From NCBI GenBank assembly GCA_039588295.1, contig JBDHAB010000007.1:10829-74828 (forward strand): DNA of 64,000 nucleotides. The letters are read 5' to 3'. The stretch is from Gemmatimonadota bacterium. Lineage in GTDB: Bacteria > Gemmatimonadota > Gemmatimonadetes > Gemmatimonadales > GWC2-71-9. How positions within the stretch are numbered: the stretch's first letter is position 1; each line of letters opens with the position of its first letter. The notes under the pieces are model-generated. The model was not told the origin of the DNA, did not search any database, and saw nothing but the letters and a program-made list of their open reading frames with translations. Made by a program: the position numbers and the translations under genes. Of this stretch, positions 1 to 64,000 are shown in pieces.

Positions 1-528
1 GCGATCGAGCATCTACGGGCGGCAGGAGTTCGCATCACGATGCTTACCGGTGACAGTCGTACCACGGCCCAAGCCGTGGCGCGCAAGCTCGGGATCGACG
101 AAGTGATTGCTGAGGTTTTGCCTGACCAGAAAGCCGATGTCATCAAGGGTTTGCAACAGCAGGGGCGCGTGGTGGCGATGGCCGGCGACGGGATCAACGA
201 TGCGCCGGCCCTCGCACAAGCAGAAGTTGGGATTGCCATGGGGACGGGCACAGACGTCGCGATGGAGAGTGCCGGTATCACGCTGGTCCGGGGGGATCTG
301 CGGGGCATCGTGCGGGCGCGTCGCTTGAGCCGAGCGACGATGCGGAATATTCGGCAGAATCTGTTCTTCGCGTTCGTGTACAACAGCTTGGGTGTGCCTA
401 TCGCGGCGGGGATTCTCTACCCGTTCTTTGGAATCTTGTTGAGTCCCATCATCGCGGCGGCCGCCATGAGTTTTAGTTCGGTGTCCGTGGTTGGCAACGC
501 GCTTCGCCTCCGGCGGGCGCGAGTCTAG
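1..528 (+). CDS. copA: Copper-translocating P1B-type ATPase, C-terminal fragment (5' end lies outside the window)
   Basis: The frame is open from base 1 (same frame as listed ORF 40..528) to TAG 526-528. It has the MLTGD hinge, the [11 protein letters not shown]-type ATPase signature, and two terminal TM helices ending ...[18 protein letters not shown], as in CopA. Confidence 0.9.
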
Positions 529-547
529 TCCGAAGCTGGGAGGTTCG

Positions 548-1015
548 ATGCGAATCAAGCCGTGGATGAAACCCGTGATCGGTGCCGCAGCCATCGTTCT
601 CGCGATCGCGGCAGGCTCGTGGCTCAAAGCGCGCGATGCCTTGGCCGCAGACGTGACGGTCTATACCACTCCCACTTGCGGCTGCTGCACCAAGTGGGCC
701 GAATATGTCCGCGCGAACGGATTCTCGGTGAAGACGGTGTTCAGGGACAATCTGACGCCGATCAAGCGGAAGTACGACGTGAGCCCGATGCTCGAGACCT
801 GTCACACGGCGATCGTGGACGGGTACGTCGTGGAGGGGCACGTGCCGATTGACGTGATCAGGAAACTGCTCGAGGAGCGGCCGGACGCCAAGGGCATTGC
901 GGTGCCGGGGATGCCAGTCGGCTCACCTGGAATGGAGCAAGGCACCGTGCGCGATCGCTATAACGTCGTCCTATTCGATGGAATGGGAGGTATGACTGTT
1001 TACGCACGTCGGTGA
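548..1015 (+). CDS. copG: CopG/DUF411 periplasmic copper-binding protein
   Basis: N-terminal signal/anchor (MRIKPWMKPVIGAAAIVLAIAAG), the TPTCGCCTKW Cys cluster, and the later HVP and MP..SPGME motifs of DUF411. ATG 548 is preceded by GGGAGG with 5-nt spacing. The listed upstream start at 491 would overlap copA. Confidence 0.85.
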   Translation: MRIKPWMKPVIGAAAIVLAIAAGSWLKARDALAADVTVYTTPTCGCCTKWAEYVRANGFSVKTVFRDNLTPIKRKYDVSPMLETCHTAIVDGYVVEGHVPIDVIRKLLEERPDAKGIAVPGMPVGSPGMEQGTVRDRYNVVLFDGMGGMTVYARR

Positions 1016-1048
1016 CGGCAGCTTCGGTCAATGGCAGCTCATACACTT

Positions 1049-1077
1049 GCGGGTGCGCCGCCCCGGGGCGCACCCGC
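1049..1077. terminator. Bidirectional stem-loop between convergent copG and the minus-strand operon
   Basis: Perfect 11-bp GC-rich inverted repeat GCGGGTGCGCC / GGCGCACCCGC (1049-1059 pairs with 1067-1077) around a 7-nt loop. It lies between the copG stop (1015) and the TAA at 1119-1121. No clean U-tract on either side. Confidence 0.55.
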
Positions 1078-1118
1078 AATGTTGTGTGGCACTGCGCCTG
1101 GTGCGGGCCGTGCCGGGC

Positions 1119-1592
1119 TTATTGCACCACCCAATTCGACAAGACTCTCAGCGTGCGGTTCCCCCAAGCAGGATCGTTCGTGGCCAGCTGGACGCGAAAG
1201 TCGTGCGGACCGTCCATGGCGGTCGTCATCATAAAGCGCATGGAGAGCGTGGTTTGCTGGCCAGGTTCCAAGACCATCGACCCGATGGTCGGGATGGGCG
1301 GTCAGCACCCCGCGACCGCTTTCACCCAAGGAGCGTCGAGAAAGCGAAGTGCACCGTCTCCGGCATTCCTCAGGGTGAACGACGCCGTGACCCACTGCGC
1401 CACCGGGACGTCCCCTAGGTCAATCAAATCTCGGTCCACCTCGAGTTGCGGAGTGCCGCGCTCAGTGCTCGAAGTGTGGGTCTTCGTGCCTTCGGCGCAG
1501 GCGAGCACCGTCGCAGACATTGACGCGAGTGCGGCAGCCACCCACCACCGCCACCGCGTGCGGAACCGGAATGACCAACCCGTATCCGTCAC
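1119..1592 (-). CDS. DUF1573-like lipoprotein whose reading frame contains one in-frame TGA (1302-1304); selenoprotein candidate or recent pseudogene
   Basis: GTG 1592-1590 overlaps the upstream gene's TGA (GTGA). A signal peptide with lipobox follows (RWRWWVAAALASMSATVLAC). The sequence LIDLGDVPVAQWVTASFTLRNAGDGALRF...WVKAVAGC matches the first half of the DUF1573 fold. After TGA the same frame stays open for 60 more codons to TAA 1119-1121: PPIPTIGSMVLEPGQQTTLSMRFMMTTAMDGPHDFRVQLATNDPAWGNRTLRVLSNWVVQ. This resembles the second half of the domain. The nucleotides were cross-checked against the listed overlapping-frame ORF 1039..1395. Confidence 0.6.
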
Positions 1593-2623
1593 CGCGGTAT
1601 ACCCTCGATGTCGAAGTCGAACTGAAAGGTCCATAGGAAATCCACCAAGGCCCATGTCTCTTGGTCGGTGAAGATCGATCCCCAATATGGCATTCCTGTT
1701 CCCATGCCACCTCGCAGGATCTTGCCCTGCAGGAGGGCGGGGCGAGCCCCCAGCATGCGCCGAGGGTCCGTGAAGTCGGCCGGCTGCTCGAGATGGCTCC
1801 CAAACTCGAGTTCGGCTCGGTCGTAGCGTGTCGAGACGGTGCCGGATGCCAAGTGGCGAGCCATGACGCCGTCGCCAGCCCCCGACTCGCCGTGGCAGGC
1901 GGCGCAGTTGCGCGAGTAGAGCGCGCGTCCCGTTGCCAGCGCGTCACTCGTGGTGCCGCGTTGCCAGATGACTGCGACGAGATCCCACAGATCGATCTCC
2001 GACAGGTGTCGGACCGCTGGGTCCTGCTCGAGTACCGTCAAGATGTCGAGCGGGCTCATTCGTCTGAGGGAATCACCGTTCGAGTACCGGTCGGCGATCC
2101 CGACTCCGAGGGCTGCTCCTCGTGCAGCGGATGGCTTGCGGGCCAAACGGACCGTGGCGTCGGGCCGATTGTCGAGGTCGAGGCCGAGCTGCAGATACAG
2201 AGGCGGAGTTGGTGAAGGAGGAGTGAAGCCGGAATCGACTACGGTGATCGTGCCCCGCATCCGCCAGTGGTCCGGCCCGCACCAGCGCGTACAATAGAAC
2301 GTGTAGGTGCCTGCCTCCTCAAAAACGAGGGTCACGTCGGTAACTTCGCCGGGCTTGACGTCTCGGGATGGTTCATCGAGACGTCCAACCGCAAAGCCGT
2401 GCACGACGTCGCGTGAGGTGAGACGGAGTTGCAGAGGCTCGCCAACACGGACGGCCACGTCGGCGGGCTCCCATCCCCCTACCTCCGGCATGGACGCGTG
2501 GATCTCGGTTCGACTGCTGCTGCGAAACCAACGGGTGGCCACGAAGGTCAATGGAACCCCCAGGCCCAGTACAACCACGGTGCCGCGCGCCGTCCACTCG
2601 GCGACTACCCGACGAGCAGCCAC
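1589..2623 (-). CDS. Membrane-anchored cupredoxin with CuA-type ligand signature fused to a C-terminal mono-haem cytochrome c (caa3 subunit-II-like architecture, no subunit I partner)
   Basis: One N-terminal TM helix (GTVVVLGLGVPLTFVATRWF). DVVHGFAV...(35 residues after the His)...CTRWCGPDHWRM gives H-x35-C-x3-C-x3-H-x2-M. The C-terminal CAACHG haem motif with GMPYWG indicates a Met ligand. Start is uncertain: GTG 2623 gives a 19-nt overlap with the upstream gene, and the listed ORF start 2734 is also GTG. Confidence 0.75.
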   Translation of the reverse strand: MAARRVVAEWTARGTVVVLGLGVPLTFVATRWFRSSSRTEIHASMPEVGGWEPADVAVRVGEPLQLRLTSRDVVHGFAVGRLDEPSRDVKPGEVTDVTLVFEEAGTYTFYCTRWCGPDHWRMRGTITVVDSGFTPPSPTPPLYLQLGLDLDNRPDATVRLARKPSAARGAALGVGIADRYSNGDSLRRMSPLDILTVLEQDPAVRHLSEIDLWDLVAVIWQRGTTSDALATGRALYSRNCAACHGESGAGDGVMARHLASGTVSTRYDRAELEFGSHLEQPADFTDPRRMLGARPALLQGKILRGGMGTGMPYWGSIFTDQETWALVDFLWTFQFDFDIEGIPR

Positions 2624-3966
2624 AACAAGAGCCCCGTGACGACAAGGTGGAAAGCTGCTATGGGTGCGGTCCGTATGCCTGAGCGATAGGCACGATCTTC
2701 GGCGGCGAGGCGCCGGGTTGCGGCAGTCGCCCACCCGAGGCCCACCACCAGCACCCCCGCCTGGACGACGGGCGCCCAGGGCATGAAATACGGCGTCCAG
2801 CGAACGTCAACGGTCCCGAACAGGTCCCAGCCCCAGCCCATCGGGTCGGATAGGACCGGCCACAGGTAGGAAATGTTCGCGAATGCGAAGGAGAGGCTGA
2901 ACGCGATCCAGGCAGCGAGGCCCAGGGGTGTGAGGCCCGGCGCAAAGTGGTTCACTGTGTGCCGGATGGCGTGCCTCGAGCCCGATAGGACGTTGCCGGT
3001 CCAGACCGCAGCGACGAAGAGGCTGGGAATCAGCCCGAGGACCGCGAGCACGAATGCGAGCGCGTACCCCCACCAGGCGGCCGAGCCGATGGAATAGGCA
3101 GCGCTCTTGAGCCAGCCCCAGGGGCCCAGAAAAACGGCTGAGTAGAGCAGGGCACTACCCAACATGATGAGCGCTTTGAAGGTCTCATCGAGCGTGCGCC
3201 TGCGGTGATCGAACAGGTCCACGCCCGGTGGTCGGACGCTGATGACGACGTTATCGAGCGGGCAAGTGCGAAGACATTCCATGCACAAGCCGCAATAGGT
3301 GTTCGTAGTCATGCTGGCCGGGAAGATGTTCCAAGGACACCCATAGCCCTCGGCGCTTCCCCGATAGCAGGACTTCTCGGTGTGCGTGGTGCAGATCTCC
3401 GTGCTTCGGACCCGCAGCTCGACCGGCGAGATCTCAGAGTACAACCCGATGAAGCCGCCGACGGGACACACGTGGCGACAAAAGGCGCGCCGCTCGAAGA
3501 CCAGACTCGTGCCGATCGCCAGCAACAGAATCGCTGCCAGCACAAGTGCTGTCACACGAGGTTGGGTGAGGATCACAGCGCTGAAGAGCGCCATCAGCAG
3601 GAACGCACCGTTCTGCAGCCAGATGTTCCTGAGCGCCCGTGGCCAGCGTCGTTGGGGACGCTCCTGCCATCCGGGGCCCGGCCCCAGCACGGCACGGGTC
3701 TGGAGCCATTCGCCGGGCATGGGAATGGGGCAGATGCTGCACCAGCCCCGGCCAAGCAGCGGGACGGCCACGAGCATCAAGAGTGCCCACCAGGCGATCC
3801 ACACGAAGATGATGCTGAAATTTCTGTTGCCGACGGGGGTCCCGAGTAGGCCCGAGAGAATCACGAACACGAACCCGCCCAACGCCGCAGCGCGAGCCAA
3901 TAGTTGCGGCCAACGACTCCGAAGCAGCCGCGTGACGAACCGTGAACGCGTGAGTTGCCAGCTCAC
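2605..3966 (-). CDS. Polytopic membrane polyferredoxin (NapH/NosH/CcoG-like 4Fe-4S protein)
   Basis: Many TM helices. Motifs: WCSICPIP and FCRHVCPVGG (CxxxCP-type, embedded next to helices) and CGLCMECLRTCP (C-x2-C-x2-C-x3-C-P ferredoxin motif). GTG 3966-3964 overlaps the TGA of the upstream cupredoxin gene (GTGA). Confidence 0.8.
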   Translation of the reverse strand: MSWQLTRSRFVTRLLRSRWPQLLARAAALGGFVFVILSGLLGTPVGNRNFSIIFVWIAWWALLMLVAVPLLGRGWCSICPIPMPGEWLQTRAVLGPGPGWQERPQRRWPRALRNIWLQNGAFLLMALFSAVILTQPRVTALVLAAILLLAIGTSLVFERRAFCRHVCPVGGFIGLYSEISPVELRVRSTEICTTHTEKSCYRGSAEGYGCPWNIFPASMTTNTYCGLCMECLRTCPLDNVVISVRPPGVDLFDHRRRTLDETFKALIMLGSALLYSAVFLGPWGWLKSAAYSIGSAAWWGYALAFVLAVLGLIPSLFVAAVWTGNVLSGSRHAIRHTVNHFAPGLTPLGLAAWIAFSLSFAFANISYLWPVLSDPMGWGWDLFGTVDVRWTPYFMPWAPVVQAGVLVVGLGWATAATRRLAAEDRAYRSGIRTAPIAAFHLVVTGLLLWLLVG

Positions 3967-4457
3967 CGTCGGCTCTCTGCGAAACCGACGGCGATCGCCA
4001 GCAGCGCCAGTGCGGACGCACGCCAGAGCAGCGTGTTTGAGCCGACATGCAGCCTGCCGATCATGAAGGGGTGGAGCGCTCCACAAGTGACCGAGCACCG
4101 AAACCGAAAGGTGCCGGCTCGGTCCGCGACGAACGTGAGCGTTTCGGTCTTGCCTGGCTCGGCTGTCACATCGATGCCGTACCCGTCGAGGTACAGGCCG
4201 TGCACCATGTCGGTGGCGATCAAATCGAGGGTTACACGGTCACCGCGATTGACTCTGATGACCGCCGGTGTGAAGGCAAAACTCGCCGCCTCGACGCTGA
4301 CCTGCCGCTCGACGGGCTTCCGGAGCTGTGGGGGGACCGGTGCAGCGATGATGACGAGCGCAGCGAGGGCCCCAAGAACGTGTGTCCGATGCGTAGAAGC
4401 CGCACGGCGGAGCCACGTCGGCAGCGCTGCTGCCCGATCGTCACGCACCGGGGTCAT
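3963..4457 (-). CDS. Cupredoxin with CuA-type ligand signature, TM helices at both termini
   Basis: DMVHGLYL, then exactly 34 residues, then CSVTCGALHPFM (H-x34-C-x3-C-x3-H-x2-M, compare COX II CSE.CG..H..M). N-terminal anchor VLGALAALVIIAAPV and C-terminal helix LLWRASALALLAIAVGF. ATG 4457 lies 9 nt after the upstream stop. Confidence 0.8.
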   Translation of the reverse strand: MTPVRDDRAAALPTWLRRAASTHRTHVLGALAALVIIAAPVPPQLRKPVERQVSVEAASFAFTPAVIRVNRGDRVTLDLIATDMVHGLYLDGYGIDVTAEPGKTETLTFVADRAGTFRFRCSVTCGALHPFMIGRLHVGSNTLLWRASALALLAIAVGFAESRR

Positions 4458-4466
4458 GCCACAGGC

Positions 4467-5030
4467 TCAGGGGGGCGCGACCGCCCCGGTCGGTGGGCCG
4501 TACCGCGAGTATCTGCTGTGGACGAACGACTGGATTTCGCTCAGTTGCGCTTGCTGCCGCATGAGCCGCATGACGTCCTGTGCTATGTCGACGCAGATGG
4601 AACAACCCAGCGCGTGGCTGTCGAATTCGAGCGCCCCCTCTTCGGTGGGGGAGGCGAAGCAGCTCAAGTTTGAGGTGTGTCCCATCGTCCCGCACCCGCA
4701 GTAGCAAGGGATCTCCTGGAGGATCTCCGGGTTCGCCACGGCGAAGAGATACGCGTCGCGGACCGCAAGTGCCGCCGATTGAATCTCCACAGGTAGATGA
4801 TCGGGGTCCGCCATCGCAATCGGCTCGTGCCGGTCCCCGTCGCCGCCAGCGCACGCCGTCACAAACGCGGCCAGGATCCGAAGAGGAGCGGAGCAGCTGA
4901 CAATCGGTGATGACGTCGGTCCGCTATCCGCATATCGGCCTCCGAATGATGTTGAGACGTTGAGCACCCAACGGTGACATGATGCACCCCGCACACAGGC
5001 TGCGCCGTCGGGGTGGTTCACGGGATCCAC
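4467..5030 (-). CDS. PCYCGC-motif protein (probable lipoprotein, metal/thiol-related)
   Basis: EIPCYCGCGTMGHTSNLSCF plus a later GCSICVD motif, as in the PCYCGC family. A possible lipobox (LAAFVTAC) is present, but no canonical start lies just upstream of it. Candidate starts are GTG 5030, GTG 4967 and ATG 4814, none with a good SD. The 5' end is uncertain. Confidence 0.6.
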   Translation of the reverse strand: MDPVNHPDGAACVRGASCHRWVLNVSTSFGGRYADSGPTSSPIVSCSAPLRILAAFVTACAGGDGDRHEPIAMADPDHLPVEIQSAALAVRDAYLFAVANPEILQEIPCYCGCGTMGHTSNLSCFASPTEEGALEFDSHALGCSICVDIAQDVMRLMRQQAQLSEIQSFVHSRYSRYGPPTGAVAPP

Positions 5031-5148
5031 GTCACGGACGGTGCTGTTTCAGCGGCGGAAATGGGCGGGGGCCCGTCACTGGCTGGGGAGGAACCACCTG
5101 CCAAGTGTCTCGACCAGGACGAGGCCCACCACCCGCACTCCCGCTACC

Positions 5149-5775
5149 TCACTTTGAGCCGCCGTTGAATGTGTTGATGTACGCGAGGATGGCCTCGACT
5201 TCCTCGGAGGTCAGTCCAAAGTTGGGCATCATCGACGTTGAGCTATCGAACGTTGGATCGGCCATCTTGCGACGCAAATAGGTCGGTCCCCTGCGTCCAA
5301 CCACGCCGTTCAGTGAGGGGCCCACCTGTCCACCGGCGGATCCAACCACGTGACATCCGAGGCATGCCTTCTGATCGACTAAGTCCTTGCCGCGGGCTAT
5401 CACCTCCGGATTGGTCGAGGCGGCGCCCTCAGGAACGGTCGATGGTACCCGCGCCTTCCGTTCTCCGGTCGGTAGCGGTACTGCTTGACCCGGATCGGTG
5501 TTCGTCGCCTGCAGAAAGGCAAGCACACTTCGGACTTGGCCACCGGTCATATTACCCCGAGTCCGCATGTGGTTCAGAATCGTGACCCAATCACGATCGG
5601 TGCGCTCCAGCGGTGATCGCGGATTGTGACAACGACCGCAGAGATCTCCGTAGGCGCGCGCACCGGCTGCGACGGTCCCATCTTGGACTTGCGTCTGGGC
5701 AGAAGCCGGCACTGTGGCTGCCGTCGCGAAGGCGAGTGCGACAGCCCACAGCCATGCCTTGCTTGAGTTTGCCAT
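5149..5775 (-). CDS. Periplasmic dihaem cytochrome c
   Basis: Signal peptide MANSSKAWLWAVALAFATAATVPASAQ. Two CXXCH motifs (CGRCH, CLGCH), each followed by a Met-containing segment. GGAGGGGAG SD precedes ATG 5775. Confidence 0.85.
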   Translation of the reverse strand: MANSSKAWLWAVALAFATAATVPASAQTQVQDGTVAAGARAYGDLCGRCHNPRSPLERTDRDWVTILNHMRTRGNMTGGQVRSVLAFLQATNTDPGQAVPLPTGERKARVPSTVPEGAASTNPEVIARGKDLVDQKACLGCHVVGSAGGQVGPSLNGVVGRRGPTYLRRKMADPTFDSSTSMMPNFGLTSEEVEAILAYINTFNGGSK

Positions 5776-5786
5776 CGTCTCCCCTC

Positions 5787-6890
5787 CTAGAATCCAAACG
5801 CGATGTGGATCACAGCGCGATCGTTGTCAATTTCGGTTCCCTGCTCGCGGTTGAGCTCGTAAGCGCCCATTACTGCGATCGAAGGACTGAACCAATAGTC
5901 GAGGGCAACGGCGGCCTGCCACGCGCCCTCATCCTGGACCACGCCATCGAGCTCCGTGTCGAAGACCTGCGTCCACCGCACAATGGGCTCCCAGGCTCTC
6001 CACCGATACGCGAGCTGGGCGTAGTAGCCATGACGCTTCAGTACCTCGAATCCCGTGAGCGTTTCGACTTCCTGCCGAGTCTGGATGTACTCGCCGCGCA
6101 ACTCGACGCTGGCGCGGCGCAACTCCGCCGCCACGTTCCAGCCAGTGAAGTCGAGCACGTTTTGCTCGTCATAATCCCCGTTGAGGTATGAGATGTTCAC
6201 TTCCGCCCAGGGGGGAAGTGCTATGTCGATCCGTCCCCCGAACAGCTTGTCCGTGTTGTTGTCACTCGACGATGCCGGAATCTCCAATTCGGCAACGTCT
6301 CCCGGAGCACTGACCTCGCCAGCCGGTCCGTTGGTGGCGTAGCCTGTCACGCCGAGGTGCCACGGACCTGGCGTCACGGCACCACGCAGCATCACACCAA
6401 CGTCCGACAGCACGGGAATGATCGGCTCCGCTCCGAATTCGGAGACGTGGTGGCCGTAGAGGGGTGGTGCCGTTGGGAACTTGTTGATCCAGGTGGGATG
6501 CAGGCGCTCCCCGAAGACCCCAAAAGGAAGCAGGAACTTCCCCCCCACAAGTGTCACGTTGTCGCTGAGCAGTACGTCGATCTGCGCATACTCAAGCCCT
6601 GTTTCGGTCACGCCTCCAGTCAACTCGAACTCGAATTCCGCCTCGAAGAGCACCTTGTCCTGGAACTGATAGAGGAATACGGGACTCACGCTGGCGGTGA
6701 ACTCGTTTTGGTTCTCACCTTCCGGGCGAAACGCGTATCCCACCGTCCCGTAGCCAGAAAGCACGACGTTGTGCGTGGGAACGACGCGAGCGCCGAGAGC
6801 CTGTTGGGCGTGGGCGGATCGAGCGGTGAACAGCAGTGCCACCGCAGTCGCCCCCAGCAGCAGCCTTCCCTTAGATGAACTAGTGACCAT
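5787..6890 (-). CDS. Outer-membrane beta-barrel (porin-like) protein
   Basis: Signal peptide ending AHAQQ. Alternating amphipathic strands, many Tyr/Gly/Asp turns, no Cys, and a C-terminal ...VIHIAFGF aromatic terminus typical of OM barrels. ATG 6890 overlaps the upstream gene's stop by 11 nt. Confidence 0.6.
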   Translation of the reverse strand: MVTSSSKGRLLLGATAVALLFTARSAHAQQALGARVVPTHNVVLSGYGTVGYAFRPEGENQNEFTASVSPVFLYQFQDKVLFEAEFEFELTGGVTETGLEYAQIDVLLSDNVTLVGGKFLLPFGVFGERLHPTWINKFPTAPPLYGHHVSEFGAEPIIPVLSDVGVMLRGAVTPGPWHLGVTGYATNGPAGEVSAPGDVAELEIPASSSDNNTDKLFGGRIDIALPPWAEVNISYLNGDYDEQNVLDFTGWNVAAELRRASVELRGEYIQTRQEVETLTGFEVLKRHGYYAQLAYRWRAWEPIVRWTQVFDTELDGVVQDEGAWQAAVALDYWFSPSIAVMGAYELNREQGTEIDNDRAVIHIAFGF

Positions 6891-7653
6891 GTCCCGGTCC
6901 TCCGTGGTCGTCGCCGGTGTCGCCGGACTCCGTCATCACCGGGATATGGAATTCGCCTTCCTCGTGGTCGGCGCCAACCAGGATCTCGACGTGCAGCTCA
7001 TAGACGCCGGCTGCGCCGAAGGCAAACTCGCCATCGTACTCTCCGATGTTCTCTTCCTGAACCGATAGCGCCGTTTCGCTGTCGTCAGGTGCATGGATGG
7101 CCATCTCGACGTCCAACCCGGTGACCAGATCCGCAGGCAGGCCGTCGGTCCCGACGTCGTACACGAGCACGCTCACATGGGCGGTTGTGTTCTCCAGGAT
7201 GGGGGCAGACGCAATCTCGAGCTCGACCCAGTACGGCCCGACCAGGCGGTGCTGGTTATGAACCTCGATGTCGTGTTGACCGATTTCCGCCATGATGGCG
7301 TGTCCTTTGGGTATGCCGAGGAAGTGAAGGTGGTACTCGCCTTCTTCAAAGAACCGCACGTGGGCGGCGTAGCCGTGCTCGTCGGGCTCCATGTCGACGA
7401 CCTCGGGATCACTGCCGCTTGCATGCTGGATCTGGAGTTGGCTGCGGTGCATCTCTATGGGGGCGCCGTTATCCGAGATGTGAACGGCGATCTCCACGTC
7501 TTCGAAGGTCTCGACTCGCGCCACCGAGATCTCAAACTCCACGTCCGGATTGAGGTCGGACAGCGCCGTTGGATTATCCCAGGTGGCGCACGCCCCTAGC
7601 CCGGCGGCCAAAACCAGGACCGCTACGCTCGATCCTCGTGGGCTCATGGTCAC
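6880..7653 (-). CDS. His/acidic-rich lipoprotein with two tandem Ig-like (FixH/YtkA-like) repeats and a C-terminal DHGGPGHGH tail
   Basis: Lipobox VLAAGLGAC. Two similar ~90-aa segments, each ending in a G-E-Y...H.H/E pattern (EEGEYHLHFLG and AAGVYELHVEI). The composition is His-rich. GGAAGGAGAG SD precedes ATG 7653. This is the first gene of the operon. Confidence 0.6.
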   Translation of the reverse strand: MTMSPRGSSVAVLVLAAGLGACATWDNPTALSDLNPDVEFEISVARVETFEDVEIAVHISDNGAPIEMHRSQLQIQHASGSDPEVVDMEPDEHGYAAHVRFFEEGEYHLHFLGIPKGHAIMAEIGQHDIEVHNQHRLVGPYWVELEIASAPILENTTAHVSVLVYDVGTDGLPADLVTGLDVEMAIHAPDDSETALSVQEENIGEYDGEFAFGAAGVYELHVEILVGADHEEGEFHIPVMTESGDTGDDHGGPGHGH

Positions 7654-7956
7654 GCTCTCCTTCCAATCGGGTTGGATACCAGGGTGGCCACTGCGCGACG
7701 ATGGGTCGCTGGGCCATCTGCACCACAGGCTGCAACTTCGTGACCCGGTGCCATCATCACGTATCTCGAAGAAAGCGTGTCAGTTAGGGCAGCAGAGACA
7801 GCTTGGCGGCATCACGAGCGCGTGGTGGGTCACCCGGCGATAGGGCCAAATGCCCCAATCTGGGCCTACGGGGGGCGGTGCGAAACCGCCCCTGGCGCGT
7901 TTGCCGCCCACTGTCTTACAATCGAGATAGCTACCCACCTCCCGGAGGTCCTCCTG

Positions 7957-8394
7957 ATGGCTACGATCATGGATATCCTCGGCCGAAAGGGGCCCGACGT
8001 CGTGACGATCGCGGCGGACGATGCCGTGCTGACGGCCGCGCGGCTGATGAACCAAAGCGGCATCGGCGGAGTCGTCGTCGTCGAAGACGAGGACGTTGTC
8101 GGCATCTTCACCGAACGTGACATCCTGCGACGAGTCGTGGCCGAGCGCCGCGATCCGGGTACCACGCTCATCCGCGATGTCATGACGTCGCCGGTCATCA
8201 CATGTCGGCCCGAGGCCAAAGTCGAGGAGTGCACAGCGATCATCACGGAGAAACGTGTGCGACACATTCCCGTGGTGGACGACGGGGGACTCTGCGGCAT
8301 CGTCACGAGTGGGGACATCCTCGCGCTTCAGGTCAAGGAGCAAGCGGACACGATCGAGTACCTGAACAGCTACGTCTTCGATATTCGGGGCTGA
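7957..8394 (+). CDS. Stand-alone CBS-pair domain protein
   Basis: Two CBS repeats (V.TIAADD...GIGGVVVVED..VVGIFTERDILRRV and VMTSPVITC...RHIPVVDDGGLCGIVTSGDIL). ATG 7957 is preceded by GGAGG. The listed start at 7777 adds a non-domain leader. Confidence 0.85.
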   Translation: MATIMDILGRKGPDVVTIAADDAVLTAARLMNQSGIGGVVVVEDEDVVGIFTERDILRRVVAERRDPGTTLIRDVMTSPVITCRPEAKVEECTAIITEKRVRHIPVVDDGGLCGIVTSGDILALQVKEQADTIEYLNSYVFDIRG

Positions 8395-8496
8395 CGCACA
8401 TCCGGCCGCCGAGCCACACGGCGGCTGGCCCGATTCGAGTCGAGAGCCCGCAACGAGCGGGAATCCGTAACCGACCGCTGAGGACGAGGGAGCCAC

Positions 8497-9318
8497 ATGT
8501 CGAACATTCGCCGTGCTGCGGTCGCCGGCATGTTCTATCCGGGCCAGGCCGCCGAGCTCCACACCATGGTTCGGTCCATGCTGGACCAGGTGCCCAATCG
8601 GTCTGAGGCCCATGTCGCAGCGATCGTACCGCACGCTGGGCTGGTCTATTCGGGGCAATGCGCGGCGCACGTGTGGAAGCGGCTCCGCATTCCGGAGATT
8701 GTTGTCATTCTCGCTCCGAACCACACTGGCTTGCTCGACAACCCCGGCGGAGCGAGTGCGTGGGACGCCGGAGCCTTCGAGACACCCCTGGGCCGGGTCG
8801 CGATCGCCGAGGAGTTTCTTGAGGCGGTCGAGCAATCGTGCCCGCTCGTGCGTCACGATCCAGCCGCGCACCGCAGAGAACACGCGATCGAGGTAGAGCT
8901 TCCGTTTCTGCAGCTCCTCGCTCCCGGGGCAGCGATCGCTCCCGTCGTGCTCGCGTGGGATCGCTGGGAGCCAGCCAAGGAGTTGGCGACAGCGCTTGCG
9001 CAGGTCGTGGCGCAGTGGAGACAGGGCGTCCTGCTTGTCGCCTCGTCCGATATGACCCACTACGAGTCGGCGGATCGAGCCGCGCGGAAGGATCGACTCG
9101 CGCTTGCCGAAGTAGAACGAGTGGACGGACATGAGCTCCTCGATGTGTGCCACCGCGAGGACGTGACTATGTGCGGCCGCGGACCAGCAGCGGTCGTGCT
9201 AGAAGCCGCCCGCCAACTCGGTGCTGCGCGTGCAGAGGTCGTGGACTACCGGCACAGCGGAATGGTGACGGGCGACGACTCGGGCGTGGTGGCCTACGCT
9301 GGCGTCGTCATCGGGTAG
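8497..9318 (+). CDS. MEMO1-family protein (AmmeMemoRadiSam system protein B-like)
   Basis: N-terminus RRAAVAGMFYPG, then PHAG..YSG, then a later HSIE-like HAIEVELPF and SSDMTHY motifs characteristic of the family. GAGGGAG SD is present. Confidence 0.8.
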   Translation: MSNIRRAAVAGMFYPGQAAELHTMVRSMLDQVPNRSEAHVAAIVPHAGLVYSGQCAAHVWKRLRIPEIVVILAPNHTGLLDNPGGASAWDAGAFETPLGRVAIAEEFLEAVEQSCPLVRHDPAAHRREHAIEVELPFLQLLAPGAAIAPVVLAWDRWEPAKELATALAQVVAQWRQGVLLVASSDMTHYESADRAARKDRLALAEVERVDGHELLDVCHREDVTMCGRGPAAVVLEAARQLGAARAEVVDYRHSGMVTGDDSGVVAYAGVVIG

Positions 9319-9414
9319 CCGGCACCGCCAGGGCAGCGCGGTCCTACGTTAGGTTTCTGCCGTTCATTGCTGGATCATGCTCCGCGATCGCACCCCTAAC
9401 CGCCTGAGAATCAC

Positions 9415-9783
9415 ATGAAAGATCCGACCCGACCCGGACTCGTGCTCCGACTAGAGGCCCTCGCTGTTCTTGCCCTGGCGCTGTTTCTGTATCGCGAGCT
9501 GGGAGTCAGCTGGTGGCTCTTCGCAGGGTTGTTCCTAGTCCCGGATCTCGCACTGCTGGTGTACCTGGTCGACCGGCGAGTCGCCACAGTCGTCTACAAC
9601 CTCGCGCATGCCTATGTTTGGCCTGCCGGTTTGTTTGCCGCCGGATTCGTCGCGGGGCGTGCGCCCCTGATGGGGATCGCACTCATCTGGGCGGCCCACA
9701 TCGGGTTCGATCGCCTGCTGGGGTTCGGGCTCAAGTACCCGGACGGCTTTCGTGAGACGCACCTGCAGAGGGTGTTCGACTGA
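9415..9783 (+). CDS. DUF4260-like small membrane protein
   Basis: 122 aa with four hydrophobic helices and a pattern of VPDL...YN..H...W...AH.G.DR resembling DUF4260. Confidence 0.65.
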   Translation: MKDPTRPGLVLRLEALAVLALALFLYRELGVSWWLFAGLFLVPDLALLVYLVDRRVATVVYNLAHAYVWPAGLFAAGFVAGRAPLMGIALIWAAHIGFDRLLGFGLKYPDGFRETHLQRVFD

Positions 9784-9803
9784 CCCCTCGTTCGAAACCG
9801 TCG

Positions 9804-9836
9804 TCCGCCTCCCGTTTGACGGTTGCGGGAGGCGGA
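9804..9836. terminator. Bidirectional stem-loop between convergent genes
   Basis: Perfect 11-bp inverted repeat TCCGCCTCCCG / CGGGAGGCGGA (9804-9814 pairs with 9826-9836) with an 11-nt loop. It lies between stops at 9783 (+) and 9865 (-). Confidence 0.5.
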
Positions 9837-9864
9837 TCATGGATGCCACAGCACCGCTCTTACG

Positions 9865-11865
9865 CTACCGGCGCTCCCACACGTTGTTGGCGGGATCGAC
9901 GTCTGGGAACACTTGCTCCGCATCGATCTCGACCTTCGTGACCGGTGACGCGGTGCTGACTACGACCTCCGCTGTGCGTACGCCTTCCAGCCAGGTGGTC
10001 ACCGGGATCTCTACGCTCGTGCTACTGCCATCCGCGAGCGTCAGCGTGAGCCGGACCGGCATCGGAGCGAGCCCACGATCCTCGACGACGATCTTGGTGC
10101 CTCGCGCATCGAGTGTGACGTCCTTGACGGCCTGGTCGAGCGTCCACGTCTCGTAGTACCAGGACCGCCAGAACCAGTCGAGGTTCTGACCGCTCACGCT
10201 GTTAAACGTGTTGAAGAAATCCCAGGGCTTGGGATGCTTGTAGGCCCAGTTGCGGATGTACGTCTGATACGCCTCCTGGAACGTCTCTTCGCCAAGGAGA
10301 CCGTGGAGCGTCCAGAGCAACGTTGCCGGCTTGGTGTACGAGGCGGTTCCGTACGCCGCGCCGTTCGTATGGAAGTCGGACCACCGCATCATCTCGCCCT
10401 CGAGGTCCGTGCGAGAGATCTGCAGGTATCCTCGGTAATTGTCCAATTCCCAGCGGCGGCCCGGGAAGAACTCGTTCTCTGCCGCACTGGTATTGAACGA
10501 CGTCGTGCCCTCGTCCATCCACGCACGGCGTCGCTCGTCGTTCCCCACGATCATCGGAACCCACATGTGCGCCAGCTCGTGCGCCGTCACGCCGTAGAGC
10601 GCCGTGTCGCCGGCCTGTGTGAACGACCCGATGAGGGTCATCATGGGGTACTCCATCCCGCCGCCCATGACGTCCTCACCCTCCACGGCGGTCATGTGAG
10701 GCCACGGGTACGGAAACCCGGTCCAGCGAGAGAGAAAGTCGATAGCGTGCTGCGCGTACCGCCATGCCTGTGTCCACCGTGGCGCCGTCTCGCGGTAGAT
10801 CGCGTCGACTCGAGCGTACTCGGTTTGGCCGTCGCCGTTGCGATCACCGACCGGTGTACGAGCCGCGTCCCACATCGACTCGCGGGAGATGCTGTACGCG
10901 ACATCCCGCACGGAATCCGCAACGAAATGCCACGACAGGTATCCGTTGTCAGTGCGACGGGTAGCGGTTCCGGGTCCGAAGTCCGCGGTGGTCAGGATGT
11001 GGACGACGGTGTCGCTCGATTCGGCGCGACGCAGCCGGGCTGCGATCTCATCAGGTAACACTTGGTCGGTGTTTGCCAGACGGCCGGTCCCCATGGCGAC
11101 CCAACCTTCGGGCACCTCGAGCGTCACATCGTACGAGCCGTAGCCCATGTAGAACTCGGCGCCACCGAGAAACGGGTCACTCTGCCACCCGACCACGTCG
11201 TCCAGCACCGCCATCTGGGGATACCAGTACGCCAGGTAGAAGAAATTGTCGCGGCTCCAGCCCATGCGGCTCCCACCGCCGCGTTGCGGGATATCGAAGC
11301 CGAAGTCGACCTCCAGCACCGCCGAATCTCCCGACTGAAGGGCACGTGGTAGCCTGAGCTGTAAGGACGTGCCGAACACACGATACCCCCCACCGGTCAT
11401 CCTCCCGCTGCCAAGCTCTTCGAGTTCCTCACCCTGAGCGACCAACCGTTTGACCTCCATCCCGCCTGTCACTTCGGCAGGCCGATTTCGCACCGCGCCT
11501 TCAGCATGCACGTTCTGGAGGAGTTGGAGTACCACAAACGGCAACGGGCGTGGCGATCGGTTGTGGTAGACGAGCTGCACGGTGCCGTCGATCCGCTTGG
11601 CCGCCGCATCGAGGCGCGCGGAGATCCTATAGTCCGTCCATTGCTGCCAGTAGTTGGGGCCGGGCTCGCCCGTGCGCGTCCGAGTGCCGCGCTCGAGCGC
11701 GCGCTCAAAGCCGGCCGACACCTCGACGGGGTACGGAATCGGGCGTTGGTCCGAATGTACGGCGCTTCCTCGCTCCGCCGCAGCCAATTGTGCTACCGCG
11801 GCGTTCGGAACGAACAGCGCGGCGAGCACGACTACTAGTGCTGAGGCCGTGGTGGTTCGGTGCAT
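9865..11865 (-). CDS. Secreted M1-family zinc aminopeptidase
   Basis: Signal peptide MHRTTTASALVVVLAALFVPNAAVAQ. HELAHMW (HEXXH) followed by WMDEG (third Zn ligand Glu) at the gluzincin spacing. Confidence 0.85.
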   Translation of the reverse strand: MHRTTTASALVVVLAALFVPNAAVAQLAAAERGSAVHSDQRPIPYPVEVSAGFERALERGTRTRTGEPGPNYWQQWTDYRISARLDAAAKRIDGTVQLVYHNRSPRPLPFVVLQLLQNVHAEGAVRNRPAEVTGGMEVKRLVAQGEELEELGSGRMTGGGYRVFGTSLQLRLPRALQSGDSAVLEVDFGFDIPQRGGGSRMGWSRDNFFYLAYWYPQMAVLDDVVGWQSDPFLGGAEFYMGYGSYDVTLEVPEGWVAMGTGRLANTDQVLPDEIAARLRRAESSDTVVHILTTADFGPGTATRRTDNGYLSWHFVADSVRDVAYSISRESMWDAARTPVGDRNGDGQTEYARVDAIYRETAPRWTQAWRYAQHAIDFLSRWTGFPYPWPHMTAVEGEDVMGGGMEYPMMTLIGSFTQAGDTALYGVTAHELAHMWVPMIVGNDERRRAWMDEGTTSFNTSAAENEFFPGRRWELDNYRGYLQISRTDLEGEMMRWSDFHTNGAAYGTASYTKPATLLWTLHGLLGEETFQEAYQTYIRNWAYKHPKPWDFFNTFNSVSGQNLDWFWRSWYYETWTLDQAVKDVTLDARGTKIVVEDRGLAPMPVRLTLTLADGSSTSVEIPVTTWLEGVRTAEVVVSTASPVTKVEIDAEQVFPDVDPANNVWERR

Positions 11866-11969
11866 AGACGGTTGCCTCGATCAGTGGGTTCGGTTCGATG
11901 TGACTCCGCGTGGCACTCATGTACACTTGATGAGGGCCCAGGGTGCCTCACAGGCAGCGAGAAAGATAC

Positions 11970-13175
11970 ATGGGCACAGTGGAGCACGTTTCTGAGTGTG
12001 ACGCCGACCTGAGAGCCGGGGGTGGCCGTCTAAAGGTAGCGGTGCTGGGTGTCGGTCGGGTCGGGTCGGCCATCGTCGCCGATCTGATGAGCGACGGCAC
12101 GTTTGAGGTGACTGCGGCGGATCAATCGGTCGCGGCGCTGCAGCATGTCTCGGGGCTCGGCGCGGTCCTTGCTAAGCGCGTCGATCTCCGCGAGCCCGAT
12201 GCGGTGGCGGCAGTGGCCCGCGACTCCGATCTCGTGATCGGAGCGCTGCCGGCTCACCTGGGGTATCGCGCGCTCGAGACTGTCATTGATGCCGGTACGA
12301 ACATCGTGGATATCTCGTTCTTCGAAGAGGATCCCATCCAGCTGGACGCGCTGGCCCGTCGCCGCGGCGTGGTTGCCGTGGTTGATGCCGGGGTCTCACC
12401 CGGTCTCAGTAATCTCATTCTGGGCCACATGCTGGCGGCCGCCGGTCACGTCGAGCGCTTCGTGTGCTACGTGGGTGGGCTTCCCGCGGATCGGAGCGGC
12501 TTGTTTCAGTACAAGGCCCCGTTCTCACCGATGGACGTCCTCGAGCTGTACACCCGTCCGGCTCGGCACCGCGCAGGTGGGGTGCTGCAAACCGCGCCTG
12601 CGTTGTCCGATCTCCAGGAGATCACGGTGCCTGAGGTAGGCACGCTCGAGGCGTTCCTCACGGATGGACTTCGCACGGCACTGCGGCTCGATGGCGTCAC
12701 GGAGATGCGGGAAATGACCCTGCGGTACCCGGGGCATGCCGCGCAGATGCGACTCCTGCGAGAGACGGGACTGCTCGACGCGACGCCGGTCGAGGTGAAT
12801 GGTGTGATGGTCTCGCCGCGCGCGCTCACGGCGCGGCTCCTGTTGCCTCTGTGGGAGTTTGCTCCTGAAGAGCCAGATCTGACCGTCCTGCGTGTGGACG
12901 TAGATGTGGAAGCCGGTGGCGTCCGCACCCGTCACCGTTTCGATCTCCTGGACCGCTACGACGCCCGCACCCAGACCAGCTCGATGGCGCGCACGACGGG
13001 CTACACCTGCACGGCCATCGCGCGCCTCATCGCGACCGGCCGGTACGACCAGCCCGGCATGTCGCCGCCCGAGGAGATCGGGCGGCGAGCCGATTGTTAT
13101 GAGCGTACGATTGAGGACCTCGCGTCCCGCGGTGTGGTGCTGCGACGCTCCGCTGGTCCGGTCTCGATGGCCTAG
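11970..13175 (+). CDS. Saccharopine dehydrogenase-family NAD(P) oxidoreductase
   Basis: Rossmann motif VAVLGVGRVGSA near the N-terminus. Length and C-terminal region are consistent with the saccharopine dehydrogenase family. The start is taken at the first ATG; the listed start 11943 is GTG. Confidence 0.65.
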   Translation: MGTVEHVSECDADLRAGGGRLKVAVLGVGRVGSAIVADLMSDGTFEVTAADQSVAALQHVSGLGAVLAKRVDLREPDAVAAVARDSDLVIGALPAHLGYRALETVIDAGTNIVDISFFEEDPIQLDALARRRGVVAVVDAGVSPGLSNLILGHMLAAAGHVERFVCYVGGLPADRSGLFQYKAPFSPMDVLELYTRPARHRAGGVLQTAPALSDLQEITVPEVGTLEAFLTDGLRTALRLDGVTEMREMTLRYPGHAAQMRLLRETGLLDATPVEVNGVMVSPRALTARLLLPLWEFAPEEPDLTVLRVDVDVEAGGVRTRHRFDLLDRYDARTQTSSMARTTGYTCTAIARLIATGRYDQPGMSPPEEIGRRADCYERTIEDLASRGVVLRRSAGPVSMA

Positions 13176-13182
13176 CGCGTCG

Positions 13183-13614
13183 TTACATTCCCGGGCGTCG
13201 TCTTCGTCCCGTCATCAACTGCGGTTTGGGCAGACCGTCGAAGCGCCCGCGCTGCTCTTCGCTGAGGAGGGCGCGAATAGCCTGGTGATGCTCGTCGATC
13301 TGGGTCTGCATAGCCTGGAACTTCTCCCGCATCGCCATGAACTCCTCGCGCGCTTCTGGGCTCGGCGGGCCAGCTCCCATTTGCTCGCGCATCTTGGCGC
13401 GCTGCTCCGCAGCCTGCTTCATCAAGCCGTTCAGTTTCTCATAGTGCTCCATCACGGCGGGACCCTGGTCCGCCGTGAGACCCACGGCCTCGCTGAGCGA
13501 GTCTGCGGTGAGCCAGTGATCGGGAGGTGCCTGGCCGCGCGGACCCTGGGCCAGGACGGGGCTCGCCAGGAACACTCCGAGGGCGAGGGCAGCGATCGTG
13601 ATACGCATGGTCAA
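13183..13614 (-). CDS. Small periplasmic helical protein (Spy/CpxP-like, LTxxQ-type)
   Basis: Signal peptide MTMRITIAALALGVFLASPVLAQG. GLTADQ motif and a helical, Glu/Gln/Met-rich composition. Confidence 0.5.
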   Translation of the reverse strand: MTMRITIAALALGVFLASPVLAQGPRGQAPPDHWLTADSLSEAVGLTADQGPAVMEHYEKLNGLMKQAAEQRAKMREQMGAGPPSPEAREEFMAMREKFQAMQTQIDEHHQAIRALLSEEQRGRFDGLPKPQLMTGRRRRPGM

Positions 13615-13747
13615 TCTCCGTTGGGTGCGATTCCGATTATCTTCTTCACCGGTCTATACGCCCGAACCCCACAGAATGTTGGGCGTGGAGCCCCGGCGAG
13701 TGTCGGCGGTGGCCGTTTCGGGTCGGGCAACGACGTGTGAGGAGTGG

Positions 13748-15004
13748 ATGATACGGATCTGGCGTCGTATCAGGAACTTGGGCGGCGTGTTCGGTGTGGC
13801 TGTCATTGCCGCAGTGGTCGTGGCAGCGGCTGGGGAATGCGGCGTACGGCGGTCCGCACCGGCCCCGATGATCCTTGTCAGTCTGGACGGATTTGGCTGG
13901 GACCTTCTCGACAAGGCACCAACGCCGGCGTTGGACCGGCTCGCCGCGCGTGGCGTTCGAGCCGAGAAACTCGTACCGATCTTTCCGACGAAGACGTTCC
14001 CCAACCACTACACGATCGTTACCGGGCTGTACGCGGAGCATCACGGCATCGTGGCGAACAACATGTACGATCCGGTGATGAATGCCCGGTTCAGCCTGGG
14101 GAACCGGGAAGCTGTTGCCGATGGGCGTTGGTGGGGTGGGGAGCCGATCTGGGTCACGGCCGAGCAGCAGGGGCTGCGTGCCGCTCCGCTGTTCTGGCCC
14201 GGCTCGGAGGCAGAAATCGAGGGTGTGCGGCCCAGCTTCTGGCAGGCCTACGACGGCTCCATCCCGAATGCGGAGCTTGTGAAGCAGGTTCTGGGCTGGC
14301 TCGATCTCCCGGCCGGGGAGCGTCCGTCGTTCATCACGCTCTACTTCAGCGATGTGGACGGGGCTGCGCACCGGTCCGGACCGGAGTCTGAGGCAACGAA
14401 ACGGGCGATTCAGGCGGTGGACAATGCCGTGGCCCTGCTTATCGCGGGGCTACGGGATCGGGGAATGGTAGACGACGTCAATGTCGTGGTGCTGTCCGAT
14501 CACGGCATGGCGGCGACGTCGAGTGACCGTGTGATCTTCATCGATGACTACATCGACCTCTCGACGGTCGACGTTATCGATTGGAATCCGGTGCTGGCCC
14601 TCAGGCCGGAGGCCGGTGAGGAGCAGACGGTGTATGCGGCGCTCGCCGATGCGCATCCGCATCTCAACGTCTATCGCAAGCAAGACATTCCCGAACGCTT
14701 CCACTTCCGCGATCATGTCCGGATCCAACCGATCGTGGGGGTGGCGGATGAGGGCTGGTCCGTCTCGAGCCGCCCATTCGTCCGGGCGCGTCCAGATCGG
14801 CATCAGGGTGGCAATCACGGGTACGACAACCTCGCTCCGTCCATGGGCGCGTTGTTCATCGCGGCTGGCCCCGCGTTCCGAGACGGGGAGGTCGTGCCAC
14901 CGCTTCAGAACATCCATCTCTATGAGATGTTTTGTGCGATCTTGGATCTTGACCCGGCGCCGAACGACGGCAGCCTGGATTCGGTCCGCGTGCTGCTGCG
15001 GTAG
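13748..15004 (+). CDS. Ectonucleotide pyrophosphatase/phosphodiesterase (NPP, alkaline-phosphatase superfamily)
   Basis: Signal/anchor after ATG 13748. Motifs: LVSLDGFGWD, PTKTFPNHYTIVTGLYAEHHGIVAN (catalytic Thr motif), SDHGM and GNHGYD metal-ligand motifs. Confidence 0.85.
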   Translation: MIRIWRRIRNLGGVFGVAVIAAVVVAAAGECGVRRSAPAPMILVSLDGFGWDLLDKAPTPALDRLAARGVRAEKLVPIFPTKTFPNHYTIVTGLYAEHHGIVANNMYDPVMNARFSLGNREAVADGRWWGGEPIWVTAEQQGLRAAPLFWPGSEAEIEGVRPSFWQAYDGSIPNAELVKQVLGWLDLPAGERPSFITLYFSDVDGAAHRSGPESEATKRAIQAVDNAVALLIAGLRDRGMVDDVNVVVLSDHGMAATSSDRVIFIDDYIDLSTVDVIDWNPVLALRPEAGEEQTVYAALADAHPHLNVYRKQDIPERFHFRDHVRIQPIVGVADEGWSVSSRPFVRARPDRHQGGNHGYDNLAPSMGALFIAAGPAFRDGEVVPPLQNIHLYEMFCAILDLDPAPNDGSLDSVRVLLR

Positions 15005-15034
15005 ACGGTTGGGCGGGCAGAAACGGGTAGCGTA

Positions 15035-15060
15035 GGACAGAACGCTGTCCCTTTTCCCTT
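15035..15060 (+). terminator. Weak intrinsic terminator after the NPP gene
   Basis: GGACAG-AACG-CTGTCC hairpin (6 bp) followed by CTTTTCCCTT. Confidence 0.35.
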
Positions 15061-15085
15061 GCCCCTCATCCCTTATCTCTCCTTG

Positions 15086-15721
15086 CTACTTCTCCCTCAC
15101 AATCGCCTGGATCTTCGTCAATAGCATGTCCACGGCAACCCGGTTGTGCCCACCTTCCGGAATGATCACGTGCGCATAGCGCTTGCTGGGCTCCACGAAC
15201 TCGAGATGCATGGGCCGCACGGTCTCGAGATACTGCTGCACCACCGAGTTCAAACTCCGCCCCCGCTCATTGAGGTCGCGGTCGATGCGGCGGAGGATGC
15301 GAAGGTCGGCGTCCGTGTCGACAAACACGCGAATGTCCATCAAGTCACGCAGGTCCGGGTCTGCGAGGATGAGGATCCCCTCGACGATCACGGCGCTTCG
15401 CGGCAATGCAGTCGTCGTTTCCGCGGTCCGCGTGTGGAGTGTGAAGTCGTAGACCGGGACCTCGGCTGAGCGACCTGACTTGAGCGCGACCAGGTGCTGA
15501 ATGAGGAGTGGGGTCTCCAGGGCGTCTGGGTGGTCATAGTTGATGTGCACGCGCTGTTCAGGCGGCACCTGACTCCGGTCGTAGTAGTAGGAATCGTGTT
15601 GAATGAAGCTCACGTCCTCGGGCCCGAGACTGTGGATGATCGCCTCGACAACGGTCGTCTTCCCGGAGCCGGATCCGCCGGCCACACCGATGATGACGGG
15701 TGTCACGTGAGCATCTCCCAT
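15086..15721 (-). CDS. udk: Uridine kinase
   Basis: P-loop GVAGGSGSGKTT right after ATG 15721. The remainder (YDHPDALE, FVDTDADLRILRRIDRD..ERGRS) matches the Udk pattern. Confidence 0.9.
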   Translation of the reverse strand: MGDAHVTPVIIGVAGGSGSGKTTVVEAIIHSLGPEDVSFIQHDSYYYDRSQVPPEQRVHINYDHPDALETPLLIQHLVALKSGRSAEVPVYDFTLHTRTAETTTALPRSAVIVEGILILADPDLRDLMDIRVFVDTDADLRILRRIDRDLNERGRSLNSVVQQYLETVRPMHLEFVEPSKRYAHVIIPEGGHNRVAVDMLLTKIQAIVREK

Positions 15722-15979
15722 CGTGTGGAGTCGCGCCCGCTCAATGCTGCGTGCCGCGGCCTGCAACGTCAAGCGCGGAACGCGCCGCGGGCGGCGTATC
15801 GTCAGCGCCACGTCCCATAGCACCAAGAAGAGCGCTGCCGCGATGCTTTGCTGGGGGCCGCGGCAGGCCAACTGTCCGTGCCCGGAGGTAGATCCGCGTG
15901 GGGACCTTCGCCACGGCGGTAGGCCCGTCCCACTGACGTATCTCGTTTTGTGATAATAGGTTATGGTCTTGAAGGGCTG

Positions 15980-17242
15980 CTACTCGTATCGCAGCGACTC
16001 GATCGGATCCACGGCGGCGGCCCGCCGCGCGGGTAGAATGCCGGCGGCCAGGCCGATCATCACCAAGATCGACACGCAGATCAACGCGATGGGCCAGGAG
16101 AGGGTCGGGTTCGCGATGTACTGCATCGCCTGGTCCTCGTTCGGAATCGCGTTGATGAGCGCCACCACGGCAGCCGAGAAGCTCAGCCCGATAGCGCCCC
16201 CGGTGAGCGCGATAAGCACGGCCTCGAACACAAACTGCGCCATGATGTGGGGCTTGCGAGCGCCGACTGCGAGCTTGATGCCGATCTCGTGGGTGCGCTC
16301 TCTCACCACGACGTACATGATGTTCGCCACCCCGACGCCTGCGACCAGCAAGGTGAACACCCCGACCAGCCCCAAGAAGATCTGAATCCCCAGGCCAATC
16401 GTGTCGACCATCTTCTGGTCTTCGATGAAGTCCCACATCGGTAACGCACGGTCGTCGTCGGGTGCGAACCGGTACCGTCGCCCGAGCACGCGGAACAGCC
16501 CGCGCTTCACTTGCTCGGCCTCACTCACGTCGCGGGGACGGATGAGCAGATGGCTGACGAATCGATGTCCGTAGATCGTCCGCAGCGTCGATGCGGGGAT
16601 GATCGCGCGATCCTCGTCGGGCCCGTTGTTGCTGGAGTCCTGAAACTTGGGCTGCATGACGCCGATCACGGTGAATGGGAGCCCGTCGAGCAGGACGGTT
16701 TCCCCGACCGGATCCACATCTCCGAAGAGCTGCTTGGCGATGGCGTTCCCGAGAAACAGCACGCGTCGCCGGCGGTCCATGTCGTCTTGGTTGAGGAATC
16801 TGCCCCCGGCTGCGGGGAACACGCGGCGCATTTCCAGGAACTCGGGAGCCACTCCCTCCATATAAGTCGTGGTCTTGTTGTCACCCCACTTGAGGCTCGT
16901 TCCCCATCGACCGTAGGATGGACTGCTCAACTCGATCTCGGGGATGGATCGCTTCAGGAGGAATAGGTCTGCCTCGCGCAGTCGAATCCGTCGACCGGTG
17001 GGAAGCCCTTCGAACTCCTTGCTCGTCGATCCTCCGTACACCATGAAGAGACGGTCGCCAGCATTCAGCAGCCCGGAGGAGATCGCGACCTTCAACCCTT
17101 CGCCGAACGACAGGAGGAGTACCACCGCGATCGTTCCCCAGGTGATGGCGAACATCGTGAGAAAGGTCCGTGTCTTCTGGGCCTTGAGATCGCCGATGAA
17201 CTCCTCGAAGAGGATCTTCCACATCGTCAGTACCGCAGACAC
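15980..17242 (-). CDS. MacB/FtsX-type ABC transporter permease
   Basis: N-terminal TM helix, a large periplasmic domain, and a C-terminal FtsX 3-helix bundle ending ...PARRAAAVDPIESLRYE. Overlaps the upstream paralogue by 16 nt. Confidence 0.85.
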   Translation of the reverse strand: MSAVLTMWKILFEEFIGDLKAQKTRTFLTMFAITWGTIAVVLLLSFGEGLKVAISSGLLNAGDRLFMVYGGSTSKEFEGLPTGRRIRLREADLFLLKRSIPEIELSSPSYGRWGTSLKWGDNKTTTYMEGVAPEFLEMRRVFPAAGGRFLNQDDMDRRRRVLFLGNAIAKQLFGDVDPVGETVLLDGLPFTVIGVMQPKFQDSSNNGPDEDRAIIPASTLRTIYGHRFVSHLLIRPRDVSEAEQVKRGLFRVLGRRYRFAPDDDRALPMWDFIEDQKMVDTIGLGIQIFLGLVGVFTLLVAGVGVANIMYVVVRERTHEIGIKLAVGARKPHIMAQFVFEAVLIALTGGAIGLSFSAAVVALINAIPNEDQAMQYIANPTLSWPIALICVSILVMIGLAAGILPARRAAAVDPIESLRYE

Positions 17243-18459
17243 TCAACGGGATCCAGGTTCGCCGCCTTGCGAGCCGGGAACAGGCCAGCCAGCAGTCCGA
17301 TCGCGCCCAACAGCGAGAGGGTCACAATGCCGACGACCGGTGAAATCGTCGGTGTTCCCACAAACTCCTGCATGGGCACGAAGCTCAGGAGCCACACGAT
17401 CCCCCAGGATCCGCCGAATCCCAGGATGGCTCCGAGTCCCACGATCAGAAACGTCTCCCCGATGAACTGCACCAAGATGTCCCGCCGCGTCGCTCCGACG
17501 GAGCGTCTGACGCCGATCTCCCGGGTGCGCTCCCGCACCACGATGTACATGATGTTCGCTACGCCGATTCCACCGACGGTGAGTGTGAAGCTCCCGACTA
17601 TCGCGAAAAAGATGTTGAACGCGAGAAACAAGTAACCGAATCGGACTTCCCACTCTGCGGTGTCCCATATCGACAGTGCGTCCTCGTCGTTCGGGTCGAA
17701 GGTATGCCGCCGGCCCAACACCTCGTACACACGCTGCTCGACCGATTTGGTGAGGTCGGAGCTCTTGGTTCGGTACACGAAGTTGTTCGCGAATCGGTCA
17801 CCGAAGATGGCTCGGTGCGTGGTGGCGGGGATGAAGACCCGGTCCTTGTCCCGACCGTTGTACGAGGAGTTCTGAGTTTTCGGTCGCATGACCCCGACGA
17901 CCGTGAATGGTGTTTCGCCGACGAAGACCTGCTGCCCTACGGGAGTCTCGTCCGCAAACAGGAACTGCGCGAGCTCGTCGCCCAGCACAGCCACACGGCG
18001 CCGATCTGTGACATCCCGCTCGTTGATGAACCTCCCCCCGAGTTCCGGAATCACGTTCCGCATCAGCCCATAGACCGGGAGTATCCCCGTGATGTTAGGG
18101 TTGGCCGTTGCGGTCCCTCTGCGCACCGGGGTTTGGCGGTTGGTGTATTCGGGGCTGATCAGGACAATGTCGGAGATCTCCCGCGTAAGCAGCTCGGCGT
18201 CTTCAGGCCGGAGGCGGATGTAGCGCCCCTCGGGGAACCCGCGGTAGCTCACGGTGGTGCGGCCGCCGAAGAGAATGACGATGCGGTCGCCCAGCCCGTG
18301 GAATCGCTTGCGGGTCTGGCGCTCGAGGCCGACGCCGAACGCGAGCAACACCACAACGGCAATCGTGCCCCACGCGATCCCCAGCACAGTGAGCGCAGTG
18401 CGGAGCCGCTGGTTGCGCAGGTCGGCGATGAATTCCCGGAGGAGACTCCGCAGCTGCAT
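17227..18459 (-). CDS. MacB/FtsX-type ABC transporter permease (paralogue)
   Basis: Same architecture as the downstream permease, ending ...PARKAANLDPVECLRY. Confidence 0.85.
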   Translation of the reverse strand: MQLRSLLREFIADLRNQRLRTALTVLGIAWGTIAVVVLLAFGVGLERQTRKRFHGLGDRIVILFGGRTTVSYRGFPEGRYIRLRPEDAELLTREISDIVLISPEYTNRQTPVRRGTATANPNITGILPVYGLMRNVIPELGGRFINERDVTDRRRVAVLGDELAQFLFADETPVGQQVFVGETPFTVVGVMRPKTQNSSYNGRDKDRVFIPATTHRAIFGDRFANNFVYRTKSSDLTKSVEQRVYEVLGRRHTFDPNDEDALSIWDTAEWEVRFGYLFLAFNIFFAIVGSFTLTVGGIGVANIMYIVVRERTREIGVRRSVGATRRDILVQFIGETFLIVGLGAILGFGGSWGIVWLLSFVPMQEFVGTPTISPVVGIVTLSLLGAIGLLAGLFPARKAANLDPVECLRY

Positions 18460-18464
18460 CGGCC

Positions 18465-19562
18465 TCAGCTGATCTCGCGCGGCGGCGGCTCTACGATCAA
18501 CTCGCCCTCACGGAGACCTGCGATGATCTCGATGTTGATCGCGTCACTCAAGCCACGCTCGATGACCCGCTCCTCCGTGCTCCCGTCGGGGAGCAGCACG
18601 GTGACCCGCGCGGTGTCATCGGTGACGGTAATCAGCCGCTCGGGAATCGCGAGTACACTGTCGCGCCGTTCGATGATCACGTCGGCGTTTGCCGAATACC
18701 CTGCCCGGAGGACACTCCCGTGGGTCGCGGTGAGCGTGATCTCCACCGGAAAGACGGTAGAGTTGTCCTCCGTGCGCGCTTTGAGTGAGATCCGCGTCAG
18801 CCGCCCCTCGACCGCTGCGTCGGGGAGCGCCCCAACCTTGATCTCCACCAGCATGCCTTCCTGCAGGCGACCGACGTCGATCTCGTCCACTGTGCCTCGG
18901 AACACCAGCCTGTTCATCTCGGCCATGGTGATGAGCACGGTGCCTTCCTGATACGTACTCAGCGGAACGACGGGATCGCCGACTTGGACCATCTGCTCGA
19001 GAATGAATCCCTTGATCGGCGATCGGATCACCGTCTCCAGCTCATCATCGGCGACGGTGAGTTTCCCCTCTTCCAGAAGCGACAGGCGCTCACGTGCCAT
19101 CTGGAGCTGGATCTGCTGCTCCGCGTGTTGCTGCTCGGTGTCCTGGTAGTCACGGTCGGAGACGAGACCTTGTTCCTTGAGCGCCCGCTGTCGCTCGAGA
19201 TCACGTCCGAGATTGTCGAGTTCGATCTGGCGCAACTCGAGCTGCCGCCTCGCATCCGCGAGCTCGAGCGGGGTGGGATTTGGCTTGATCTCGAGGAGGG
19301 GTGCACCGGCATTCACGAAGTCGCCTTCCTCGGCGAGCAGACGGCCGACGACACCCGAAATCTGGGATTTGACACTGATCTCGATTTCCGGCTGGATGCG
19401 GCCAACGGCGAGTGCCTTGTCCACAATCGTCTGGCGCTCGACGGCAATGGTGGTGGTGTCTTCTCCCCGCCCGCTCCCGCGCGATGCGCTGACGGCGAGT
19501 GCGAGCCCGGCTATGACGACGACACCGAGGCTGACAACGACGATCTTCGTGCGACGCTTCAT
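18465..19562 (-). CDS. Periplasmic adaptor (membrane-fusion protein, MacA/HlyD-like)
   Basis: N-terminal anchor, lipoyl-like halves flanking a coiled-coil hairpin (RRQLELRQIELDN...LQMARERLSLLEEG), and a beta-barrel C-terminal part. Confidence 0.85.
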   Translation of the reverse strand: MKRRTKIVVVSLGVVVIAGLALAVSASRGSGRGEDTTTIAVERQTIVDKALAVGRIQPEIEISVKSQISGVVGRLLAEEGDFVNAGAPLLEIKPNPTPLELADARRQLELRQIELDNLGRDLERQRALKEQGLVSDRDYQDTEQQHAEQQIQLQMARERLSLLEEGKLTVADDELETVIRSPIKGFILEQMVQVGDPVVPLSTYQEGTVLITMAEMNRLVFRGTVDEIDVGRLQEGMLVEIKVGALPDAAVEGRLTRISLKARTEDNSTVFPVEITLTATHGSVLRAGYSANADVIIERRDSVLAIPERLITVTDDTARVTVLLPDGSTEERVIERGLSDAINIEIIAGLREGELIVEPPPREIS

Positions 19563-19698
19563 GATTGGAGTCCTTCACGGTGCGGGATCGACTGGGCGCG
19601 TCGAACGGTTGACGCGGCCGGCAAGATCACTACGGGGTCCTGGGGAACCCGGTTTCGGCGGGAGTGGACGCCGCGGCGTCGGACACTAGGTTCCGATC

Positions 19699-20202
19699 AT
19701 GCCGCGACCGGACGACCTTCTCATCGAAGCCGCGAGCCCGGACGACCTGGAGCCGGTCAAGCGCCTCGTGCGACGGTCGGACTTGCCCCTCGAAGGGCTT
19801 GACGAGCTGGTCGCGACGTTGATCGTGGCCCGACAGCACGGGGCCGTGGTTGGCTGCGCGGCGCTTGAGCTCTTCGGACTGGCGGCATTGCTGCGCTCGG
19901 TGGCGGTCGACGAGGCCGCTCGCGGACACGGCGTCGGAATCGCGGTGACCGAGGCCGCACTCGCATCGGCGGGGAGCCATGGCTGTCAGCGGATCTACCT
20001 CTTGACCGAATCCGCCGAGCACTTCTTTTCGCGATTCGGCTTTCGTCGGATCTCCCGGTGGGATGTCGAGGCTGCCGTGCAGCAGTCGCTGGAGTTCACG
20101 ACGCTCTGTCCTGAGAGCGCCGTGGTGATGTGCTGCGAAATAAACGAGGCCCCAGCGAACTCGCCGGGGCCCTCGAATCGGCCGCCCTCAACCGCTCGCT
20201 AG
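19699..20202 (+). CDS. GNAT N-acetyltransferase (ArsN2/ArgA-like)
   Basis: Acetyl-CoA binding core LRSVAVDEAARGHGVGIAV. Size and C-terminal FGF..I pattern fit small GNATs. Confidence 0.7.
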   Translation: MPRPDDLLIEAASPDDLEPVKRLVRRSDLPLEGLDELVATLIVARQHGAVVGCAALELFGLAALLRSVAVDEAARGHGVGIAVTEAALASAGSHGCQRIYLLTESAEHFFSRFGFRRISRWDVEAAVQQSLEFTTLCPESAVVMCCEINEAPANSPGPSNRPPSTAR

Positions 20203-20471
20203 GCGCCTCGCCCCTGTGCCACCTGCCGCTCAACTCCGCCCTCGAAGTACTTGTGGTTCTTCTCGATGTACTCCTGCCACTCCTCGGGCACGTCCTCCTC
20301 GGGGAAGATGGCGCTCACCGGACACTCGGGCTCGCACGCACCGCAGTCGATGCATTCGTCCGGGTGGATGTAGAGCTGGTCTTCACCTTCGTATATGCAG
20401 TCTACCGGACAGACATCGACACACCCGCGATCCAACGTCCCGATGCACGGTTGGGCAATGATGTAGGTCAT
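20199..20471 (-). CDS. Ferredoxin (FdxA-like, [3Fe-4S][4Fe-4S] type)
   Basis: MTYIIAQPCIG..D..CVDVCPVDCIYEG...HPDECIDCGACEPECPVSAI is the classical 7Fe ferredoxin pattern. Confidence 0.9.
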   Translation of the reverse strand: MTYIIAQPCIGTLDRGCVDVCPVDCIYEGEDQLYIHPDECIDCGACEPECPVSAIFPEEDVPEEWQEYIEKNHKYFEGGVERQVAQGRGA

Positions 20472-20588
20472 AGCTTGTCGTCTCCACGAACGGTTACGTG
20501 CCGGTGACGGCTGGAATGTCTAACGCGGTTGACGGACATGTCAAGCGGCTTGCCGCCGTCCTTCAGCGGCAGTAATCATCCACCCGAC

Positions 20589-21512
20589 ATGAAGATCGCA
20601 TCGCTCCTGGCCAGCGCCACCGAAATCGTCTACGCCCTGGGACTGGGTGACCAGCTCGTCGCCATCTCCCATGAATGTGACTTTCCACCCGAGGCGATGG
20701 GGAAACCCCGAGTCAGCAGCCCGCGGTTCGATCCGGCCGAGATGTCGAGCGGCGAGATCGATCGGGCCGTGCGCGACGCGATGGCGCGGTTCGGCAGCGT
20801 GTACGCGCTCGACGCGGACGCGCTCCGGCAGCTGCGTCCTGACTTGATTGTCGCCCAAGCCGTCTGTGAGGTGTGCGCGGTGCCGACGTCGCTGGCCGAG
20901 CGCGCCGCGTCGCTCCTTGGCCCCGGGACCTCCGTAGTGTCCTTGGACTCGCATACGATTGAGGACATTCTGGAAGGCGTACGCGCGGTCGGGACCGCCG
21001 CCGGAGTCATCGAGCGCGCCAAGTCCCTGGTGGACGCCCTTCGCGCGCGTCTCGCGGCGGTGACGAATCGCGTACACGATGCTCCCAGGCCGACGGTCCT
21101 GGCGCTGGAATGGCTGGACCCGCCGTTCACTCCGGGACACTGGACACCCGAAATGGTGGCTATGGCGGGTGGTGAAGGACGGCTCATGGAAGTTGGTGTG
21201 CCCTCGAAGCAGCGGTCCTGGTCCGAGGTTTCGAACCTCGACCCGGACGTGTTGCTGCTCATGCCATGCGGATACGGGCTGGCGGCGGCCCGGGCCGACG
21301 CGGATGTCCACGTGGATCAGCTCCGGCAGATTGCCCCACGAGCGATCGGTGCGGGTCGGGCGTTCGTCGTGGATGGGTCGGCGTACTTCAATCGGTCGGG
21401 CCCACGCATGGTTGACGGGGTAGAGATTCTCGGTCGCCTACTTCATCCCGACCGGTTTCCCGAGGTAGAATTGGCAGGTCGTGCGCAGGTCTGGGACCCT
21501 GCTCCACGCTGA
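20589..21512 (+). CDS. BtuF/class-8 periplasmic-binding-protein-fold protein without an obvious signal peptide
   Basis: MKIASLLASATEIVYALGLGDQLVAISHECDFP and PDLIVAQ motifs are typical of cobalamin/siderophore-type binding proteins. No N-terminal hydrophobic signal follows ATG 20589. Confidence 0.6.
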   Translation: MKIASLLASATEIVYALGLGDQLVAISHECDFPPEAMGKPRVSSPRFDPAEMSSGEIDRAVRDAMARFGSVYALDADALRQLRPDLIVAQAVCEVCAVPTSLAERAASLLGPGTSVVSLDSHTIEDILEGVRAVGTAAGVIERAKSLVDALRARLAAVTNRVHDAPRPTVLALEWLDPPFTPGHWTPEMVAMAGGEGRLMEVGVPSKQRSWSEVSNLDPDVLLLMPCGYGLAAARADADVHVDQLRQIAPRAIGAGRAFVVDGSAYFNRSGPRMVDGVEILGRLLHPDRFPEVELAGRAQVWDPAPR

Positions 21513-21601
21513 GCCGACACGCGCCGGCCGTGCAGGGCACGGGTGACGGGAGTACTGTCCCGATCGGTCGGCGTCATTCCCGAGTCGCGAGGTGATACCC
21601 C

Positions 21602-22024
21602 ATGCGGTATAGTCCGCTTCTTGTTCAGCCGATGAGGGAAGAACTCACACGGCTGGGGTTCGAGGAACTCAAGACACCTGATGAGGTGGACGCCGCCCTG
21701 GACGGTGCCGAGGGTACCGTCCTTCTGGTGGTCAACTCGGTATGCGGTTGCGCGGCCGGGAAGGCCCGCCCTGGCGTTGCCCGTGCGCTGGGCCACCGAA
21801 CGGTGCCGAACCGTCTGGTGACGGTCTTCGCCGGCATGGAACTCGATGCCACCGAGCGCGCGCGCAGCTACTTCGAAGCGTACGGACCCTCATCGCCCCA
21901 GATCGTGCTGTTCAAGTCCGGCCAGCCGGTCCACATGCTGGAGCGAGGCGACATCGAGGGGCGGGAGGCGGTGGAGATTGCCGCCGATCTCACGGCGGCG
22001 TTTGACCGTCACTGCGGGCGCTGA
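21602..22024 (+). CDS. Bacilliredoxin (BrxA/BrxB, DUF1094 family)
   Basis: MRYSPLLVQPMREELT..GF.EL.T..EVD, then LLVVNSVCGCAAG (CGC active site) and the family-typical length (140 aa). Confidence 0.8.
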   Translation: MRYSPLLVQPMREELTRLGFEELKTPDEVDAALDGAEGTVLLVVNSVCGCAAGKARPGVARALGHRTVPNRLVTVFAGMELDATERARSYFEAYGPSSPQIVLFKSGQPVHMLERGDIEGREAVEIAADLTAAFDRHCGR

Positions 22025-22054
22025 TCCTCGCATGACGGCGCGGAGTCGCACGTC

Positions 22055-22774
22055 GTGATCCTGCTCGACCCCTACGCTCGTCCCGTGGTCGGTCACCGCG
22101 GTGCCTCGGGAGAGTGTCCCGAAAACACGCTCTTGGCGTTTGACCGCGCGCTCGAGGAGGGTGCGGACGCCTTGGAGCTGGACGTGCGGGCGTCGGCGGA
22201 CGGTACGGCGGTCGTGATTCACGATCCAACCGTGGACCGGACGACGAGTGGGGCCGGCCCGGTCAGCGCGCACACGCTCGCCGACCTGCGGGCGCTCGAT
22301 GCGGGGCGGGGTCAGCGGATCCCCACGTTGGACGAGGTGCTCGAACGGTATCCCGATACCCCGCTGATTCTGGAGATCAAGGAATCGGAGGTGGCCGAAG
22401 CCGCCGCGCGGAGCCTCACCCGCCACGGTGCCATTGATCGTGTGCTGGTCGGCTCGTTCCTTCACGCGGCGCTCCGGCCCTTCCGCGCATCCATCTTTCA
22501 TCGCTCGGCTTCGCGCCGTGAGACGGCGTCGTGCTGGGCGGCGTCGCGGCTCGGGATCTCGCTGCGGCTTCGGGCGATCGAGGCGTTCGCCGTTCCCGAA
22601 CGCCACGGATCGCTCACGGTGGTCGATGATGCCTTCGTGCGATCGGCCCGCCGCCGCGGCCGGCCGGTGCACGTCTGGACGGTCAACGAGCCCGGTGAGG
22701 CGAAGAGGCTGCGCTCGCTGGGCGTGGCCGGTATCATTACCAACTACCCCGCGCGCATGCGTGGGCTCACCTGA
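22055..22774 (+). CDS. Glycerophosphodiester phosphodiesterase
   Basis: HRGASGECPENTLLAF, ELDVRASADG..VVIHD and EIK motifs of GDPD. Confidence 0.85.
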   Translation: MILLDPYARPVVGHRGASGECPENTLLAFDRALEEGADALELDVRASADGTAVVIHDPTVDRTTSGAGPVSAHTLADLRALDAGRGQRIPTLDEVLERYPDTPLILEIKESEVAEAAARSLTRHGAIDRVLVGSFLHAALRPFRASIFHRSASRRETASCWAASRLGISLRLRAIEAFAVPERHGSLTVVDDAFVRSARRRGRPVHVWTVNEPGEAKRLRSLGVAGIITNYPARMRGLT

Positions 22775-22789
22775 ACTGATCGAGGGACC

Positions 22790-24085
22790 ATGGGCCGAGT
22801 ACGCCTCCCACATCACGGAATTCGGGCAAGCGTCGTTGCGGTCATGCTCTGTGCGGCACCCGCAGCAGCGTTAGCCCAGCAGGGGCCGCGGTGCGCGCCG
22901 GACAACGCGGGACTCACCCTTCCACAGGGCTTTTGCGCATTGGTGGTCGCCGACGGGCTGGTTCGGGCCCGCCACCTTACGGTCGCCCCGAACGGCGACG
23001 TGTTTGTTGCTATCGGAGCGAGCCGGCAAGCATCCGGCGGGGTCGTCGCGCTTCGTGATACGACGGGTGACGGCGTGGCCGACGTGCAGGTGCGGTTCGG
23101 GTCGGGTGCGGGAGACGACGTCGAGTTTCGCGGTCGCTATCTCTACTACGCGACCAACAACAGCATACAGCGCTACCCCTGGCGTCAGGGCAAGCTCGAG
23201 CCCGATGGTCCCGCCGAGACCGTCGTGCGCGACCTCCCGGCAGTACGGAGCCACAGGGCCAAGAGCATGGCTTTCGCCACGGCCGGTGCGCTGTATGTAA
23301 ACGTCGGTTCGCCGTCGAACGCGTGTCAGGTTGATGATCGCACCGCAGGAGCTCGGGGCAAAGATCCGTGCGACGAGCTCGGGACGCGCGCGGGTATCTG
23401 GTTGTTCGACGCCGATCGGCTGGATCAGCGGCAGGCCGATGGCCGCCGGTACTCAACCGGCTTGCGCAACACGGTGGCGCTCGCCACGCGCCCGCAGGAC
23501 GGAATGCTCTACGGTGTGGTCCATGGCCGCGATCAACTCTCCGGACTTTGGCCCGATCGCTTCACAGACGCTCAGAGTGCCGAGAAGCCCGCCGAGGAGT
23601 TCGTGCGGATTCGTGAGGGCGACGATTTCGGGTGGCCGTATTGCTACTATGATCCCGAAACTCGGGAGAAGGTCCTGGCACCGGAATACGGTGGTGACGG
23701 CAAGATCGTGGGGCGATGTGAGGGAAAGTCGGACCCGTTGATTGGGTTCCCGGCCCACTGGGCGCCAAACGGGCTCCACTTCTACTCGGGCCCGCAGTTT
23801 CCGGAGCGCTTCCTGGGCGGGGCCTTTATTGCGTTCCATGGTTCGTGGAACCGCGCGCCGCTCCCACAGGGTGGTTACAAAGTTGTGTTTGTGCCATTCG
23901 CCGATGACGAGCCGAGTGGCGAGTGGGAGGTTTTTGCCGACGGGTTCGCCGGGGCCGACGTGAGCCCACGCGGTGCGGCACACCGCCCCGTGGGAATCGC
24001 CGAAGGACCGGACGGCTCGCTGTACGTGAGTGATGACGGCGGCGGGCGGATCTATCGCATTCTCGCTGTACCTCAAAGCCGCTGA
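22790..24085 (+). CDS. Secreted PQQ-dependent sugar (sorbosone/glucose) dehydrogenase-like beta-propeller
   Basis: Signal peptide. Repeated propeller-blade motifs (GLRNTVALA, HGRDQL, HRPVGIAEGPDGSLYVSDD). Confidence 0.6.
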   Translation: MGRVRLPHHGIRASVVAVMLCAAPAAALAQQGPRCAPDNAGLTLPQGFCALVVADGLVRARHLTVAPNGDVFVAIGASRQASGGVVALRDTTGDGVADVQVRFGSGAGDDVEFRGRYLYYATNNSIQRYPWRQGKLEPDGPAETVVRDLPAVRSHRAKSMAFATAGALYVNVGSPSNACQVDDRTAGARGKDPCDELGTRAGIWLFDADRLDQRQADGRRYSTGLRNTVALATRPQDGMLYGVVHGRDQLSGLWPDRFTDAQSAEKPAEEFVRIREGDDFGWPYCYYDPETREKVLAPEYGGDGKIVGRCEGKSDPLIGFPAHWAPNGLHFYSGPQFPERFLGGAFIAFHGSWNRAPLPQGGYKVVFVPFADDEPSGEWEVFADGFAGADVSPRGAAHRPVGIAEGPDGSLYVSDDGGGRIYRILAVPQSR

Positions 24086-24124
24086 GGAGGGGATACGGAA
24101 CTCCAGGACCTCGTCTTACTGGGA

Positions 24125-24910
24125 GTGATGGTGGTCGCCGTGGCGGCCCTCGTCGCTGTGCGCCGAGCGTTGCGCGCTCTGCCGATAGATCGTCTGGAAC
24201 AACTGGCGCAAAAGGCCGAGCAGGTCATCGAGTCCAGCGGCCCGACCTCGGAGCTGGTGACCGCGTGGGCGCAGTTCGTACGCGATCACGTTACCGACGC
24301 CGTGAACGGTCTGAACAACCGTCTGAACGCGATTCACCATTGGTCGAGAGGGCTGCAGAGCGGCAAGTTGAACGAGGAGCAGCAGAACGCGGTGGAGCGG
24401 ATCGGGACGGAAGTCGAGCGGGCGACGAACATCACCAGTTCCCTGGTTCACCGAGTAACCGCGGATGCGCCGAATATCCCGCCTCCAGCCTGGCACGTTC
24501 TGCATGGCGAGGTGCCGAAACCGTCGAGCGTGCTCGTCGTGGACTCCGACGACAGCAACCGCGCGGTCGTCACGATGCTGCTGCGGGGGCTGGGGCACGA
24601 CGTGACACCGGTCGCGAATGGGCGGGAAGCGTGGGACTTTCTCGCGAGGCGGTCGGTCGACTGTATCCTGTGTGACGTACGGATGCCGGCCCTCGGCGGG
24701 CGAACGCTGTATGAGCAGGTCGAAGAGCAGATGCCACAACTTGCCAGGCGCTTCGTGTTCGTGACCGGTGATTTCGCGCGACCGGAATCGTACGAGTTCT
24801 TGTTGCAGTCTGGACAACCGGTGGTGGGAAAGCCCTACGAGCTGGACACGCTGCTGTCTGCCATCGCTGCGGTCCTCTCCACCATGGGATCCGTTAGGCG
24901 CGACTCTTAG
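24125..24910 (+). CDS. DHp-like helical domain fused to a response-regulator receiver domain (no kinase ATPase domain)
   Basis: C-terminal REC: VLVVDSDDSN...DCILCDVRMPALGG...FVFVTG...KP. The N-terminal ~130 aa resemble a HisKA/DHp hairpin (RDHVTDAVNGLNNRLNAI...LNEEQQNAVERIGTEVERATNITSSL). Confidence 0.7.
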   Translation: MMVVAVAALVAVRRALRALPIDRLEQLAQKAEQVIESSGPTSELVTAWAQFVRDHVTDAVNGLNNRLNAIHHWSRGLQSGKLNEEQQNAVERIGTEVERATNITSSLVHRVTADAPNIPPPAWHVLHGEVPKPSSVLVVDSDDSNRAVVTMLLRGLGHDVTPVANGREAWDFLARRSVDCILCDVRMPALGGRTLYEQVEEQMPQLARRFVFVTGDFARPESYEFLLQSGQPVVGKPYELDTLLSAIAAVLSTMGSVRRDS

Positions 24911-24956
24911 CTACACAGTGGTTGAATGCGGCTGAGGGAGCTGCCGGACGTTCTGA

Positions 24957-26078
24957 TCAATCCATGAACACCCGGGTGACTGCGCGCCGCAATTCCCCCA
25001 GCGCGGCCCGTAACTCCGATTGTTCGTTGCCGTAGCCCAAGCGCAAGTGATGCGGCAGCCCGAAATGGTCCCCGGGGACGACGAGGATATCGTGCTCGGC
25101 ACGGATCCGTTCCACGACCTCGAGTGCACCGAGAGGACTACGGTACCGGACGAGGCAAATGGCGCCGCACTCCGGTGTGTGCCAGTCGAATAGATCGCCA
25201 AAACCGGCGAGCCATTCTTCGAGCAACGGGAGGTTCTCATTGAGGATCGACCGAGTGCGATCGAGGATGCGTGTCCGTGCGCGAACGGCGAGCGTCGCCA
25301 GGTGGTCGGTTCCTGGACTGGGCCCGATCACCGTGTAGTCATGGCGCTGGAGCACCCGCTGCTTGAACTCGGGGGACGACACGATCCAGCCGATCCGCAG
25401 GCCTGGCAGACCGTAGGCCTTCGACAGGCCGTTCACGATGATCACTCGGTCGCCGGCTCCCCAGTGGGATCGGCTCTCTCGGCCGTCGAGTTCCGCGCCC
25501 TGATACACCTCGTCCGCCAACAGCCAGGCGCCAACGTCGCGTGTCCTGGTGACGATCGCCTCGCGCGCCGTATCCGAGAGCACATGTCCGGTCGGATTGT
25601 TGGGATTTGTGACCACGACCAGCTTCGTCCCGGGACTGATGGCGCGCTCGACCTGATTGGGATCGGGCTCCCACCCGAGCTGGGGTCGCAGCGGAATCTC
25701 CGAGACGGTCGCGCCGAAGTTCCGGACGAGACCATGCGTCTGCATGTACGTCGGTGTGACCACGGCAACATGGTCGCCCGGCTGCACCAGCGTCCAACAT
25801 GTGATGAAGTTCGCCTCGGAGCTGCCAATGGTGACGGTCACGTCGTCAGGGCTGGCTCCCGCATAGAGGTCGGCGATGGCGCTCCGTAACTCGGTCGAGC
25901 CGTCGGAGTAGTTGTAGCCCATGGGCACCGCCATGAGCTCCGTGGTGCTGCCACCCGACAGGTTCACGAGCTCGGCGATGGACAACGGGTGCACGCCGCT
26001 TTCCGAGAGATTGAAGCGGACGCGCTTCTCCCAGGTGCTTTGCCACCGTTCGAGATCGAATGGGATGAACGTCATCAC
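24957..26078 (-). CDS. Class I/II PLP-dependent aminotransferase
   Basis: NPNNPTG motif, SKAYGLPGLRIGW (PLP lysine), and a C-terminal HLRLGY pattern. Confidence 0.85.
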   Translation of the reverse strand: MMTFIPFDLERWQSTWEKRVRFNLSESGVHPLSIAELVNLSGGSTTELMAVPMGYNYSDGSTELRSAIADLYAGASPDDVTVTIGSSEANFITCWTLVQPGDHVAVVTPTYMQTHGLVRNFGATVSEIPLRPQLGWEPDPNQVERAISPGTKLVVVTNPNNPTGHVLSDTAREAIVTRTRDVGAWLLADEVYQGAELDGRESRSHWGAGDRVIIVNGLSKAYGLPGLRIGWIVSSPEFKQRVLQRHDYTVIGPSPGTDHLATLAVRARTRILDRTRSILNENLPLLEEWLAGFGDLFDWHTPECGAICLVRYRSPLGALEVVERIRAEHDILVVPGDHFGLPHHLRLGYGNEQSELRAALGELRRAVTRVFMD

Positions 26079-26154
26079 AGAGAAGATATACGACTGCCTC
26101 CCCCGGGGAATCCGACCGGGGGAGGCAGTGCCGGCAGCATCGTGGCGTTGGCTG

Positions 26155-27225
26155 CTAGCCTTTGATGATCGTCACGTCACCGGAGCCGGTGTCGACGAGC
26201 AGCCTGGCCCCGCCATTGCCGATGACGCCCGTAACGTGTGTGCGGTCCCACTGTCGCATTTGCACCGGGAAATCGACTTGGATGCCGCCGCTGCCCGTGT
26301 CGATCTCGAGCTCGGCTTCAAAGGTCTCCGGGACGGTCAGCGTTACGTCACCGGACCCCGTATCGATCTCGATGTCTCGCGGGTCGCCGGTCAACACGAG
26401 GTCCACAGACCCGCTCCCGGTGTCGATGACAACGTCGCGGGCCGTTGCGCCGTCCACGTCCACATCACCCGAACCGGTATCGATCTCCAGCGTCGCCACC
26501 GAAACGTTGTCGGCCGTCACCTCACCGGAGCCGGTATCGATGCGCAGCAGGTCGCCTCTGACTCCGTGGACATCGACTTCTCCCGAACCGGTGTCGATAT
26601 CGACGTCGCCTTCGGCGTCGCTCACGTCGACCTCGCCGGACCCGACGTCGATCACGAGCCGGCCGCTGGTTCCGGCTGTCGTGACCGGCGCGCTGTGCGT
26701 GTCGAGCCGCAGATCGCCGTTCACGTTCGACACCGACACCTCGCCGACGGCGAGGTACATCGCAAACGACTTGCCGGCTGGGACTCGCACCCGCAGGTCC
26801 GCAAATGCCTCGAGACCGTCGCCCGATCCCGAGATCCGGATGCGACGCCCCGCTTCGCGTCGTCTGCGGTCGTACTCGTCGCTGAAGGTTCCGTCGTCCC
26901 GCACTCGCAGCTCGGTGGAGCCATGGTCGTAGTCGCCGAACACGATGCGGTCACCCGGATAGACCACGCGAAGGGTCATCCAGTCACCGATCGGCCCCCG
27001 TTCGATCTGGAGCTGCTCGGCGTCGGGCCCACCGCGCCGGACCTCCACGACGACGTTCGACCCGCTGCCGGGCTCCACGGTCACGTCGCCGGCGAGGTTG
27101 TAGACCGCAACCCGACTCCCCGAGAGCTGGTACTGGTCTTGCTGCTGCAGTGGCTCACCGGGCCGGTGCAGGGTCCATGCCCCGCCGACCGCGATCATCG
27201 CAGCGAGCGCCAAGCTGGTTCTCAT
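26155..27225 (-). CDS. DUF4097-type beta-helical repeat protein (putative adhesin-like), secreted
   Basis: Signal peptide after ATG 27225 (MRTSLALAAMIAVGGAW). The C-terminal half consists of repeated (I/V)DTGSG(D/E)V units. Confidence 0.7.
   Translation of the reverse strand: MRTSLALAAMIAVGGAWTLHRPGEPLQQQDQYQLSGSRVAVYNLAGDVTVEPGSGSNVVVEVRRGGPDAEQLQIERGPIGDWMTLRVVYPGDRIVFGDYDHGSTELRVRDDGTFSDEYDRRRREAGRRIRISGSGDGLEAFADLRVRVPAGKSFAMYLAVGEVSVSNVNGDLRLDTHSAPVTTAGTSGRLVIDVGSGEVDVSDAEGDVDIDTGSGEVDVHGVRGDLLRIDTGSGEVTADNVSVATLEIDTGSGDVDVDGATARDVVIDTGSGSVDLVLTGDPRDIEIDTGSGDVTLTVPETFEAELEIDTGSGGIQVDFPVQMRQWDRTHVTGVIGNGGARLLVDTGSGDVTIIKG
26170..26655 (-). repeat. Eight in-frame coding repeats of the D(T/V)GSG(D/E/S/G)(V/I) unit, period 18-21 aa
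   Basis: GSG cores at residues 221, 239, 258, 277, 296, 317, 337 and 373 of the listed 382-aa ORF. These are coding beta-helix rungs, not a nucleotide-identical tandem array. Confidence 0.8.
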
Positions 27226-27363
27226 TTGCTCTCTCCGTAAGTGAAATGGCTTGCCGTGATGCCGAGCGGTTAGATACCGAACCCTACGGAAACGTTGAAA
27301 CACCCGTTTCAGACGCCGGCGGTCGACCTGCCACGGCCGCGGTGGCCCCGGGGGGCGGCGCTG

Positions 27364-28254
27364 TCAGGGCGTCGCGGGGGGGATGGTGTGGGGGAGCGCG
27401 CCGGCCGCCGGTCTGCCTTCGACACGGTTGTCGTAGTAGCGGAGCGTCGGGTAGGCGAAGTCGATGTCGTCGCACTGGCTGAACGCTTCCAACACGTCCT
27501 CCCAGATCGCTTCCGACGAGCTCCGACGCTTTCGTGGCTCGCACAGGTACCGAATGGTGAGCAGGACACCGCTGTCGGCGACGCTGGTGTACACGATGGG
27601 GGTGAGGGCCGCATAGAAGATCATGAAGCGACGCGCGGTCTCCTTGATCCGCTGCTCGGCCGGCTTGGTGAGATGCGCGGCATGCTTTTGCGCGATGGTG
27701 CCCATCAGCTCCTTTGCACGACGCCAATTGCTCTCGAACGTGACCAGCACCGGCAACTCGTTCCAGATATGCTGGAATCCCTTGCTGTAGTTCGCGAGGA
27801 CCTCGGTGAGCACCGAGCCGTTGGGCACGTGAATCACGCGGCCGGTGCTTTGGTCGGCATCCACCCAGTTGCCGATCTCGAGCAGCGAGAACTGAAAGAT
27901 CCGGATATCGATCACATCGCCGGCATGCGGACCGATCTGGATGCGATCGCCGACCTCGAACGGGCGGCGCCAGAGAATGAATGCCCACCCTGCCAAGTTG
28001 ACGAGCAGATCCTTGAGCGCGATCGCAATACCAGCGGAAACCAGGCCGAGGAACGTCGCAATCGGACCGATGCCCTCGAACCAGAAGCGGCCGACGATCA
28101 GGATCCCGACCGGCACGACGATGTACGAGGTGGTCTTCTGCCAGCGGTAGCGAGCCCGCACGTCCTCCACTCGGCGCCAGACGATCGCCAAGACGATGCG
28201 GCGCAGCGCCCAGAGTACGAGAATCGCGACGAGGGACTGGGTAATCCGGTCCAT
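27364..28254 (-). CDS. Small-conductance mechanosensitive channel (MscS family)
   Basis: Three N-terminal TM helices after ATG 28254. Pore-helix/beta-domain motif AFILWRRPFEVGDRIQIG...GDVIDIRIF. Confidence 0.8.
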   Translation of the reverse strand: MDRITQSLVAILVLWALRRIVLAIVWRRVEDVRARYRWQKTTSYIVVPVGILIVGRFWFEGIGPIATFLGLVSAGIAIALKDLLVNLAGWAFILWRRPFEVGDRIQIGPHAGDVIDIRIFQFSLLEIGNWVDADQSTGRVIHVPNGSVLTEVLANYSKGFQHIWNELPVLVTFESNWRRAKELMGTIAQKHAAHLTKPAEQRIKETARRFMIFYAALTPIVYTSVADSGVLLTIRYLCEPRKRRSSSEAIWEDVLEAFSQCDDIDFAYPTLRYYDNRVEGRPAAGALPHTIPPATP

Positions 28255-28265
28255 GGTCGGGTCGC

Positions 28266-28913
28266 TTATCCCGAGCGTTTCCTGGAGCCAACCGATTCTT
28301 CGATCCAATGGTCCGGCGCATGCGGTTCCAGGATTTGGCGCGAAAAGGGTCCCCAGAGCACGGCGGCGGTCGCGACGCCCGCGGCCCGCCCTGCCGTGAG
28401 ATCGTGGGGGGAGTCTCCGACGAACACGGTGTGCGTCGGATCGGCGTCCATCAAGGTGAGTGCCCGGGTCACGGGCTCGGGGTCGGGCTTGTGACGCTGC
28501 ACGTCGTCGGCGCACACGAGGGTCGCGAACAACCCATCGTAGCCACAATGCGTGAGTCCGCGCAGAGTGGCGGCGCGTGTCTTGCTCGTGACGATGCCCA
28601 GCGGTACGTCCCGCCGGCTCAGCTCCCGCACCGACTCCAACACACCAGGGTACTCGCGCACGAGAGCATCGTGATGGGCGAGATTGTGCTCGCGGTACGT
28701 CTGCACCATCGCGGCGATCTCCTCCCGGTCCTCGGTGAACTTGCGGAACTGTGTCCAGAGGGGCGTCCCCAGGCCGGCCAACCAGACGTCGTCGGGCGGG
28801 GTGGTGCCGCGATGCACCTCGAGGGTATGGCGATAGGAGCGGAGGATGAGCTCGACGGAATCGATCAGCGTGCCGTCGAGATCGAAGAGGACCGTAGTGG
28901 CGTCGCGTCGCAT
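28266..28913 (-). CDS. HAD-superfamily phosphatase (PGP/PpaX-like)
   Basis: VLFDLDGTLIDS (motif I), VTSK (motif II), and GDSPHDLTAGRAAG (motif IV). Confidence 0.8.
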   Translation of the reverse strand: MRRDATTVLFDLDGTLIDSVELILRSYRHTLEVHRGTTPPDDVWLAGLGTPLWTQFRKFTEDREEIAAMVQTYREHNLAHHDALVREYPGVLESVRELSRRDVPLGIVTSKTRAATLRGLTHCGYDGLFATLVCADDVQRHKPDPEPVTRALTLMDADPTHTVFVGDSPHDLTAGRAAGVATAAVLWGPFSRQILEPHAPDHWIEESVGSRKRSG

Positions 28914-29044
28914 GGGCGGCAATATAACCACCGCCTTCCGGTCGCCGCCCGGCGCGCCCCCCCCCGCACGGGACGCCCTCCTCTGCTATCTTAAGTGCTT
29001 GGCCACTACCTGCTCACGAGTCCCTGGGGTCTTGAGAGATTGTC

Positions 29045-31723
29045 ATGAGGTCGCCTGAGGGTGTCCAACGAAGGTCGCTGACCATCGCCGGGTGCGTCGT
29101 GCTCGGCATCCTGGTCGGGAGCGCCGGGCACCTCGCCGCGCAGGAGGCAGCAGCCGCGCGGGTCAATGGCGAGGAGCCGGTCGTCGACGGCCGGTTGGAG
29201 GATCCGACCTGGCGGTACGCGATTCCCGTCGCCGACTTCTTGCAGCGCAACCCCGTCGAGGGTGCCGTCCCCAGCGAGTCGACGGAGGTGCGGTTCGCCT
29301 ACACGGACCACGACCTGTACGTGGCCTTCCGCGGCTTCGACCGCCAACCCGACCGGGTGTACGGCCGTCTCGTGCGCCGCGATCAACGCGCCTCGTCCGA
29401 CGACTTCAGCCTGTTTCTCGATTCCTATCACGACAAGCGAACGGCGTTCGAGTTTACCATCAACCCGTCCGGCGCGCGTCGGGATGTGCTCATTTACGAC
29501 GACGGCTTTGGGCGGGACGATTCTTGGGATCCGGTCTTCGACTGGGCGACGCGACGAGACTCGCTCGGGTGGACGGTGGAGATGCGGATCCCGTTCTCGC
29601 AGCTGCGTTTTTCGCGCCGGGATTCGCTGGTGTTCGGACTGCGGGTGCGGCGGAGCATCAACCGGCGGAATGAGGAGCTCAACTGGCCGTTCTTCCCGCG
29701 CGACCAGGCGGGCGAGGTCTCGCACTACGGCACGCTGGTGGGGCTCGTGGACGTGCCGCGGCCACAACGCCTCGAGCTGCTGCCGTACGTGGCCGGCAGC
29801 TCCAGCTTCGAGCCCTCGGAGGAGGGAAATCCGTTTGCCACGGGCCGCAACTCGAGCGGGCGCATCGGCGCCGATCTGAAGCTCGGCGTGACGAGTGGGC
29901 TCACGCTCGATCTCACGGCGAACCCCGATTTCGGACAAGTCGAAGCGGACGCCGCCGTCGTCAATCTTTCCGAATTCGAAAGCTTCTTCCCGGAGAAGCG
30001 TCCGTTCTTCGTCGAAGGAATAAACCTGTTCCAGTTCGGCCTCGCGCCGTCGGAGCGGCGCGGGTTTGGTGGCGGGGGAGGGCGCGGCGGCGAGGAAGGG
30101 CTGGTGTACACCCGCCGGATCGGCCGGGCACCGCAGGTCTCGGCGGATGACGACGAGGGATACGCGGAGGAGATTGGTCAGACCACCATCCTGAGTGCCG
30201 CCAAGCTCAGCGGCCAAGTCGGCAGCGGGTGGTCGGTGGGACTCGCCCAGGCGGTGACCGCAAAGCAGCAGGCGGACATCGTCGACGCGGCTGGCGTCCC
30301 CGGTCAGTCGCCCGTCGAGCCGCTCACCAGCTACACGGTGTTGCGGGCTGAGCGCTCCCTGAGGAACGGCCGCCTCGCCTATGGCGCGATCGCCACGGGC
30401 ACCGTGCGGCACCTGGATGAGTTGGCATTCGACGAGCTCCACTCGCGGGCGTTTACTGCCGGCCTCGATGTAGGCGGCCGCTTTGGGGGCGACGGCTATG
30501 AGTTCGCCCTCGCGCTCATGGGCTCGCGCGTCGAGGGATCCGAGGAAGCGATCCTGGAGACGCAGGAGCGCTCCGCCCGGTACTTCCAGCGGCCCGATCA
30601 GACCCACATGCGCGTCGATTCATCGCGGACGTCGCTCTCCGGGCTCGCGGCGTACGCGCGGCTCGCCAAGCCCGTTGGCTTCGTGACTTGGCGCGCGCAG
30701 GTTGCGTCGCGAAGTCCTGCCTTCGAGGTGAACGACCTGGGGTTCCAGCGGCAGGCGGACGTGCACGCACAGGAGGCGGAACTCGAGGTTCGGTGGCTCG
30801 AGCCGGGTCGCGTTTTTCGGGAGTTCTCGGTGGAGCTTCAGGAGCAAGCGAACTTCACGTACGGCTGGGAACGCACTCAAACGACCCTCGAGTCCAGCGT
30901 GTCCGCAGAGTTTCTGAACTACTGGACGGTCGATGTGAACGTCGAACGCCGGTTCTCGGCCGACAACACCCGACTGCTGCGTGGCGGGCCGGCCCTAGCG
31001 GAGCCGGGCGAATGGGAGCTCCGATTGAGCGGGAGGACCGACTTCCGACGCTCGTTGTGGGCACGGGCCGGGTTTAATCACAACGCCGAAGATGCGAGTG
31101 GGGCGAAGCGCTGGGGTGTGAATGGGCAAATGCGGTGGCGCCCTCCAGGGAGCTTCTCGTTCAGTCTCGAAGGGCGCGCGAGGTGGGGGGCAACGGATCG
31201 ACAGTACGTCACGCAAGAGACACCGAACGACTCGACGTTCTATGTCCTGGGTCGCCTCAATCGCAAGGAAGCGTCCCTGACCTTGCGAGCCGATGTTGTG
31301 CTGTCCCCACATCTCTCCCTGGAGTTGTACGCCGAGCCGTTCGTGTCCGCGGGACGGTACGATGCACTGCGGTTGGCGGCGGACCCACGCGCCGATCGAT
31401 ACGCGGATCGCTTTGACCCGTTGGGTGGGGACCGAATCACCCGACCCGGCAACGAGGAGGATATCGCGGTCGACGTGGACGTGGACGGCGTGGCGGATTT
31501 CTCTTTTTCGGAGCCGGACTTCCGCGTCGTGTCACTTCGAACCAACGCGGTCCTGCGTTGGGAGTTTCGGCCCGGCTCGACCCTGTTTCTCGTGTGGCAA
31601 CAGAATCGTGGTGACGAGGTGCAGGATGCCACCCGTGGCCTGTCCGGTGGACTCGGCGACGCGTTCGGCGCACCCGGCAGCCATGTGCTGGCCGTCAAGA
31701 TCTCGTATTGGCTCGGCCTCTAG
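29045..31723 (+). CDS. Large secreted/outer-membrane protein, CBM9-like N-terminal domain plus DUF5916-like beta-barrel
   Basis: Signal peptide. N-terminal DG.L.D..W motif region; long beta-rich C-terminal part ending ...VLAVKISYWLGL. Confidence 0.65.
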   Translation: MRSPEGVQRRSLTIAGCVVLGILVGSAGHLAAQEAAAARVNGEEPVVDGRLEDPTWRYAIPVADFLQRNPVEGAVPSESTEVRFAYTDHDLYVAFRGFDRQPDRVYGRLVRRDQRASSDDFSLFLDSYHDKRTAFEFTINPSGARRDVLIYDDGFGRDDSWDPVFDWATRRDSLGWTVEMRIPFSQLRFSRRDSLVFGLRVRRSINRRNEELNWPFFPRDQAGEVSHYGTLVGLVDVPRPQRLELLPYVAGSSSFEPSEEGNPFATGRNSSGRIGADLKLGVTSGLTLDLTANPDFGQVEADAAVVNLSEFESFFPEKRPFFVEGINLFQFGLAPSERRGFGGGGGRGGEEGLVYTRRIGRAPQVSADDDEGYAEEIGQTTILSAAKLSGQVGSGWSVGLAQAVTAKQQADIVDAAGVPGQSPVEPLTSYTVLRAERSLRNGRLAYGAIATGTVRHLDELAFDELHSRAFTAGLDVGGRFGGDGYEFALALMGSRVEGSEEAILETQERSARYFQRPDQTHMRVDSSRTSLSGLAAYARLAKPVGFVTWRAQVASRSPAFEVNDLGFQRQADVHAQEAELEVRWLEPGRVFREFSVELQEQANFTYGWERTQTTLESSVSAEFLNYWTVDVNVERRFSADNTRLLRGGPALAEPGEWELRLSGRTDFRRSLWARAGFNHNAEDASGAKRWGVNGQMRWRPPGSFSFSLEGRARWGATDRQYVTQETPNDSTFYVLGRLNRKEASLTLRADVVLSPHLSLELYAEPFVSAGRYDALRLAADPRADRYADRFDPLGGDRITRPGNEEDIAVDVDVDGVADFSFSEPDFRVVSLRTNAVLRWEFRPGSTLFLVWQQNRGDEVQDATRGLSGGLGDAFGAPGSHVLAVKISYWLGL

Positions 31724-31762
31724 CTCGCCGCAGGTAACGGACCCTCACTCCGAGGTCGGACA

Positions 31763-33490
31763 ATGAATCGGAGACGGCTGCTGTTCCCCGTGCTGCTCGG
31801 CGTGCTCCTCGTATGGTCGTCGGACCACGCCGCGGCTCAGAGTCCCTCCGCCGCGGGAGCACGGGAGCAACCGTTCGATGTGCTGATTGCCGGTGGCCGC
31901 GTGATGGACGGCACGGGCAACCCCTGGCGCTATGCGGACGTCGGCATCCGTGGGGATCGCATTGTGGCGGTGGGCCGACTCCGAGGCGCCGCTTCCACCC
32001 GGGTCATCGATGCCCGCGGCAAGATCGTCACACCTGGATTTGTCGACATCCATTCACATGCTGACGGTCCGAAGTACGGATCCCAAGGGTTGCGGGCCAG
32101 CGACGAACGCCGGCGCGCCGCGCCGAATCTGGTGATGCAGGGCATCACGACCGTGGTCGTCAACCAGGACGGCCGCTCGCCGCGCTCGATCGCCGAGCAG
32201 CGGCAAACACTCGAGCGCTTGGGGATCGGCGTCAATGCTGCGCTGCTCATCGGTCACGGATCCGTTCGTGGGGAAGTGATGGGAAGCGATTATCGCCGCC
32301 CCGCAACGCGCGGGGAAGTCGACAGCATGCGGGTGCTGGTGCGGCGAGGTTTAGCGGAAGGGGCGTGGGGTCTTTCGGCGGGACTCGAGTACGTACCTGG
32401 CCGGTGGAGCACGACGGATGAGGTCGTCGCGTTGGTGAAGGAAACGGTGCCGCAGCAGGGTGTCTACATCGCGCATGAGCGAAGCGAGGGCGCCGATCCG
32501 ATGTGGTACTGGCCGAGTCAGCACGAAGGCCGGCCACCGTCGCTGGTCGATGCGGTCCGCGAGACGATCGAGATCGGTGAGCGGACGGGTGCCACCGTGG
32601 TCGCATCGCACATCAAGGCCAAGGGTGCGCACTACTGGGGCGCGAGCCGAGTGGTGATCCGTCTCATTGACGAGGCGCGCCGCCGCGGCGTGTCGGTCTA
32701 CGCCGATCAGTATCCCTACAACACGACCGGAAGTGATGGGAGCACGGTGCTGATCCCACGCTGGGTGTTCAGTCGCGAGCGCGCCGGAGAGCCGGAAGAT
32801 TATGCCGCCGCTCTTCGGGATGCCTTGTCCGTGGATTCGCTCGCGTCCATGGTCCGTTTGGATGTCGCTCACGAGATCCGGCGCCGCGGTGGACCTCAGC
32901 ACGTGGTGGTCATGGAGTACCCGATCGCGGATTGGGTGGGGCAGACCGTGGGCGACCTCGCTGCGACCCGCGGTGTCTCCGCCGTTGATATGGCCATTGT
33001 GCTGCAACTGGAGGGAGACCCCCGGCAGGCGGGAGGTGGAGCGCTCAGAGGCTTCTCGCTTTCGGAATACGACATCGAGCCGTACGCCAAACAGGAGTGG
33101 ACCGCCACGGCGACGGACGGTTGGATCAGCCTGCCGGAGGATGGGCTCACGCACGCGCGGGTCTACGGAACGTTCCCACGGAAGATCAGGCGCTACGCGA
33201 TCGAACGGGAGTTGATGACCATCGAGCAGGCAGTGCGATCCTCGACCTCGCTTCCAGCTGCGATCATGGGATTCGCCGACCGGGGCGCGCTGGTCGAGGG
33301 CCATGCGGCCGACATCGTCGTCTTCGACCCCGAATCGATCGCGGACAACGCCACGTTCTTCGACCCGCATCGCTATCCAAGCGGAATGGAGTACGTGCTG
33401 GTGAACGGACGCTTCGTGGTGGATGGCGGCGAACCCACATGGGCCCTTCCTGGGCGAGTGCTCACGCACGAGGGCAGCTTGGGGCGGTAA
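31763..33490 (+). CDS. Secreted N-acyl-D-amino-acid deacylase (D-aminoacylase family amidohydrolase)
   Basis: Signal peptide MNRRRLLFPVLLGVLLVW...AAAQ. Also DVLIAGGRVMDGTG, PGFVDIHSHAD (HxH metal motif), and the C-terminal GRV pattern of the family. Confidence 0.8.
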   Translation: MNRRRLLFPVLLGVLLVWSSDHAAAQSPSAAGAREQPFDVLIAGGRVMDGTGNPWRYADVGIRGDRIVAVGRLRGAASTRVIDARGKIVTPGFVDIHSHADGPKYGSQGLRASDERRRAAPNLVMQGITTVVVNQDGRSPRSIAEQRQTLERLGIGVNAALLIGHGSVRGEVMGSDYRRPATRGEVDSMRVLVRRGLAEGAWGLSAGLEYVPGRWSTTDEVVALVKETVPQQGVYIAHERSEGADPMWYWPSQHEGRPPSLVDAVRETIEIGERTGATVVASHIKAKGAHYWGASRVVIRLIDEARRRGVSVYADQYPYNTTGSDGSTVLIPRWVFSRERAGEPEDYAAALRDALSVDSLASMVRLDVAHEIRRRGGPQHVVVMEYPIADWVGQTVGDLAATRGVSAVDMAIVLQLEGDPRQAGGGALRGFSLSEYDIEPYAKQEWTATATDGWISLPEDGLTHARVYGTFPRKIRRYAIERELMTIEQAVRSSTSLPAAIMGFADRGALVEGHAADIVVFDPESIADNATFFDPHRYPSGMEYVLVNGRFVVDGGEPTWALPGRVLTHEGSLGR

Positions 33491-33547
33491 CGCATGAGGA
33501 CGGCCACCCCTGCGATGCTGTGCGTCGGTCGTGCAGATTCACAACCG

Positions 33548-33580
33548 GCGACGCGAGGACCGTCGCATTCTCTCTTTCTG
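33548..33580 (+). terminator. Intrinsic terminator after the D-aminoacylase gene
   Basis: GCGACG-CGAGGAC-CGTCGC hairpin followed by the T-rich ATTCTCTCTTTCTGG. Confidence 0.45.
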
Positions 33581-33600
33581 GCTTCTCCCTTGCTCCCTCT

Positions 33601-36045
33601 CTAGAACCCTCCTTGCCCGATCGGCGTCCCCGGCGGTGCGGGGCGCGATGTGCTTCGCGAGGTACCGGGGTCGCGTCGGTTGAGAAAGCGTTCGATGTCC
33701 GACCACACGAGCGCCAGGTGGGCCTGCTCGGCCGGCTGCCGAGGCTCGGTCTGCTGGATCTGGTCGTACAACCGCCGTAACCCCCACTCGGCAGCGGCGC
33801 GCGCTTCGACCGTCGCCGCTGCATTGCCTGCCAGATCGAGCAGCGCGTCGACGAAGGCGCGCTGGACCACACGTCTGAGCGGTGTCCACCCTGGGCCGTC
33901 CTGGGCACCCCACGTGTTGTCGCTGACGCGCGCGATGACCTCCTGCGGCGTCGGCACGTTGGGATCTCTCGCATTGAGCGCGATCAGTCGAGCGATGCGG
34001 CGGCGGTCCAACAGGTTCTCGAGGGTCATGGTGGCGAGGATCCGGGCTGCACCGATCTGATCGAACGCGGGATAGGCGTCCGAGGCAAAGAACCATTGGT
34101 CGGTCGCCGTGCCGTAAGCGCGGGGGGCCATGAGCGCGAGCACCCGCTCGGGAATGGCCAGGGCAGTGGGTTCCAGGGCGTCTAGCACGAGTTCCAGCGC
34201 ACGGCGCTGGCGTTCCGGCGGAATGATCTTTGTTGGGGGCAGGCCGTCTCCGCGGACGGCGTAGCGGAACTCCATGCCACCGATCGCTTTGATTGCCGCT
34301 TCCAGGGTGTACCGGTGATGCAGATACACGGGCACCAGTCGATAGTTGAGCCACACCATGGGTTCTCCGTCTTGGAGGGCGCGCTCGTCGAACTGCTCGA
34401 GGAGCACCCGTCGCACCTCCATTACCCGCGCGAGTTCCTCCACGGCGTCAGCGCCGTTAATCCACTGCGTCACCTCGGGATATGATCCCGACGCGGCATT
34501 ATCACCGTCGGTGTTGAACTTGATGCCACGTCGTAACGCCTCCTCCACGATGGCCCGAAGACCCGTTTCCCCATCGTCAGGGAATTCCGTGTATGCGTAC
34601 CGCACGGCAATGGAGTCGTAGGCCCCCGGCCCGTCGCGGTACGCGTCACTCAAATCGATGCTGCCGTCGGTGAGCTTGATGAGCGGCGCGGGATAGTCCA
34701 TCACGGAGGCGCGGCCGTAACTCGCTGCGATGAAGTTGTGGGCGAGGCCCAGCGTGTGGCCGACCTCGTGCGCGGCGTGCTGGCGCCGCCGCGCCATGGC
34801 GAACTCCTCACCGCTCGCGCGCGGGTCGAGTGTCGCCAGCCAGTCGGTGATCTCGAATGCCGACGCTTCAGCGGAGGTCGGAAGCGTTCCCGCGTAGATG
34901 TTGAAGTCGGTGAGCGACCGATAGGAATCCATCCGCACCGCCGCTTTGATGATCTCCCCCGTACGCGGATCCACAAAGCTCGGCCCGATGGAGAACCCGG
35001 GGTCACTGCGGTGGACCCACTGAATCACGTTGTAGCGTGCGTCCATCGGGTCCATGGTGTCCGGCATGTCCACGACTCGGAAGGCGTTGGAGAACCCCGC
35101 CGCCTCGAACACGTCGCTCCACCACGCCGCGCCGTCGCGGAACGCGGATCGGTACGGCTCGGAAATGCCCGTGTCCAGGTAGTACACGATGGGTTCGATC
35201 GGTTCGGACTGCGGTGCCGCTGGATCCTTCTTTTGCAGGCGGTGACGCGCGACGTAGCGCACTCGGTAGCGCTGGTCCAAGGAGCGCGAGAAATCGTAGA
35301 ACGACACCGCGGAGTTGCCGATTCGCGGGTCGGCGCGACGCGGGACGAATCCGTCATCGGGCAGCTTCACCAAGGAGTGGTGCTGGCGGAGGGTGATCGC
35401 GCGGCCGTCTGGCGCGTTGGCCCTCACGATGGGACCCGAACGGTCGGAGGTGAACGTGATGGACGCCTCCACCTCGGTGTTGATCGGAAACGCCCTGGTT
35501 CTCGGGAGGTAGATGGCGCTCCGGACTCGACTCGGGGTGTAGGTCCCTTGCTCCGTGGCGCGAAGGCGCTGCGCCACCCCCATGTGGTCGGCCATGAAGT
35601 GCGAAGTGGCATCGACCAACACGCGACCGTCTTCCTCGGCCAGGATCTCGAAGGCGGCGATCGTGGAGACCACGAACGACTCCTCGACGGACCGGCGCAG
35701 CGCGGCATTCTCCGAGTTCGCGGCGCGAAACCGCGGATTGGTCCAGACGAGAAACACCTGCGGGCCCACGCGCTCAAATCGTGCGATCGCCTCATCGCCG
35801 ATCATCCCGCGATCGAGGCCCAGCGGTACACTGCCCATGCCGGTAGCGAGCGAGGTGAGATAGAGGAACGGTTCGTCGAGTCGCGGGATCTCGAGCAGGA
35901 GTGTGGCGTCATCCGCATTCCAATAGAGCGGGAAGTACCCGTCTCGCTTCTCAAGATCCTTGGTGTACTCGCGGATGGACTGCTGTGCCGCCAGGCTCGC
36001 GGGCAGGAGTGCGGCGATGATGAGGAGCGCGGCGTTGCGAAACAT
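33601..36045 (-). CDS. Secreted zinc metalloprotease (DUF5117/DUF4953-type)
   Basis: Signal peptide after ATG 36045 (MFRNAALLIIAALLPASLAAQQ). HEVGHTLGLAHNF zincin motif followed by SVMDY. Confidence 0.8.
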   Translation of the reverse strand: MFRNAALLIIAALLPASLAAQQSIREYTKDLEKRDGYFPLYWNADDATLLLEIPRLDEPFLYLTSLATGMGSVPLGLDRGMIGDEAIARFERVGPQVFLVWTNPRFRAANSENAALRRSVEESFVVSTIAAFEILAEEDGRVLVDATSHFMADHMGVAQRLRATEQGTYTPSRVRSAIYLPRTRAFPINTEVEASITFTSDRSGPIVRANAPDGRAITLRQHHSLVKLPDDGFVPRRADPRIGNSAVSFYDFSRSLDQRYRVRYVARHRLQKKDPAAPQSEPIEPIVYYLDTGISEPYRSAFRDGAAWWSDVFEAAGFSNAFRVVDMPDTMDPMDARYNVIQWVHRSDPGFSIGPSFVDPRTGEIIKAAVRMDSYRSLTDFNIYAGTLPTSAEASAFEITDWLATLDPRASGEEFAMARRRQHAAHEVGHTLGLAHNFIAASYGRASVMDYPAPLIKLTDGSIDLSDAYRDGPGAYDSIAVRYAYTEFPDDGETGLRAIVEEALRRGIKFNTDGDNAASGSYPEVTQWINGADAVEELARVMEVRRVLLEQFDERALQDGEPMVWLNYRLVPVYLHHRYTLEAAIKAIGGMEFRYAVRGDGLPPTKIIPPERQRRALELVLDALEPTALAIPERVLALMAPRAYGTATDQWFFASDAYPAFDQIGAARILATMTLENLLDRRRIARLIALNARDPNVPTPQEVIARVSDNTWGAQDGPGWTPLRRVVQRAFVDALLDLAGNAAATVEARAAAEWGLRRLYDQIQQTEPRQPAEQAHLALVWSDIERFLNRRDPGTSRSTSRPAPPGTPIGQGGF

Positions 36046-36185
36046 GGGACCTCCGGAACTGATGAGCGCCAGAAAGGAATGGGCAAAGTTCGCACAGTGC
36101 TTGGGTCGCAGGAACCCGGCAGCGACGGTGGGCACGGGCTGACTCGCTAGATTAGGCAGGTCGCCGGTCGGAGGATCGCTCACTG

Positions 36186-36737
36186 ATGCATGGTTGGGTT
36201 GGCAGGGTGGCGGCGCTGCTGCTGGCGGGGGCTGTGATGGCCGTTCCACAGGACGTGGAGGCACAACGGCTCCGGGTAGGGGCGAACATTCGCGGGCCGG
36301 CCAGACCTGGCCCCGAACTGGGGATCCGAGGTGGCTACGGCTTCGATGCAGAAGCCGTGTCGCTAGGTGGCCAGCTCCGCCTTCCCATCGGGCCGTTCAT
36401 CGAGATCGTGCCCAGCGGCGATTACTTCTTGGCCGGCGACCAAACGGCCTGGCAGGCCAACCTCGATCTGGCGGTGCGCACCGGGTTTCGGCAGGTCCTG
36501 TACGCCGGCGTCGGGGGGGCGCTCGCCCACAGGGCATTTGAGATCCAAGGGATCGCCATCTTTCCGGAAGACACCAAGCTCGGTCTCAATCTGTTCGCCG
36601 GCGCATCCATTCCACGATTCCTCCGCACACGGATCCGACCCTACATCGAGGCGCGGTGGACCTTCGTGAGTGACTTCGACGCGCAGTTCGACCTCGTGCT
36701 CGGTGTGAACTACGTTCTGAACGAGGGCCAGCCCTGA
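36186..36737 (+). CDS. Small outer-membrane beta-barrel-like protein
   Basis: Signal peptide ...AVPQDVEAQ and an alternating beta-strand pattern. No specific family recognised. Confidence 0.45.
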   Translation: MHGWVGRVAALLLAGAVMAVPQDVEAQRLRVGANIRGPARPGPELGIRGGYGFDAEAVSLGGQLRLPIGPFIEIVPSGDYFLAGDQTAWQANLDLAVRTGFRQVLYAGVGGALAHRAFEIQGIAIFPEDTKLGLNLFAGASIPRFLRTRIRPYIEARWTFVSDFDAQFDLVLGVNYVLNEGQP

Positions 36738-36877
36738 GCCCACCGGCGTGGCGTGGGATGATTCCTGAAGCGTCGTCGCGCGAGGCCCCCCTCGAGCCAC
36801 CGACGCACCGGGGCAGAAACGCCCAGGGCCGGCCGACTGACGCCGACCGGCCCCAACCAATCCACTGAGTTTGCCGC

Positions 36878-37372
36878 CTACTGGGGCGGGAGCAACACCT
36901 TGTCGATCACGTGGATCACGCCGTTCGACGCCAGCACGTCGGTCTGCGTCACGGTTGCGTCATTGATCTGGACCCCGCTGGTCGCGTCGATCGTGACATC
37001 CATTCCCTGGAGCGTGGTCGCGCTGGTGAGGTTCACGACATCGGCTGCGAACACTTCGCCGGCCACGACGTGGTAGAGCAGGATGTCGGCCAATGCGGTC
37101 GGATCCTGCAGCAGTGCGTCGAGCGTTCCCGCCGGCAGGGCGGCAAACGCAGCGTCGGTAGGAGCAAACAGCGTGAACGGCCCGTCGTTCGCCAGCGTGG
37201 CGTCCAGGTTCGCCGCCTGGGCCGCAGCGATGAGCGTGTTGAAGGTGCCTGCCGTTGCGGCCGTCTCGACGAGATTCTGCAGCTCGGCCTCTTGGGCATC
37301 GTCGCATGCAGCGGTGGCAAGTGTGAGACCCAGGATGCCAGCAGTGGCGAGGCGCGTGGCGAAGTTGCGCAT
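36878..37372 (-). CDS. Fasciclin (FAS1) domain lipoprotein
   Basis: Lipobox [11 protein letters not shown]1 H1/H2 motifs: [32 protein letters not shown]. Confidence 0.85.
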
Positions 37373-37596
37373 GTGACCCTCCGAGTTGTGCTAAGTGGTT
37401 GACCTGCAAATGGTTACCGATTTAGACCATCGAGCGATTGTCTACTACATGTCCAAGACAATAAGTGCGAATGAGCTTCCTGTCAATCGTTTGTCCATAT
37501 ACGAATGCTACAACAACTGAACAGGGTGCATTTGCCAGGCGGGAATCTTCCGCTAGGTTGGGCGGCGGCAGTTCGTCGCTAGCTTGGAGTGAACTC

Positions 37597-38625
37597 GTGG
37601 ATTCCCTGGTGCTGGTTCTTCTGCTTCTCCTTGCCGCCGCGATTGCGGCGGTCGCGGCCCTGGCGTTCCGGGGCGGCGCGTCTTCGCTGCAGGTCCAGCT
37701 CGGTGAGCTACGGTCCCGGCTGGATGATCTGGTGCGAGCGCAACAGGAGCTCCCGCGTGCGGTAGCGGAGGGAGCTGCGGAGCAGGCGCGGTCGCTTGCC
37801 GATGTGGGCGAGCGCCTTGGGCGGCTGGCGGAGGTCACAACTCGGCTCGAGGAGATGGGACGATCCGTCACCGCGGTCGAAGAACTGCTCAAGGTGCCGC
37901 GGCTCCGGGGGACGCTCGGGGAAGTGTGGTTGGAGGAACTGCTGCGCCAGGTGTTCCCGCCCAACCTCTACCGGATGCAGCACGGCTACCGATCGGGGGC
38001 GCGGGTGGACGCCGTGGTCAAGATTGGTGACCGGCTGGTACCGATCGATTCCAAATTCCCGTTGGAGGCGTGCCAACGGATGTTGGCGAGCGACGGCGCC
38101 AGGGCCGACCGGGAACGCCGGGCGTTCCGCCGATCACTGCGGGATCGCGTGGACGAGATCGCAGACAAGTACATCCGGCCCGAAGAAGGCACCTTCGATT
38201 TCGCCTTCATGTATGTGCCGGCGGAAGCCGTGTACTATGAGGCCGTGGTCCAGGAACAGGCTTCTGACGACAGTGAGAGCCTGGTGGCCTATGCGCTCCG
38301 ACGCCACGTGATCCCGGTTTCGCCGCACACATTCTACGCCTACCTCGCGGCGGTGCTTCATGGCCTCCGGGGACTCGAAGTGGAGCAGCGCGCGCGCGAG
38401 ATCCAGTCGGAACTCGGCGGGCTGCACCAACAGATCGATCGATTTCAACGTGCTTACGAGCTGGTGGGGCGTCATCTGGAGCATGCGGCCAAGCAGTACG
38501 CGGAATCGGAGCGGCAGCTCGTGTCGGTTCGCGCGCGGTTGACGGCGCTGACGGCGGTTGGCGCCGACGCCGAGCTCGGCCCGCCGGCAGGCGTGTCCCC
38601 CGACCGACCATCGTCCAGCGGGTAG
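37597..38625 (+). CDS. rmuC: DNA recombination protein RmuC
   Basis: N-terminal TM helix, a long coiled coil, and a nuclease-like core GEVWLEELL...RVDAVVKIGDRLVPIDSKFPLE...FMYVP.E. GTG 37597 has GGAG 7 nt upstream. The listed start 37465 adds an implausible leader. Confidence 0.8.
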   Translation: MDSLVLVLLLLLAAAIAAVAALAFRGGASSLQVQLGELRSRLDDLVRAQQELPRAVAEGAAEQARSLADVGERLGRLAEVTTRLEEMGRSVTAVEELLKVPRLRGTLGEVWLEELLRQVFPPNLYRMQHGYRSGARVDAVVKIGDRLVPIDSKFPLEACQRMLASDGARADRERRAFRRSLRDRVDEIADKYIRPEEGTFDFAFMYVPAEAVYYEAVVQEQASDDSESLVAYALRRHVIPVSPHTFYAYLAAVLHGLRGLEVEQRAREIQSELGGLHQQIDRFQRAYELVGRHLEHAAKQYAESERQLVSVRARLTALTAVGADAELGPPAGVSPDRPSSSG

Positions 38626-38694
38626 CGCCGCCCGCTGTGCGGGCCCGCCGCCCCACCACTCGCATGATACACCGAAGCAGAGAAGGAACCTTTA

Positions 38695-39228
38695 ATGTCT
38701 CTTCACCTTGGGCTCACGGTCAGAACGCTAGTTGTACTCGCTGCGTGCAGTGCTGCGCCCGTTGCCGCGCAAACGGAGCGGGGGGAATCTCCCTGCCGCG
38801 GGCAGGCGGTGTATCGACAGTTCGATTTTTGGGTGGGGGAGTGGGACGTGTTCGCTCCGGACGGCAAGGCGGCAGGCACCAACCGAATTGCGAAGTTGGC
38901 GAACGGGTGCCTCCTCCTCGAGAACTGGACGAGTGTCGCAGGCGGCACCGGGAAGAGCATCAACTACTACAACCCCGCCAGGGGCAAGTGGGTGCAGACG
39001 TGGGTGGACGGGCACGGAGGCATCATCGAGGTGGAGGGGGTGTTCGCCGACGGCGTGATGCGTTTCGAGGGCGTGCACATCTACCCCGATGGCCGTCGCG
39101 AAGCCTACCGCATGAGTTTCACCCCGCACAACGATGGATCGGTCCGCCAGTTCATCGAGCAATCGAAGGATGATGGGACGTCGTGGTACGTCTGGTTTGA
39201 CGGGAAGTACGTGAGGCAGCGGCACTGA
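38695..39228 (+). CDS. Secreted hypothetical protein (lipocalin/DUF1579-like guess)
   Basis: Signal peptide MSLHLGLTVRTLVVLAACSAAPVAAQ. The FDFWVGEWDV motif is reminiscent of DUF1579-like proteins. No firm family. Confidence 0.5.
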   Translation: MSLHLGLTVRTLVVLAACSAAPVAAQTERGESPCRGQAVYRQFDFWVGEWDVFAPDGKAAGTNRIAKLANGCLLLENWTSVAGGTGKSINYYNPARGKWVQTWVDGHGGIIEVEGVFADGVMRFEGVHIYPDGRREAYRMSFTPHNDGSVRQFIEQSKDDGTSWYVWFDGKYVRQRH

Positions 39229-39255
39229 CCATCTGAGCGAGGAGCCTGGAGTCTC

Positions 39256-40638
39256 ATGTCAACGCGGGCAAAGGCGGCCGAGGCCGCAGCACCTGGCGCG
39301 AGCACCGCGGAAGATCTCAATCCCTTCAGTGTTGCCTGTCGGCAGTTCGATCAGGCCGTGCGCTACATCCCCGAGCTCAAGGCCGGGCTGGTGGAGTTCT
39401 TGAAGCGACCGGACCGGGTCATCACGGTAGAATTCCCAATTCAGACGCAGAACGGCTCGGTGCGCAACTTCGTCGGCTTTCGGGTGCTCCACAACCGAGT
39501 TCGCGGACCAGGCAAGGGTGGGATTCGCTATCACCCCGACGTGTCGGCCGACGAGGTACGGGCGTTAGCGTCGTGGATGACCTGGAAGTGCGCCGTGATG
39601 GACATCCCGTTCGGGGGGGCGAAGGGTGGGGTCATCTGCAACCCGAAGCAGCTCACCAAGCCTGACCTCCGGATGATCACGCGTCGATTCGTGGCCGAAC
39701 TCGGTGACAACATCGGTCCTCACACGGACATCCCGGCGCCCGACGTCAACACCAGCGCGGAGACGATGGCGTGGATCTATGACACCTACCAGATGATGCA
39801 TGCCGGTGAGAACTGCCTGCCGGTCGTGACCGGCAAGCCGGTGAACATCGGTGGGTCCCTGGGTCGACGGGAGGCAACGGCGCGTGGGTGTCTGTTTGCC
39901 ACGCAGCGGGCGCTGGCCAGCGGGCTCGTCAAGGGACTCGACTCGGTGAACGGGGCGACGGTCGTGGTCCAGGGTTATGGGAACGCGGGTGCCATCGCGG
40001 CGCAGCTCTTTACGGAAGCTGGTGCCCGCGTCATCGCCGTGAGCGATTCGCAGGGTGGCATCCACGACTCCAACGGACTCGACTGGGCCGCGGCACTCGA
40101 GCACAAGCGGTTGACGGGCTCGGTCGTGGGACTTCCGCATACCGAAGGTGTGAGCAACGAGGAGCTCCTGGCGCTCCCGTGTGATGTGCTGATTCCGGCC
40201 GCATTGGAGAACGTCATCCGCGGCGACAACGCCGCGGCTGTGAAGGCGCGGTTCGTCGTCGAGGCCGCCAACGGCCCGACGACACCCGAGGCCGACAAGA
40301 TCCTGGTGCAGAAGGGGATCCCTGTGCTCCCCGACATCCTGGCGAACGCGGGTGGGGTCACGGTGAGCTATTTCGAGTGGGTGCAGAACATCGAGAACGA
40401 GCAGTGGGATGAGGATGACGTCAACGGGAAACTGCTCGTCAAGATGAATCGCTCGACGGACGCCGTGATCGACGAGAGGCGGAGGATCAACGAGTCGCTC
40501 GATCAACTCGAGAACGAGCGGCGGGACCGGGGACTCGGGGGAGAACCTCTGGACCCGGTGGACCTGCGAATGGCCGCCTATGTGCTGGCGATTCGGCGGG
40601 TGGGTGAGGTGACCTTGGAGCGCGGCATTTGGCCGTGA
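39256..40638 (+). CDS. Glutamate (Glu/Leu/Phe/Val) dehydrogenase, GudB/archaeal-like subfamily
   Basis: GPGKGGIRYHP...EVRALASWMTWKCAVMDIPFGGAKGG catalytic-Lys region. Dinucleotide fold VVVQGYGNAGA. GGAG precedes ATG 39256. Confidence 0.9.
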   Translation: MSTRAKAAEAAAPGASTAEDLNPFSVACRQFDQAVRYIPELKAGLVEFLKRPDRVITVEFPIQTQNGSVRNFVGFRVLHNRVRGPGKGGIRYHPDVSADEVRALASWMTWKCAVMDIPFGGAKGGVICNPKQLTKPDLRMITRRFVAELGDNIGPHTDIPAPDVNTSAETMAWIYDTYQMMHAGENCLPVVTGKPVNIGGSLGRREATARGCLFATQRALASGLVKGLDSVNGATVVVQGYGNAGAIAAQLFTEAGARVIAVSDSQGGIHDSNGLDWAAALEHKRLTGSVVGLPHTEGVSNEELLALPCDVLIPAALENVIRGDNAAAVKARFVVEAANGPTTPEADKILVQKGIPVLPDILANAGGVTVSYFEWVQNIENEQWDEDDVNGKLLVKMNRSTDAVIDERRRINESLDQLENERRDRGLGGEPLDPVDLRMAAYVLAIRRVGEVTLERGIWP

Positions 40639-40687
40639 TCCGAGTGTTGGATCCCAAAATGCGGTGTCAACCGTTGTGCACTACTGA

Positions 40688-42076
<1,389 letters not shown>

Positions 42077-42193
42077 TTATCCCCCGGCCCTCCCCCCGTG
42101 GGTTGACGGGAAGGCCAGTTAGGATTTCCCTGTAGCATACGGTTGGGGGGAGGCGACCTTCCCCCAGCTGCATGCAGCCGTTGGGAGATCCGG

Positions 42194-45100
42194 ATGAGCC
42201 TGCCGACTCTGGAACTGCGGGAGCGAGAGGATCACGGAATCCGGCAGAGCCGGTTCCAGTACCTCATGTCCTACCACGTGCAGGACATTCTGCTGGTCAC
42301 TAGTCTCTACGATTCCTTCACCCTCGCGGAAGACGGCAATCTCGGCGAGCTCATCCTCACTGAGTTTCTCGACCTCAACCTGCGACACACCCCAGAGCTC
42401 ACCCATGTGGCGACTGGCGGTGAGGCGCTCGCGCTCGCCGTCGAGAAGCGCCAATATGACCTGATCATCTCGAGCCTCCACTTGGGCGACATGACCGTCG
42501 TGGAGCTGGCCCGCCGGGTCAAGGAGGTCGGTGTCGACGTCCCGGTCGTGCTGCTCGCCTACGATGCGCGTGAGCTCACGGATTTCATAGCGGGGAACGA
42601 CGTCTCGGATCTGGAGTGCATCTTCCTTTGGCAAGGCGACGTCAAGATCCTGCTGGCCATCGTCAAGTACATCGAGGACCGCCGCAATCTCGCCCACGAT
42701 ACCGGCAAGGCCGGCGTCCCGGCCATCGTCGTGGTGGAGGACAACGTCCGGTACTACTCGTCGTTTCTCCCGATGATCTACGGCGAGCTGATGCAACATG
42801 CGCACAAGCTCATGCCGGAGGGCCTGAACCGGGCGCACAAGCTCATGCGGATTCGGGCCAGGCCGAAGATTCTCCTGTGCCAGACCTACGAGGAGGCATG
42901 GACGTTCATCTCCGAGTACCCGGACGAGATCCTGGGGTTGATCTCCGACATCGAGTTCCCGCGGGGAGGGGACCTCGACCGGCGGGCCGGTGTCGAGTTG
43001 GCGAAGGAGGTCCGGGCCTTGCGCCACGACATCCCGATCATGCTGCAGTCGAGTTGGCCGGAGAATGAGAAGCTGGCGCGACGAACGGGAGCATCGTTTC
43101 TGCTCAAGAACTCGCCGGTGCTGCTGCAGCAGCTGCGCGACTTCATGGCCCATGGTTTCGGGTTCGGCGACTTCGTGTTTCGGCTTCCCGACGGCAGCGA
43201 GATTGGCCGGGCCCATGACCTCCAGAGCCTGATCGAGAAACTCCACGTGGTTCCAAGCGAGAGCATCGCGCTCCACGCTGCGGGGAACCATTTCTCGCGC
43301 TGGCTCAAGACCCGCACGGAGTTTGCCCTCGCTGAGCGAATCCGACCCAGAACACTGGCCGATTTCGGCGGCGTGGAAGAACTTCGCCAATACCTGATTC
43401 GTTCCATCGCGGAGTATCGACGCGAGCAAGGCCGCGGCGTGGTGGTCGACTTCGAGCGGGGACGCTTTGACAGCACGGTGCCGTTCACGCGCGTGGGGTC
43501 CGGTTCAATGGGCGGCAAAGCTCGGGGCCTCGCGTTCGTCAACTTCCTGCTCAAGGAACACAACGCGGCGTCGCGGTTCTCCGGCGTGCGGATTGCCGTC
43601 CCCTCCTCTCTCGTCCTCGGCACCGACCTCTTCGACGACTTCCTCGAGCGCAACCGACTGCGGGACTTCGCCATGGAGTGCGAGGACGAGGGCGAGCTCA
43701 GGACGCGGTTCCTGGGTGGGCGGTTTGCACGCGGGCTCGAGCGGGACCTCTCGGTATTCCTCCGACACATGCGGTATCCCCTGGCGGTACGCTCTTCGAG
43801 CCTGCTCGAGGACAATCAGTATCAGCCGTTCGCGGGGGTGTACCAGACGTTCATGCTGCCCAACAACCACGGTGATCTCGACATCCGCCTGACGCAACTC
43901 ATTGCCGCCATTCTCCGGGTGTACGCGTCGACGTTCTCGCAACACGCCAAGGCGTATCTGGATGCCACGCCGTATCGGCTGGAAGAAGAGAAGATGGCGG
44001 TCATCATCCAGCAGGTGGTGGGGGCAGAGCATAGGGGGTTGTTCTACCCCGACTTCGCCGGCGTCGCTCGATCCCACAATTTCTACCCGACCGCGCCATT
44101 TACGTCCGGCGACGGCATCGCGGCCGTCGCCCTCGGTCTGGGCCGCACGGTCATGGCCGGCGAGCGGTGTCTTCGGTTCTGCCCCCGGTATCCTCGGCAT
44201 GTCCTCCAGTTCTCCTCCGTGCAGGATTTCCTGAACCAATCGCAACGTGAGTACTGGGCGCTCGACCTGGGGCATGAAAGCGAGGGGTTTCACGACCCAC
44301 TCGATGCCCGCATGGTTCGGCTCGGGCTGGAGCGAGCCGAGGGAGATGGGACCCTGCAAACCGTGGGGTCGACGTATTCGCACGAGAACAACGCGGTCTA
44401 CGACGGGCTGTCCCGACCCGGTGTGCGACTCGTGAGCTTCGCACCGATTCTCAAGCACGGAGCCTTCCCGCTCGCGGAGATCCTCGACTACCTCCTCGAT
44501 ATCGGCGAGCAGGGCACGAGCGCACCCGTGGAAATCGAGTTTGCGGTGAATTCCTCGACTTCGCCTGATGAGCCGAAGCAGTTTGGGTTCCTCCAGATGC
44601 GGCCGCTGGCGGTCTCCCGGGAACTCGAGGAACTCGAGATCGGCGACGTCCGCCGAGGGGATGTCGTGGTAGAGAGTCCGTGTGTCCTCGGTCACGGGAG
44701 GATCGACAACATCCGTGACGTGGTGGTCATCGATTATCACCGATTTGAGCGTTCAATGAGCCAAGAGGCGGCCAGCGTGGTCACGCAATTCAACGCCGAC
44801 CTCAAGGCCAAGGGGATTCCCTATCTCCTGATCGGTGTCGGCCGATGGGGCTCGACCGATCCGTGGCTCGGGATTCCGGTCACGTGGGACCAGATTGCGG
44901 GAGTCCGAGTGATCGTGGAGGCAGGGTTCAAGGATCTGCGGGTCACGCCGTCTCAGGGGACGCATTTCTTCCAGAATCTGACGTCGAACAACGTTGGGTA
45001 CTTCACGGTAAACCAGGAGATCGGTGAAGGGCTCGTGGACTGGGACTGGCTCGCCGGGCGGCACGCCGTGAAGGAGACGCCCACCGTCCGCCACCTGCGG

Positions 45101-45211
45101 TTCGACGAACCGCTCGTGATCACCATGAATGGCAAGACCAACCGAGGCGTGATTCTCAAGCCGGGTGCCACCGCCGGCAACGCCCGTCCCGGCAGGGGCT
45201 CGCAGTACTAA
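42194..45211 (+). CDS. Two receiver-like domains fused to a PEP/pyruvate-binding (PPDK_N ATP-grasp) domain and an uncharacterised C-terminal region
   Basis: REC1 is degenerate (ILLVTSLYD...DLIISSLHLGDM, no acidic acceptor). REC2 looks competent (VVVEDN...ILGLISDIEFP...ML.S). GSGSMGGKARGLAF matches the GGKxxxL nucleotide-binding loop of the PPDK N-terminal domain. No obvious swivel-His (TSH) motif seen. Confidence 0.7.
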   Translation: MSLPTLELREREDHGIRQSRFQYLMSYHVQDILLVTSLYDSFTLAEDGNLGELILTEFLDLNLRHTPELTHVATGGEALALAVEKRQYDLIISSLHLGDMTVVELARRVKEVGVDVPVVLLAYDARELTDFIAGNDVSDLECIFLWQGDVKILLAIVKYIEDRRNLAHDTGKAGVPAIVVVEDNVRYYSSFLPMIYGELMQHAHKLMPEGLNRAHKLMRIRARPKILLCQTYEEAWTFISEYPDEILGLISDIEFPRGGDLDRRAGVELAKEVRALRHDIPIMLQSSWPENEKLARRTGASFLLKNSPVLLQQLRDFMAHGFGFGDFVFRLPDGSEIGRAHDLQSLIEKLHVVPSESIALHAAGNHFSRWLKTRTEFALAERIRPRTLADFGGVEELRQYLIRSIAEYRREQGRGVVVDFERGRFDSTVPFTRVGSGSMGGKARGLAFVNFLLKEHNAASRFSGVRIAVPSSLVLGTDLFDDFLERNRLRDFAMECEDEGELRTRFLGGRFARGLERDLSVFLRHMRYPLAVRSSSLLEDNQYQPFAGVYQTFMLPNNHGDLDIRLTQLIAAILRVYASTFSQHAKAYLDATPYRLEEEKMAVIIQQVVGAEHRGLFYPDFAGVARSHNFYPTAPFTSGDGIAAVALGLGRTVMAGERCLRFCPRYPRHVLQFSSVQDFLNQSQREYWALDLGHESEGFHDPLDARMVRLGLERAEGDGTLQTVGSTYSHENNAVYDGLSRPGVRLVSFAPILKHGAFPLAEILDYLLDIGEQGTSAPVEIEFAVNSSTSPDEPKQFGFLQMRPLAVSRELEELEIGDVRRGDVVVESPCVLGHGRIDNIRDVVVIDYHRFERSMSQEAASVVTQFNADLKAKGIPYLLIGVGRWGSTDPWLGIPVTWDQIAGVRVIVEAGFKDLRVTPSQGTHFFQNLTSNNVGYFTVNQEIGEGLVDWDWLAGRHAVKETPTVRHLRFDEPLVITMNGKTNRGVILKPGATAGNARPGRGSQY

Positions 45212-45289
45212 TCGGGCGGCCGGCCTAGATGATGCGAGAGTGGCAGTGCAGGGCACCGCCACCCTCGATGGCATCGCAACCGCCGATGC

Positions 45290-45925
45290 TCAGCGGTACT
45301 TGACCGAGCACCCGTACGGTTGGGTCGTAGGGGTACTCACCTCCTTGCCATTCATTGCTTCCTCGAGCGCCGCCACCAGGTAGTTGTGCGCCCCTTTGAT
45401 GTCCGACAGCCGGGCGGTCGGACGATCGTCGATGGCCCCGTTGTAGAGCAGGACGCCCTCAGGATTGATCACCACCATTTGAGGAGTGGTCCGCGCACCG
45501 TAGCGGCGCCCGACGGTTCCCTCAGGATCCAGCAGGACGGCGAGCGCCTTGCTTCCCCTGTCCGCGCTCAGCGCGTTCATCTCTTCGGGCGGGTGGTACC
45601 CTTGCTTTCCCGGAGCCGAGGACACGATGACCAGCCAGACGACGCCCTTTGCGCCGTAATCCCGCTGCAACGCCTGCATGTTGCCGCTCTTGTAGTGCTT
45701 ACCGACGTAGGGACATTCGTAGTTCAGCCACTCGAGCACGATCCACTTGCCGCTGTAGTCAGCGAGGGAGTGCCTTGCTCCATAGGTGTCGGGAAGCACG
45801 AACCCGGGTGCGGGATTGCCGATCTCGGGGTCGGAGAGCTGGGCGTGCAGCGAGACCGGCGTCACTGCGATGACACCCATCAGGCGCTCGGCGCAGCCAA
45901 CAGCCAGGTCGCCATCACGAGCCAT
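45290..45925 (-). CDS. Thioredoxin-fold redoxin-family protein (single CP motif)
   Basis: GKWIVLEWLNYECPYVGKHY, then VVWLVIVSS and a PQMVVINPEG thioredoxin-fold beta-strand pattern. Start uncertain. Confidence 0.65.
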   Translation of the reverse strand: MARDGDLAVGCAERLMGVIAVTPVSLHAQLSDPEIGNPAPGFVLPDTYGARHSLADYSGKWIVLEWLNYECPYVGKHYKSGNMQALQRDYGAKGVVWLVIVSSAPGKQGYHPPEEMNALSADRGSKALAVLLDPEGTVGRRYGARTTPQMVVINPEGVLLYNGAIDDRPTARLSDIKGAHNYLVAALEEAMNGKEVSTPTTQPYGCSVKYR

Positions 45926-45980
45926 GAGGATCGTGGGGCCCGCGGACGCCCGGACGGTGCGGACTCGAACCGTCGGTGGA

Positions 45981-46937
45981 TCACTTGGGTGTCTGCAGCT
46001 TCTTCCGCAGATGCAGCAGCATGTCCGCCGTCATCGACTCCAAATCGTACGACGGCAGCCATCCCCACTCCTCCCTCGCGGCAGTGTCGTCGATCGAGTT
46101 CGGCCACGAATCGGCTAGCCGTTGTCGGATCGGGTCGACGTCGTACGCGATGGCAAACTGTGGGAGATGCTTCCGGATCTCCGCGGCGACCTGTTCGGGT
46201 GTGAAATTCATGGCGGTCACATTGAACGCGTTGCGATGGCGGAGGCGCGACGCGTCCGCTTCCATGACGTCGATGGCTGCTTTGATCGCATCGGGCATGT
46301 ACATCATGTCGAGACGGGTATCACCGCGGAGGAAACACGTGTAGCGCTCGTTACGGATGGCCTCGTAGAAGATCTCCACCGCGTAGTCCGTGGTTCCTCC
46401 GCCGGGCGGCGTGACGTGCGAGATGATGCCGGGATAGCGGACCCCGCGCGTGTCGACCCCGAACCGCTGCTGGTAGTAGTCACACAGGAGCTCACCCGCG
46501 ACCTTCGTGACCCCGTACATGCTCGTGGGTCGCTGGACCGTATCCTGGGGGGTGCGATCGACCGGCGTCGTTGGTCCGAACGCGCCGATGGAGCTCGGCA
46601 CGAACACCGCGCAGCCGTGCTCCCTCGCCACCTGGAGCACCTTGTACAGCCCACCCATGTTCACGCTCCACGCGACATCCGGCTGCTGCTCCGCCACCGC
46701 GGAGAGCAGCGCCGCCAAGTGGTAGATGGTGTCGATCTGAAATCGGGTGACCGCGCGGTGGAGCTGCTCCTGCGACGTGCAGTCGAGTTGCACGAATGGT
46801 CCGTTGGCGTCACTGCCGCCGGCTGGAGAACGGATATCTGACGAAACGACGACCTCTGCCCCGTAGCGCGCTCGGAGCGTGGGGACGAGTTCCGATCCGA
46901 TCTGGCCCAGCGACCCGGTAACGAGAATCCGCTGCAC
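45981..46937 (-). CDS. SDR/epimerase-fold L-threonine 3-dehydrogenase-like enzyme
   Basis: RILVTGSLGQIGSELVPTLRARYG...SSDIR N-terminus and the YGVTKVAGE (YxxxK) catalytic motif, as in the short-chain TDH group. Confidence 0.7.
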   Translation of the reverse strand: MQRILVTGSLGQIGSELVPTLRARYGAEVVVSSDIRSPAGGSDANGPFVQLDCTSQEQLHRAVTRFQIDTIYHLAALLSAVAEQQPDVAWSVNMGGLYKVLQVAREHGCAVFVPSSIGAFGPTTPVDRTPQDTVQRPTSMYGVTKVAGELLCDYYQQRFGVDTRGVRYPGIISHVTPPGGGTTDYAVEIFYEAIRNERYTCFLRGDTRLDMMYMPDAIKAAIDVMEADASRLRHRNAFNVTAMNFTPEQVAAEIRKHLPQFAIAYDVDPIRQRLADSWPNSIDDTAAREEWGWLPSYDLESMTADMLLHLRKKLQTPK

Positions 46938-47011
46938 GACCCCTCCTGGAATGCCGTATGCCGTCGGCCTATCGTACGCTGCGCTTGCACCCCGTACAAG
47001 AGCGCCGGTCG

Positions 47012-48310
47012 CTAGGGCAGGAGCTTTCGTTCCTTGGCGGCGCGCTCGAGTTCATCGTGGAACTGTGGGTCGGCGATGCGGATCAGTTCCTCCGCACGCT
47101 CCCGCAGGTTCTTCCCGAAAAGATTCGCCACTCCATGTTCGGTGACGAGGTAGTGCACGTCCGCTCGGCTGGTCACGACCCCTGCGCCGTGCTTGAGGAA
47201 CGGCACGATTCGCGACATGGAGCCGCCTTTGGCCGTGGCCGGAAGCGCAATGATCGGCCGGCCGCCCTTCGAGTGAGCTGCTCCTCGAATGAAATCTACC
47301 TGGCCGCCGAACCCGGAAAAGATGTATGGACCGATGGAGTCCGAACACACCTGTCCCGTCAGATCGACCTCGATAGCGGAGTTCACGGCCACCATGTTGT
47401 CGATCGTGCTCACGACCTCCGGATCGTTGACGTAGCTGACGGGGTGCGCCTCGATCAGCGGGTTGTTGTCCAGAAAATCGTAAAGCCGATCACTTCCGAG
47501 CGCGAAGGTGCATACAACCTTCCCCGGGTGCACCGTCTTCGCCGTCCCCGTCACTACCCCTCGCTCGATCGCGCGCATCGCGCCGTCGGAGATCATCTCC
47601 GTGTGAATGCCGAGCTCGAGGGCGCCTTCCATACTCTCGTACACCGAGTCCGGGATTCCGCCGATTCCCATTTGCACCGTTGCACCGGGGGGGATCAGGT
47701 CGAGCACGTGCCGGGCGATGGCCTGTTCCACCGCGGTCGCAGGCTTTGCTTCCAGCGTCGGGAGCGGCTCGGTATGCTCGACGATCGTATGCACGCGGCT
47801 GACGTGGAGGAACGAATCACCCAGGACGCGTGGCATTTTCTCGTTCACCTGGACGATCACGGTCTGCGCCTTTTGACATGCGGCGGTGGACGCGAGCACT
47901 TCGACGCCAAGACTCATGAAACCGTGCTCGTCGGGAGGGGAGACCTGGACCATCGCCACATCGAGCGGCACAATCCCCTCGCGGAAGAGGCGGGGAATTT
48001 GATGAAGAAAAATGGGGACGTAGTCGGCACGCCCGTCGTTGACAGCCTGGCGATCCGCCGGCCCCACGAACAGCGAGTTGTGCCGGAAGTGTCGCTCCAT
48101 TCCCGGCTCGGACAGCGGATCCTTGCCGAGCAGGAGGACGTGGTTCAACTGGATGTCTTCCAACTCGTCTCGGCAGCGGGCGAGCGCGCGGACGAGCTCC
48201 TGGGGAATCGCAGCGTTGCCACCGTAGTACACTCGGTCGCCGCTCTTGACCCGCTGCACCGCTTCGTCGGAGGTCGCGAGTTTCGACTTGTAGTCGTCGA
48301 GCCAGTTCAT
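47012..48310 (-). CDS. Acetyl-CoA hydrolase/transferase family (4-hydroxybutyrate/butyryl CoA-transferase-like)
   Basis: Family-typical GIGGIPD and SGFGGQVDFIRGA motifs. 432 aa. Confidence 0.85.
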   Translation of the reverse strand: MNWLDDYKSKLATSDEAVQRVKSGDRVYYGGNAAIPQELVRALARCRDELEDIQLNHVLLLGKDPLSEPGMERHFRHNSLFVGPADRQAVNDGRADYVPIFLHQIPRLFREGIVPLDVAMVQVSPPDEHGFMSLGVEVLASTAACQKAQTVIVQVNEKMPRVLGDSFLHVSRVHTIVEHTEPLPTLEAKPATAVEQAIARHVLDLIPPGATVQMGIGGIPDSVYESMEGALELGIHTEMISDGAMRAIERGVVTGTAKTVHPGKVVCTFALGSDRLYDFLDNNPLIEAHPVSYVNDPEVVSTIDNMVAVNSAIEVDLTGQVCSDSIGPYIFSGFGGQVDFIRGAAHSKGGRPIIALPATAKGGSMSRIVPFLKHGAGVVTSRADVHYLVTEHGVANLFGKNLRERAEELIRIADPQFHDELERAAKERKLLP

Positions 48311-48321
48311 GACCGGTGTCC

Positions 48322-49446
48322 TCAGCCCTGTTGTACGATCGCCTGAAGGGCAACGGCAGAGAGCCGTTGGGCTGCAGCTACCTGTTCGTTCACCACTCTG
48401 CCACCGTAGAGGTACACGCCGGCAGCCAGTCCCGGATTCTCGCGGAGCGCCCGGTCCACACCTTTTTCGGCCAACTCGCTCAACGGAGTGAGGACCACGT
48501 CAGAGAGCGCGCGGGACGCGGTCCGAGCCACGTTGGCGGTCATGTTCGGCACGCAGTAGTGCACCACATCGTGCACCACGAAGGTCGGTTGATCCAGCGT
48601 CGTGGGTCGGCTGGTTTCGACGCATCCTCCCTGATCGATCGAGAGATCGACGATCACACTCCCGGCGCGCATCGAGCTCACCATGTCCTCCGTGATGAGA
48701 AACGGGGCGCGCGCTCCGGGAATCAGCACGGCGCCGATCACGACATCGGCGATCCTGGTGAACTGCTCGAGACGCTCCGTTGACGCGACTTGCGTTACGA
48801 TGTTGCCGGAGATCTGTCGGTTGAGGTTCCGGAGCTTCTGGAGGTCGGCATCGAGGACGATGACGTGGGCTCCAATGGCCAGCGCCCGACGTGCTGCGGT
48901 GCGACCGGCCATACCGGCGCCAAGGATGAGCACCGTGGGTGGAGCGATCCCGGGCACCGAGCCCATGAGGATGCCTCGACCACCGGACTCGTTCTGGAGA
49001 TAGTGCGCCGCCGTGTAGACGGCCATCTCCCCGGCCATCTCGCTGAAGGGCACGAGGATCGAGCGACGCCCTTCGACGTCTTCGATGAGCTCGTAACCGA
49101 TGGCGGTCACCTTGAGCTCGCGCAGCTGCTGCACGATGGGTTGGGGTGCAACGGCCATGTGGAGAAAGCCGCCGATCACCGACCCCGGGCGGACTAACTC
49201 GAGCTCGTCGCTCGACACCAAGCCCACCCGGCAGACCAACTCAGGACGTTTGTGCGCCTCTTCGCTACTGTACACGATTTGTGCGCCGGCCGCCTGGTAC
49301 TCGTGATCTGGAAACCGCGCCGCCAGTCCCGCGCCCTTCTCGACGACAACGGTGTGGCCGCGACTGACGAACCGCCGTACGGCCTGCGGGGTGAGCCCGA
49401 CACGGTGCTCGTGCCGGTGGGTTTCCCGTGGTACACCGATGATCAT
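48322..49446 (-). CDS. ald: Alanine dehydrogenase
   Basis: MIIGVPRETHRHEHRVGLTP N-terminus. VLILGAGMAGRTAARRALAIGAHVIVLD dinucleotide fold. AAGGAGG lies 7 nt before ATG 49446. Confidence 0.85.
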   Translation of the reverse strand: MIIGVPRETHRHEHRVGLTPQAVRRFVSRGHTVVVEKGAGLAARFPDHEYQAAGAQIVYSSEEAHKRPELVCRVGLVSSDELELVRPGSVIGGFLHMAVAPQPIVQQLRELKVTAIGYELIEDVEGRRSILVPFSEMAGEMAVYTAAHYLQNESGGRGILMGSVPGIAPPTVLILGAGMAGRTAARRALAIGAHVIVLDADLQKLRNLNRQISGNIVTQVASTERLEQFTRIADVVIGAVLIPGARAPFLITEDMVSSMRAGSVIVDLSIDQGGCVETSRPTTLDQPTFVVHDVVHYCVPNMTANVARTASRALSDVVLTPLSELAEKGVDRALRENPGLAAGVYLYGGRVVNEQVAAAQRLSAVALQAIVQQG

Positions 49447-49501
49447 CGTCTCGCCTCCTTGACCGACGGGGTCCGGGATCATCTATGCCTGCGTGGGGCG
49501 C

Positions 49502-49514
49502 CGATGCAGCATCG
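49502..49514. promoter_or_regulatory. Perfect 13-bp palindrome CGATGC-A-GCATCG in the ald leader
   Basis: Seen directly in the sequence, 56-68 nt upstream of the ald ATG. Its function (operator?) is not established. Confidence 0.25.
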
Positions 49515-49812
49515 ATGAGCTACTTCGTTGGGAGGCTGCGGCGGGTCGGCCGTGGTGACCAGGTGCGCCGCCAGGGGCCACACCAGAGACCCCAGTCAGC
49601 AGTTGGCCTGAGCGCGCTCGATGCGGGGGGACGCCGGGTGCGGTAGGGAGTCGTGCCGTGGAGCCTGTCCCCACACCTTGAAGGTTGCTCAGCCTCGGTT
49701 GAGGATCGCCGACTTGCCGGTGGCCGATATGCTGATGCTGCCTCACACCCACCCCCTGGACCGCTACCGCCCCGCCCGTGCCGCCCGCAGAGCGGCGCGG
49801 TCACGGTCCTGC

Positions 49813-51246
49813 TCACACCCCCGACGTGCTGCTCTCCTCCGTGAGCGACTTCTGACCCCACGCAAACGCTTCCTCGTTCAGCCCGAGCAGCGCGCAGTCC
49901 TGCTTGAGCGCCTCCCGCATGACGGCGACGAAGCTTTCGCGCGGGAACAACTCGGTGGCAGCCTGCAGCGCACCGAGGGCAACGACGTTCTTGACCATCT
50001 TCTTCCCGAGCTCAACCGCGATCTGGGTGAACGGTACGCCATGCAGCGTGATGCCGGGTAGCGCCGGTACGTTCGCGATCACCGAACTGTCATAGAGGAT
50101 CGTGCCGCCCGGTCGCACGTTCGGACCAAATTTTTCCAGACTCGGCGCGTTGAACACGACCAAGATATCCGGCTCCGGACATGCCGGTGAGAGCACCTCG
50201 TCGGTGGCGACACGCACATCGGCATAGGACGTCCCACCCCGGGATTCCGGACCGTAGCTCGGGATGTAGGTCGAGTCGAATCCCTCGTTGATGGCGGCGC
50301 GAGTCGTCAGCAGCGCGATCGTCTGTGCCCCATCTCCACCGGCACCGGCAAACTTGATCGCGATGTCTTCCTCATCGATATGAGAGGGAAACCCGGTTCC
50401 GAACCGACTCGGTGGCTCCGTCGTGCTCCCAATGACCGCTGCGACCTCATCCGGCTCGAAGCTGGGTCGTCCCAGATCAAACCACGGCTCGACCTCCACG
50501 TCCTTCTTCACGCCCAGCGGGAAGATGGGCACCATGCACTCTTTGACCCACTGCTCGGTCTCCAGTGGGGTCAGGCGTAGATGCGTCGGGCATTCCGACA
50601 GCACCTCGACAAAGGAGAGCCCGCGCCGCTCGACTTGGAGACGGACGGCCTTCTTGATCGCCTTCTTCGCACGCACACGCTGCTTGTTGTCGAACAGCGC
50701 GACGCGCTCGACGTAGACTGGGCCGTCCATCTGGCCAACCATTTCGGCCATCTTGAGCGGCTCCCCGGTCAAGCGGTCGCGACCGGCCGGCGTCGTCGTC
50801 GTACGCTGTTCCCGCAGCGTGGTGGGGGCCATCTGCCCCCCGGTCATGCCGTAGATCGCATTGTTGATGAAGATGAAGGTCATCGGGAGACCCATCTGCA
50901 CCGCCTGGATGATCTCGGCGAGGCCGATCGCGGCCAGGTCCCCATCCCCTTGATAACTGACCACCACGGCGTCGGGGTTGGCCATCTTGTGGCCGATCGC
51001 GACGGCTGGAGCCCGTCCGTGCGCCGCCTGCGTGTTTCCGACATCGAGGTAGTAGTACATGAAGACCGCGCACCCCACGGGCGAAACCGCAACGGTCCGG
51101 TCTTGTACATCCAATTCGGCGATCGACTCCGCCAGATACTTGTGTGCCAACCCGTGACCGCATCCGGCGCAGTAATGCGTGGTGAGCCCTTTGAGGCCTT
51201 GACCCTGCGCATGGCGCGCGAAGCGCTCGTAGAAGACGCTAGACAT
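49813..51246 (-). CDS. 2-oxoacid:ferredoxin oxidoreductase, fused beta (TPP) and gamma subunits
   Basis: Beta part: YCAGCGHG, SYQGDGD and NNAIYGMTGGQ. Gamma part: AGAGGDGAQT and YGPESRGG. ATG 51246 overlaps the upstream gene's stop by 8 nt. Confidence 0.85.
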   Translation of the reverse strand: MSSVFYERFARHAQGQGLKGLTTHYCAGCGHGLAHKYLAESIAELDVQDRTVAVSPVGCAVFMYYYLDVGNTQAAHGRAPAVAIGHKMANPDAVVVSYQGDGDLAAIGLAEIIQAVQMGLPMTFIFINNAIYGMTGGQMAPTTLREQRTTTTPAGRDRLTGEPLKMAEMVGQMDGPVYVERVALFDNKQRVRAKKAIKKAVRLQVERRGLSFVEVLSECPTHLRLTPLETEQWVKECMVPIFPLGVKKDVEVEPWFDLGRPSFEPDEVAAVIGSTTEPPSRFGTGFPSHIDEEDIAIKFAGAGGDGAQTIALLTTRAAINEGFDSTYIPSYGPESRGGTSYADVRVATDEVLSPACPEPDILVVFNAPSLEKFGPNVRPGGTILYDSSVIANVPALPGITLHGVPFTQIAVELGKKMVKNVVALGALQAATELFPRESFVAVMREALKQDCALLGLNEEAFAWGQKSLTEESSTSGV

Positions 51247-52657
51247 GGCCGGCCTCCGCGAGGGCGGTGATTTTGTCCACGATTTCTTGCTGTGAGGGCA
51301 ACACACCGCCCATCCGTCGGACGTGGTGAATCGGTGGCCCGTCCCTGACGTCGGCGTGGCTCAGCGCGAGCCGAAGCTCGTCTTCGAGTTGGCCGGCTCC
51401 AGCCTCGACGACGACGACGCCCCGCACTCCGTCCAGCAGGGGGAGCAGCCGGGTGATTGGGAATGGCCAGAGCGTGATCGGGCGGAACAATCCAGCCTTG
51501 ATTCCCCCGTGTCGGAGCGCCCGTATGGCGCCTTTCGCCATCCGCGCCGGCGTGTTGCAGGCCACGACGATCCACTCGGCATCGTCGCAGTGGAACTCGT
51601 CCGCACGCTGTTCACGCTCAGTCATCCGCTCGTACTTTGCGTTCAGCTCGGCGTTCCGGGCCTCGAGCCGGGCTTCGTTGAGGTCAATCGACGAGTTCAA
51701 CATCCCACGGTGAGCAGCGTCTCCGTACACCGCCCAACCCGGAAGTCCGGGCCGTGTGAGTTCTCGGGGGAGCGTGACGCGACCCGTCATCTGACCCATG
51801 TACCCGTCGCAGGCGAGGACCACGGGGTTGCGGTACTCGAACGCCAGGTCAAACGCGCGCATCGTCAAATCCAGCATCTCCTGGGGCGTGGATGGGGCAA
51901 AGACCAGTGCGTGCGTGTTGCCGTGGCCGAGCCCGCGGCACACCAGTTTGATGTCGCCCTGCTCGGGCGCGATGTTGCCGAGCCCGGGACCGCCGCGCAT
52001 GACGTTGATGAAGACACCCGGGATCTCGGCGCCGATCATGTAGGAAATCCCCTCTAACATGAGGCTGAACCCCGGGGACGACGTGAACGTCATGCATCGC
52101 ATTCCGGCGCCCCCACAGCCATACATCATGTTGACCGTGGCGACTTCGCTGACCGCCTGCACGAATATGCCATCGAGCTGCGGCAGCAGCTTGGCCATGA
52201 GTTCGGCGCCCTCGGTGGACGGGGTGATGGGGTAGCCGAAGAAGTGCCGGCAGCCCGCGAGCAGCGCGCCAATGGCGGCTGCGTGGTTGCCCTTGAGCAC
52301 CATGGGCTCGAGATGGGACAACGCGATGGTCGAATCGGGAACGGATTCCGGTTGGGTTCCGACGGTCTCGGTTCGATCGAAGTACGTGTACGGGTCAGAC
52401 ACCACCATGTCGATTCCGTCCAGCTCGGGCGGTGTTGCCATGAGGCCGTGCGGTTCGGGGCATGCCGAGATACAGAGCCCGCACCCGTTGCACACCTCTA
52501 AGTCCACGGTAACCGGCGTGAAGCCGGTAACGGGATCGATTTCCGTCCCGAGCTCGATGCAGTGCTTAGGGCACGCCTCGATGCACCTGCCGCACGCTTT
52601 GCAGAGGTGGGGAAAGAGGAACGGTTTTGGCCGGCTCTTGACCTTCGCAGTCACCAT
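51239..52657 (-). CDS. 2-oxoacid:ferredoxin oxidoreductase, fused delta (2x[4Fe-4S]) and alpha subunits
   Basis: N-terminal CKACGRCIEACP and CNGCGLCISACP ferredoxin motifs, followed by an alpha-subunit body (GNHAAAIGALLAGCRHFFGYPITPSTE). Confidence 0.85.
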   Translation of the reverse strand: MVTAKVKSRPKPFLFPHLCKACGRCIEACPKHCIELGTEIDPVTGFTPVTVDLEVCNGCGLCISACPEPHGLMATPPELDGIDMVVSDPYTYFDRTETVGTQPESVPDSTIALSHLEPMVLKGNHAAAIGALLAGCRHFFGYPITPSTEGAELMAKLLPQLDGIFVQAVSEVATVNMMYGCGGAGMRCMTFTSSPGFSLMLEGISYMIGAEIPGVFINVMRGGPGLGNIAPEQGDIKLVCRGLGHGNTHALVFAPSTPQEMLDLTMRAFDLAFEYRNPVVLACDGYMGQMTGRVTLPRELTRPGLPGWAVYGDAAHRGMLNSSIDLNEARLEARNAELNAKYERMTEREQRADEFHCDDAEWIVVACNTPARMAKGAIRALRHGGIKAGLFRPITLWPFPITRLLPLLDGVRGVVVVEAGAGQLEDELRLALSHADVRDGPPIHHVRRMGGVLPSQQEIVDKITALAEAGHV

Positions 52658-52661
52658 AGTA

Positions 52662-54923
52662 TCACGTTCCCTGTCTCAGGCACCGAAGTCGTCGTTCGCA
52701 GTACGTGCCGAAGATCCGCAGCGCGCGATCCGCCGTCCGGAATGTGGGTATGCCGTGCTGTTCGAGCAGCGTTGCCATCGGCACGTAGCGTGGCCCAGCG
52801 TCCACCACCGCAACCCAGGGCTTGGTGGTCGTCTGCGCGGTGGCAATCAGGCGACGCACCACCGATTGTGGATCGTCAATATCCTCACCGTGTGTGGCAT
52901 CTCGGGCGAGGGTGTTGAGCGCGCCGGTCAGTGGCACACACCCCACGATCCCAACGTCAACGTTCTCATCGCACAACACAGTCGTCATCGCTTCCTCGTA
53001 GCCCGCGTCATCCATGATCGGGGTCAGATCGAGGGGGTTCCGCGCCTCCACGACGTCCTGAAGCCGTCTGCCTGTGAGCAGTGCGCCCAACCGTCGCACG
53101 GTGTCGCCAGTGAACGGTGCGAGCTGGAACGGACCGAGGTTGTCTGCCATGGTCACGCACTCAAACCCGGCATTCGACACGGCACCAAGTCTGGAGCCGC
53201 GAACGACTCTGCGTCCAAGATAGCAGAACACCTTGACCAGATCATCAAAATCGGCCAGCGAGTCCGCAACGACCACCCCGGCTTCGGTCGCGAGCTCACG
53301 GCAGACCGCATAATCACCCGCGACGGCGGCGGTATGTGACGCCGTTGCTCCCGCACCTGCGGGAGTGCGGCCGGCGCGATACAGCACCACGTCACGGCCG
53401 CTCGATGCGATCTCCGCCGCGGCGTCGAGCCACCGGTGTCCGTCACCGGGCTGGAACCCTTCGACATAGCACGCGAACACGTCGATCTCGGGATCGTCTT
53501 TCAGATACGTCAGGTAATCACTGACGGTCAAATCGGTCTGGTTGCCAACGGAGATCGAGAACCGCGGGTTGAGCCCCAGGAACCTACTGGCACGTGCCAC
53601 GGCAAAAGCGCCGCTCTGAGAGATTAGGGCGAGCGGCGTCGCTGCGCCACGTTTCGGCGGGAGCTTGTACTCCGGAATGAACGTGGTGTCGTACCGTCCC
53701 GGGATCGAGCGGACCCCCAGGCAATTCCCCCCGTTCAGGACGGGTCCTCCCCATTCGGTCGGGCGCGACGCGTGCAGCGCCTCGAGAATGTCATGCTGGA
53801 GCTGCGCCGTGCCACCCTTCTCACCCAGGCCGCCAGGAATCACGATGAGGCTCTCGGCCTTGCGGCCGGCCACGACTTCCCGAACCGCGTCGGGCACCTG
53901 CGAAGCGGCTACACTCAGGACGAGGAGATCGACGCACCCGGGCAATGCCGTAATGCTGGCAAAGCATCGAACCCCGTCGATTTCCCCGGCGTCGGGCTTG
54001 ACGATTGCCATGCGTTCGGCGGGGAAACCCTCCCGGAGCATGTTCCGGAGGATGATGCGGCCGGGATTGAGCCGCTCAGACACGCCGACGATGGCGGCGG
54101 ACTTCGGCTCGAGCAGCGCCTTGAGCTTGTGGATGGGCCGGTCCGGTCGCCGCCCCGGTTCACCGGCTCGGAGCGTCACCAGCACGTCGAGGGCGGTGGG
54201 GCCGTGCTCGCCGGGAACCAGCGGGTTGATCTCGAACTCGCCGATCTGCGTTGCGGCGTCACTGCGCGCGAACGCCAACGCCGTCTCGACCAGCGAAACC
54301 AGAACCGGCATGTCGAACGCCACGCCCCCACCCCCACCCCGCTCCATGCCGGCCGCGAGCCGTGCGAATGCCTTCGATGCGAGCGATCGCTCGATCTGAT
54401 TCCTCGATCTCGTGTGCGCACCGAAGACCGCGGCAGCGCGACCCGCCTGCAACTCGGCCGACAGCAACTCGGCGTGCATCCCCCCAGGCCCGATGGTCAC
54501 GACCGGACCGAAGTCGTCGGTCCATCGCATGCCGAGCAGGAGCTCGCCTCCCAGCGCCCGATCGTAGTCGACATGGGCGTTCAGTGCGAACCCCACCACC
54601 GCCTGCTCGGCGAGGCTCGATTCCATGGTGCGGACGGCCTCACGCACCGTTCCCGGGTGGTTGCGCACGATCGCGACCGCGCCGACTTCGGTCTTGTGCA
54701 CGATACGGGCTGAAACGGCCTTGATGACGACGAGGTCCGTGCCGAGCTGGCGGAGATCACCGTCGTCGACGTCGGCACTCGAGCGCACCAACACGGCGGC
54801 GGGCACCTCGATGCCAAGACACTCGACGATCCGGGCCGCTTCCGGTTGCAGCAGCACGCGCCGGTGCTCCGCCCGCGCGGCGTCGAGCACCTGTGCGATG
54901 TTGTCGGACGTCGCTGTGACCAC
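52662..54923 (-). CDS. ADP-forming acyl-CoA synthetase (NDP-forming acetate--CoA ligase family), single polypeptide
   Basis: N-terminal ATP-grasp segment (LLQPEAARIVECLGIEVP...VVIKAVSARIVHKTEVGAV), followed by the CoA-binding/ligase segments (LLEPKSAAIVGVSER.NPGR..., ISQSGAF, SVGNQ). It ends 4 nt before the OFOR gene. Confidence 0.85.
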   Translation of the reverse strand: MVTATSDNIAQVLDAARAEHRRVLLQPEAARIVECLGIEVPAAVLVRSSADVDDGDLRQLGTDLVVIKAVSARIVHKTEVGAVAIVRNHPGTVREAVRTMESSLAEQAVVGFALNAHVDYDRALGGELLLGMRWTDDFGPVVTIGPGGMHAELLSAELQAGRAAAVFGAHTRSRNQIERSLASKAFARLAAGMERGGGGGVAFDMPVLVSLVETALAFARSDAATQIGEFEINPLVPGEHGPTALDVLVTLRAGEPGRRPDRPIHKLKALLEPKSAAIVGVSERLNPGRIILRNMLREGFPAERMAIVKPDAGEIDGVRCFASITALPGCVDLLVLSVAASQVPDAVREVVAGRKAESLIVIPGGLGEKGGTAQLQHDILEALHASRPTEWGGPVLNGGNCLGVRSIPGRYDTTFIPEYKLPPKRGAATPLALISQSGAFAVARASRFLGLNPRFSISVGNQTDLTVSDYLTYLKDDPEIDVFACYVEGFQPGDGHRWLDAAAEIASSGRDVVLYRAGRTPAGAGATASHTAAVAGDYAVCRELATEAGVVVADSLADFDDLVKVFCYLGRRVVRGSRLGAVSNAGFECVTMADNLGPFQLAPFTGDTVRRLGALLTGRRLQDVVEARNPLDLTPIMDDAGYEEAMTTVLCDENVDVGIVGCVPLTGALNTLARDATHGEDIDDPQSVVRRLIATAQTTTKPWVAVVDAGPRYVPMATLLEQHGIPTFRTADRALRIFGTYCERRLRCLRQGT

Positions 54924-55061
54924 ACGGCCCCCAAGCTGTAACGGACCCGGCCCGCGCCGGCGGGCTTCCAGGAAAGGTCATGGGGAGGGCGTAATCTGGC
55001 TATGAAAGTTCTTTAAAGCGTTCTTAGAGGCCCACTTGCAGGCTCGACCCCGGGCGCCGGA

Positions 55062-56096
55062 TCACTCCCCGTGCGGGCGTCTTCCCGTTGCGTACGCCCG
55101 GGCCGCCTCAGCACGCGCTGCGGCGTCCCCAAAGATCTTCTCTCCATCGAACCGGCCGTTCTCGATGAAGATCTCCGAGATATCGAACCCCGCGGTGATG
55201 CTCCCGGCGAGATGAACGCCCGGCACGGACGTCTCGAGGGTCCCAGGGTCCAGCTCGGGTCGGCCCGTGGCCGCATCGTAGGCGACCCCGACCCGGTCGA
55301 AGAGGGAAAGATCCGGACGAAATCCGGTGAGGGCATACACGCGGTCGGCAGGCAACCGCTCGTGGCTCCCGTCGGCCCGCTCGATGTGCACGCATTGTCC
55401 GTCGATGGCGAGCACGTGGGCTCCCAACCGTGCGGCGATTTCGCCCGCTTCGATCCGGTTCAGGATGTCGGGGCGCAGCCAGTACTTCACCGAGCGGGAG
55501 AAGGCGGTCCCACGGTAGACCAGAGTCACGCGGGCTCCGGCCCGAAACAGCTGCAGGGCGGCTTCGACGGCGGAATTCCGACCGCCGATGACGACGACAT
55601 CGAGGCCATAGCTCAGGTGTGCCTCGTCGAAGTAATGGCGGACGTGTGGAGGATCCTCGCCGCTCACGCCCAAGAGGTTGGGCTGATCGAAATACCCTGT
55701 TGCCAAGACCATGCGCCCGCAGGTCACCTGCTCCGTGCTCCTGCCGGTGTCGACGATGCACCGGATCGCCCGTTCGATGGGTTCCGCCTCGACGAGGCGC
55801 GTGTAGGTTTGCACGCGCAAGCCCTCGGCCCGCGCGACACCACGGTAGTACTTGAGCGCCTCCTCGCGCGTGGGCTTGGCGCCGGCGCACACGAGGGGGT
55901 GACCCCCAATCTCGAGCCGCTCCGGCGTGGTGAAGAACACCATGCCGACGGGGTAGTGGACGATGGAGTTGGCCACTGCTCCGGCATCGATCACGAGGGG
56001 ATCGAACCCGCGCCGGCGTGCTGAGATCGCGCACGCGAGTCCGATCGGACCGGCGCCCACGATCAGAACGTCTTCGCTGCGTGTGGGGGGCTTCAT
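55062..56096 (-). CDS. ypdA: YpdA-family FAD/NAD(P)H disulfide reductase (putative bacillithiol disulfide reductase)
   Basis: DVLIVGAGPIGLACAISARRRGFDPLVID, then SIVHYPVGMVFFTTPE; a second dinucleotide fold VVVIGGRNSAVEAA. Length ~344 aa. Confidence 0.75.
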   Translation of the reverse strand: MKPPTRSEDVLIVGAGPIGLACAISARRRGFDPLVIDAGAVANSIVHYPVGMVFFTTPERLEIGGHPLVCAGAKPTREEALKYYRGVARAEGLRVQTYTRLVEAEPIERAIRCIVDTGRSTEQVTCGRMVLATGYFDQPNLLGVSGEDPPHVRHYFDEAHLSYGLDVVVIGGRNSAVEAALQLFRAGARVTLVYRGTAFSRSVKYWLRPDILNRIEAGEIAARLGAHVLAIDGQCVHIERADGSHERLPADRVYALTGFRPDLSLFDRVGVAYDAATGRPELDPGTLETSVPGVHLAGSITAGFDISEIFIENGRFDGEKIFGDAAARAEAARAYATGRRPHGE

Positions 56097-56186
56097 TTCA
56101 GTGTCGACGTTGGTACTGTTCCTAGGGATCGGAGCTGAGGGAGCCTCCTCGTTGGCAAATGTAACGCCCTTGCTGCTGGGTTGGCG

Positions 56187-57314
56187 ATGAATCGGACCGT
56201 CTTGGTGCTAGGAGGGTATGGCGGCGCGGGCCGTCGGATCACGGAGCTATTGGCGCGGGAGTCCGGGGTGCGGGTCGTGGTGGGTGGGCGGCAACTGGGC
56301 CCGGCGCAGGGATGGGCGGCGGAGCTCAACCGCGAGCTTCGAAGTGAGCGAGTCACCGCCGTCCTAGCGGAAGCTTCCAACCCGAGCCTGCTCAGGAAGG
56401 CGTTGGCCGACGTCGACCTCGTCGTGGTTGCGTCGAGCACGGCTGCACACGTTGCCACGGTGGCCCAAGCGGCGATCGAGGCCGAGGTGGATTACCTGGA
56501 TATCCAATACTCCACGTCGAAGCTACGTGTGCTGGACTCGATGAGGGCTGAGATCGAGCGGCGAGGTCGCTGCTTCATTACCGACGGCGGCTTCCACCCG
56601 GGACTGCCTGCGGTTCTCATCCGCTTCGCCGCCGGCTTCCTGGACCGCCTGCAGCGGGCGAACGTGGCGGCTGTGGCGAGAATCGATTGGCGGAATCGCA
56701 CGGTTGCAGCATCGACGAGCACGGAGTTTGCGGAGGAACTGCGGCATTACGAGCCGACGGTGCTCAAGCGAGGCACATGGGCCCGCTCCCGTTGGTGGGA
56801 ACGCAAGCGATTCGCGTTTGGCAAGCCGTTCGGGACGTTGTCCACGGTGCCGATGCAACTCGGGGAGATGCGGAACCTCCCGCATCAGTTTCCCATGCTG
56901 GTCGATGCGGGATTCTACGTTGCCGGACTCAATTGGTTTGTCGACTATCTTGCGATGCCGTTCGGCATGCTGGCGCAGCGTCTGGCGGGTGATCGCGCCA
57001 CGCCGGCGGTCGGGAAGCTGATCGGGTGGGGGCTGCGAACCTTCACAGTGCCCCCCTACGGGACCGTGGCAGTCGTCGAGGCGAGCGGGTGGAAGAAGGG
57101 GAGGTTGGTGGCAGTCCGAGGTCGGATCGCTCACGAGGACGGTTACGAGCTGACCGCGATCACGGTTGTGGGGTGTCTGCTCCAATACCTGGACGGTTCC
57201 GCAAGACGACCGGGGCTGTGGCATCAGGCGCACCTCGTCGATCCGCGCCGGCTCGTGACGGACTTGGAGCGCCTCGGCGCCACGGTCGAGTACGATCTGG
57301 AGGTCGAGACATGA
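56187..57314 (+). CDS. Saccharopine-dehydrogenase NADP-binding-domain protein (function unknown)
   Basis: MNRTVLVLGGYGGAGRRI Rossmann start. The remainder is not assignable by eye. ATG 56187 lies within the listed TTG-started ORF. Confidence 0.6.
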   Translation: MNRTVLVLGGYGGAGRRITELLARESGVRVVVGGRQLGPAQGWAAELNRELRSERVTAVLAEASNPSLLRKALADVDLVVVASSTAAHVATVAQAAIEAEVDYLDIQYSTSKLRVLDSMRAEIERRGRCFITDGGFHPGLPAVLIRFAAGFLDRLQRANVAAVARIDWRNRTVAASTSTEFAEELRHYEPTVLKRGTWARSRWWERKRFAFGKPFGTLSTVPMQLGEMRNLPHQFPMLVDAGFYVAGLNWFVDYLAMPFGMLAQRLAGDRATPAVGKLIGWGLRTFTVPPYGTVAVVEASGWKKGRLVAVRGRIAHEDGYELTAITVVGCLLQYLDGSARRPGLWHQAHLVDPRRLVTDLERLGATVEYDLEVET

Positions 57315-57354
57315 ACGCTCTACGGTGGGCGGGCATCATGGGAGAGAGACCGGT

Positions 57355-58701
57355 ATGACGCAGCGCGCTGTCATTTTGGGTGCGGCAGGACGTGACTTTC
57401 ACAATTTCAACGTCTTCTTCAGGGGCAACCCCGAATATCACGTCGTCGCGTTCACTGCGACACAGATTCCGGATATCGACGGACGCCGCTATCCGCCGGA
57501 GCTTGCCGGCGAGGGGTATCCAGACGGCGTACCGATCGAGGCCGAGCAGGATCTCAGCCGACTGATTCGCGACAAGAGCGTAGACGTCGCCGTGTTTGCC
57601 TATAGCGATGTTTCGCACGAGCACGTGATGCACGTCGGTGCTCGGGCCATGGCGGCTGGGGCGAGCTTCCTGCTCCTGGGCCCACGGCAGACCATGCTCA
57701 CGGCGAAGGTTCCGGTCATCTCGGTCTGTGCCGCGCGGACGGGAGCCGGAAAGAGCCAGACGAGTCGACGAGTAGCGGCCATCTTGCGGAGCAAGGGGAA
57801 GCGGATCGTCGTGGTGCGCCATCCGATGCCGTATGGCGACTTGACCCGGCAGGCCGTCCAGCGGTTTGCGAGCTTCGAAGATCTCGATGCACACCGCGTC
57901 ACCATTGAAGAGCGAGAGGAGTACGAGCCGCACATTCGCGCGGGCTGCGTGGTGTATGCGGGGGTTGATTACGAGCGGATTCTGCAGCGGGCCGAGCAAG
58001 AGGCGGACGTGATCATTTGGGACGGCGGCAACAACGACCTGCCCTTCTACAGGCCCGATCTCCACATTGTGGTGGTCGACCCCCATCGGGCGGACCACGC
58101 GAAGCGGTACCACCCAGGGGAAACGAATGTCCGGATGGCGGACGTCATCGTCGTGAACAAGGTGGGAACGGCCGGTTTGGCGGAAGTGGAGCAGGCACGG
58201 AGCGTAGCCATGGATCTCAACCCCGACGCGGTAGTCATCGAGGCGGCAAGCCCGATCTTGGTCGAGGAGCCAGCGTATATCCGTGGCAAGCGGGTACTGG
58301 TCATCGAAGACGGACCGACACTCACCCACGGTGAGATGGCGTACGGGGCGGGCTGGGTGGCTGCTCGCCGCTTCGGAGCGGCGGAGATCGTTGACCCGCG
58401 GCCCCATGCCGTCGGGTCGATTCGGGAGACGTTCGAGCGGTACCCCACGACAGGCGCGGTACTGCCCGCTATGGGATACGGTACGCAGCAGGTGGATGAG
58501 TTGGCTCGAACCATTGCGGCGGTCCCTGCCGATCTCGTGTTGATTGCCACGCCAATCGATCTGCGCCATCTCATTGATTTCGACAAGCCGACGCTTCGCG
58601 TACGTTATGAGCTTCAGGAGATCGGACGTCCGACTCTGGAGGACGTCCTCTCGGGCTTCGATGACGGAGCGGGCTCGGTCGAAGGAGTGGCGGCTCCGTA
58701 G
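57355..58701 (+). CDS. COG2403-type P-loop protein (cyclic 2,3-diphosphoglycerate synthetase-like family)
   Basis: AVILGAAGRDFHNFNVFFR N-terminus, Walker-A-like ARTGAGKS, and a later WDGGNND motif. Size ~448 aa. The family call is from memory of archaeal cDPG synthetase homologues. Confidence 0.6.
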   Translation: MTQRAVILGAAGRDFHNFNVFFRGNPEYHVVAFTATQIPDIDGRRYPPELAGEGYPDGVPIEAEQDLSRLIRDKSVDVAVFAYSDVSHEHVMHVGARAMAAGASFLLLGPRQTMLTAKVPVISVCAARTGAGKSQTSRRVAAILRSKGKRIVVVRHPMPYGDLTRQAVQRFASFEDLDAHRVTIEEREEYEPHIRAGCVVYAGVDYERILQRAEQEADVIIWDGGNNDLPFYRPDLHIVVVDPHRADHAKRYHPGETNVRMADVIVVNKVGTAGLAEVEQARSVAMDLNPDAVVIEAASPILVEEPAYIRGKRVLVIEDGPTLTHGEMAYGAGWVAARRFGAAEIVDPRPHAVGSIRETFERYPTTGAVLPAMGYGTQQVDELARTIAAVPADLVLIATPIDLRHLIDFDKPTLRVRYELQEIGRPTLEDVLSGFDDGAGSVEGVAAP

Positions 58702-58726
58702 CGCTGCAGTCGAGAGGAGATCCGCT

Positions 58727-59926
58727 GTGACAGCGACGAACGGGACAATCGGACTTCTGACCGGCGGTGGGGATGTTCCCGGTCTCAATCCTGCCATTCG
58801 CGCCATTACGATTCGCGCGCTGCGGGAGGGCTACCGCGTGCTGGGAATTCGCCGAGGCTGGGCTGGCCTCATCGATCTCGTTCCAGAGCGCGACGCTGAT
58901 AACAGCATGCATGTGCAGATGCTGACGGAGGACGTCGTCAATCGTGCGGGTCGGACGGGAGGGACGTTCCTCCACACATCGCGCACGCGGCCGAGCCGGC
59001 TTCCCAAGCCGGTGGTGCCCGAACACCTCCGCGACCGGTACACGGATGAGATCAACGATGTGACACCGTCGGTGTTGAGGAACCTCGAGTTCCTTGGAAT
59101 CGACTATCTCGTGCCGATCGGTGGCGACGATACGCTGAGCTACGGCCTGCGCCTGCACCAGGAGGGGGTGAAGGTCGTGGCGGTCCCCAAGACCATGGAC
59201 AATGACGTTCCCGGTACGGACTACTGCATCGGGTTCAGCACGTGCGTGACCCGCACGATTGAGATGACCCACAGCCTGCGGACCTCCGCGGGGTCACACG
59301 AGCGGTTCCTCGTCATCGAGGTGTTTGGGCGGTACGCGGGGTATACGGCGCTGCTGCCTACCATGGCGGGCGCGGCGGATCGGTGCCTGATTCCCGAACA
59401 CCGCTTCCAACTAGAGCATCTCTGCGAGCTGCTCAGCTACGACCGCGGACGAAACCCGAGCAAGTACGCAGTGGTGCTCGTATCGGAGGGAGCCCGCATG
59501 ACGGACGATGACGAAATGTCCTTCGAAGGTCAGGAACAGGATCAGTATGGTCATCGCAAGCTCGGGGGGATCGGCGATAAGGTCGCGTCGCGCCTCAAGC
59601 TTTGCTCACCGAGGTACAATCAGGGTCGGCGCGTGAACATCGTGAACCAGCGTCTTGGCTACCTGGTGCGGTGTGGCGATCCGGATGCGATGGACTCGAT
59701 CGTGCCCATGGCCTTCGGCAACCTCGCGCTCGACCTGGTACTCGGAGGCACCTCCGGCCGCTTGGTGAGCCTGCGCAACGGTGTGTACGACAGTGTGCCG
59801 ATCGACGTGGTGACGGGCCGCAAGAAGGTCATCGACGTCGACAAGTACTACAATGTCGAGCGTCTCCGACCCAACTACAAGACCTTCATCCGACAACCCC
59901 TGTTCATCATGACGAGCGATGTCTGA
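58727..59926 (+). CDS. 6-phosphofructokinase, probably PPi-dependent
   Basis: GLLTGGGDVPGLNPAIR, PIGGDDTLS and VPKTMDNDV motifs. GTG 58727 has GAGAGGAG upstream. The Asp in GGDD and the Lys in PKTxDND are the residues associated with PPi use. Confidence 0.8.
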   Translation: MTATNGTIGLLTGGGDVPGLNPAIRAITIRALREGYRVLGIRRGWAGLIDLVPERDADNSMHVQMLTEDVVNRAGRTGGTFLHTSRTRPSRLPKPVVPEHLRDRYTDEINDVTPSVLRNLEFLGIDYLVPIGGDDTLSYGLRLHQEGVKVVAVPKTMDNDVPGTDYCIGFSTCVTRTIEMTHSLRTSAGSHERFLVIEVFGRYAGYTALLPTMAGAADRCLIPEHRFQLEHLCELLSYDRGRNPSKYAVVLVSEGARMTDDDEMSFEGQEQDQYGHRKLGGIGDKVASRLKLCSPRYNQGRRVNIVNQRLGYLVRCGDPDAMDSIVPMAFGNLALDLVLGGTSGRLVSLRNGVYDSVPIDVVTGRKKVIDVDKYYNVERLRPNYKTFIRQPLFIMTSDV

Positions 59927-60473
59927 ATCGCTGCGCGACGCGGTCGAGGAGCTCTGGCCCGAACTCGAGTGGATTGAGTCGAAGGAGCTCCGCGAGCAAG
60001 TCACACAGACGTGGGTCCGGGCGTTCGAGCAGAGTCCGCTCGCGCCCGCCGACCTCAACCGGATTCCGTTCACCCTTCTGGTGCCGAACTGTCCGGCCAC
60101 CTTCATGGAGCACAAGCGCTGCGTCGTCCACATTGCACGGCGAGCGGCGGAATCGATGCACGAGTTCCTTGGGAGCGCGCTCCACATCGACCGGGACACA
60201 GTGATTGCCGGAGCGATTCTGGCCGATGTCGGCAAGTTGTTGGAATACGAGAAACGCGATGGAGAGACGCGACAGAGCGCCCGCGGTCAGAGTCTCCGCC
60301 ATCCGTTTACGGGTGTGGCCCTTGCCATGGCATGCCATGTGCCGGACGCGGTCTGTCACATCATTGCCACGCATGCCGCCGAGGGTGACTTGGTGCAGCG
60401 GAGCACCGAGGCCTACATCGTCCATCATGCGGATTTCATGAGCTACTTGCCGTTCAAGAACCTCGCCGGCTGA
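59919..60473 (+). CDS. HD-domain phosphohydrolase-like protein
   Basis: H...HD-type pattern (HKRCVVH...ILADVGKL...H.A.H.D). ATG overlaps the PFK stop by 8 nt (ATGTCTGA). Confidence 0.65.
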   Translation: MSESLRDAVEELWPELEWIESKELREQVTQTWVRAFEQSPLAPADLNRIPFTLLVPNCPATFMEHKRCVVHIARRAAESMHEFLGSALHIDRDTVIAGAILADVGKLLEYEKRDGETRQSARGQSLRHPFTGVALAMACHVPDAVCHIIATHAAEGDLVQRSTEAYIVHHADFMSYLPFKNLAG

Positions 60474-60511
60474 CGGGCCGCATCCCGGGCAGACGGAAGG
60501 AGCCATCCGGA

Positions 60512-61891
60512 ATGTCACAGTCGATCACCGCCACCATGGCCCAGTGGGCCGCCGACCTCGGGTTCGACGATCTCGGAGCCGAAGCGATTCACGAATCGCG
60601 GCGCTACCTGCTCGACTCGCTGGGCTGTGCCTTTGGGGGATATCGCCAGGAGGACGCCCGCATCGCCCTGGATGTGCTGGGCGAGATCGGCGGGTCCGGA
60701 CTGGCGACGGTCCTCGGGAGCGGCGCGCGAACCGATCCCGTGTCGGCGTCGCTGGCGAATGCGCTCATGGTCCGGGTGATGGACTACAACGACATCTACT
60801 GGCAGCAGGACCCATCACATCCGTCGGATATCATCCCGGCCGCGATCGCCTGTGGCGAACGTGCCGGTCGGACCGGTAAGGACCTGATCGTCGGCATCGT
60901 CCTCGGGCACGAATTCGAGATGCGGCTGTGCGAGGCGGCGTTTCCGGGCATCCGGGAACGCGGATGGCATCACGCGACGCTCACGGCCTTCGTCTCGCCG
61001 ATCGTGGCGGGTCGAATGCTCGGTCTGTCGTGGGATCGCATTCAGCATGCGATCGGGATCTCGGCGTCGCGACACGCGACGTTCGGTGCAGTGACCGCTG
61101 GCAAGCTCACGATGATGAAGAACACGGTGGATCCGTTGGCGACGCAGAGCGGCGTACTCGCGGCGCTGTTGGCCGAACGCGGCTATACGGGTCCGGAGCA
61201 CGTGGTGGATGGCAAGGAAGGACTGGTCCACTGCTTCGGGCCGGAGTGGAAGCTCGAGATTCTCACAGAGGGTTTGGGGCAGTCGTGGCGCATCGAGCGC
61301 TGCGGGATGAAAGCATTTCCGACCGAGGCGTTGACGCACGCCCCGATCTCCGCGGTGCTTGCCATCGTGCAGGAGCACGATCTGGCACCCGAGCAGGTGG
61401 CGACGGTGCGTATCCGCTCGCTTGCGCGCGCGGCCGATATCCTGGCAGACCCGAGCAAGTACGACCCGCGAACAAAGGAGACCGCGGACCACAGTCTCCC
61501 GTATGTCGTCGCGGCTGCCCTGGTCGACCGTCAAGTCACGCCAGCCCAGTTTGAGTCCGACCGTATCATGGACCCGAAGATTCGTGAGCAGCTCCGCAAG
61601 GTCGAAGTGGTGGCCGACCCCGAGATCGAGAAGGTGTTTCCGGAATTGCAGCGGGTAATTGTGCAGATCGACACGACGGACGGTCGTGCGTTGACGCAAA
61701 CGTTGGACTACCCGAAGGGTGATCCGCGAAACCCACTCACCGACCATGAGATCGAAGAGAAGTTCGACGCGCTCGCGGCGCCGGTGCTCTCGCAGCGTGC
61801 GAGGGACCGGCTGAAGGCCGCCGTCTGGGAGCTGGAGTCCATGGACTCGATTTCAGACCTCATGGCGCTGTGCCGGGCCGACGTAACGTGA
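60512..61891 (+). CDS. MmgE/PrpD-family protein (2-methylcitrate dehydratase-like)
   Basis: Typical N-terminus (A.WAADL.FDDL...A....LLDSLGCAFGG) with D.ND and HPS.. motifs. 459 aa. Confidence 0.85.
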   Translation: MSQSITATMAQWAADLGFDDLGAEAIHESRRYLLDSLGCAFGGYRQEDARIALDVLGEIGGSGLATVLGSGARTDPVSASLANALMVRVMDYNDIYWQQDPSHPSDIIPAAIACGERAGRTGKDLIVGIVLGHEFEMRLCEAAFPGIRERGWHHATLTAFVSPIVAGRMLGLSWDRIQHAIGISASRHATFGAVTAGKLTMMKNTVDPLATQSGVLAALLAERGYTGPEHVVDGKEGLVHCFGPEWKLEILTEGLGQSWRIERCGMKAFPTEALTHAPISAVLAIVQEHDLAPEQVATVRIRSLARAADILADPSKYDPRTKETADHSLPYVVAAALVDRQVTPAQFESDRIMDPKIREQLRKVEVVADPEIEKVFPELQRVIVQIDTTDGRALTQTLDYPKGDPRNPLTDHEIEEKFDALAAPVLSQRARDRLKAAVWELESMDSISDLMALCRADVT

Positions 61892-61957
61892 TCCCGCAGT
61901 GGCGGGGCGGAGGCGATGGCCGTGGCCGCGGTATCGCCTCCCCTGGGTGAGGGCATT

Positions 61958-63901
61958 ATGGGACAGACCGTCGTTGAGAAGATCGCCCAGCAGCACATGA
62001 CAGCCGGTCCCGAGCGGTCGATCTGCACGGGAGACGTCGTGTCGCTTCGGCCTCGGTACGTGATGACCCATGACAACACGGCCGCGGTGATGAAGAAGTT
62101 CCAATCCATTGGTGCGACGCGGATTTGGGATCCTCGGCAGCCGGTCTTCGCACTCGATCACGACATCCAGAACACCTCGGAGACGAATCTCGCCAAGTAT
62201 CGGGAGATCGAGGCGTTCGCGCGCGCGCACGGCGTCGACTTCTACCCGGCCGGGACGGGCATCGGACACCAGATCGTCGTGGCTCGTGGGTATGCGGTAC
62301 CGGGCGCGCTCGTCGTGGCGTCGGATTCCCATTCCAACATGTACGGCGCGGTTGGGGCCCTCGGGACACCGGTCGTCAGGACGGACGCTGCCGCCATCTG
62401 GGCGACCGGCGAATTCTGGTGGCAGATTCCCAGAACGGTACAGGTCGTGTTGCACGGTCACTTGCGCGATGGCGTGACAGGGAAGGATGTCATCATTACG
62501 CTGTGTGGACTCTACAACGACGAGGTACTGAACGCGGCGGTCGAGTTTGCAGGGCCGGCGATCGCGGGCCTCAGCATGGACGCGCGCATGACGATCGCCA
62601 ACATGACCACCGAGTGGGGTGCGTTGGTCGGCTGGTTTCCAGTGGACGATGTGACCCTTCGGTACCTCGCTCGCCGCAAGGAGCTGCTGGACGCGCAAGG
62701 GGAGACACGGTATACGGACGAAGACCTGGCGCAGTGGCGCGAAGCGCCGCCAGCCCCCGATCCGGAAGCGGCGTACGCGGGGCGCATCGACCTGAACTTG
62801 TCCGACGTCAGTCCGCACGCGTCGGGCCCTGACAGTGTGCACGTGATGCGTTCCGTCGCGGATATCGAACAGGATCGGGTCGTGATACAGAAGGCCTATC
62901 TGGTCTCGTGTGTCAACAGTCGCGTCGAAGATCTGGAAGCCGCCGCGCGTGTGATGCGCGGGAAGCGCGTCGCCGATGGGGTCGAGTTCTATGTCTCGGC
63001 GGCGAGCCGCGAGGTGGAGGAAGCCGCGGCGGAATCCGATGCGTGGGGCGCGTTGTTGGAAGCGGGGGCGAGGCCGCTGCCCCCCGGCTGCGGCCCGTGT
63101 ATCGGCTTGGGTGCCGGGCTGCTCGAGTCGGGTGAGGTCGGCATCTCCGCCACGAACCGCAACTTCAAGGGTCGCATGGGGTCGAGGGACGCCCGGTGCT
63201 ATCTGGCCAGCCCGGAGGTGGTGGCCGCCTCAGCGGTCGCGGGATACATCACCGGGCCCCGTGCGTCCGACGGACGCCAACCGGAGCGCCGGTATGCCGA
63301 GCCGGCGACCGCAGCCTCCGCAGCCGAAGCGGTAAAGATCCAGGAGGGATTCCCGGAGCGAGTCTCCGGGCGGCTCGTCTTCGTGCCGCAGGACAGCCTC
63401 AATACCGACGGGATCTACGGCAAGGACTACACGTATCGCGAGGGCATGACACCGGGGGAAATGGCAGGTGTGGTCATGGAGAACTACGATCCCACGTTCT
63501 CCGAGCGGGTGCGGCCGGGAGACATCCTGGTGGGTGGCTGGAACTTCGGCACAGGGTCGTCGCGCGAACAGGCCGTGACGGCGCTCCAGGCGAAAGGGCT
63601 TCCGCTGGTGATCGCGGGAAGTTTCTCGCAGACGTACCTGCGCAACGCGTACAACAACGGGTATCCCTGCATCGCGTGCGACGCGTTGGTGAGACGGTTG
63701 AAGGAGTTACTCACCGCTGCCGTCACCGCGCGCGAGCTCACCGTGATTCCAGGTGACGAACTGCTCGTAGATTTCGCGCGGAGCACGTTGCGCTACCGCG
63801 ATGAGGTATTCGCGTTTCCACCGTTGGGGGCCGTACCGCAATCGCTGGTCATCGCGGGTGGGATCGAGAATCAAATTCGGAACAAGCTGGGAGTGGGTTG
63901 A
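61958..63901 (+). CDS. Aconitase-superfamily dehydratase with fused large and small (swivel) domains (homoaconitase/isopropylmalate isomerase-like)
   Basis: MGQTVVEKI...DHD, ASDSHSNMYG, and Fe-S cluster Cys ligands in SCVNSR and PGCGPCIG. C-terminal swivel part has GWNFGTGSSREQA. Confidence 0.85.
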   Translation: MGQTVVEKIAQQHMTAGPERSICTGDVVSLRPRYVMTHDNTAAVMKKFQSIGATRIWDPRQPVFALDHDIQNTSETNLAKYREIEAFARAHGVDFYPAGTGIGHQIVVARGYAVPGALVVASDSHSNMYGAVGALGTPVVRTDAAAIWATGEFWWQIPRTVQVVLHGHLRDGVTGKDVIITLCGLYNDEVLNAAVEFAGPAIAGLSMDARMTIANMTTEWGALVGWFPVDDVTLRYLARRKELLDAQGETRYTDEDLAQWREAPPAPDPEAAYAGRIDLNLSDVSPHASGPDSVHVMRSVADIEQDRVVIQKAYLVSCVNSRVEDLEAAARVMRGKRVADGVEFYVSAASREVEEAAAESDAWGALLEAGARPLPPGCGPCIGLGAGLLESGEVGISATNRNFKGRMGSRDARCYLASPEVVAASAVAGYITGPRASDGRQPERRYAEPATAASAAEAVKIQEGFPERVSGRLVFVPQDSLNTDGIYGKDYTYREGMTPGEMAGVVMENYDPTFSERVRPGDILVGGWNFGTGSSREQAVTALQAKGLPLVIAGSFSQTYLRNAYNNGYPCIACDALVRRLKELLTAAVTARELTVIPGDELLVDFARSTLRYRDEVFAFPPLGAVPQSLVIAGGIENQIRNKLGVG

Positions 63902-63949
63902 CCGTCGTAGCCGCTCTCGAGCGCTGAAGGTTGGGAGGAAGAGGCTGAA

Positions 63950-64000
63950 ATGGGGAAACACACCGTCGTGACGATGCCGGGTGATGGGATCGGGGCCGTC
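63950..64000 (+). CDS. Start of an isocitrate/isopropylmalate/homoisocitrate dehydrogenase-family gene (truncated by the window end)
   Basis: MGKHTVVTMPGDGIGAV matches the ..LPGDGIGPEV N-terminal signature. GGGAGG SD upstream. Only 17 codons are visible. Confidence 0.5.
   Translation, partial: MGKHTVVTMPGDGIGAV

Follow-up and report, generated by a model that had tools for sequence, protein, structure and literature searches.

The window, a stretch of 64,000 nucleotides, ends within a run of plus-strand genes whose arrangement is operon-like. An atypical HD-fold protein gene (59919–60473, 184 aa), matched by the TIGR00277 HDIG model, is followed by an MmgE/PrpD-superfamily gene (60512–61891, 459 aa), a gene for a fused (LeuC+LeuD-like) aconitase-family hydratase (61916–63901, 661 aa), and the 5' end of an isocitrate/isopropylmalate-dehydrogenase-family gene (63950–64000), cut by the window end after 17 codons (MGKHTVVTMPGDGIGAV). 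A GGAGG-like ribosome-binding site lies 5' of the dehydrogenase start, and an alternative hydratase start at 61958 suits the orthologues better than 61916. GC3 is 0.78–0.80 in all ORFs of the locus, intergenic gaps are 24–48 nt, and no terminator-like site was seen on the plus strand between the ORFs. The coordinates and family calls made for the last three genes in a first-pass annotation proved correct, by Pfam and NCBIfam searches and, for the third gene, by an N-terminus match. On its own the 17-codon dehydrogenase fragment is thin evidence; it agrees at 11–14 of 17 positions with the N-termini of the closer 395-aa Iso_dh proteins encoded after the hydratase in related loci, and at 7–10 of 17 with distant orthologues. 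Dehydrogenase features given below are those of these orthologues, the window holding the first 17 codons.

Elsewhere in the window lie a minus-strand gene for an ADP-forming acyl/acetyl-CoA synthetase (52662–54923, 753 aa; Pfam ATP-grasp_5, CoA_binding_2 and Succ_CoA_lig) and two saccharopine-dehydrogenase-fold genes, one with Sacchrp_dh_NADP and Sacchrp_dh_C domains (11943–13175) and one with the NADP-binding domain only (56181–57314). Two glutamate dehydrogenases, a 2-oxoacid:ferredoxin oxidoreductase, the ADP-forming acyl-CoA synthetase and a CoA-transferase are also carried in the window near the genes described above.

Conservation of the gene module

Related loci show that the trio in the window is the visible half of a six-gene operon, which encodes the HD-fold protein, the PrpD-like enzyme, the hydratase, the dehydrogenase, a CitD-CitE fusion and CitF. 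When six reference proteins were compared by tblastn with 80 related loci, Gemmatimonadota and Terriglobia showed the collinear order HDIG-PrpD-Acn-DH-CitDE-CitF, and Ignavibacteria, Melioribacter and Marinimicrobia had rearranged clusters. Of the 51 related loci flanked by 6 kb or more on each side, 26 contain every one of the five partners; the dehydrogenase gene is part of the cluster in 40 and the PrpD-like gene is so in 34, bearing out the earlier view of the trio as a functional unit. Only module families recurred in all-against-all clustering of the loci, and the module is also found on two complete chromosomes, CP070722.1 and CP070677.1. Its carriers span many soil and sediment bacterial phyla and are mostly heterotrophs. 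We found no published description of the six-gene module in the literature, and the operon is uncharacterised.

Of the module's partners the HD-fold protein is the most constant; its gene lies near the hydratase gene in 40 of the 51 loci and on the same strand in 38. It matches TIGR00277 HDIG at 29.8 bits and gave no match in a Pfam search. Its HD dyad has Ala in place of His ('ILADVGK'), with A102-D103 invariant in 23 homologues, and an AlphaFold2 model (pLDDT 87) returned only generic HD-fold matches in Foldseek (TM ≤0.59). The scheme proposed below would assign this protein no step, though it is conserved.

Several loci have neighbours that use acetyl-CoA (thiolase, HMG-CoA synthase), and beta-oxidation genes adjoin the module in some; the other flanking genes are unrelated housekeeping genes. 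No homologue of homocitrate/isopropylmalate synthase was found in about 84 loci, and prpB, prpC, leuA, cimA, conserved aminotransferases and lysW/X/Z/Y/J/K-like genes were not found near the module in related loci. With homocitrate synthase, lysW/X, prpB/C and leuA all missing from the neighbourhood, the aminoadipate lysine context and the methylcitrate alternative raised in the first-pass annotation fail in their classical form, as does a classical leucine reading.

It is thus unlikely that the operon begins alpha-aminoadipate lysine biosynthesis with the PrpD-like enzyme as homocitrate dehydratase. The Lys4-type hydratase and LYS12-like dehydrogenase loop described below would fit such a role, and lysC, asd and dapABD were reported absent from Ignavibacterium album, which carries CitF and a CitE-CitD fusion (PMC3362086); a lysine riboswitch on asd-lysC in an acidobacterium, however, points to the diaminopimelate route (PMC5584792). 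Both saccharopine-dehydrogenase-family genes cited earlier as compatible with an aminoadipate connection do exist in the window, but such genes are not syntenic with the module outside a few Gemmatimonadota. The dehydrogenase, moreover, looks NADP-dependent, whereas to our knowledge the known homoisocitrate dehydrogenases (HICDHs) use NAD.

The expectation that the operon continues past the window is borne out by related loci, although the downstream genes, CitD-CitE and CitF or a citryl-CoA synthetase/lyase, had not been foreseen. There, the dehydrogenase is followed by a fusion of CitE and CitD, in which the prosthetic-group Ser is conserved, and then by CitF, with identities to E. coli of 38% (CitF), 39% (CitE) and 39% (CitD). 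CitF scores 490 bits against a citrate-lyase equivalog cut-off of 501, and the CitE domain reaches 263–272 bits with citrate lyase beta and 149–156 bits with the itaconate-degradation lyase RipC. CitDEF is absent in 11 PVC loci (Planctomycetota, Verrucomicrobiota), where it is replaced non-orthologously by citryl-CoA synthetase/lyase homologues: upstream, on the same strand, are succinyl-CoA-synthetase-like subunits with a weak, sub-threshold match to the ATP-citrate-lyase citrate-binding domain, and a citryl-CoA lyase that passes NF004869 (264 vs 212 bits). No transporter or oxaloacetate decarboxylase was found near the lyase genes, nor citC, citG or citX within 10 kb of the module, so that activation of the CitD ACP domain is not accounted for in our scheme. 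A homologue of the ADP-forming acyl/acetyl-CoA synthetase lies directly 3' of CitF in CP070722.1, a Gemmatimonadota chromosome; this synthetase is outside the conserved core of the module, and as a partner it could possibly make CitDEF equivalent to an ATP-citrate-lyase-type step.

Sequence features of the hydratase, dehydrogenase and PrpD-like enzyme

The hydratase matches Pfam Aconitase (345 bits) plus Aconitase_C and carries the Fe-S/catalytic motifs SCVNSR, GCGPC, NRNFKGR and GSSREQ. It passes the NCBIfam model TIGR00139 'homoaconitase' (719.7 vs a cut-off of 529.9), in agreement with the earlier call of a homoaconitase-type single-chain enzyme, and so is of the fungal Lys4 (homoaconitase) type. 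Among solved structures its closest relative, at 248 bits, is the large subunit of M. jannaschii homoaconitase. With a conserved Arg and acidic residues, its specificity loop, 'YTYR(D/E)(D/G)', resembles that of homoaconitase ('YLRT'), unlike the 'YLVY' of isopropylmalate/citramalate isomerase. This argues against a branched-chain or citramalate-type 2-oxoacid pathway, interconverting pyruvate and 2-oxobutyrate or acting on leucine-type substrates, as does the wide margin by which the module proteins miss the LeuB, LeuC and LeuD equivalog cut-offs and the lack of leuA or cimA nearby. Although the hydratase falls in the LeuCD superfamily and the dehydrogenase in the LeuB superfamily, citramalate lyase is organised like citrate lyase, and Ignavibacterium album lacks ilv and leu genes, we regard such a pathway as very improbable.

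The 395-aa proteins encoded 3' of the hydratase in related loci match Pfam Iso_dh at 253–260 bits. Their substrate loop is 'Y(F/Y)SPIV' in 44 of 44 orthologues, and is 'YSSPIV' in 119 of 120 fungal LYS12 proteins and in the S. pombe HICDH 3ty3, whereas isocitrate dehydrogenase (ICDH) has 'RSLNV' at this place; ICDH Asn115 is replaced by Ile in all 44. The best BLAST relative is T. thermophilus HICDH (38%). The scaffold is ICDH-like in its AGIEW insertion, its NADP signature (equivalents of K344/Y345/Y391/R395) and its Ser113 equivalent. The enzyme is a beta-decarboxylating dehydrogenase by family, combining an NADP-ICDH-like scaffold with a HICDH-like substrate loop. Because T. thermophilus HICDH itself accepts isocitrate, the SPIV loop is suggestive, not decisive.

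The PrpD-like protein matches MmgE_PrpD_N (232 bits) and MmgE_PrpD_C (161 bits) but falls below every PrpD equivalog model (99 vs 950 bits, 60.5 vs 458). It is 23% identical to E. coli PrpD, whose family is described in NF006943 as a bifunctional methylcitrate/aconitate hydratase, and is closer to solved structures of iminodisuccinate (IDS) epimerase (142 bits) and IRG1/CAD (112–125 bits). With the known MmgE/PrpD members (2-methylcitrate dehydratase, cis-aconitate decarboxylase, iminodisuccinate epimerase, methylsuccinate isomerase) it shares both Pfam domains and the carboxylate-binding/catalytic residues, including an intact Asp, His, His, Lys, Lys core. By score it belongs to none of the characterised groups, and it differs from them in its genomic partners, in a conserved segment unique to its clade, 'IYW(K/Q)xDPSHPSD', and in an Arg at the position of the epimerases' second-base Tyr (mechanism from PMC12290011). 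These features mark it as a member of an uncharacterised MmgE/PrpD clade, not a true PrpD, and as of the one-base dehydratase/decarboxylase type rather than an epimerase; we propose that it is a dehydratase of a homocitrate-type tertiary alcohol.

Other substrates have been considered for this enzyme. In an aconitate/itaconate route it would act as cis-aconitate decarboxylase or aconitate isomerase, with the lyase working on citramalate- or itaconate-derived thioesters. Its nearness to IRG1/CAD and IDS epimerase, the RipC match of the CitE domain, and an IDS-epimerase-like protein of Bacillus thuringiensis that acts as aconitate isomerase speak for this route, but it is highly unlikely: the CitE domain scores far higher with citrate lyase beta, the second-base Tyr required by known isomerases is absent, the cluster contains no itaconyl-CoA hydratase or itaconate CoA-transferase, and the conserved dehydrogenase would be left without a role. 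A variant methylcitrate cycle for propionyl-CoA is barely credible. That cycle is typified by the pairing of PrpD with an aconitase-family enzyme, beta-oxidation genes neighbour some loci, and both systems would run from a si-type C-C enzyme through an MmgE/PrpD enzyme to an aconitase-family hydratase confined to the second half-reaction. The module, however, fails all PrpD equivalogs, lacks PrpB and PrpC, and would end in oxidative decarboxylation instead of a lyase step; being a tertiary alcohol, 2-methylisocitrate is not open to oxidation by a beta-decarboxylating dehydrogenase.

Proposed reaction sequence and direction

Most likely, judging from these protein families, the operon converts a 2-oxo acid together with an acetyl unit to the next-longer 2-oxo acid, or the reverse. 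More specifically we propose, with about an even chance of being right, a shunt in the homocitrate series that relies on a si-face lyase (2-oxoadipate + CO2 + NADPH ↔ 2-oxoglutarate + acetate/acetyl-CoA), in which a citrate-lyase-type enzyme and the PrpD-like dehydratase would replace the usual homocitrate synthase route. The citrate-lyase-type (si-face) C-C enzyme would form or cleave a homocitrate-type tertiary alcohol, which the PrpD-like enzyme would dehydrate or hydrate in its acetyl-derived arm; the Lys4-type hydratase would catalyse only the half-reaction between cis-homoaconitate and homoisocitrate, and the dehydrogenase an NADP-linked oxidative decarboxylation or reductive carboxylation. 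Aconitase-family enzymes are inactive on the acetyl-derived arm, and for 2-methylcitrate from a si-type synthase the corresponding step falls to PrpD. By analogy, the alcohol may be (S)-homocitrate.

Lys4-type enzymes only hydrate homoaconitate, and si-type methylcitrate needs a non-aconitase elimination, which is the reason that PrpD exists (PMC3556520). Given the Lys4-type hydratase, the HICDH-type loop and the one-base PrpD-like protein, the earlier suggestion that a hydration-only homoaconitase has a PrpD-type partner is a reasonable reading, but in fungi and Thermus homocitrate dehydration is already assigned to ordinary aconitase (PMC3556520). As in aminoadipate chain elongation in those organisms, the module would proceed from tertiary alcohol to cis-alkene, secondary alcohol and 2-oxoacid, with the Lys4 model passed and a Lys12 'SPIV' loop, and as in fungi dehydration and hydration would be split over two enzymes. 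Aminoadipate elongation, in contrast, uses a DRE-TIM (re-face) homocitrate synthase where the module has CitD-E/CitF or citryl-CoA synthetase plus lyase, and an aconitase rather than a PrpD-superfamily protein as first dehydratase; the module also has an NADP-ICDH-like cofactor site with extra insertions, an added HD-like protein and no downstream lysine genes.

The main rival applies the same enzyme logic to citrate: citrate cleavage, combined with an additional citrate ↔ isocitrate ↔ 2-oxoglutarate arm, would form a reductive-TCA-like route from glutamate/2-oxoglutarate to acetyl-CoA and oxaloacetate or, run backwards, a citrate synthesis that conserves ATP. The role of citrate dehydratase would then fall to the PrpD-like enzyme, because a Lys4-type hydratase cannot perform that half-reaction. 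CitF (nearly at its equivalog cut-off), CitE and the citryl-CoA lyase (passing its model) appear very citrate-like, with no sequence feature shown that favours homocitrate, and the insertion, NADP residues and Ser113 equivalent that the dehydrogenase shares with E. coli ICDH likewise seem to count against a homocitrate substrate. The citrate reading can also draw on the glutamate dehydrogenases, 2-oxoacid:ferredoxin oxidoreductase, ADP-forming acyl-CoA synthetase and CoA-transferase in the window, on the aconitate hydratase activity in the NF006943 description, and on the 2012 Ignavibacterium album genome paper, which proposed that an unconventional reverse TCA cycle might be closed by the CitF and CitE-CitD fusion of that organism (PMC3362086).

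We nevertheless consider citrate a rather doubtful substrate. The Ile at ICDH Asn115 and the fungal HICDH loop argue against it, as does a hydratase of Lys4 rather than aconitase type, and a PrpD-type step would be chemically unnecessary because citrate is symmetric. Across 326 Gemmatimonadota genomes citrate synthase was annotated in 83% and aconitase in 73% (PMC9426454), so a citrate module would be redundant in most and risk futile cycling. The reductive-TCA citrate cleavage systems and the CitDEF of citrate fermenters do share with the module homologous lyase genes, the citryl-CoA lyase model and the reaction order; here, however, the lyase sits beside a Lys4-type hydratase, a PrpD-like enzyme and a dehydrogenase without the isocitrate Asn, in mostly heterotrophic carriers that already have citrate synthase and aconitase, and the citC, citG, citX, transporter and oxaloacetate decarboxylase genes of citrate fermenters are not nearby.

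For the homocitrate-series shunt, we slightly favour cleavage, that is, catabolism of 2-oxoadipate from lysine or tryptophan to 2-oxoglutarate and an acetyl unit, over biosynthesis. No conserved lysine-catabolic or aminoadipate genes lie next to the module, which counts against the homocitrate reading. Bearing on direction are the NADP signature of the dehydrogenase, the acetyl-CoA-using neighbours in several loci, and the fact that cleavage is the direction in which the lyases and citryl-CoA synthetase are known; by our own estimate, carboxylating 2-oxoadipate reductively is thermodynamically unfavourable at ambient CO2.

A conserved module at the window end

The window closes with four co-directional genes separated by gaps of 24–48 nt, in a region of ~64% G+C whose ORFs have a GC3 near 0.8. 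They encode an HD-fold protein (59919-60473), a MmgE/PrpD-superfamily protein (60512-61891), a single-chain aconitase-superfamily protein (61916-63901, hereafter the hydratase) and, from 63950, an isocitrate/isopropylmalate-dehydrogenase-family enzyme. The first-pass annotation, which had put forward the PrpD-like protein as a candidate for the dehydration step missing from a hydration-only homoaconitase, located the last three genes correctly and assigned them to the right families. For the third of these the family call stands, but the window holds only a 51-nt stub of 17 codons, which includes a PGDGIG motif, and its identity was taken from orthologous loci, from which the gene content past the window end was likewise deduced. 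Close relatives of the window proteins (82–85% identity) carry the labels Gemmatimonadota or Gemmatimonadales. A protein identical to the HD protein lies on a 7.8-kb metagenome contig that stops in the PrpD-like gene, and no exact-sequence match was found for the window's PrpD-like protein, the hydratase or the identical P0001. No riboswitch passed the Rfam gathering cut-offs in the window or in three of the related loci, and a promoter/terminator scan gave nothing exceeding the shuffled expectation.

Scanning the hydratase against one genome per species yielded 80 loci with 51–76% identity across the full length of the protein, labelled Gemmatimonadota, Acidobacteriota (Terriglobia, Thermoanaerobaculia), Verrucomicrobiota, Planctomycetota, Ignavibacteriota, Calditrichota, Marinimicrobia/Fidelibacterota, Zixibacteria, Nitrospirota, Chloroflexota and others. 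At the closest of these loci (L001 and L031) and in the complete chromosomes CP070722.1 and CP070677.1, three genes come after that for the hydratase. They encode a 395-aa Iso_dh protein, a 406–419-aa protein in which the gamma (ACP) and beta subunits of citrate lyase are fused (CitD-CitE, or CitDE), and CitF. When six reference proteins were searched by tblastn against all loci, the order HDIG-PrpD-hydratase-dehydrogenase-CitDE-CitF (HDIG being the HD-like protein) proved collinear in Gemmatimonadota and Terriglobia, and reordered yet still clustered in Ignavibacteria, Melioribacter and Marinimicrobia. Among the 51 loci flanked by at least 6 kb on both sides, the HD gene and the dehydrogenase were each present in 40, the PrpD-like gene in 34, CitDE together with CitF in 29, and all five partners in 26. 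All-against-all clustering of ~1150 ORFs revealed no recurrent family beyond these six, and the flanks of at least 15 loci consist of unrelated housekeeping genes. Between Gemmatimonadota (L031/L001) and Terriglobia (L002-L034), the module proteins are 61–78% identical (HD protein, 76–78%; PrpD-like protein and CitF, ~76% each), an unusually high interphylum identity that exceeds what vertical descent would lead one to expect and suggests either that the cluster as a whole has moved laterally between soil bacteria or that it is under strong constraint.

Across phyla, the HD-like protein accompanies the hydratase more constantly than any other partner, also at those loci where a citryl-CoA synthetase/lyase replaces CitDEF. 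In its HD dyad, His is replaced by Ala ('ILADVGK'), a substitution invariant in 23 homologues. AlphaFold2 and Foldseek assign it a generic HD fold, and neither these nor a PDB sequence search gave anything more specific.

Signatures of the module enzymes

The PrpD-like protein matches the N- and C-terminal MmgE/PrpD domains at 232.4 and 161.2 bits (Pfam cut-off, 32.1), and its D(Y/F)ND, HPSD, GWHH, MMK and MKAFP motifs align with those of E. coli PrpD, iminodisuccinate epimerase and B. subtilis IRG1. The residues that coordinate a 1,4-dicarboxylate and the catalytic His of the superfamily have been listed (PMC12290011), and the carboxylate-binding and catalytic residues are retained in the PrpD-like protein. 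Among solved structures, those of iminodisuccinate epimerase and IRG1/cis-aconitate decarboxylase are closer to it than PrpD is, and its identity to E. coli PrpD is 23%. Two-base epimerases and isomerases of the superfamily employ a second Tyr (PMC12290011), and at this site the PrpD-like protein carries Arg, which points to an enzyme of the dehydratase or decarboxylase type; an epimerase/isomerase role was rejected since the second catalytic Tyr is absent.

The methylcitrate cycle, which the first-pass annotation had offered as an alternative, was also rejected. The PrpD equivalog models stayed far below cut-off (NF042438, 99 versus 950; NF006943, 82 versus 575; TIGR02330, 60.5 versus 458), and the loci and the window yielded no true counterpart of PrpB or PrpC when searched by tblastn with the E. 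coli proteins; these queries matched only the citryl-CoA-lyase halves of the PVC loci and, ~10 kb away in 3 loci, weak PrpB-like sequences. Itaconate/aconitate and citramalate/branched-chain readings each fail on the features tested.

The hydratase is one 661-aa chain in which the Aconitase and Aconitase_C domains are fused, and it passes TIGR00139, the NCBI model for fungal Lys4-type homoaconitase, at 719.7 versus a cut-off of 529.9. Its [4Fe-4S] Cys and catalytic Ser/Arg motifs are SCVNSR (331), GCGPC (391), NRNFKGR (414) and GSSREQ (547). The specificity loop reads 'YTYRDD', where methanogen homoaconitase has 'YLRT' and isopropylmalate isomerase 'YLVY'; the conserved Arg of 'YTYRDD' is compatible with a tricarboxylate substrate. 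Lys4-type homoaconitases catalyze only the homoaconitate-homoisocitrate half-reaction (PMC3556520).

A literal alpha-aminoadipate lysine pathway, to which the first-pass annotation had seen a possible connection, is improbable. The synthase and all downstream genes are missing beside the trio of PrpD-like, hydratase and dehydrogenase genes: neither the loci nor the window gave a tblastn match to LeuA/homocitrate synthase at E≤1e-5, and no aminotransferase, lysW/X/Z/Y/J/K or Lys2/9/1 gene is linked to the trio, whose flanks are unrelated. Such a pathway would also be at odds with the diaminopimelate evidence in Acidobacteria.

The dehydrogenase orthologues match Iso_dh at 253–260 bits and keep the family's catalytic Arg, Tyr, Lys and Asp residues, with equivalents of R119, R129, R153, Y160, K230, D283, D307 and D311. 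They reach neither the homoisocitrate dehydrogenase (HICDH) equivalogs (AksF, AksF2 and iso/homoisocitrate dehydrogenase; best 257–274 bits versus a cut-off of 540) nor TIGR00183, the NADP-isocitrate dehydrogenase (ICDH) equivalog (180–185 versus 567). Among the comparators, Thermus HICDH is the top BLAST relative (38%). The substrate loop, 'Y(F/Y)SPIV' in 44/44 orthologues, is unlike those of ICDH ('RSLNV'), LeuB and Thermus HICDH but matches that of fungal HICDHs, which is 'YSSPIV' in S. pombe 3ty3 and in 119/120 LYS12 proteins. In the orthologues, the loop is preceded by an insertion peculiar to this family, within which one basic residue is conserved. Within the Ser113/Asn115 pair of ICDH that contacts the gamma-carboxylate, Ser is retained and Asn115 is Ile in all orthologues. 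Shared with E. coli NADP-ICDH are the 'AGIEW' insertion and the NADP residues K344/Y345/Y391/R395. At the sequence level, the dehydrogenase is thus a mosaic of ICDH-like and HICDH-like features.

The lyase step and the predicted pathway

Beyond the window end, the related loci contain CitF, CitE and CitD. CitF scores 490 versus a cut-off of 501 and CitE 263–272 versus 443, and the fused CitD domain conserves the prosthetic-group Ser in at least 80% of orthologues. By tblastn, the 10 kb around each CitD-CitE/CitF pair (L001-L082 and L087) contain no homologue of citC, citG or citX. CitDE and CitF are absent from 11 loci of Verrucomicrobiota, Planctomycetota and related lineages, and directly upstream, on the same strand, these same loci carry three other kinds of gene: one for an extended protein resembling succinyl-CoA synthetase beta, whose match to the citrate-binding domain of ATP-citrate lyase is weak and below threshold, one for an alpha-like subunit, and one for a citryl-CoA lyase, separate or fused, that passes NF004869 (264 versus 212 bits). 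This non-orthologous replacement of CitDEF indicates the nature of the lyase step. With either CitDEF or the synthetase/lyase beside the trio, every lineage therefore appears to pair the trio with C2 cleavage or condensation of the citrate-lyase/ATP-citrate-lyase type. In the Gemmatimonadota chromosome CP070722.1, an ADP-forming acetyl-CoA synthetase directly follows CitF, and its homologue occurs in the window (52662-54923).

Citrate lyase, ATP-citrate lyase and enzymes of the citrate-synthase fold are of the si-face type and act on the pro-S arm, and aconitase-family enzymes act on the arm opposite pro-S. If a si-type enzyme worked on an asymmetric 2-oxoacid such as 2-oxoglutarate, the acetyl-derived arm would be out of reach for an aconitase-type elimination. 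2-Methylcitrate poses the same arm problem, which PrpD solves, according to the passage of PMC3556520 that discusses Brock et al. The module would accordingly comprise, in order, a si-type lyase, a PrpD-type dehydratase, a Lys4-type hydratase and a HICDH-like dehydrogenase, and these four enzymes are chemically coherent because PrpD solves the arm problem of the si-type enzyme and Lys4 performs a half-reaction only. Together they could lengthen or shorten a 2-oxo-dicarboxylate by one carbon, and the motifs point to the homocitrate series, in which 2-oxoglutarate plus an acetyl unit would interconvert with 2-oxoadipate, CO2 and NADPH. We infer the substrates, stereochemistry and direction of the module from sequence and context. 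Cleavage, that is, 2-oxoadipate catabolism, is slightly favoured because the dehydrogenase carries an NADP signature, lyases and citryl-CoA synthetase usually run that way, acetyl-CoA-using genes neighbour the module and downstream lysine genes are absent. By our own estimate, thermodynamics lean slightly to elongation.

We propose, tentatively and as a possible rather than an established reading, a hitherto unrecognised, near-equilibrium 'si-face homocitrate shunt' that would be widespread in Gemmatimonadota, Acidobacteriota, PVC and FCB bacteria, serving 2-oxoadipate breakdown or ATP-conserving elongation, in which the PrpD-family homocitrate dehydratase, the NADP-HICDH clade and the role of the HD-fold protein would all be new.

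The strongest rival, which we consider doubtful, is that the identical scheme operates on citrate, as a reverse-TCA-like arm or for ATP-conserving citrate synthesis. The lyases closely resemble those of citrate metabolism, the dehydrogenase is in part ICDH-like, two glutamate dehydrogenases are among the window neighbours, and it was suggested earlier that CitF plus a CitE-CitD fusion of Ignavibacterium might close an unconventional reverse TCA cycle (PMC3362086). Against this, citrate is symmetric, which would make the PrpD step unnecessary. Moreover, most Gemmatimonadota have annotated genes for canonical citrate synthase and aconitase (PMC9426454), so that a citrate module would be redundant and prone to futile cycling; a role for the module as sole TCA entry was rejected in view of the same annotations.

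If the homocitrate reading is correct, the breakdown route would convert 2-oxoadipate, from lysine or tryptophan, to 2-oxoglutarate and acetyl-CoA, giving a testable 2-oxoadipate route in abundant, poorly studied soil and sediment phyla. The shunt would provide the first PrpD-family homocitrate dehydratase, a new clade of NADP-dependent HICDH and a new HD-fold role, and would assign functions to large uncharacterised clades in four enzyme superfamilies. The pairing of a si-face lyase with a PrpD-type dehydratase would be a fourth enzyme solution to the 'synthase, isomerase, dehydrogenase' theme common to the TCA cycle and to leucine, lysine and coenzyme B biosynthesis. The homocitrate reading would also account for the citrate-lyase and citryl-CoA-lyase genes that heterotroph genome papers have taken as hints of a reverse TCA cycle. 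A full-text literature search found no published description of the cluster, parts of which bear separate annotations, as '2-methylcitrate dehydratase' (JGI names) or 'citrate lyase' (PMC3362086), and the papers on Melioribacter and Ignavibacterium list no locus tags for aconitase/ICDH in their supplementary tables. The automatic names '2-methylcitrate dehydratase' and 'citrate lyase' in carrier genomes are probably misleading.

Neighbouring genes

The gene at 11943-13175, 48 kb from the module, encodes a full-length member of the saccharopine-dehydrogenase family that has both the NADP and the C-terminal domain (150 bits). The first-pass annotation had taken it as compatible with an aminoadipate connection; in other genomes it is unlinked to the module, and an enzyme of the carboxynorspermidine or homospermidine type is an equally plausible identity for the protein. 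Two glutamate dehydrogenase genes of different types lie in tandem, the first (39256-40638) archaeal/GdhB-like and the second (40700-42076) passing the NADP-specific equivalog (742 versus 536 bits). A 1022-aa protein of unusual architecture (42143-45211) combines a PEP-utilising (PPDK_N) ATP-binding domain with a response-regulator receiver match that is weak and sub-threshold.

On the minus strand, 47012-54923 is a gene block typical of amino-acid or 2-oxoacid fermentation. It includes a butyryl-CoA:acetate CoA-transferase-like gene, two genes for a 2-oxoacid:ferredoxin oxidoreductase, the ADP-forming acyl-CoA synthetase (52662-54923) and an alanine-dehydrogenase/PNT-family gene whose score of 368.6 falls just below the AlaDH cut-off of 391.85 and which could encode an enzyme of the lysine-ketoglutarate-reductase type. 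Another minus-strand gene (55062-56096) passes the model for YpdA-family putative bacillithiol disulfide reductase (378 versus 340 bits), which hints at bacillithiol use by this organism.

Three same-strand genes (56181-59926) precede the module in the window and at two related loci (L031, L082), a subset of Gemmatimonadota. They encode a protein with a saccharopine-dehydrogenase NADP domain, one of 458 aa that matches no family except, marginally, CobW, and a phosphofructokinase-family protein whose gene overlaps the HD gene by 8 nt; because its listed ORF overlaps the preceding gene by 158 nt, its true start probably lies near 58727-58772. Elsewhere, four Verrucomicrobiota/Nitrospirota loci (L047, L049, L055, L056) have a gene for a small DUF6958 protein (~93–99 aa) just upstream of the HD gene, after that for the citryl-CoA-lyase fusion, and a divergent thiolase and acyl-CoA dehydrogenase pair lies upstream at three Verrucomicrobiota loci (L047, L048, L059).
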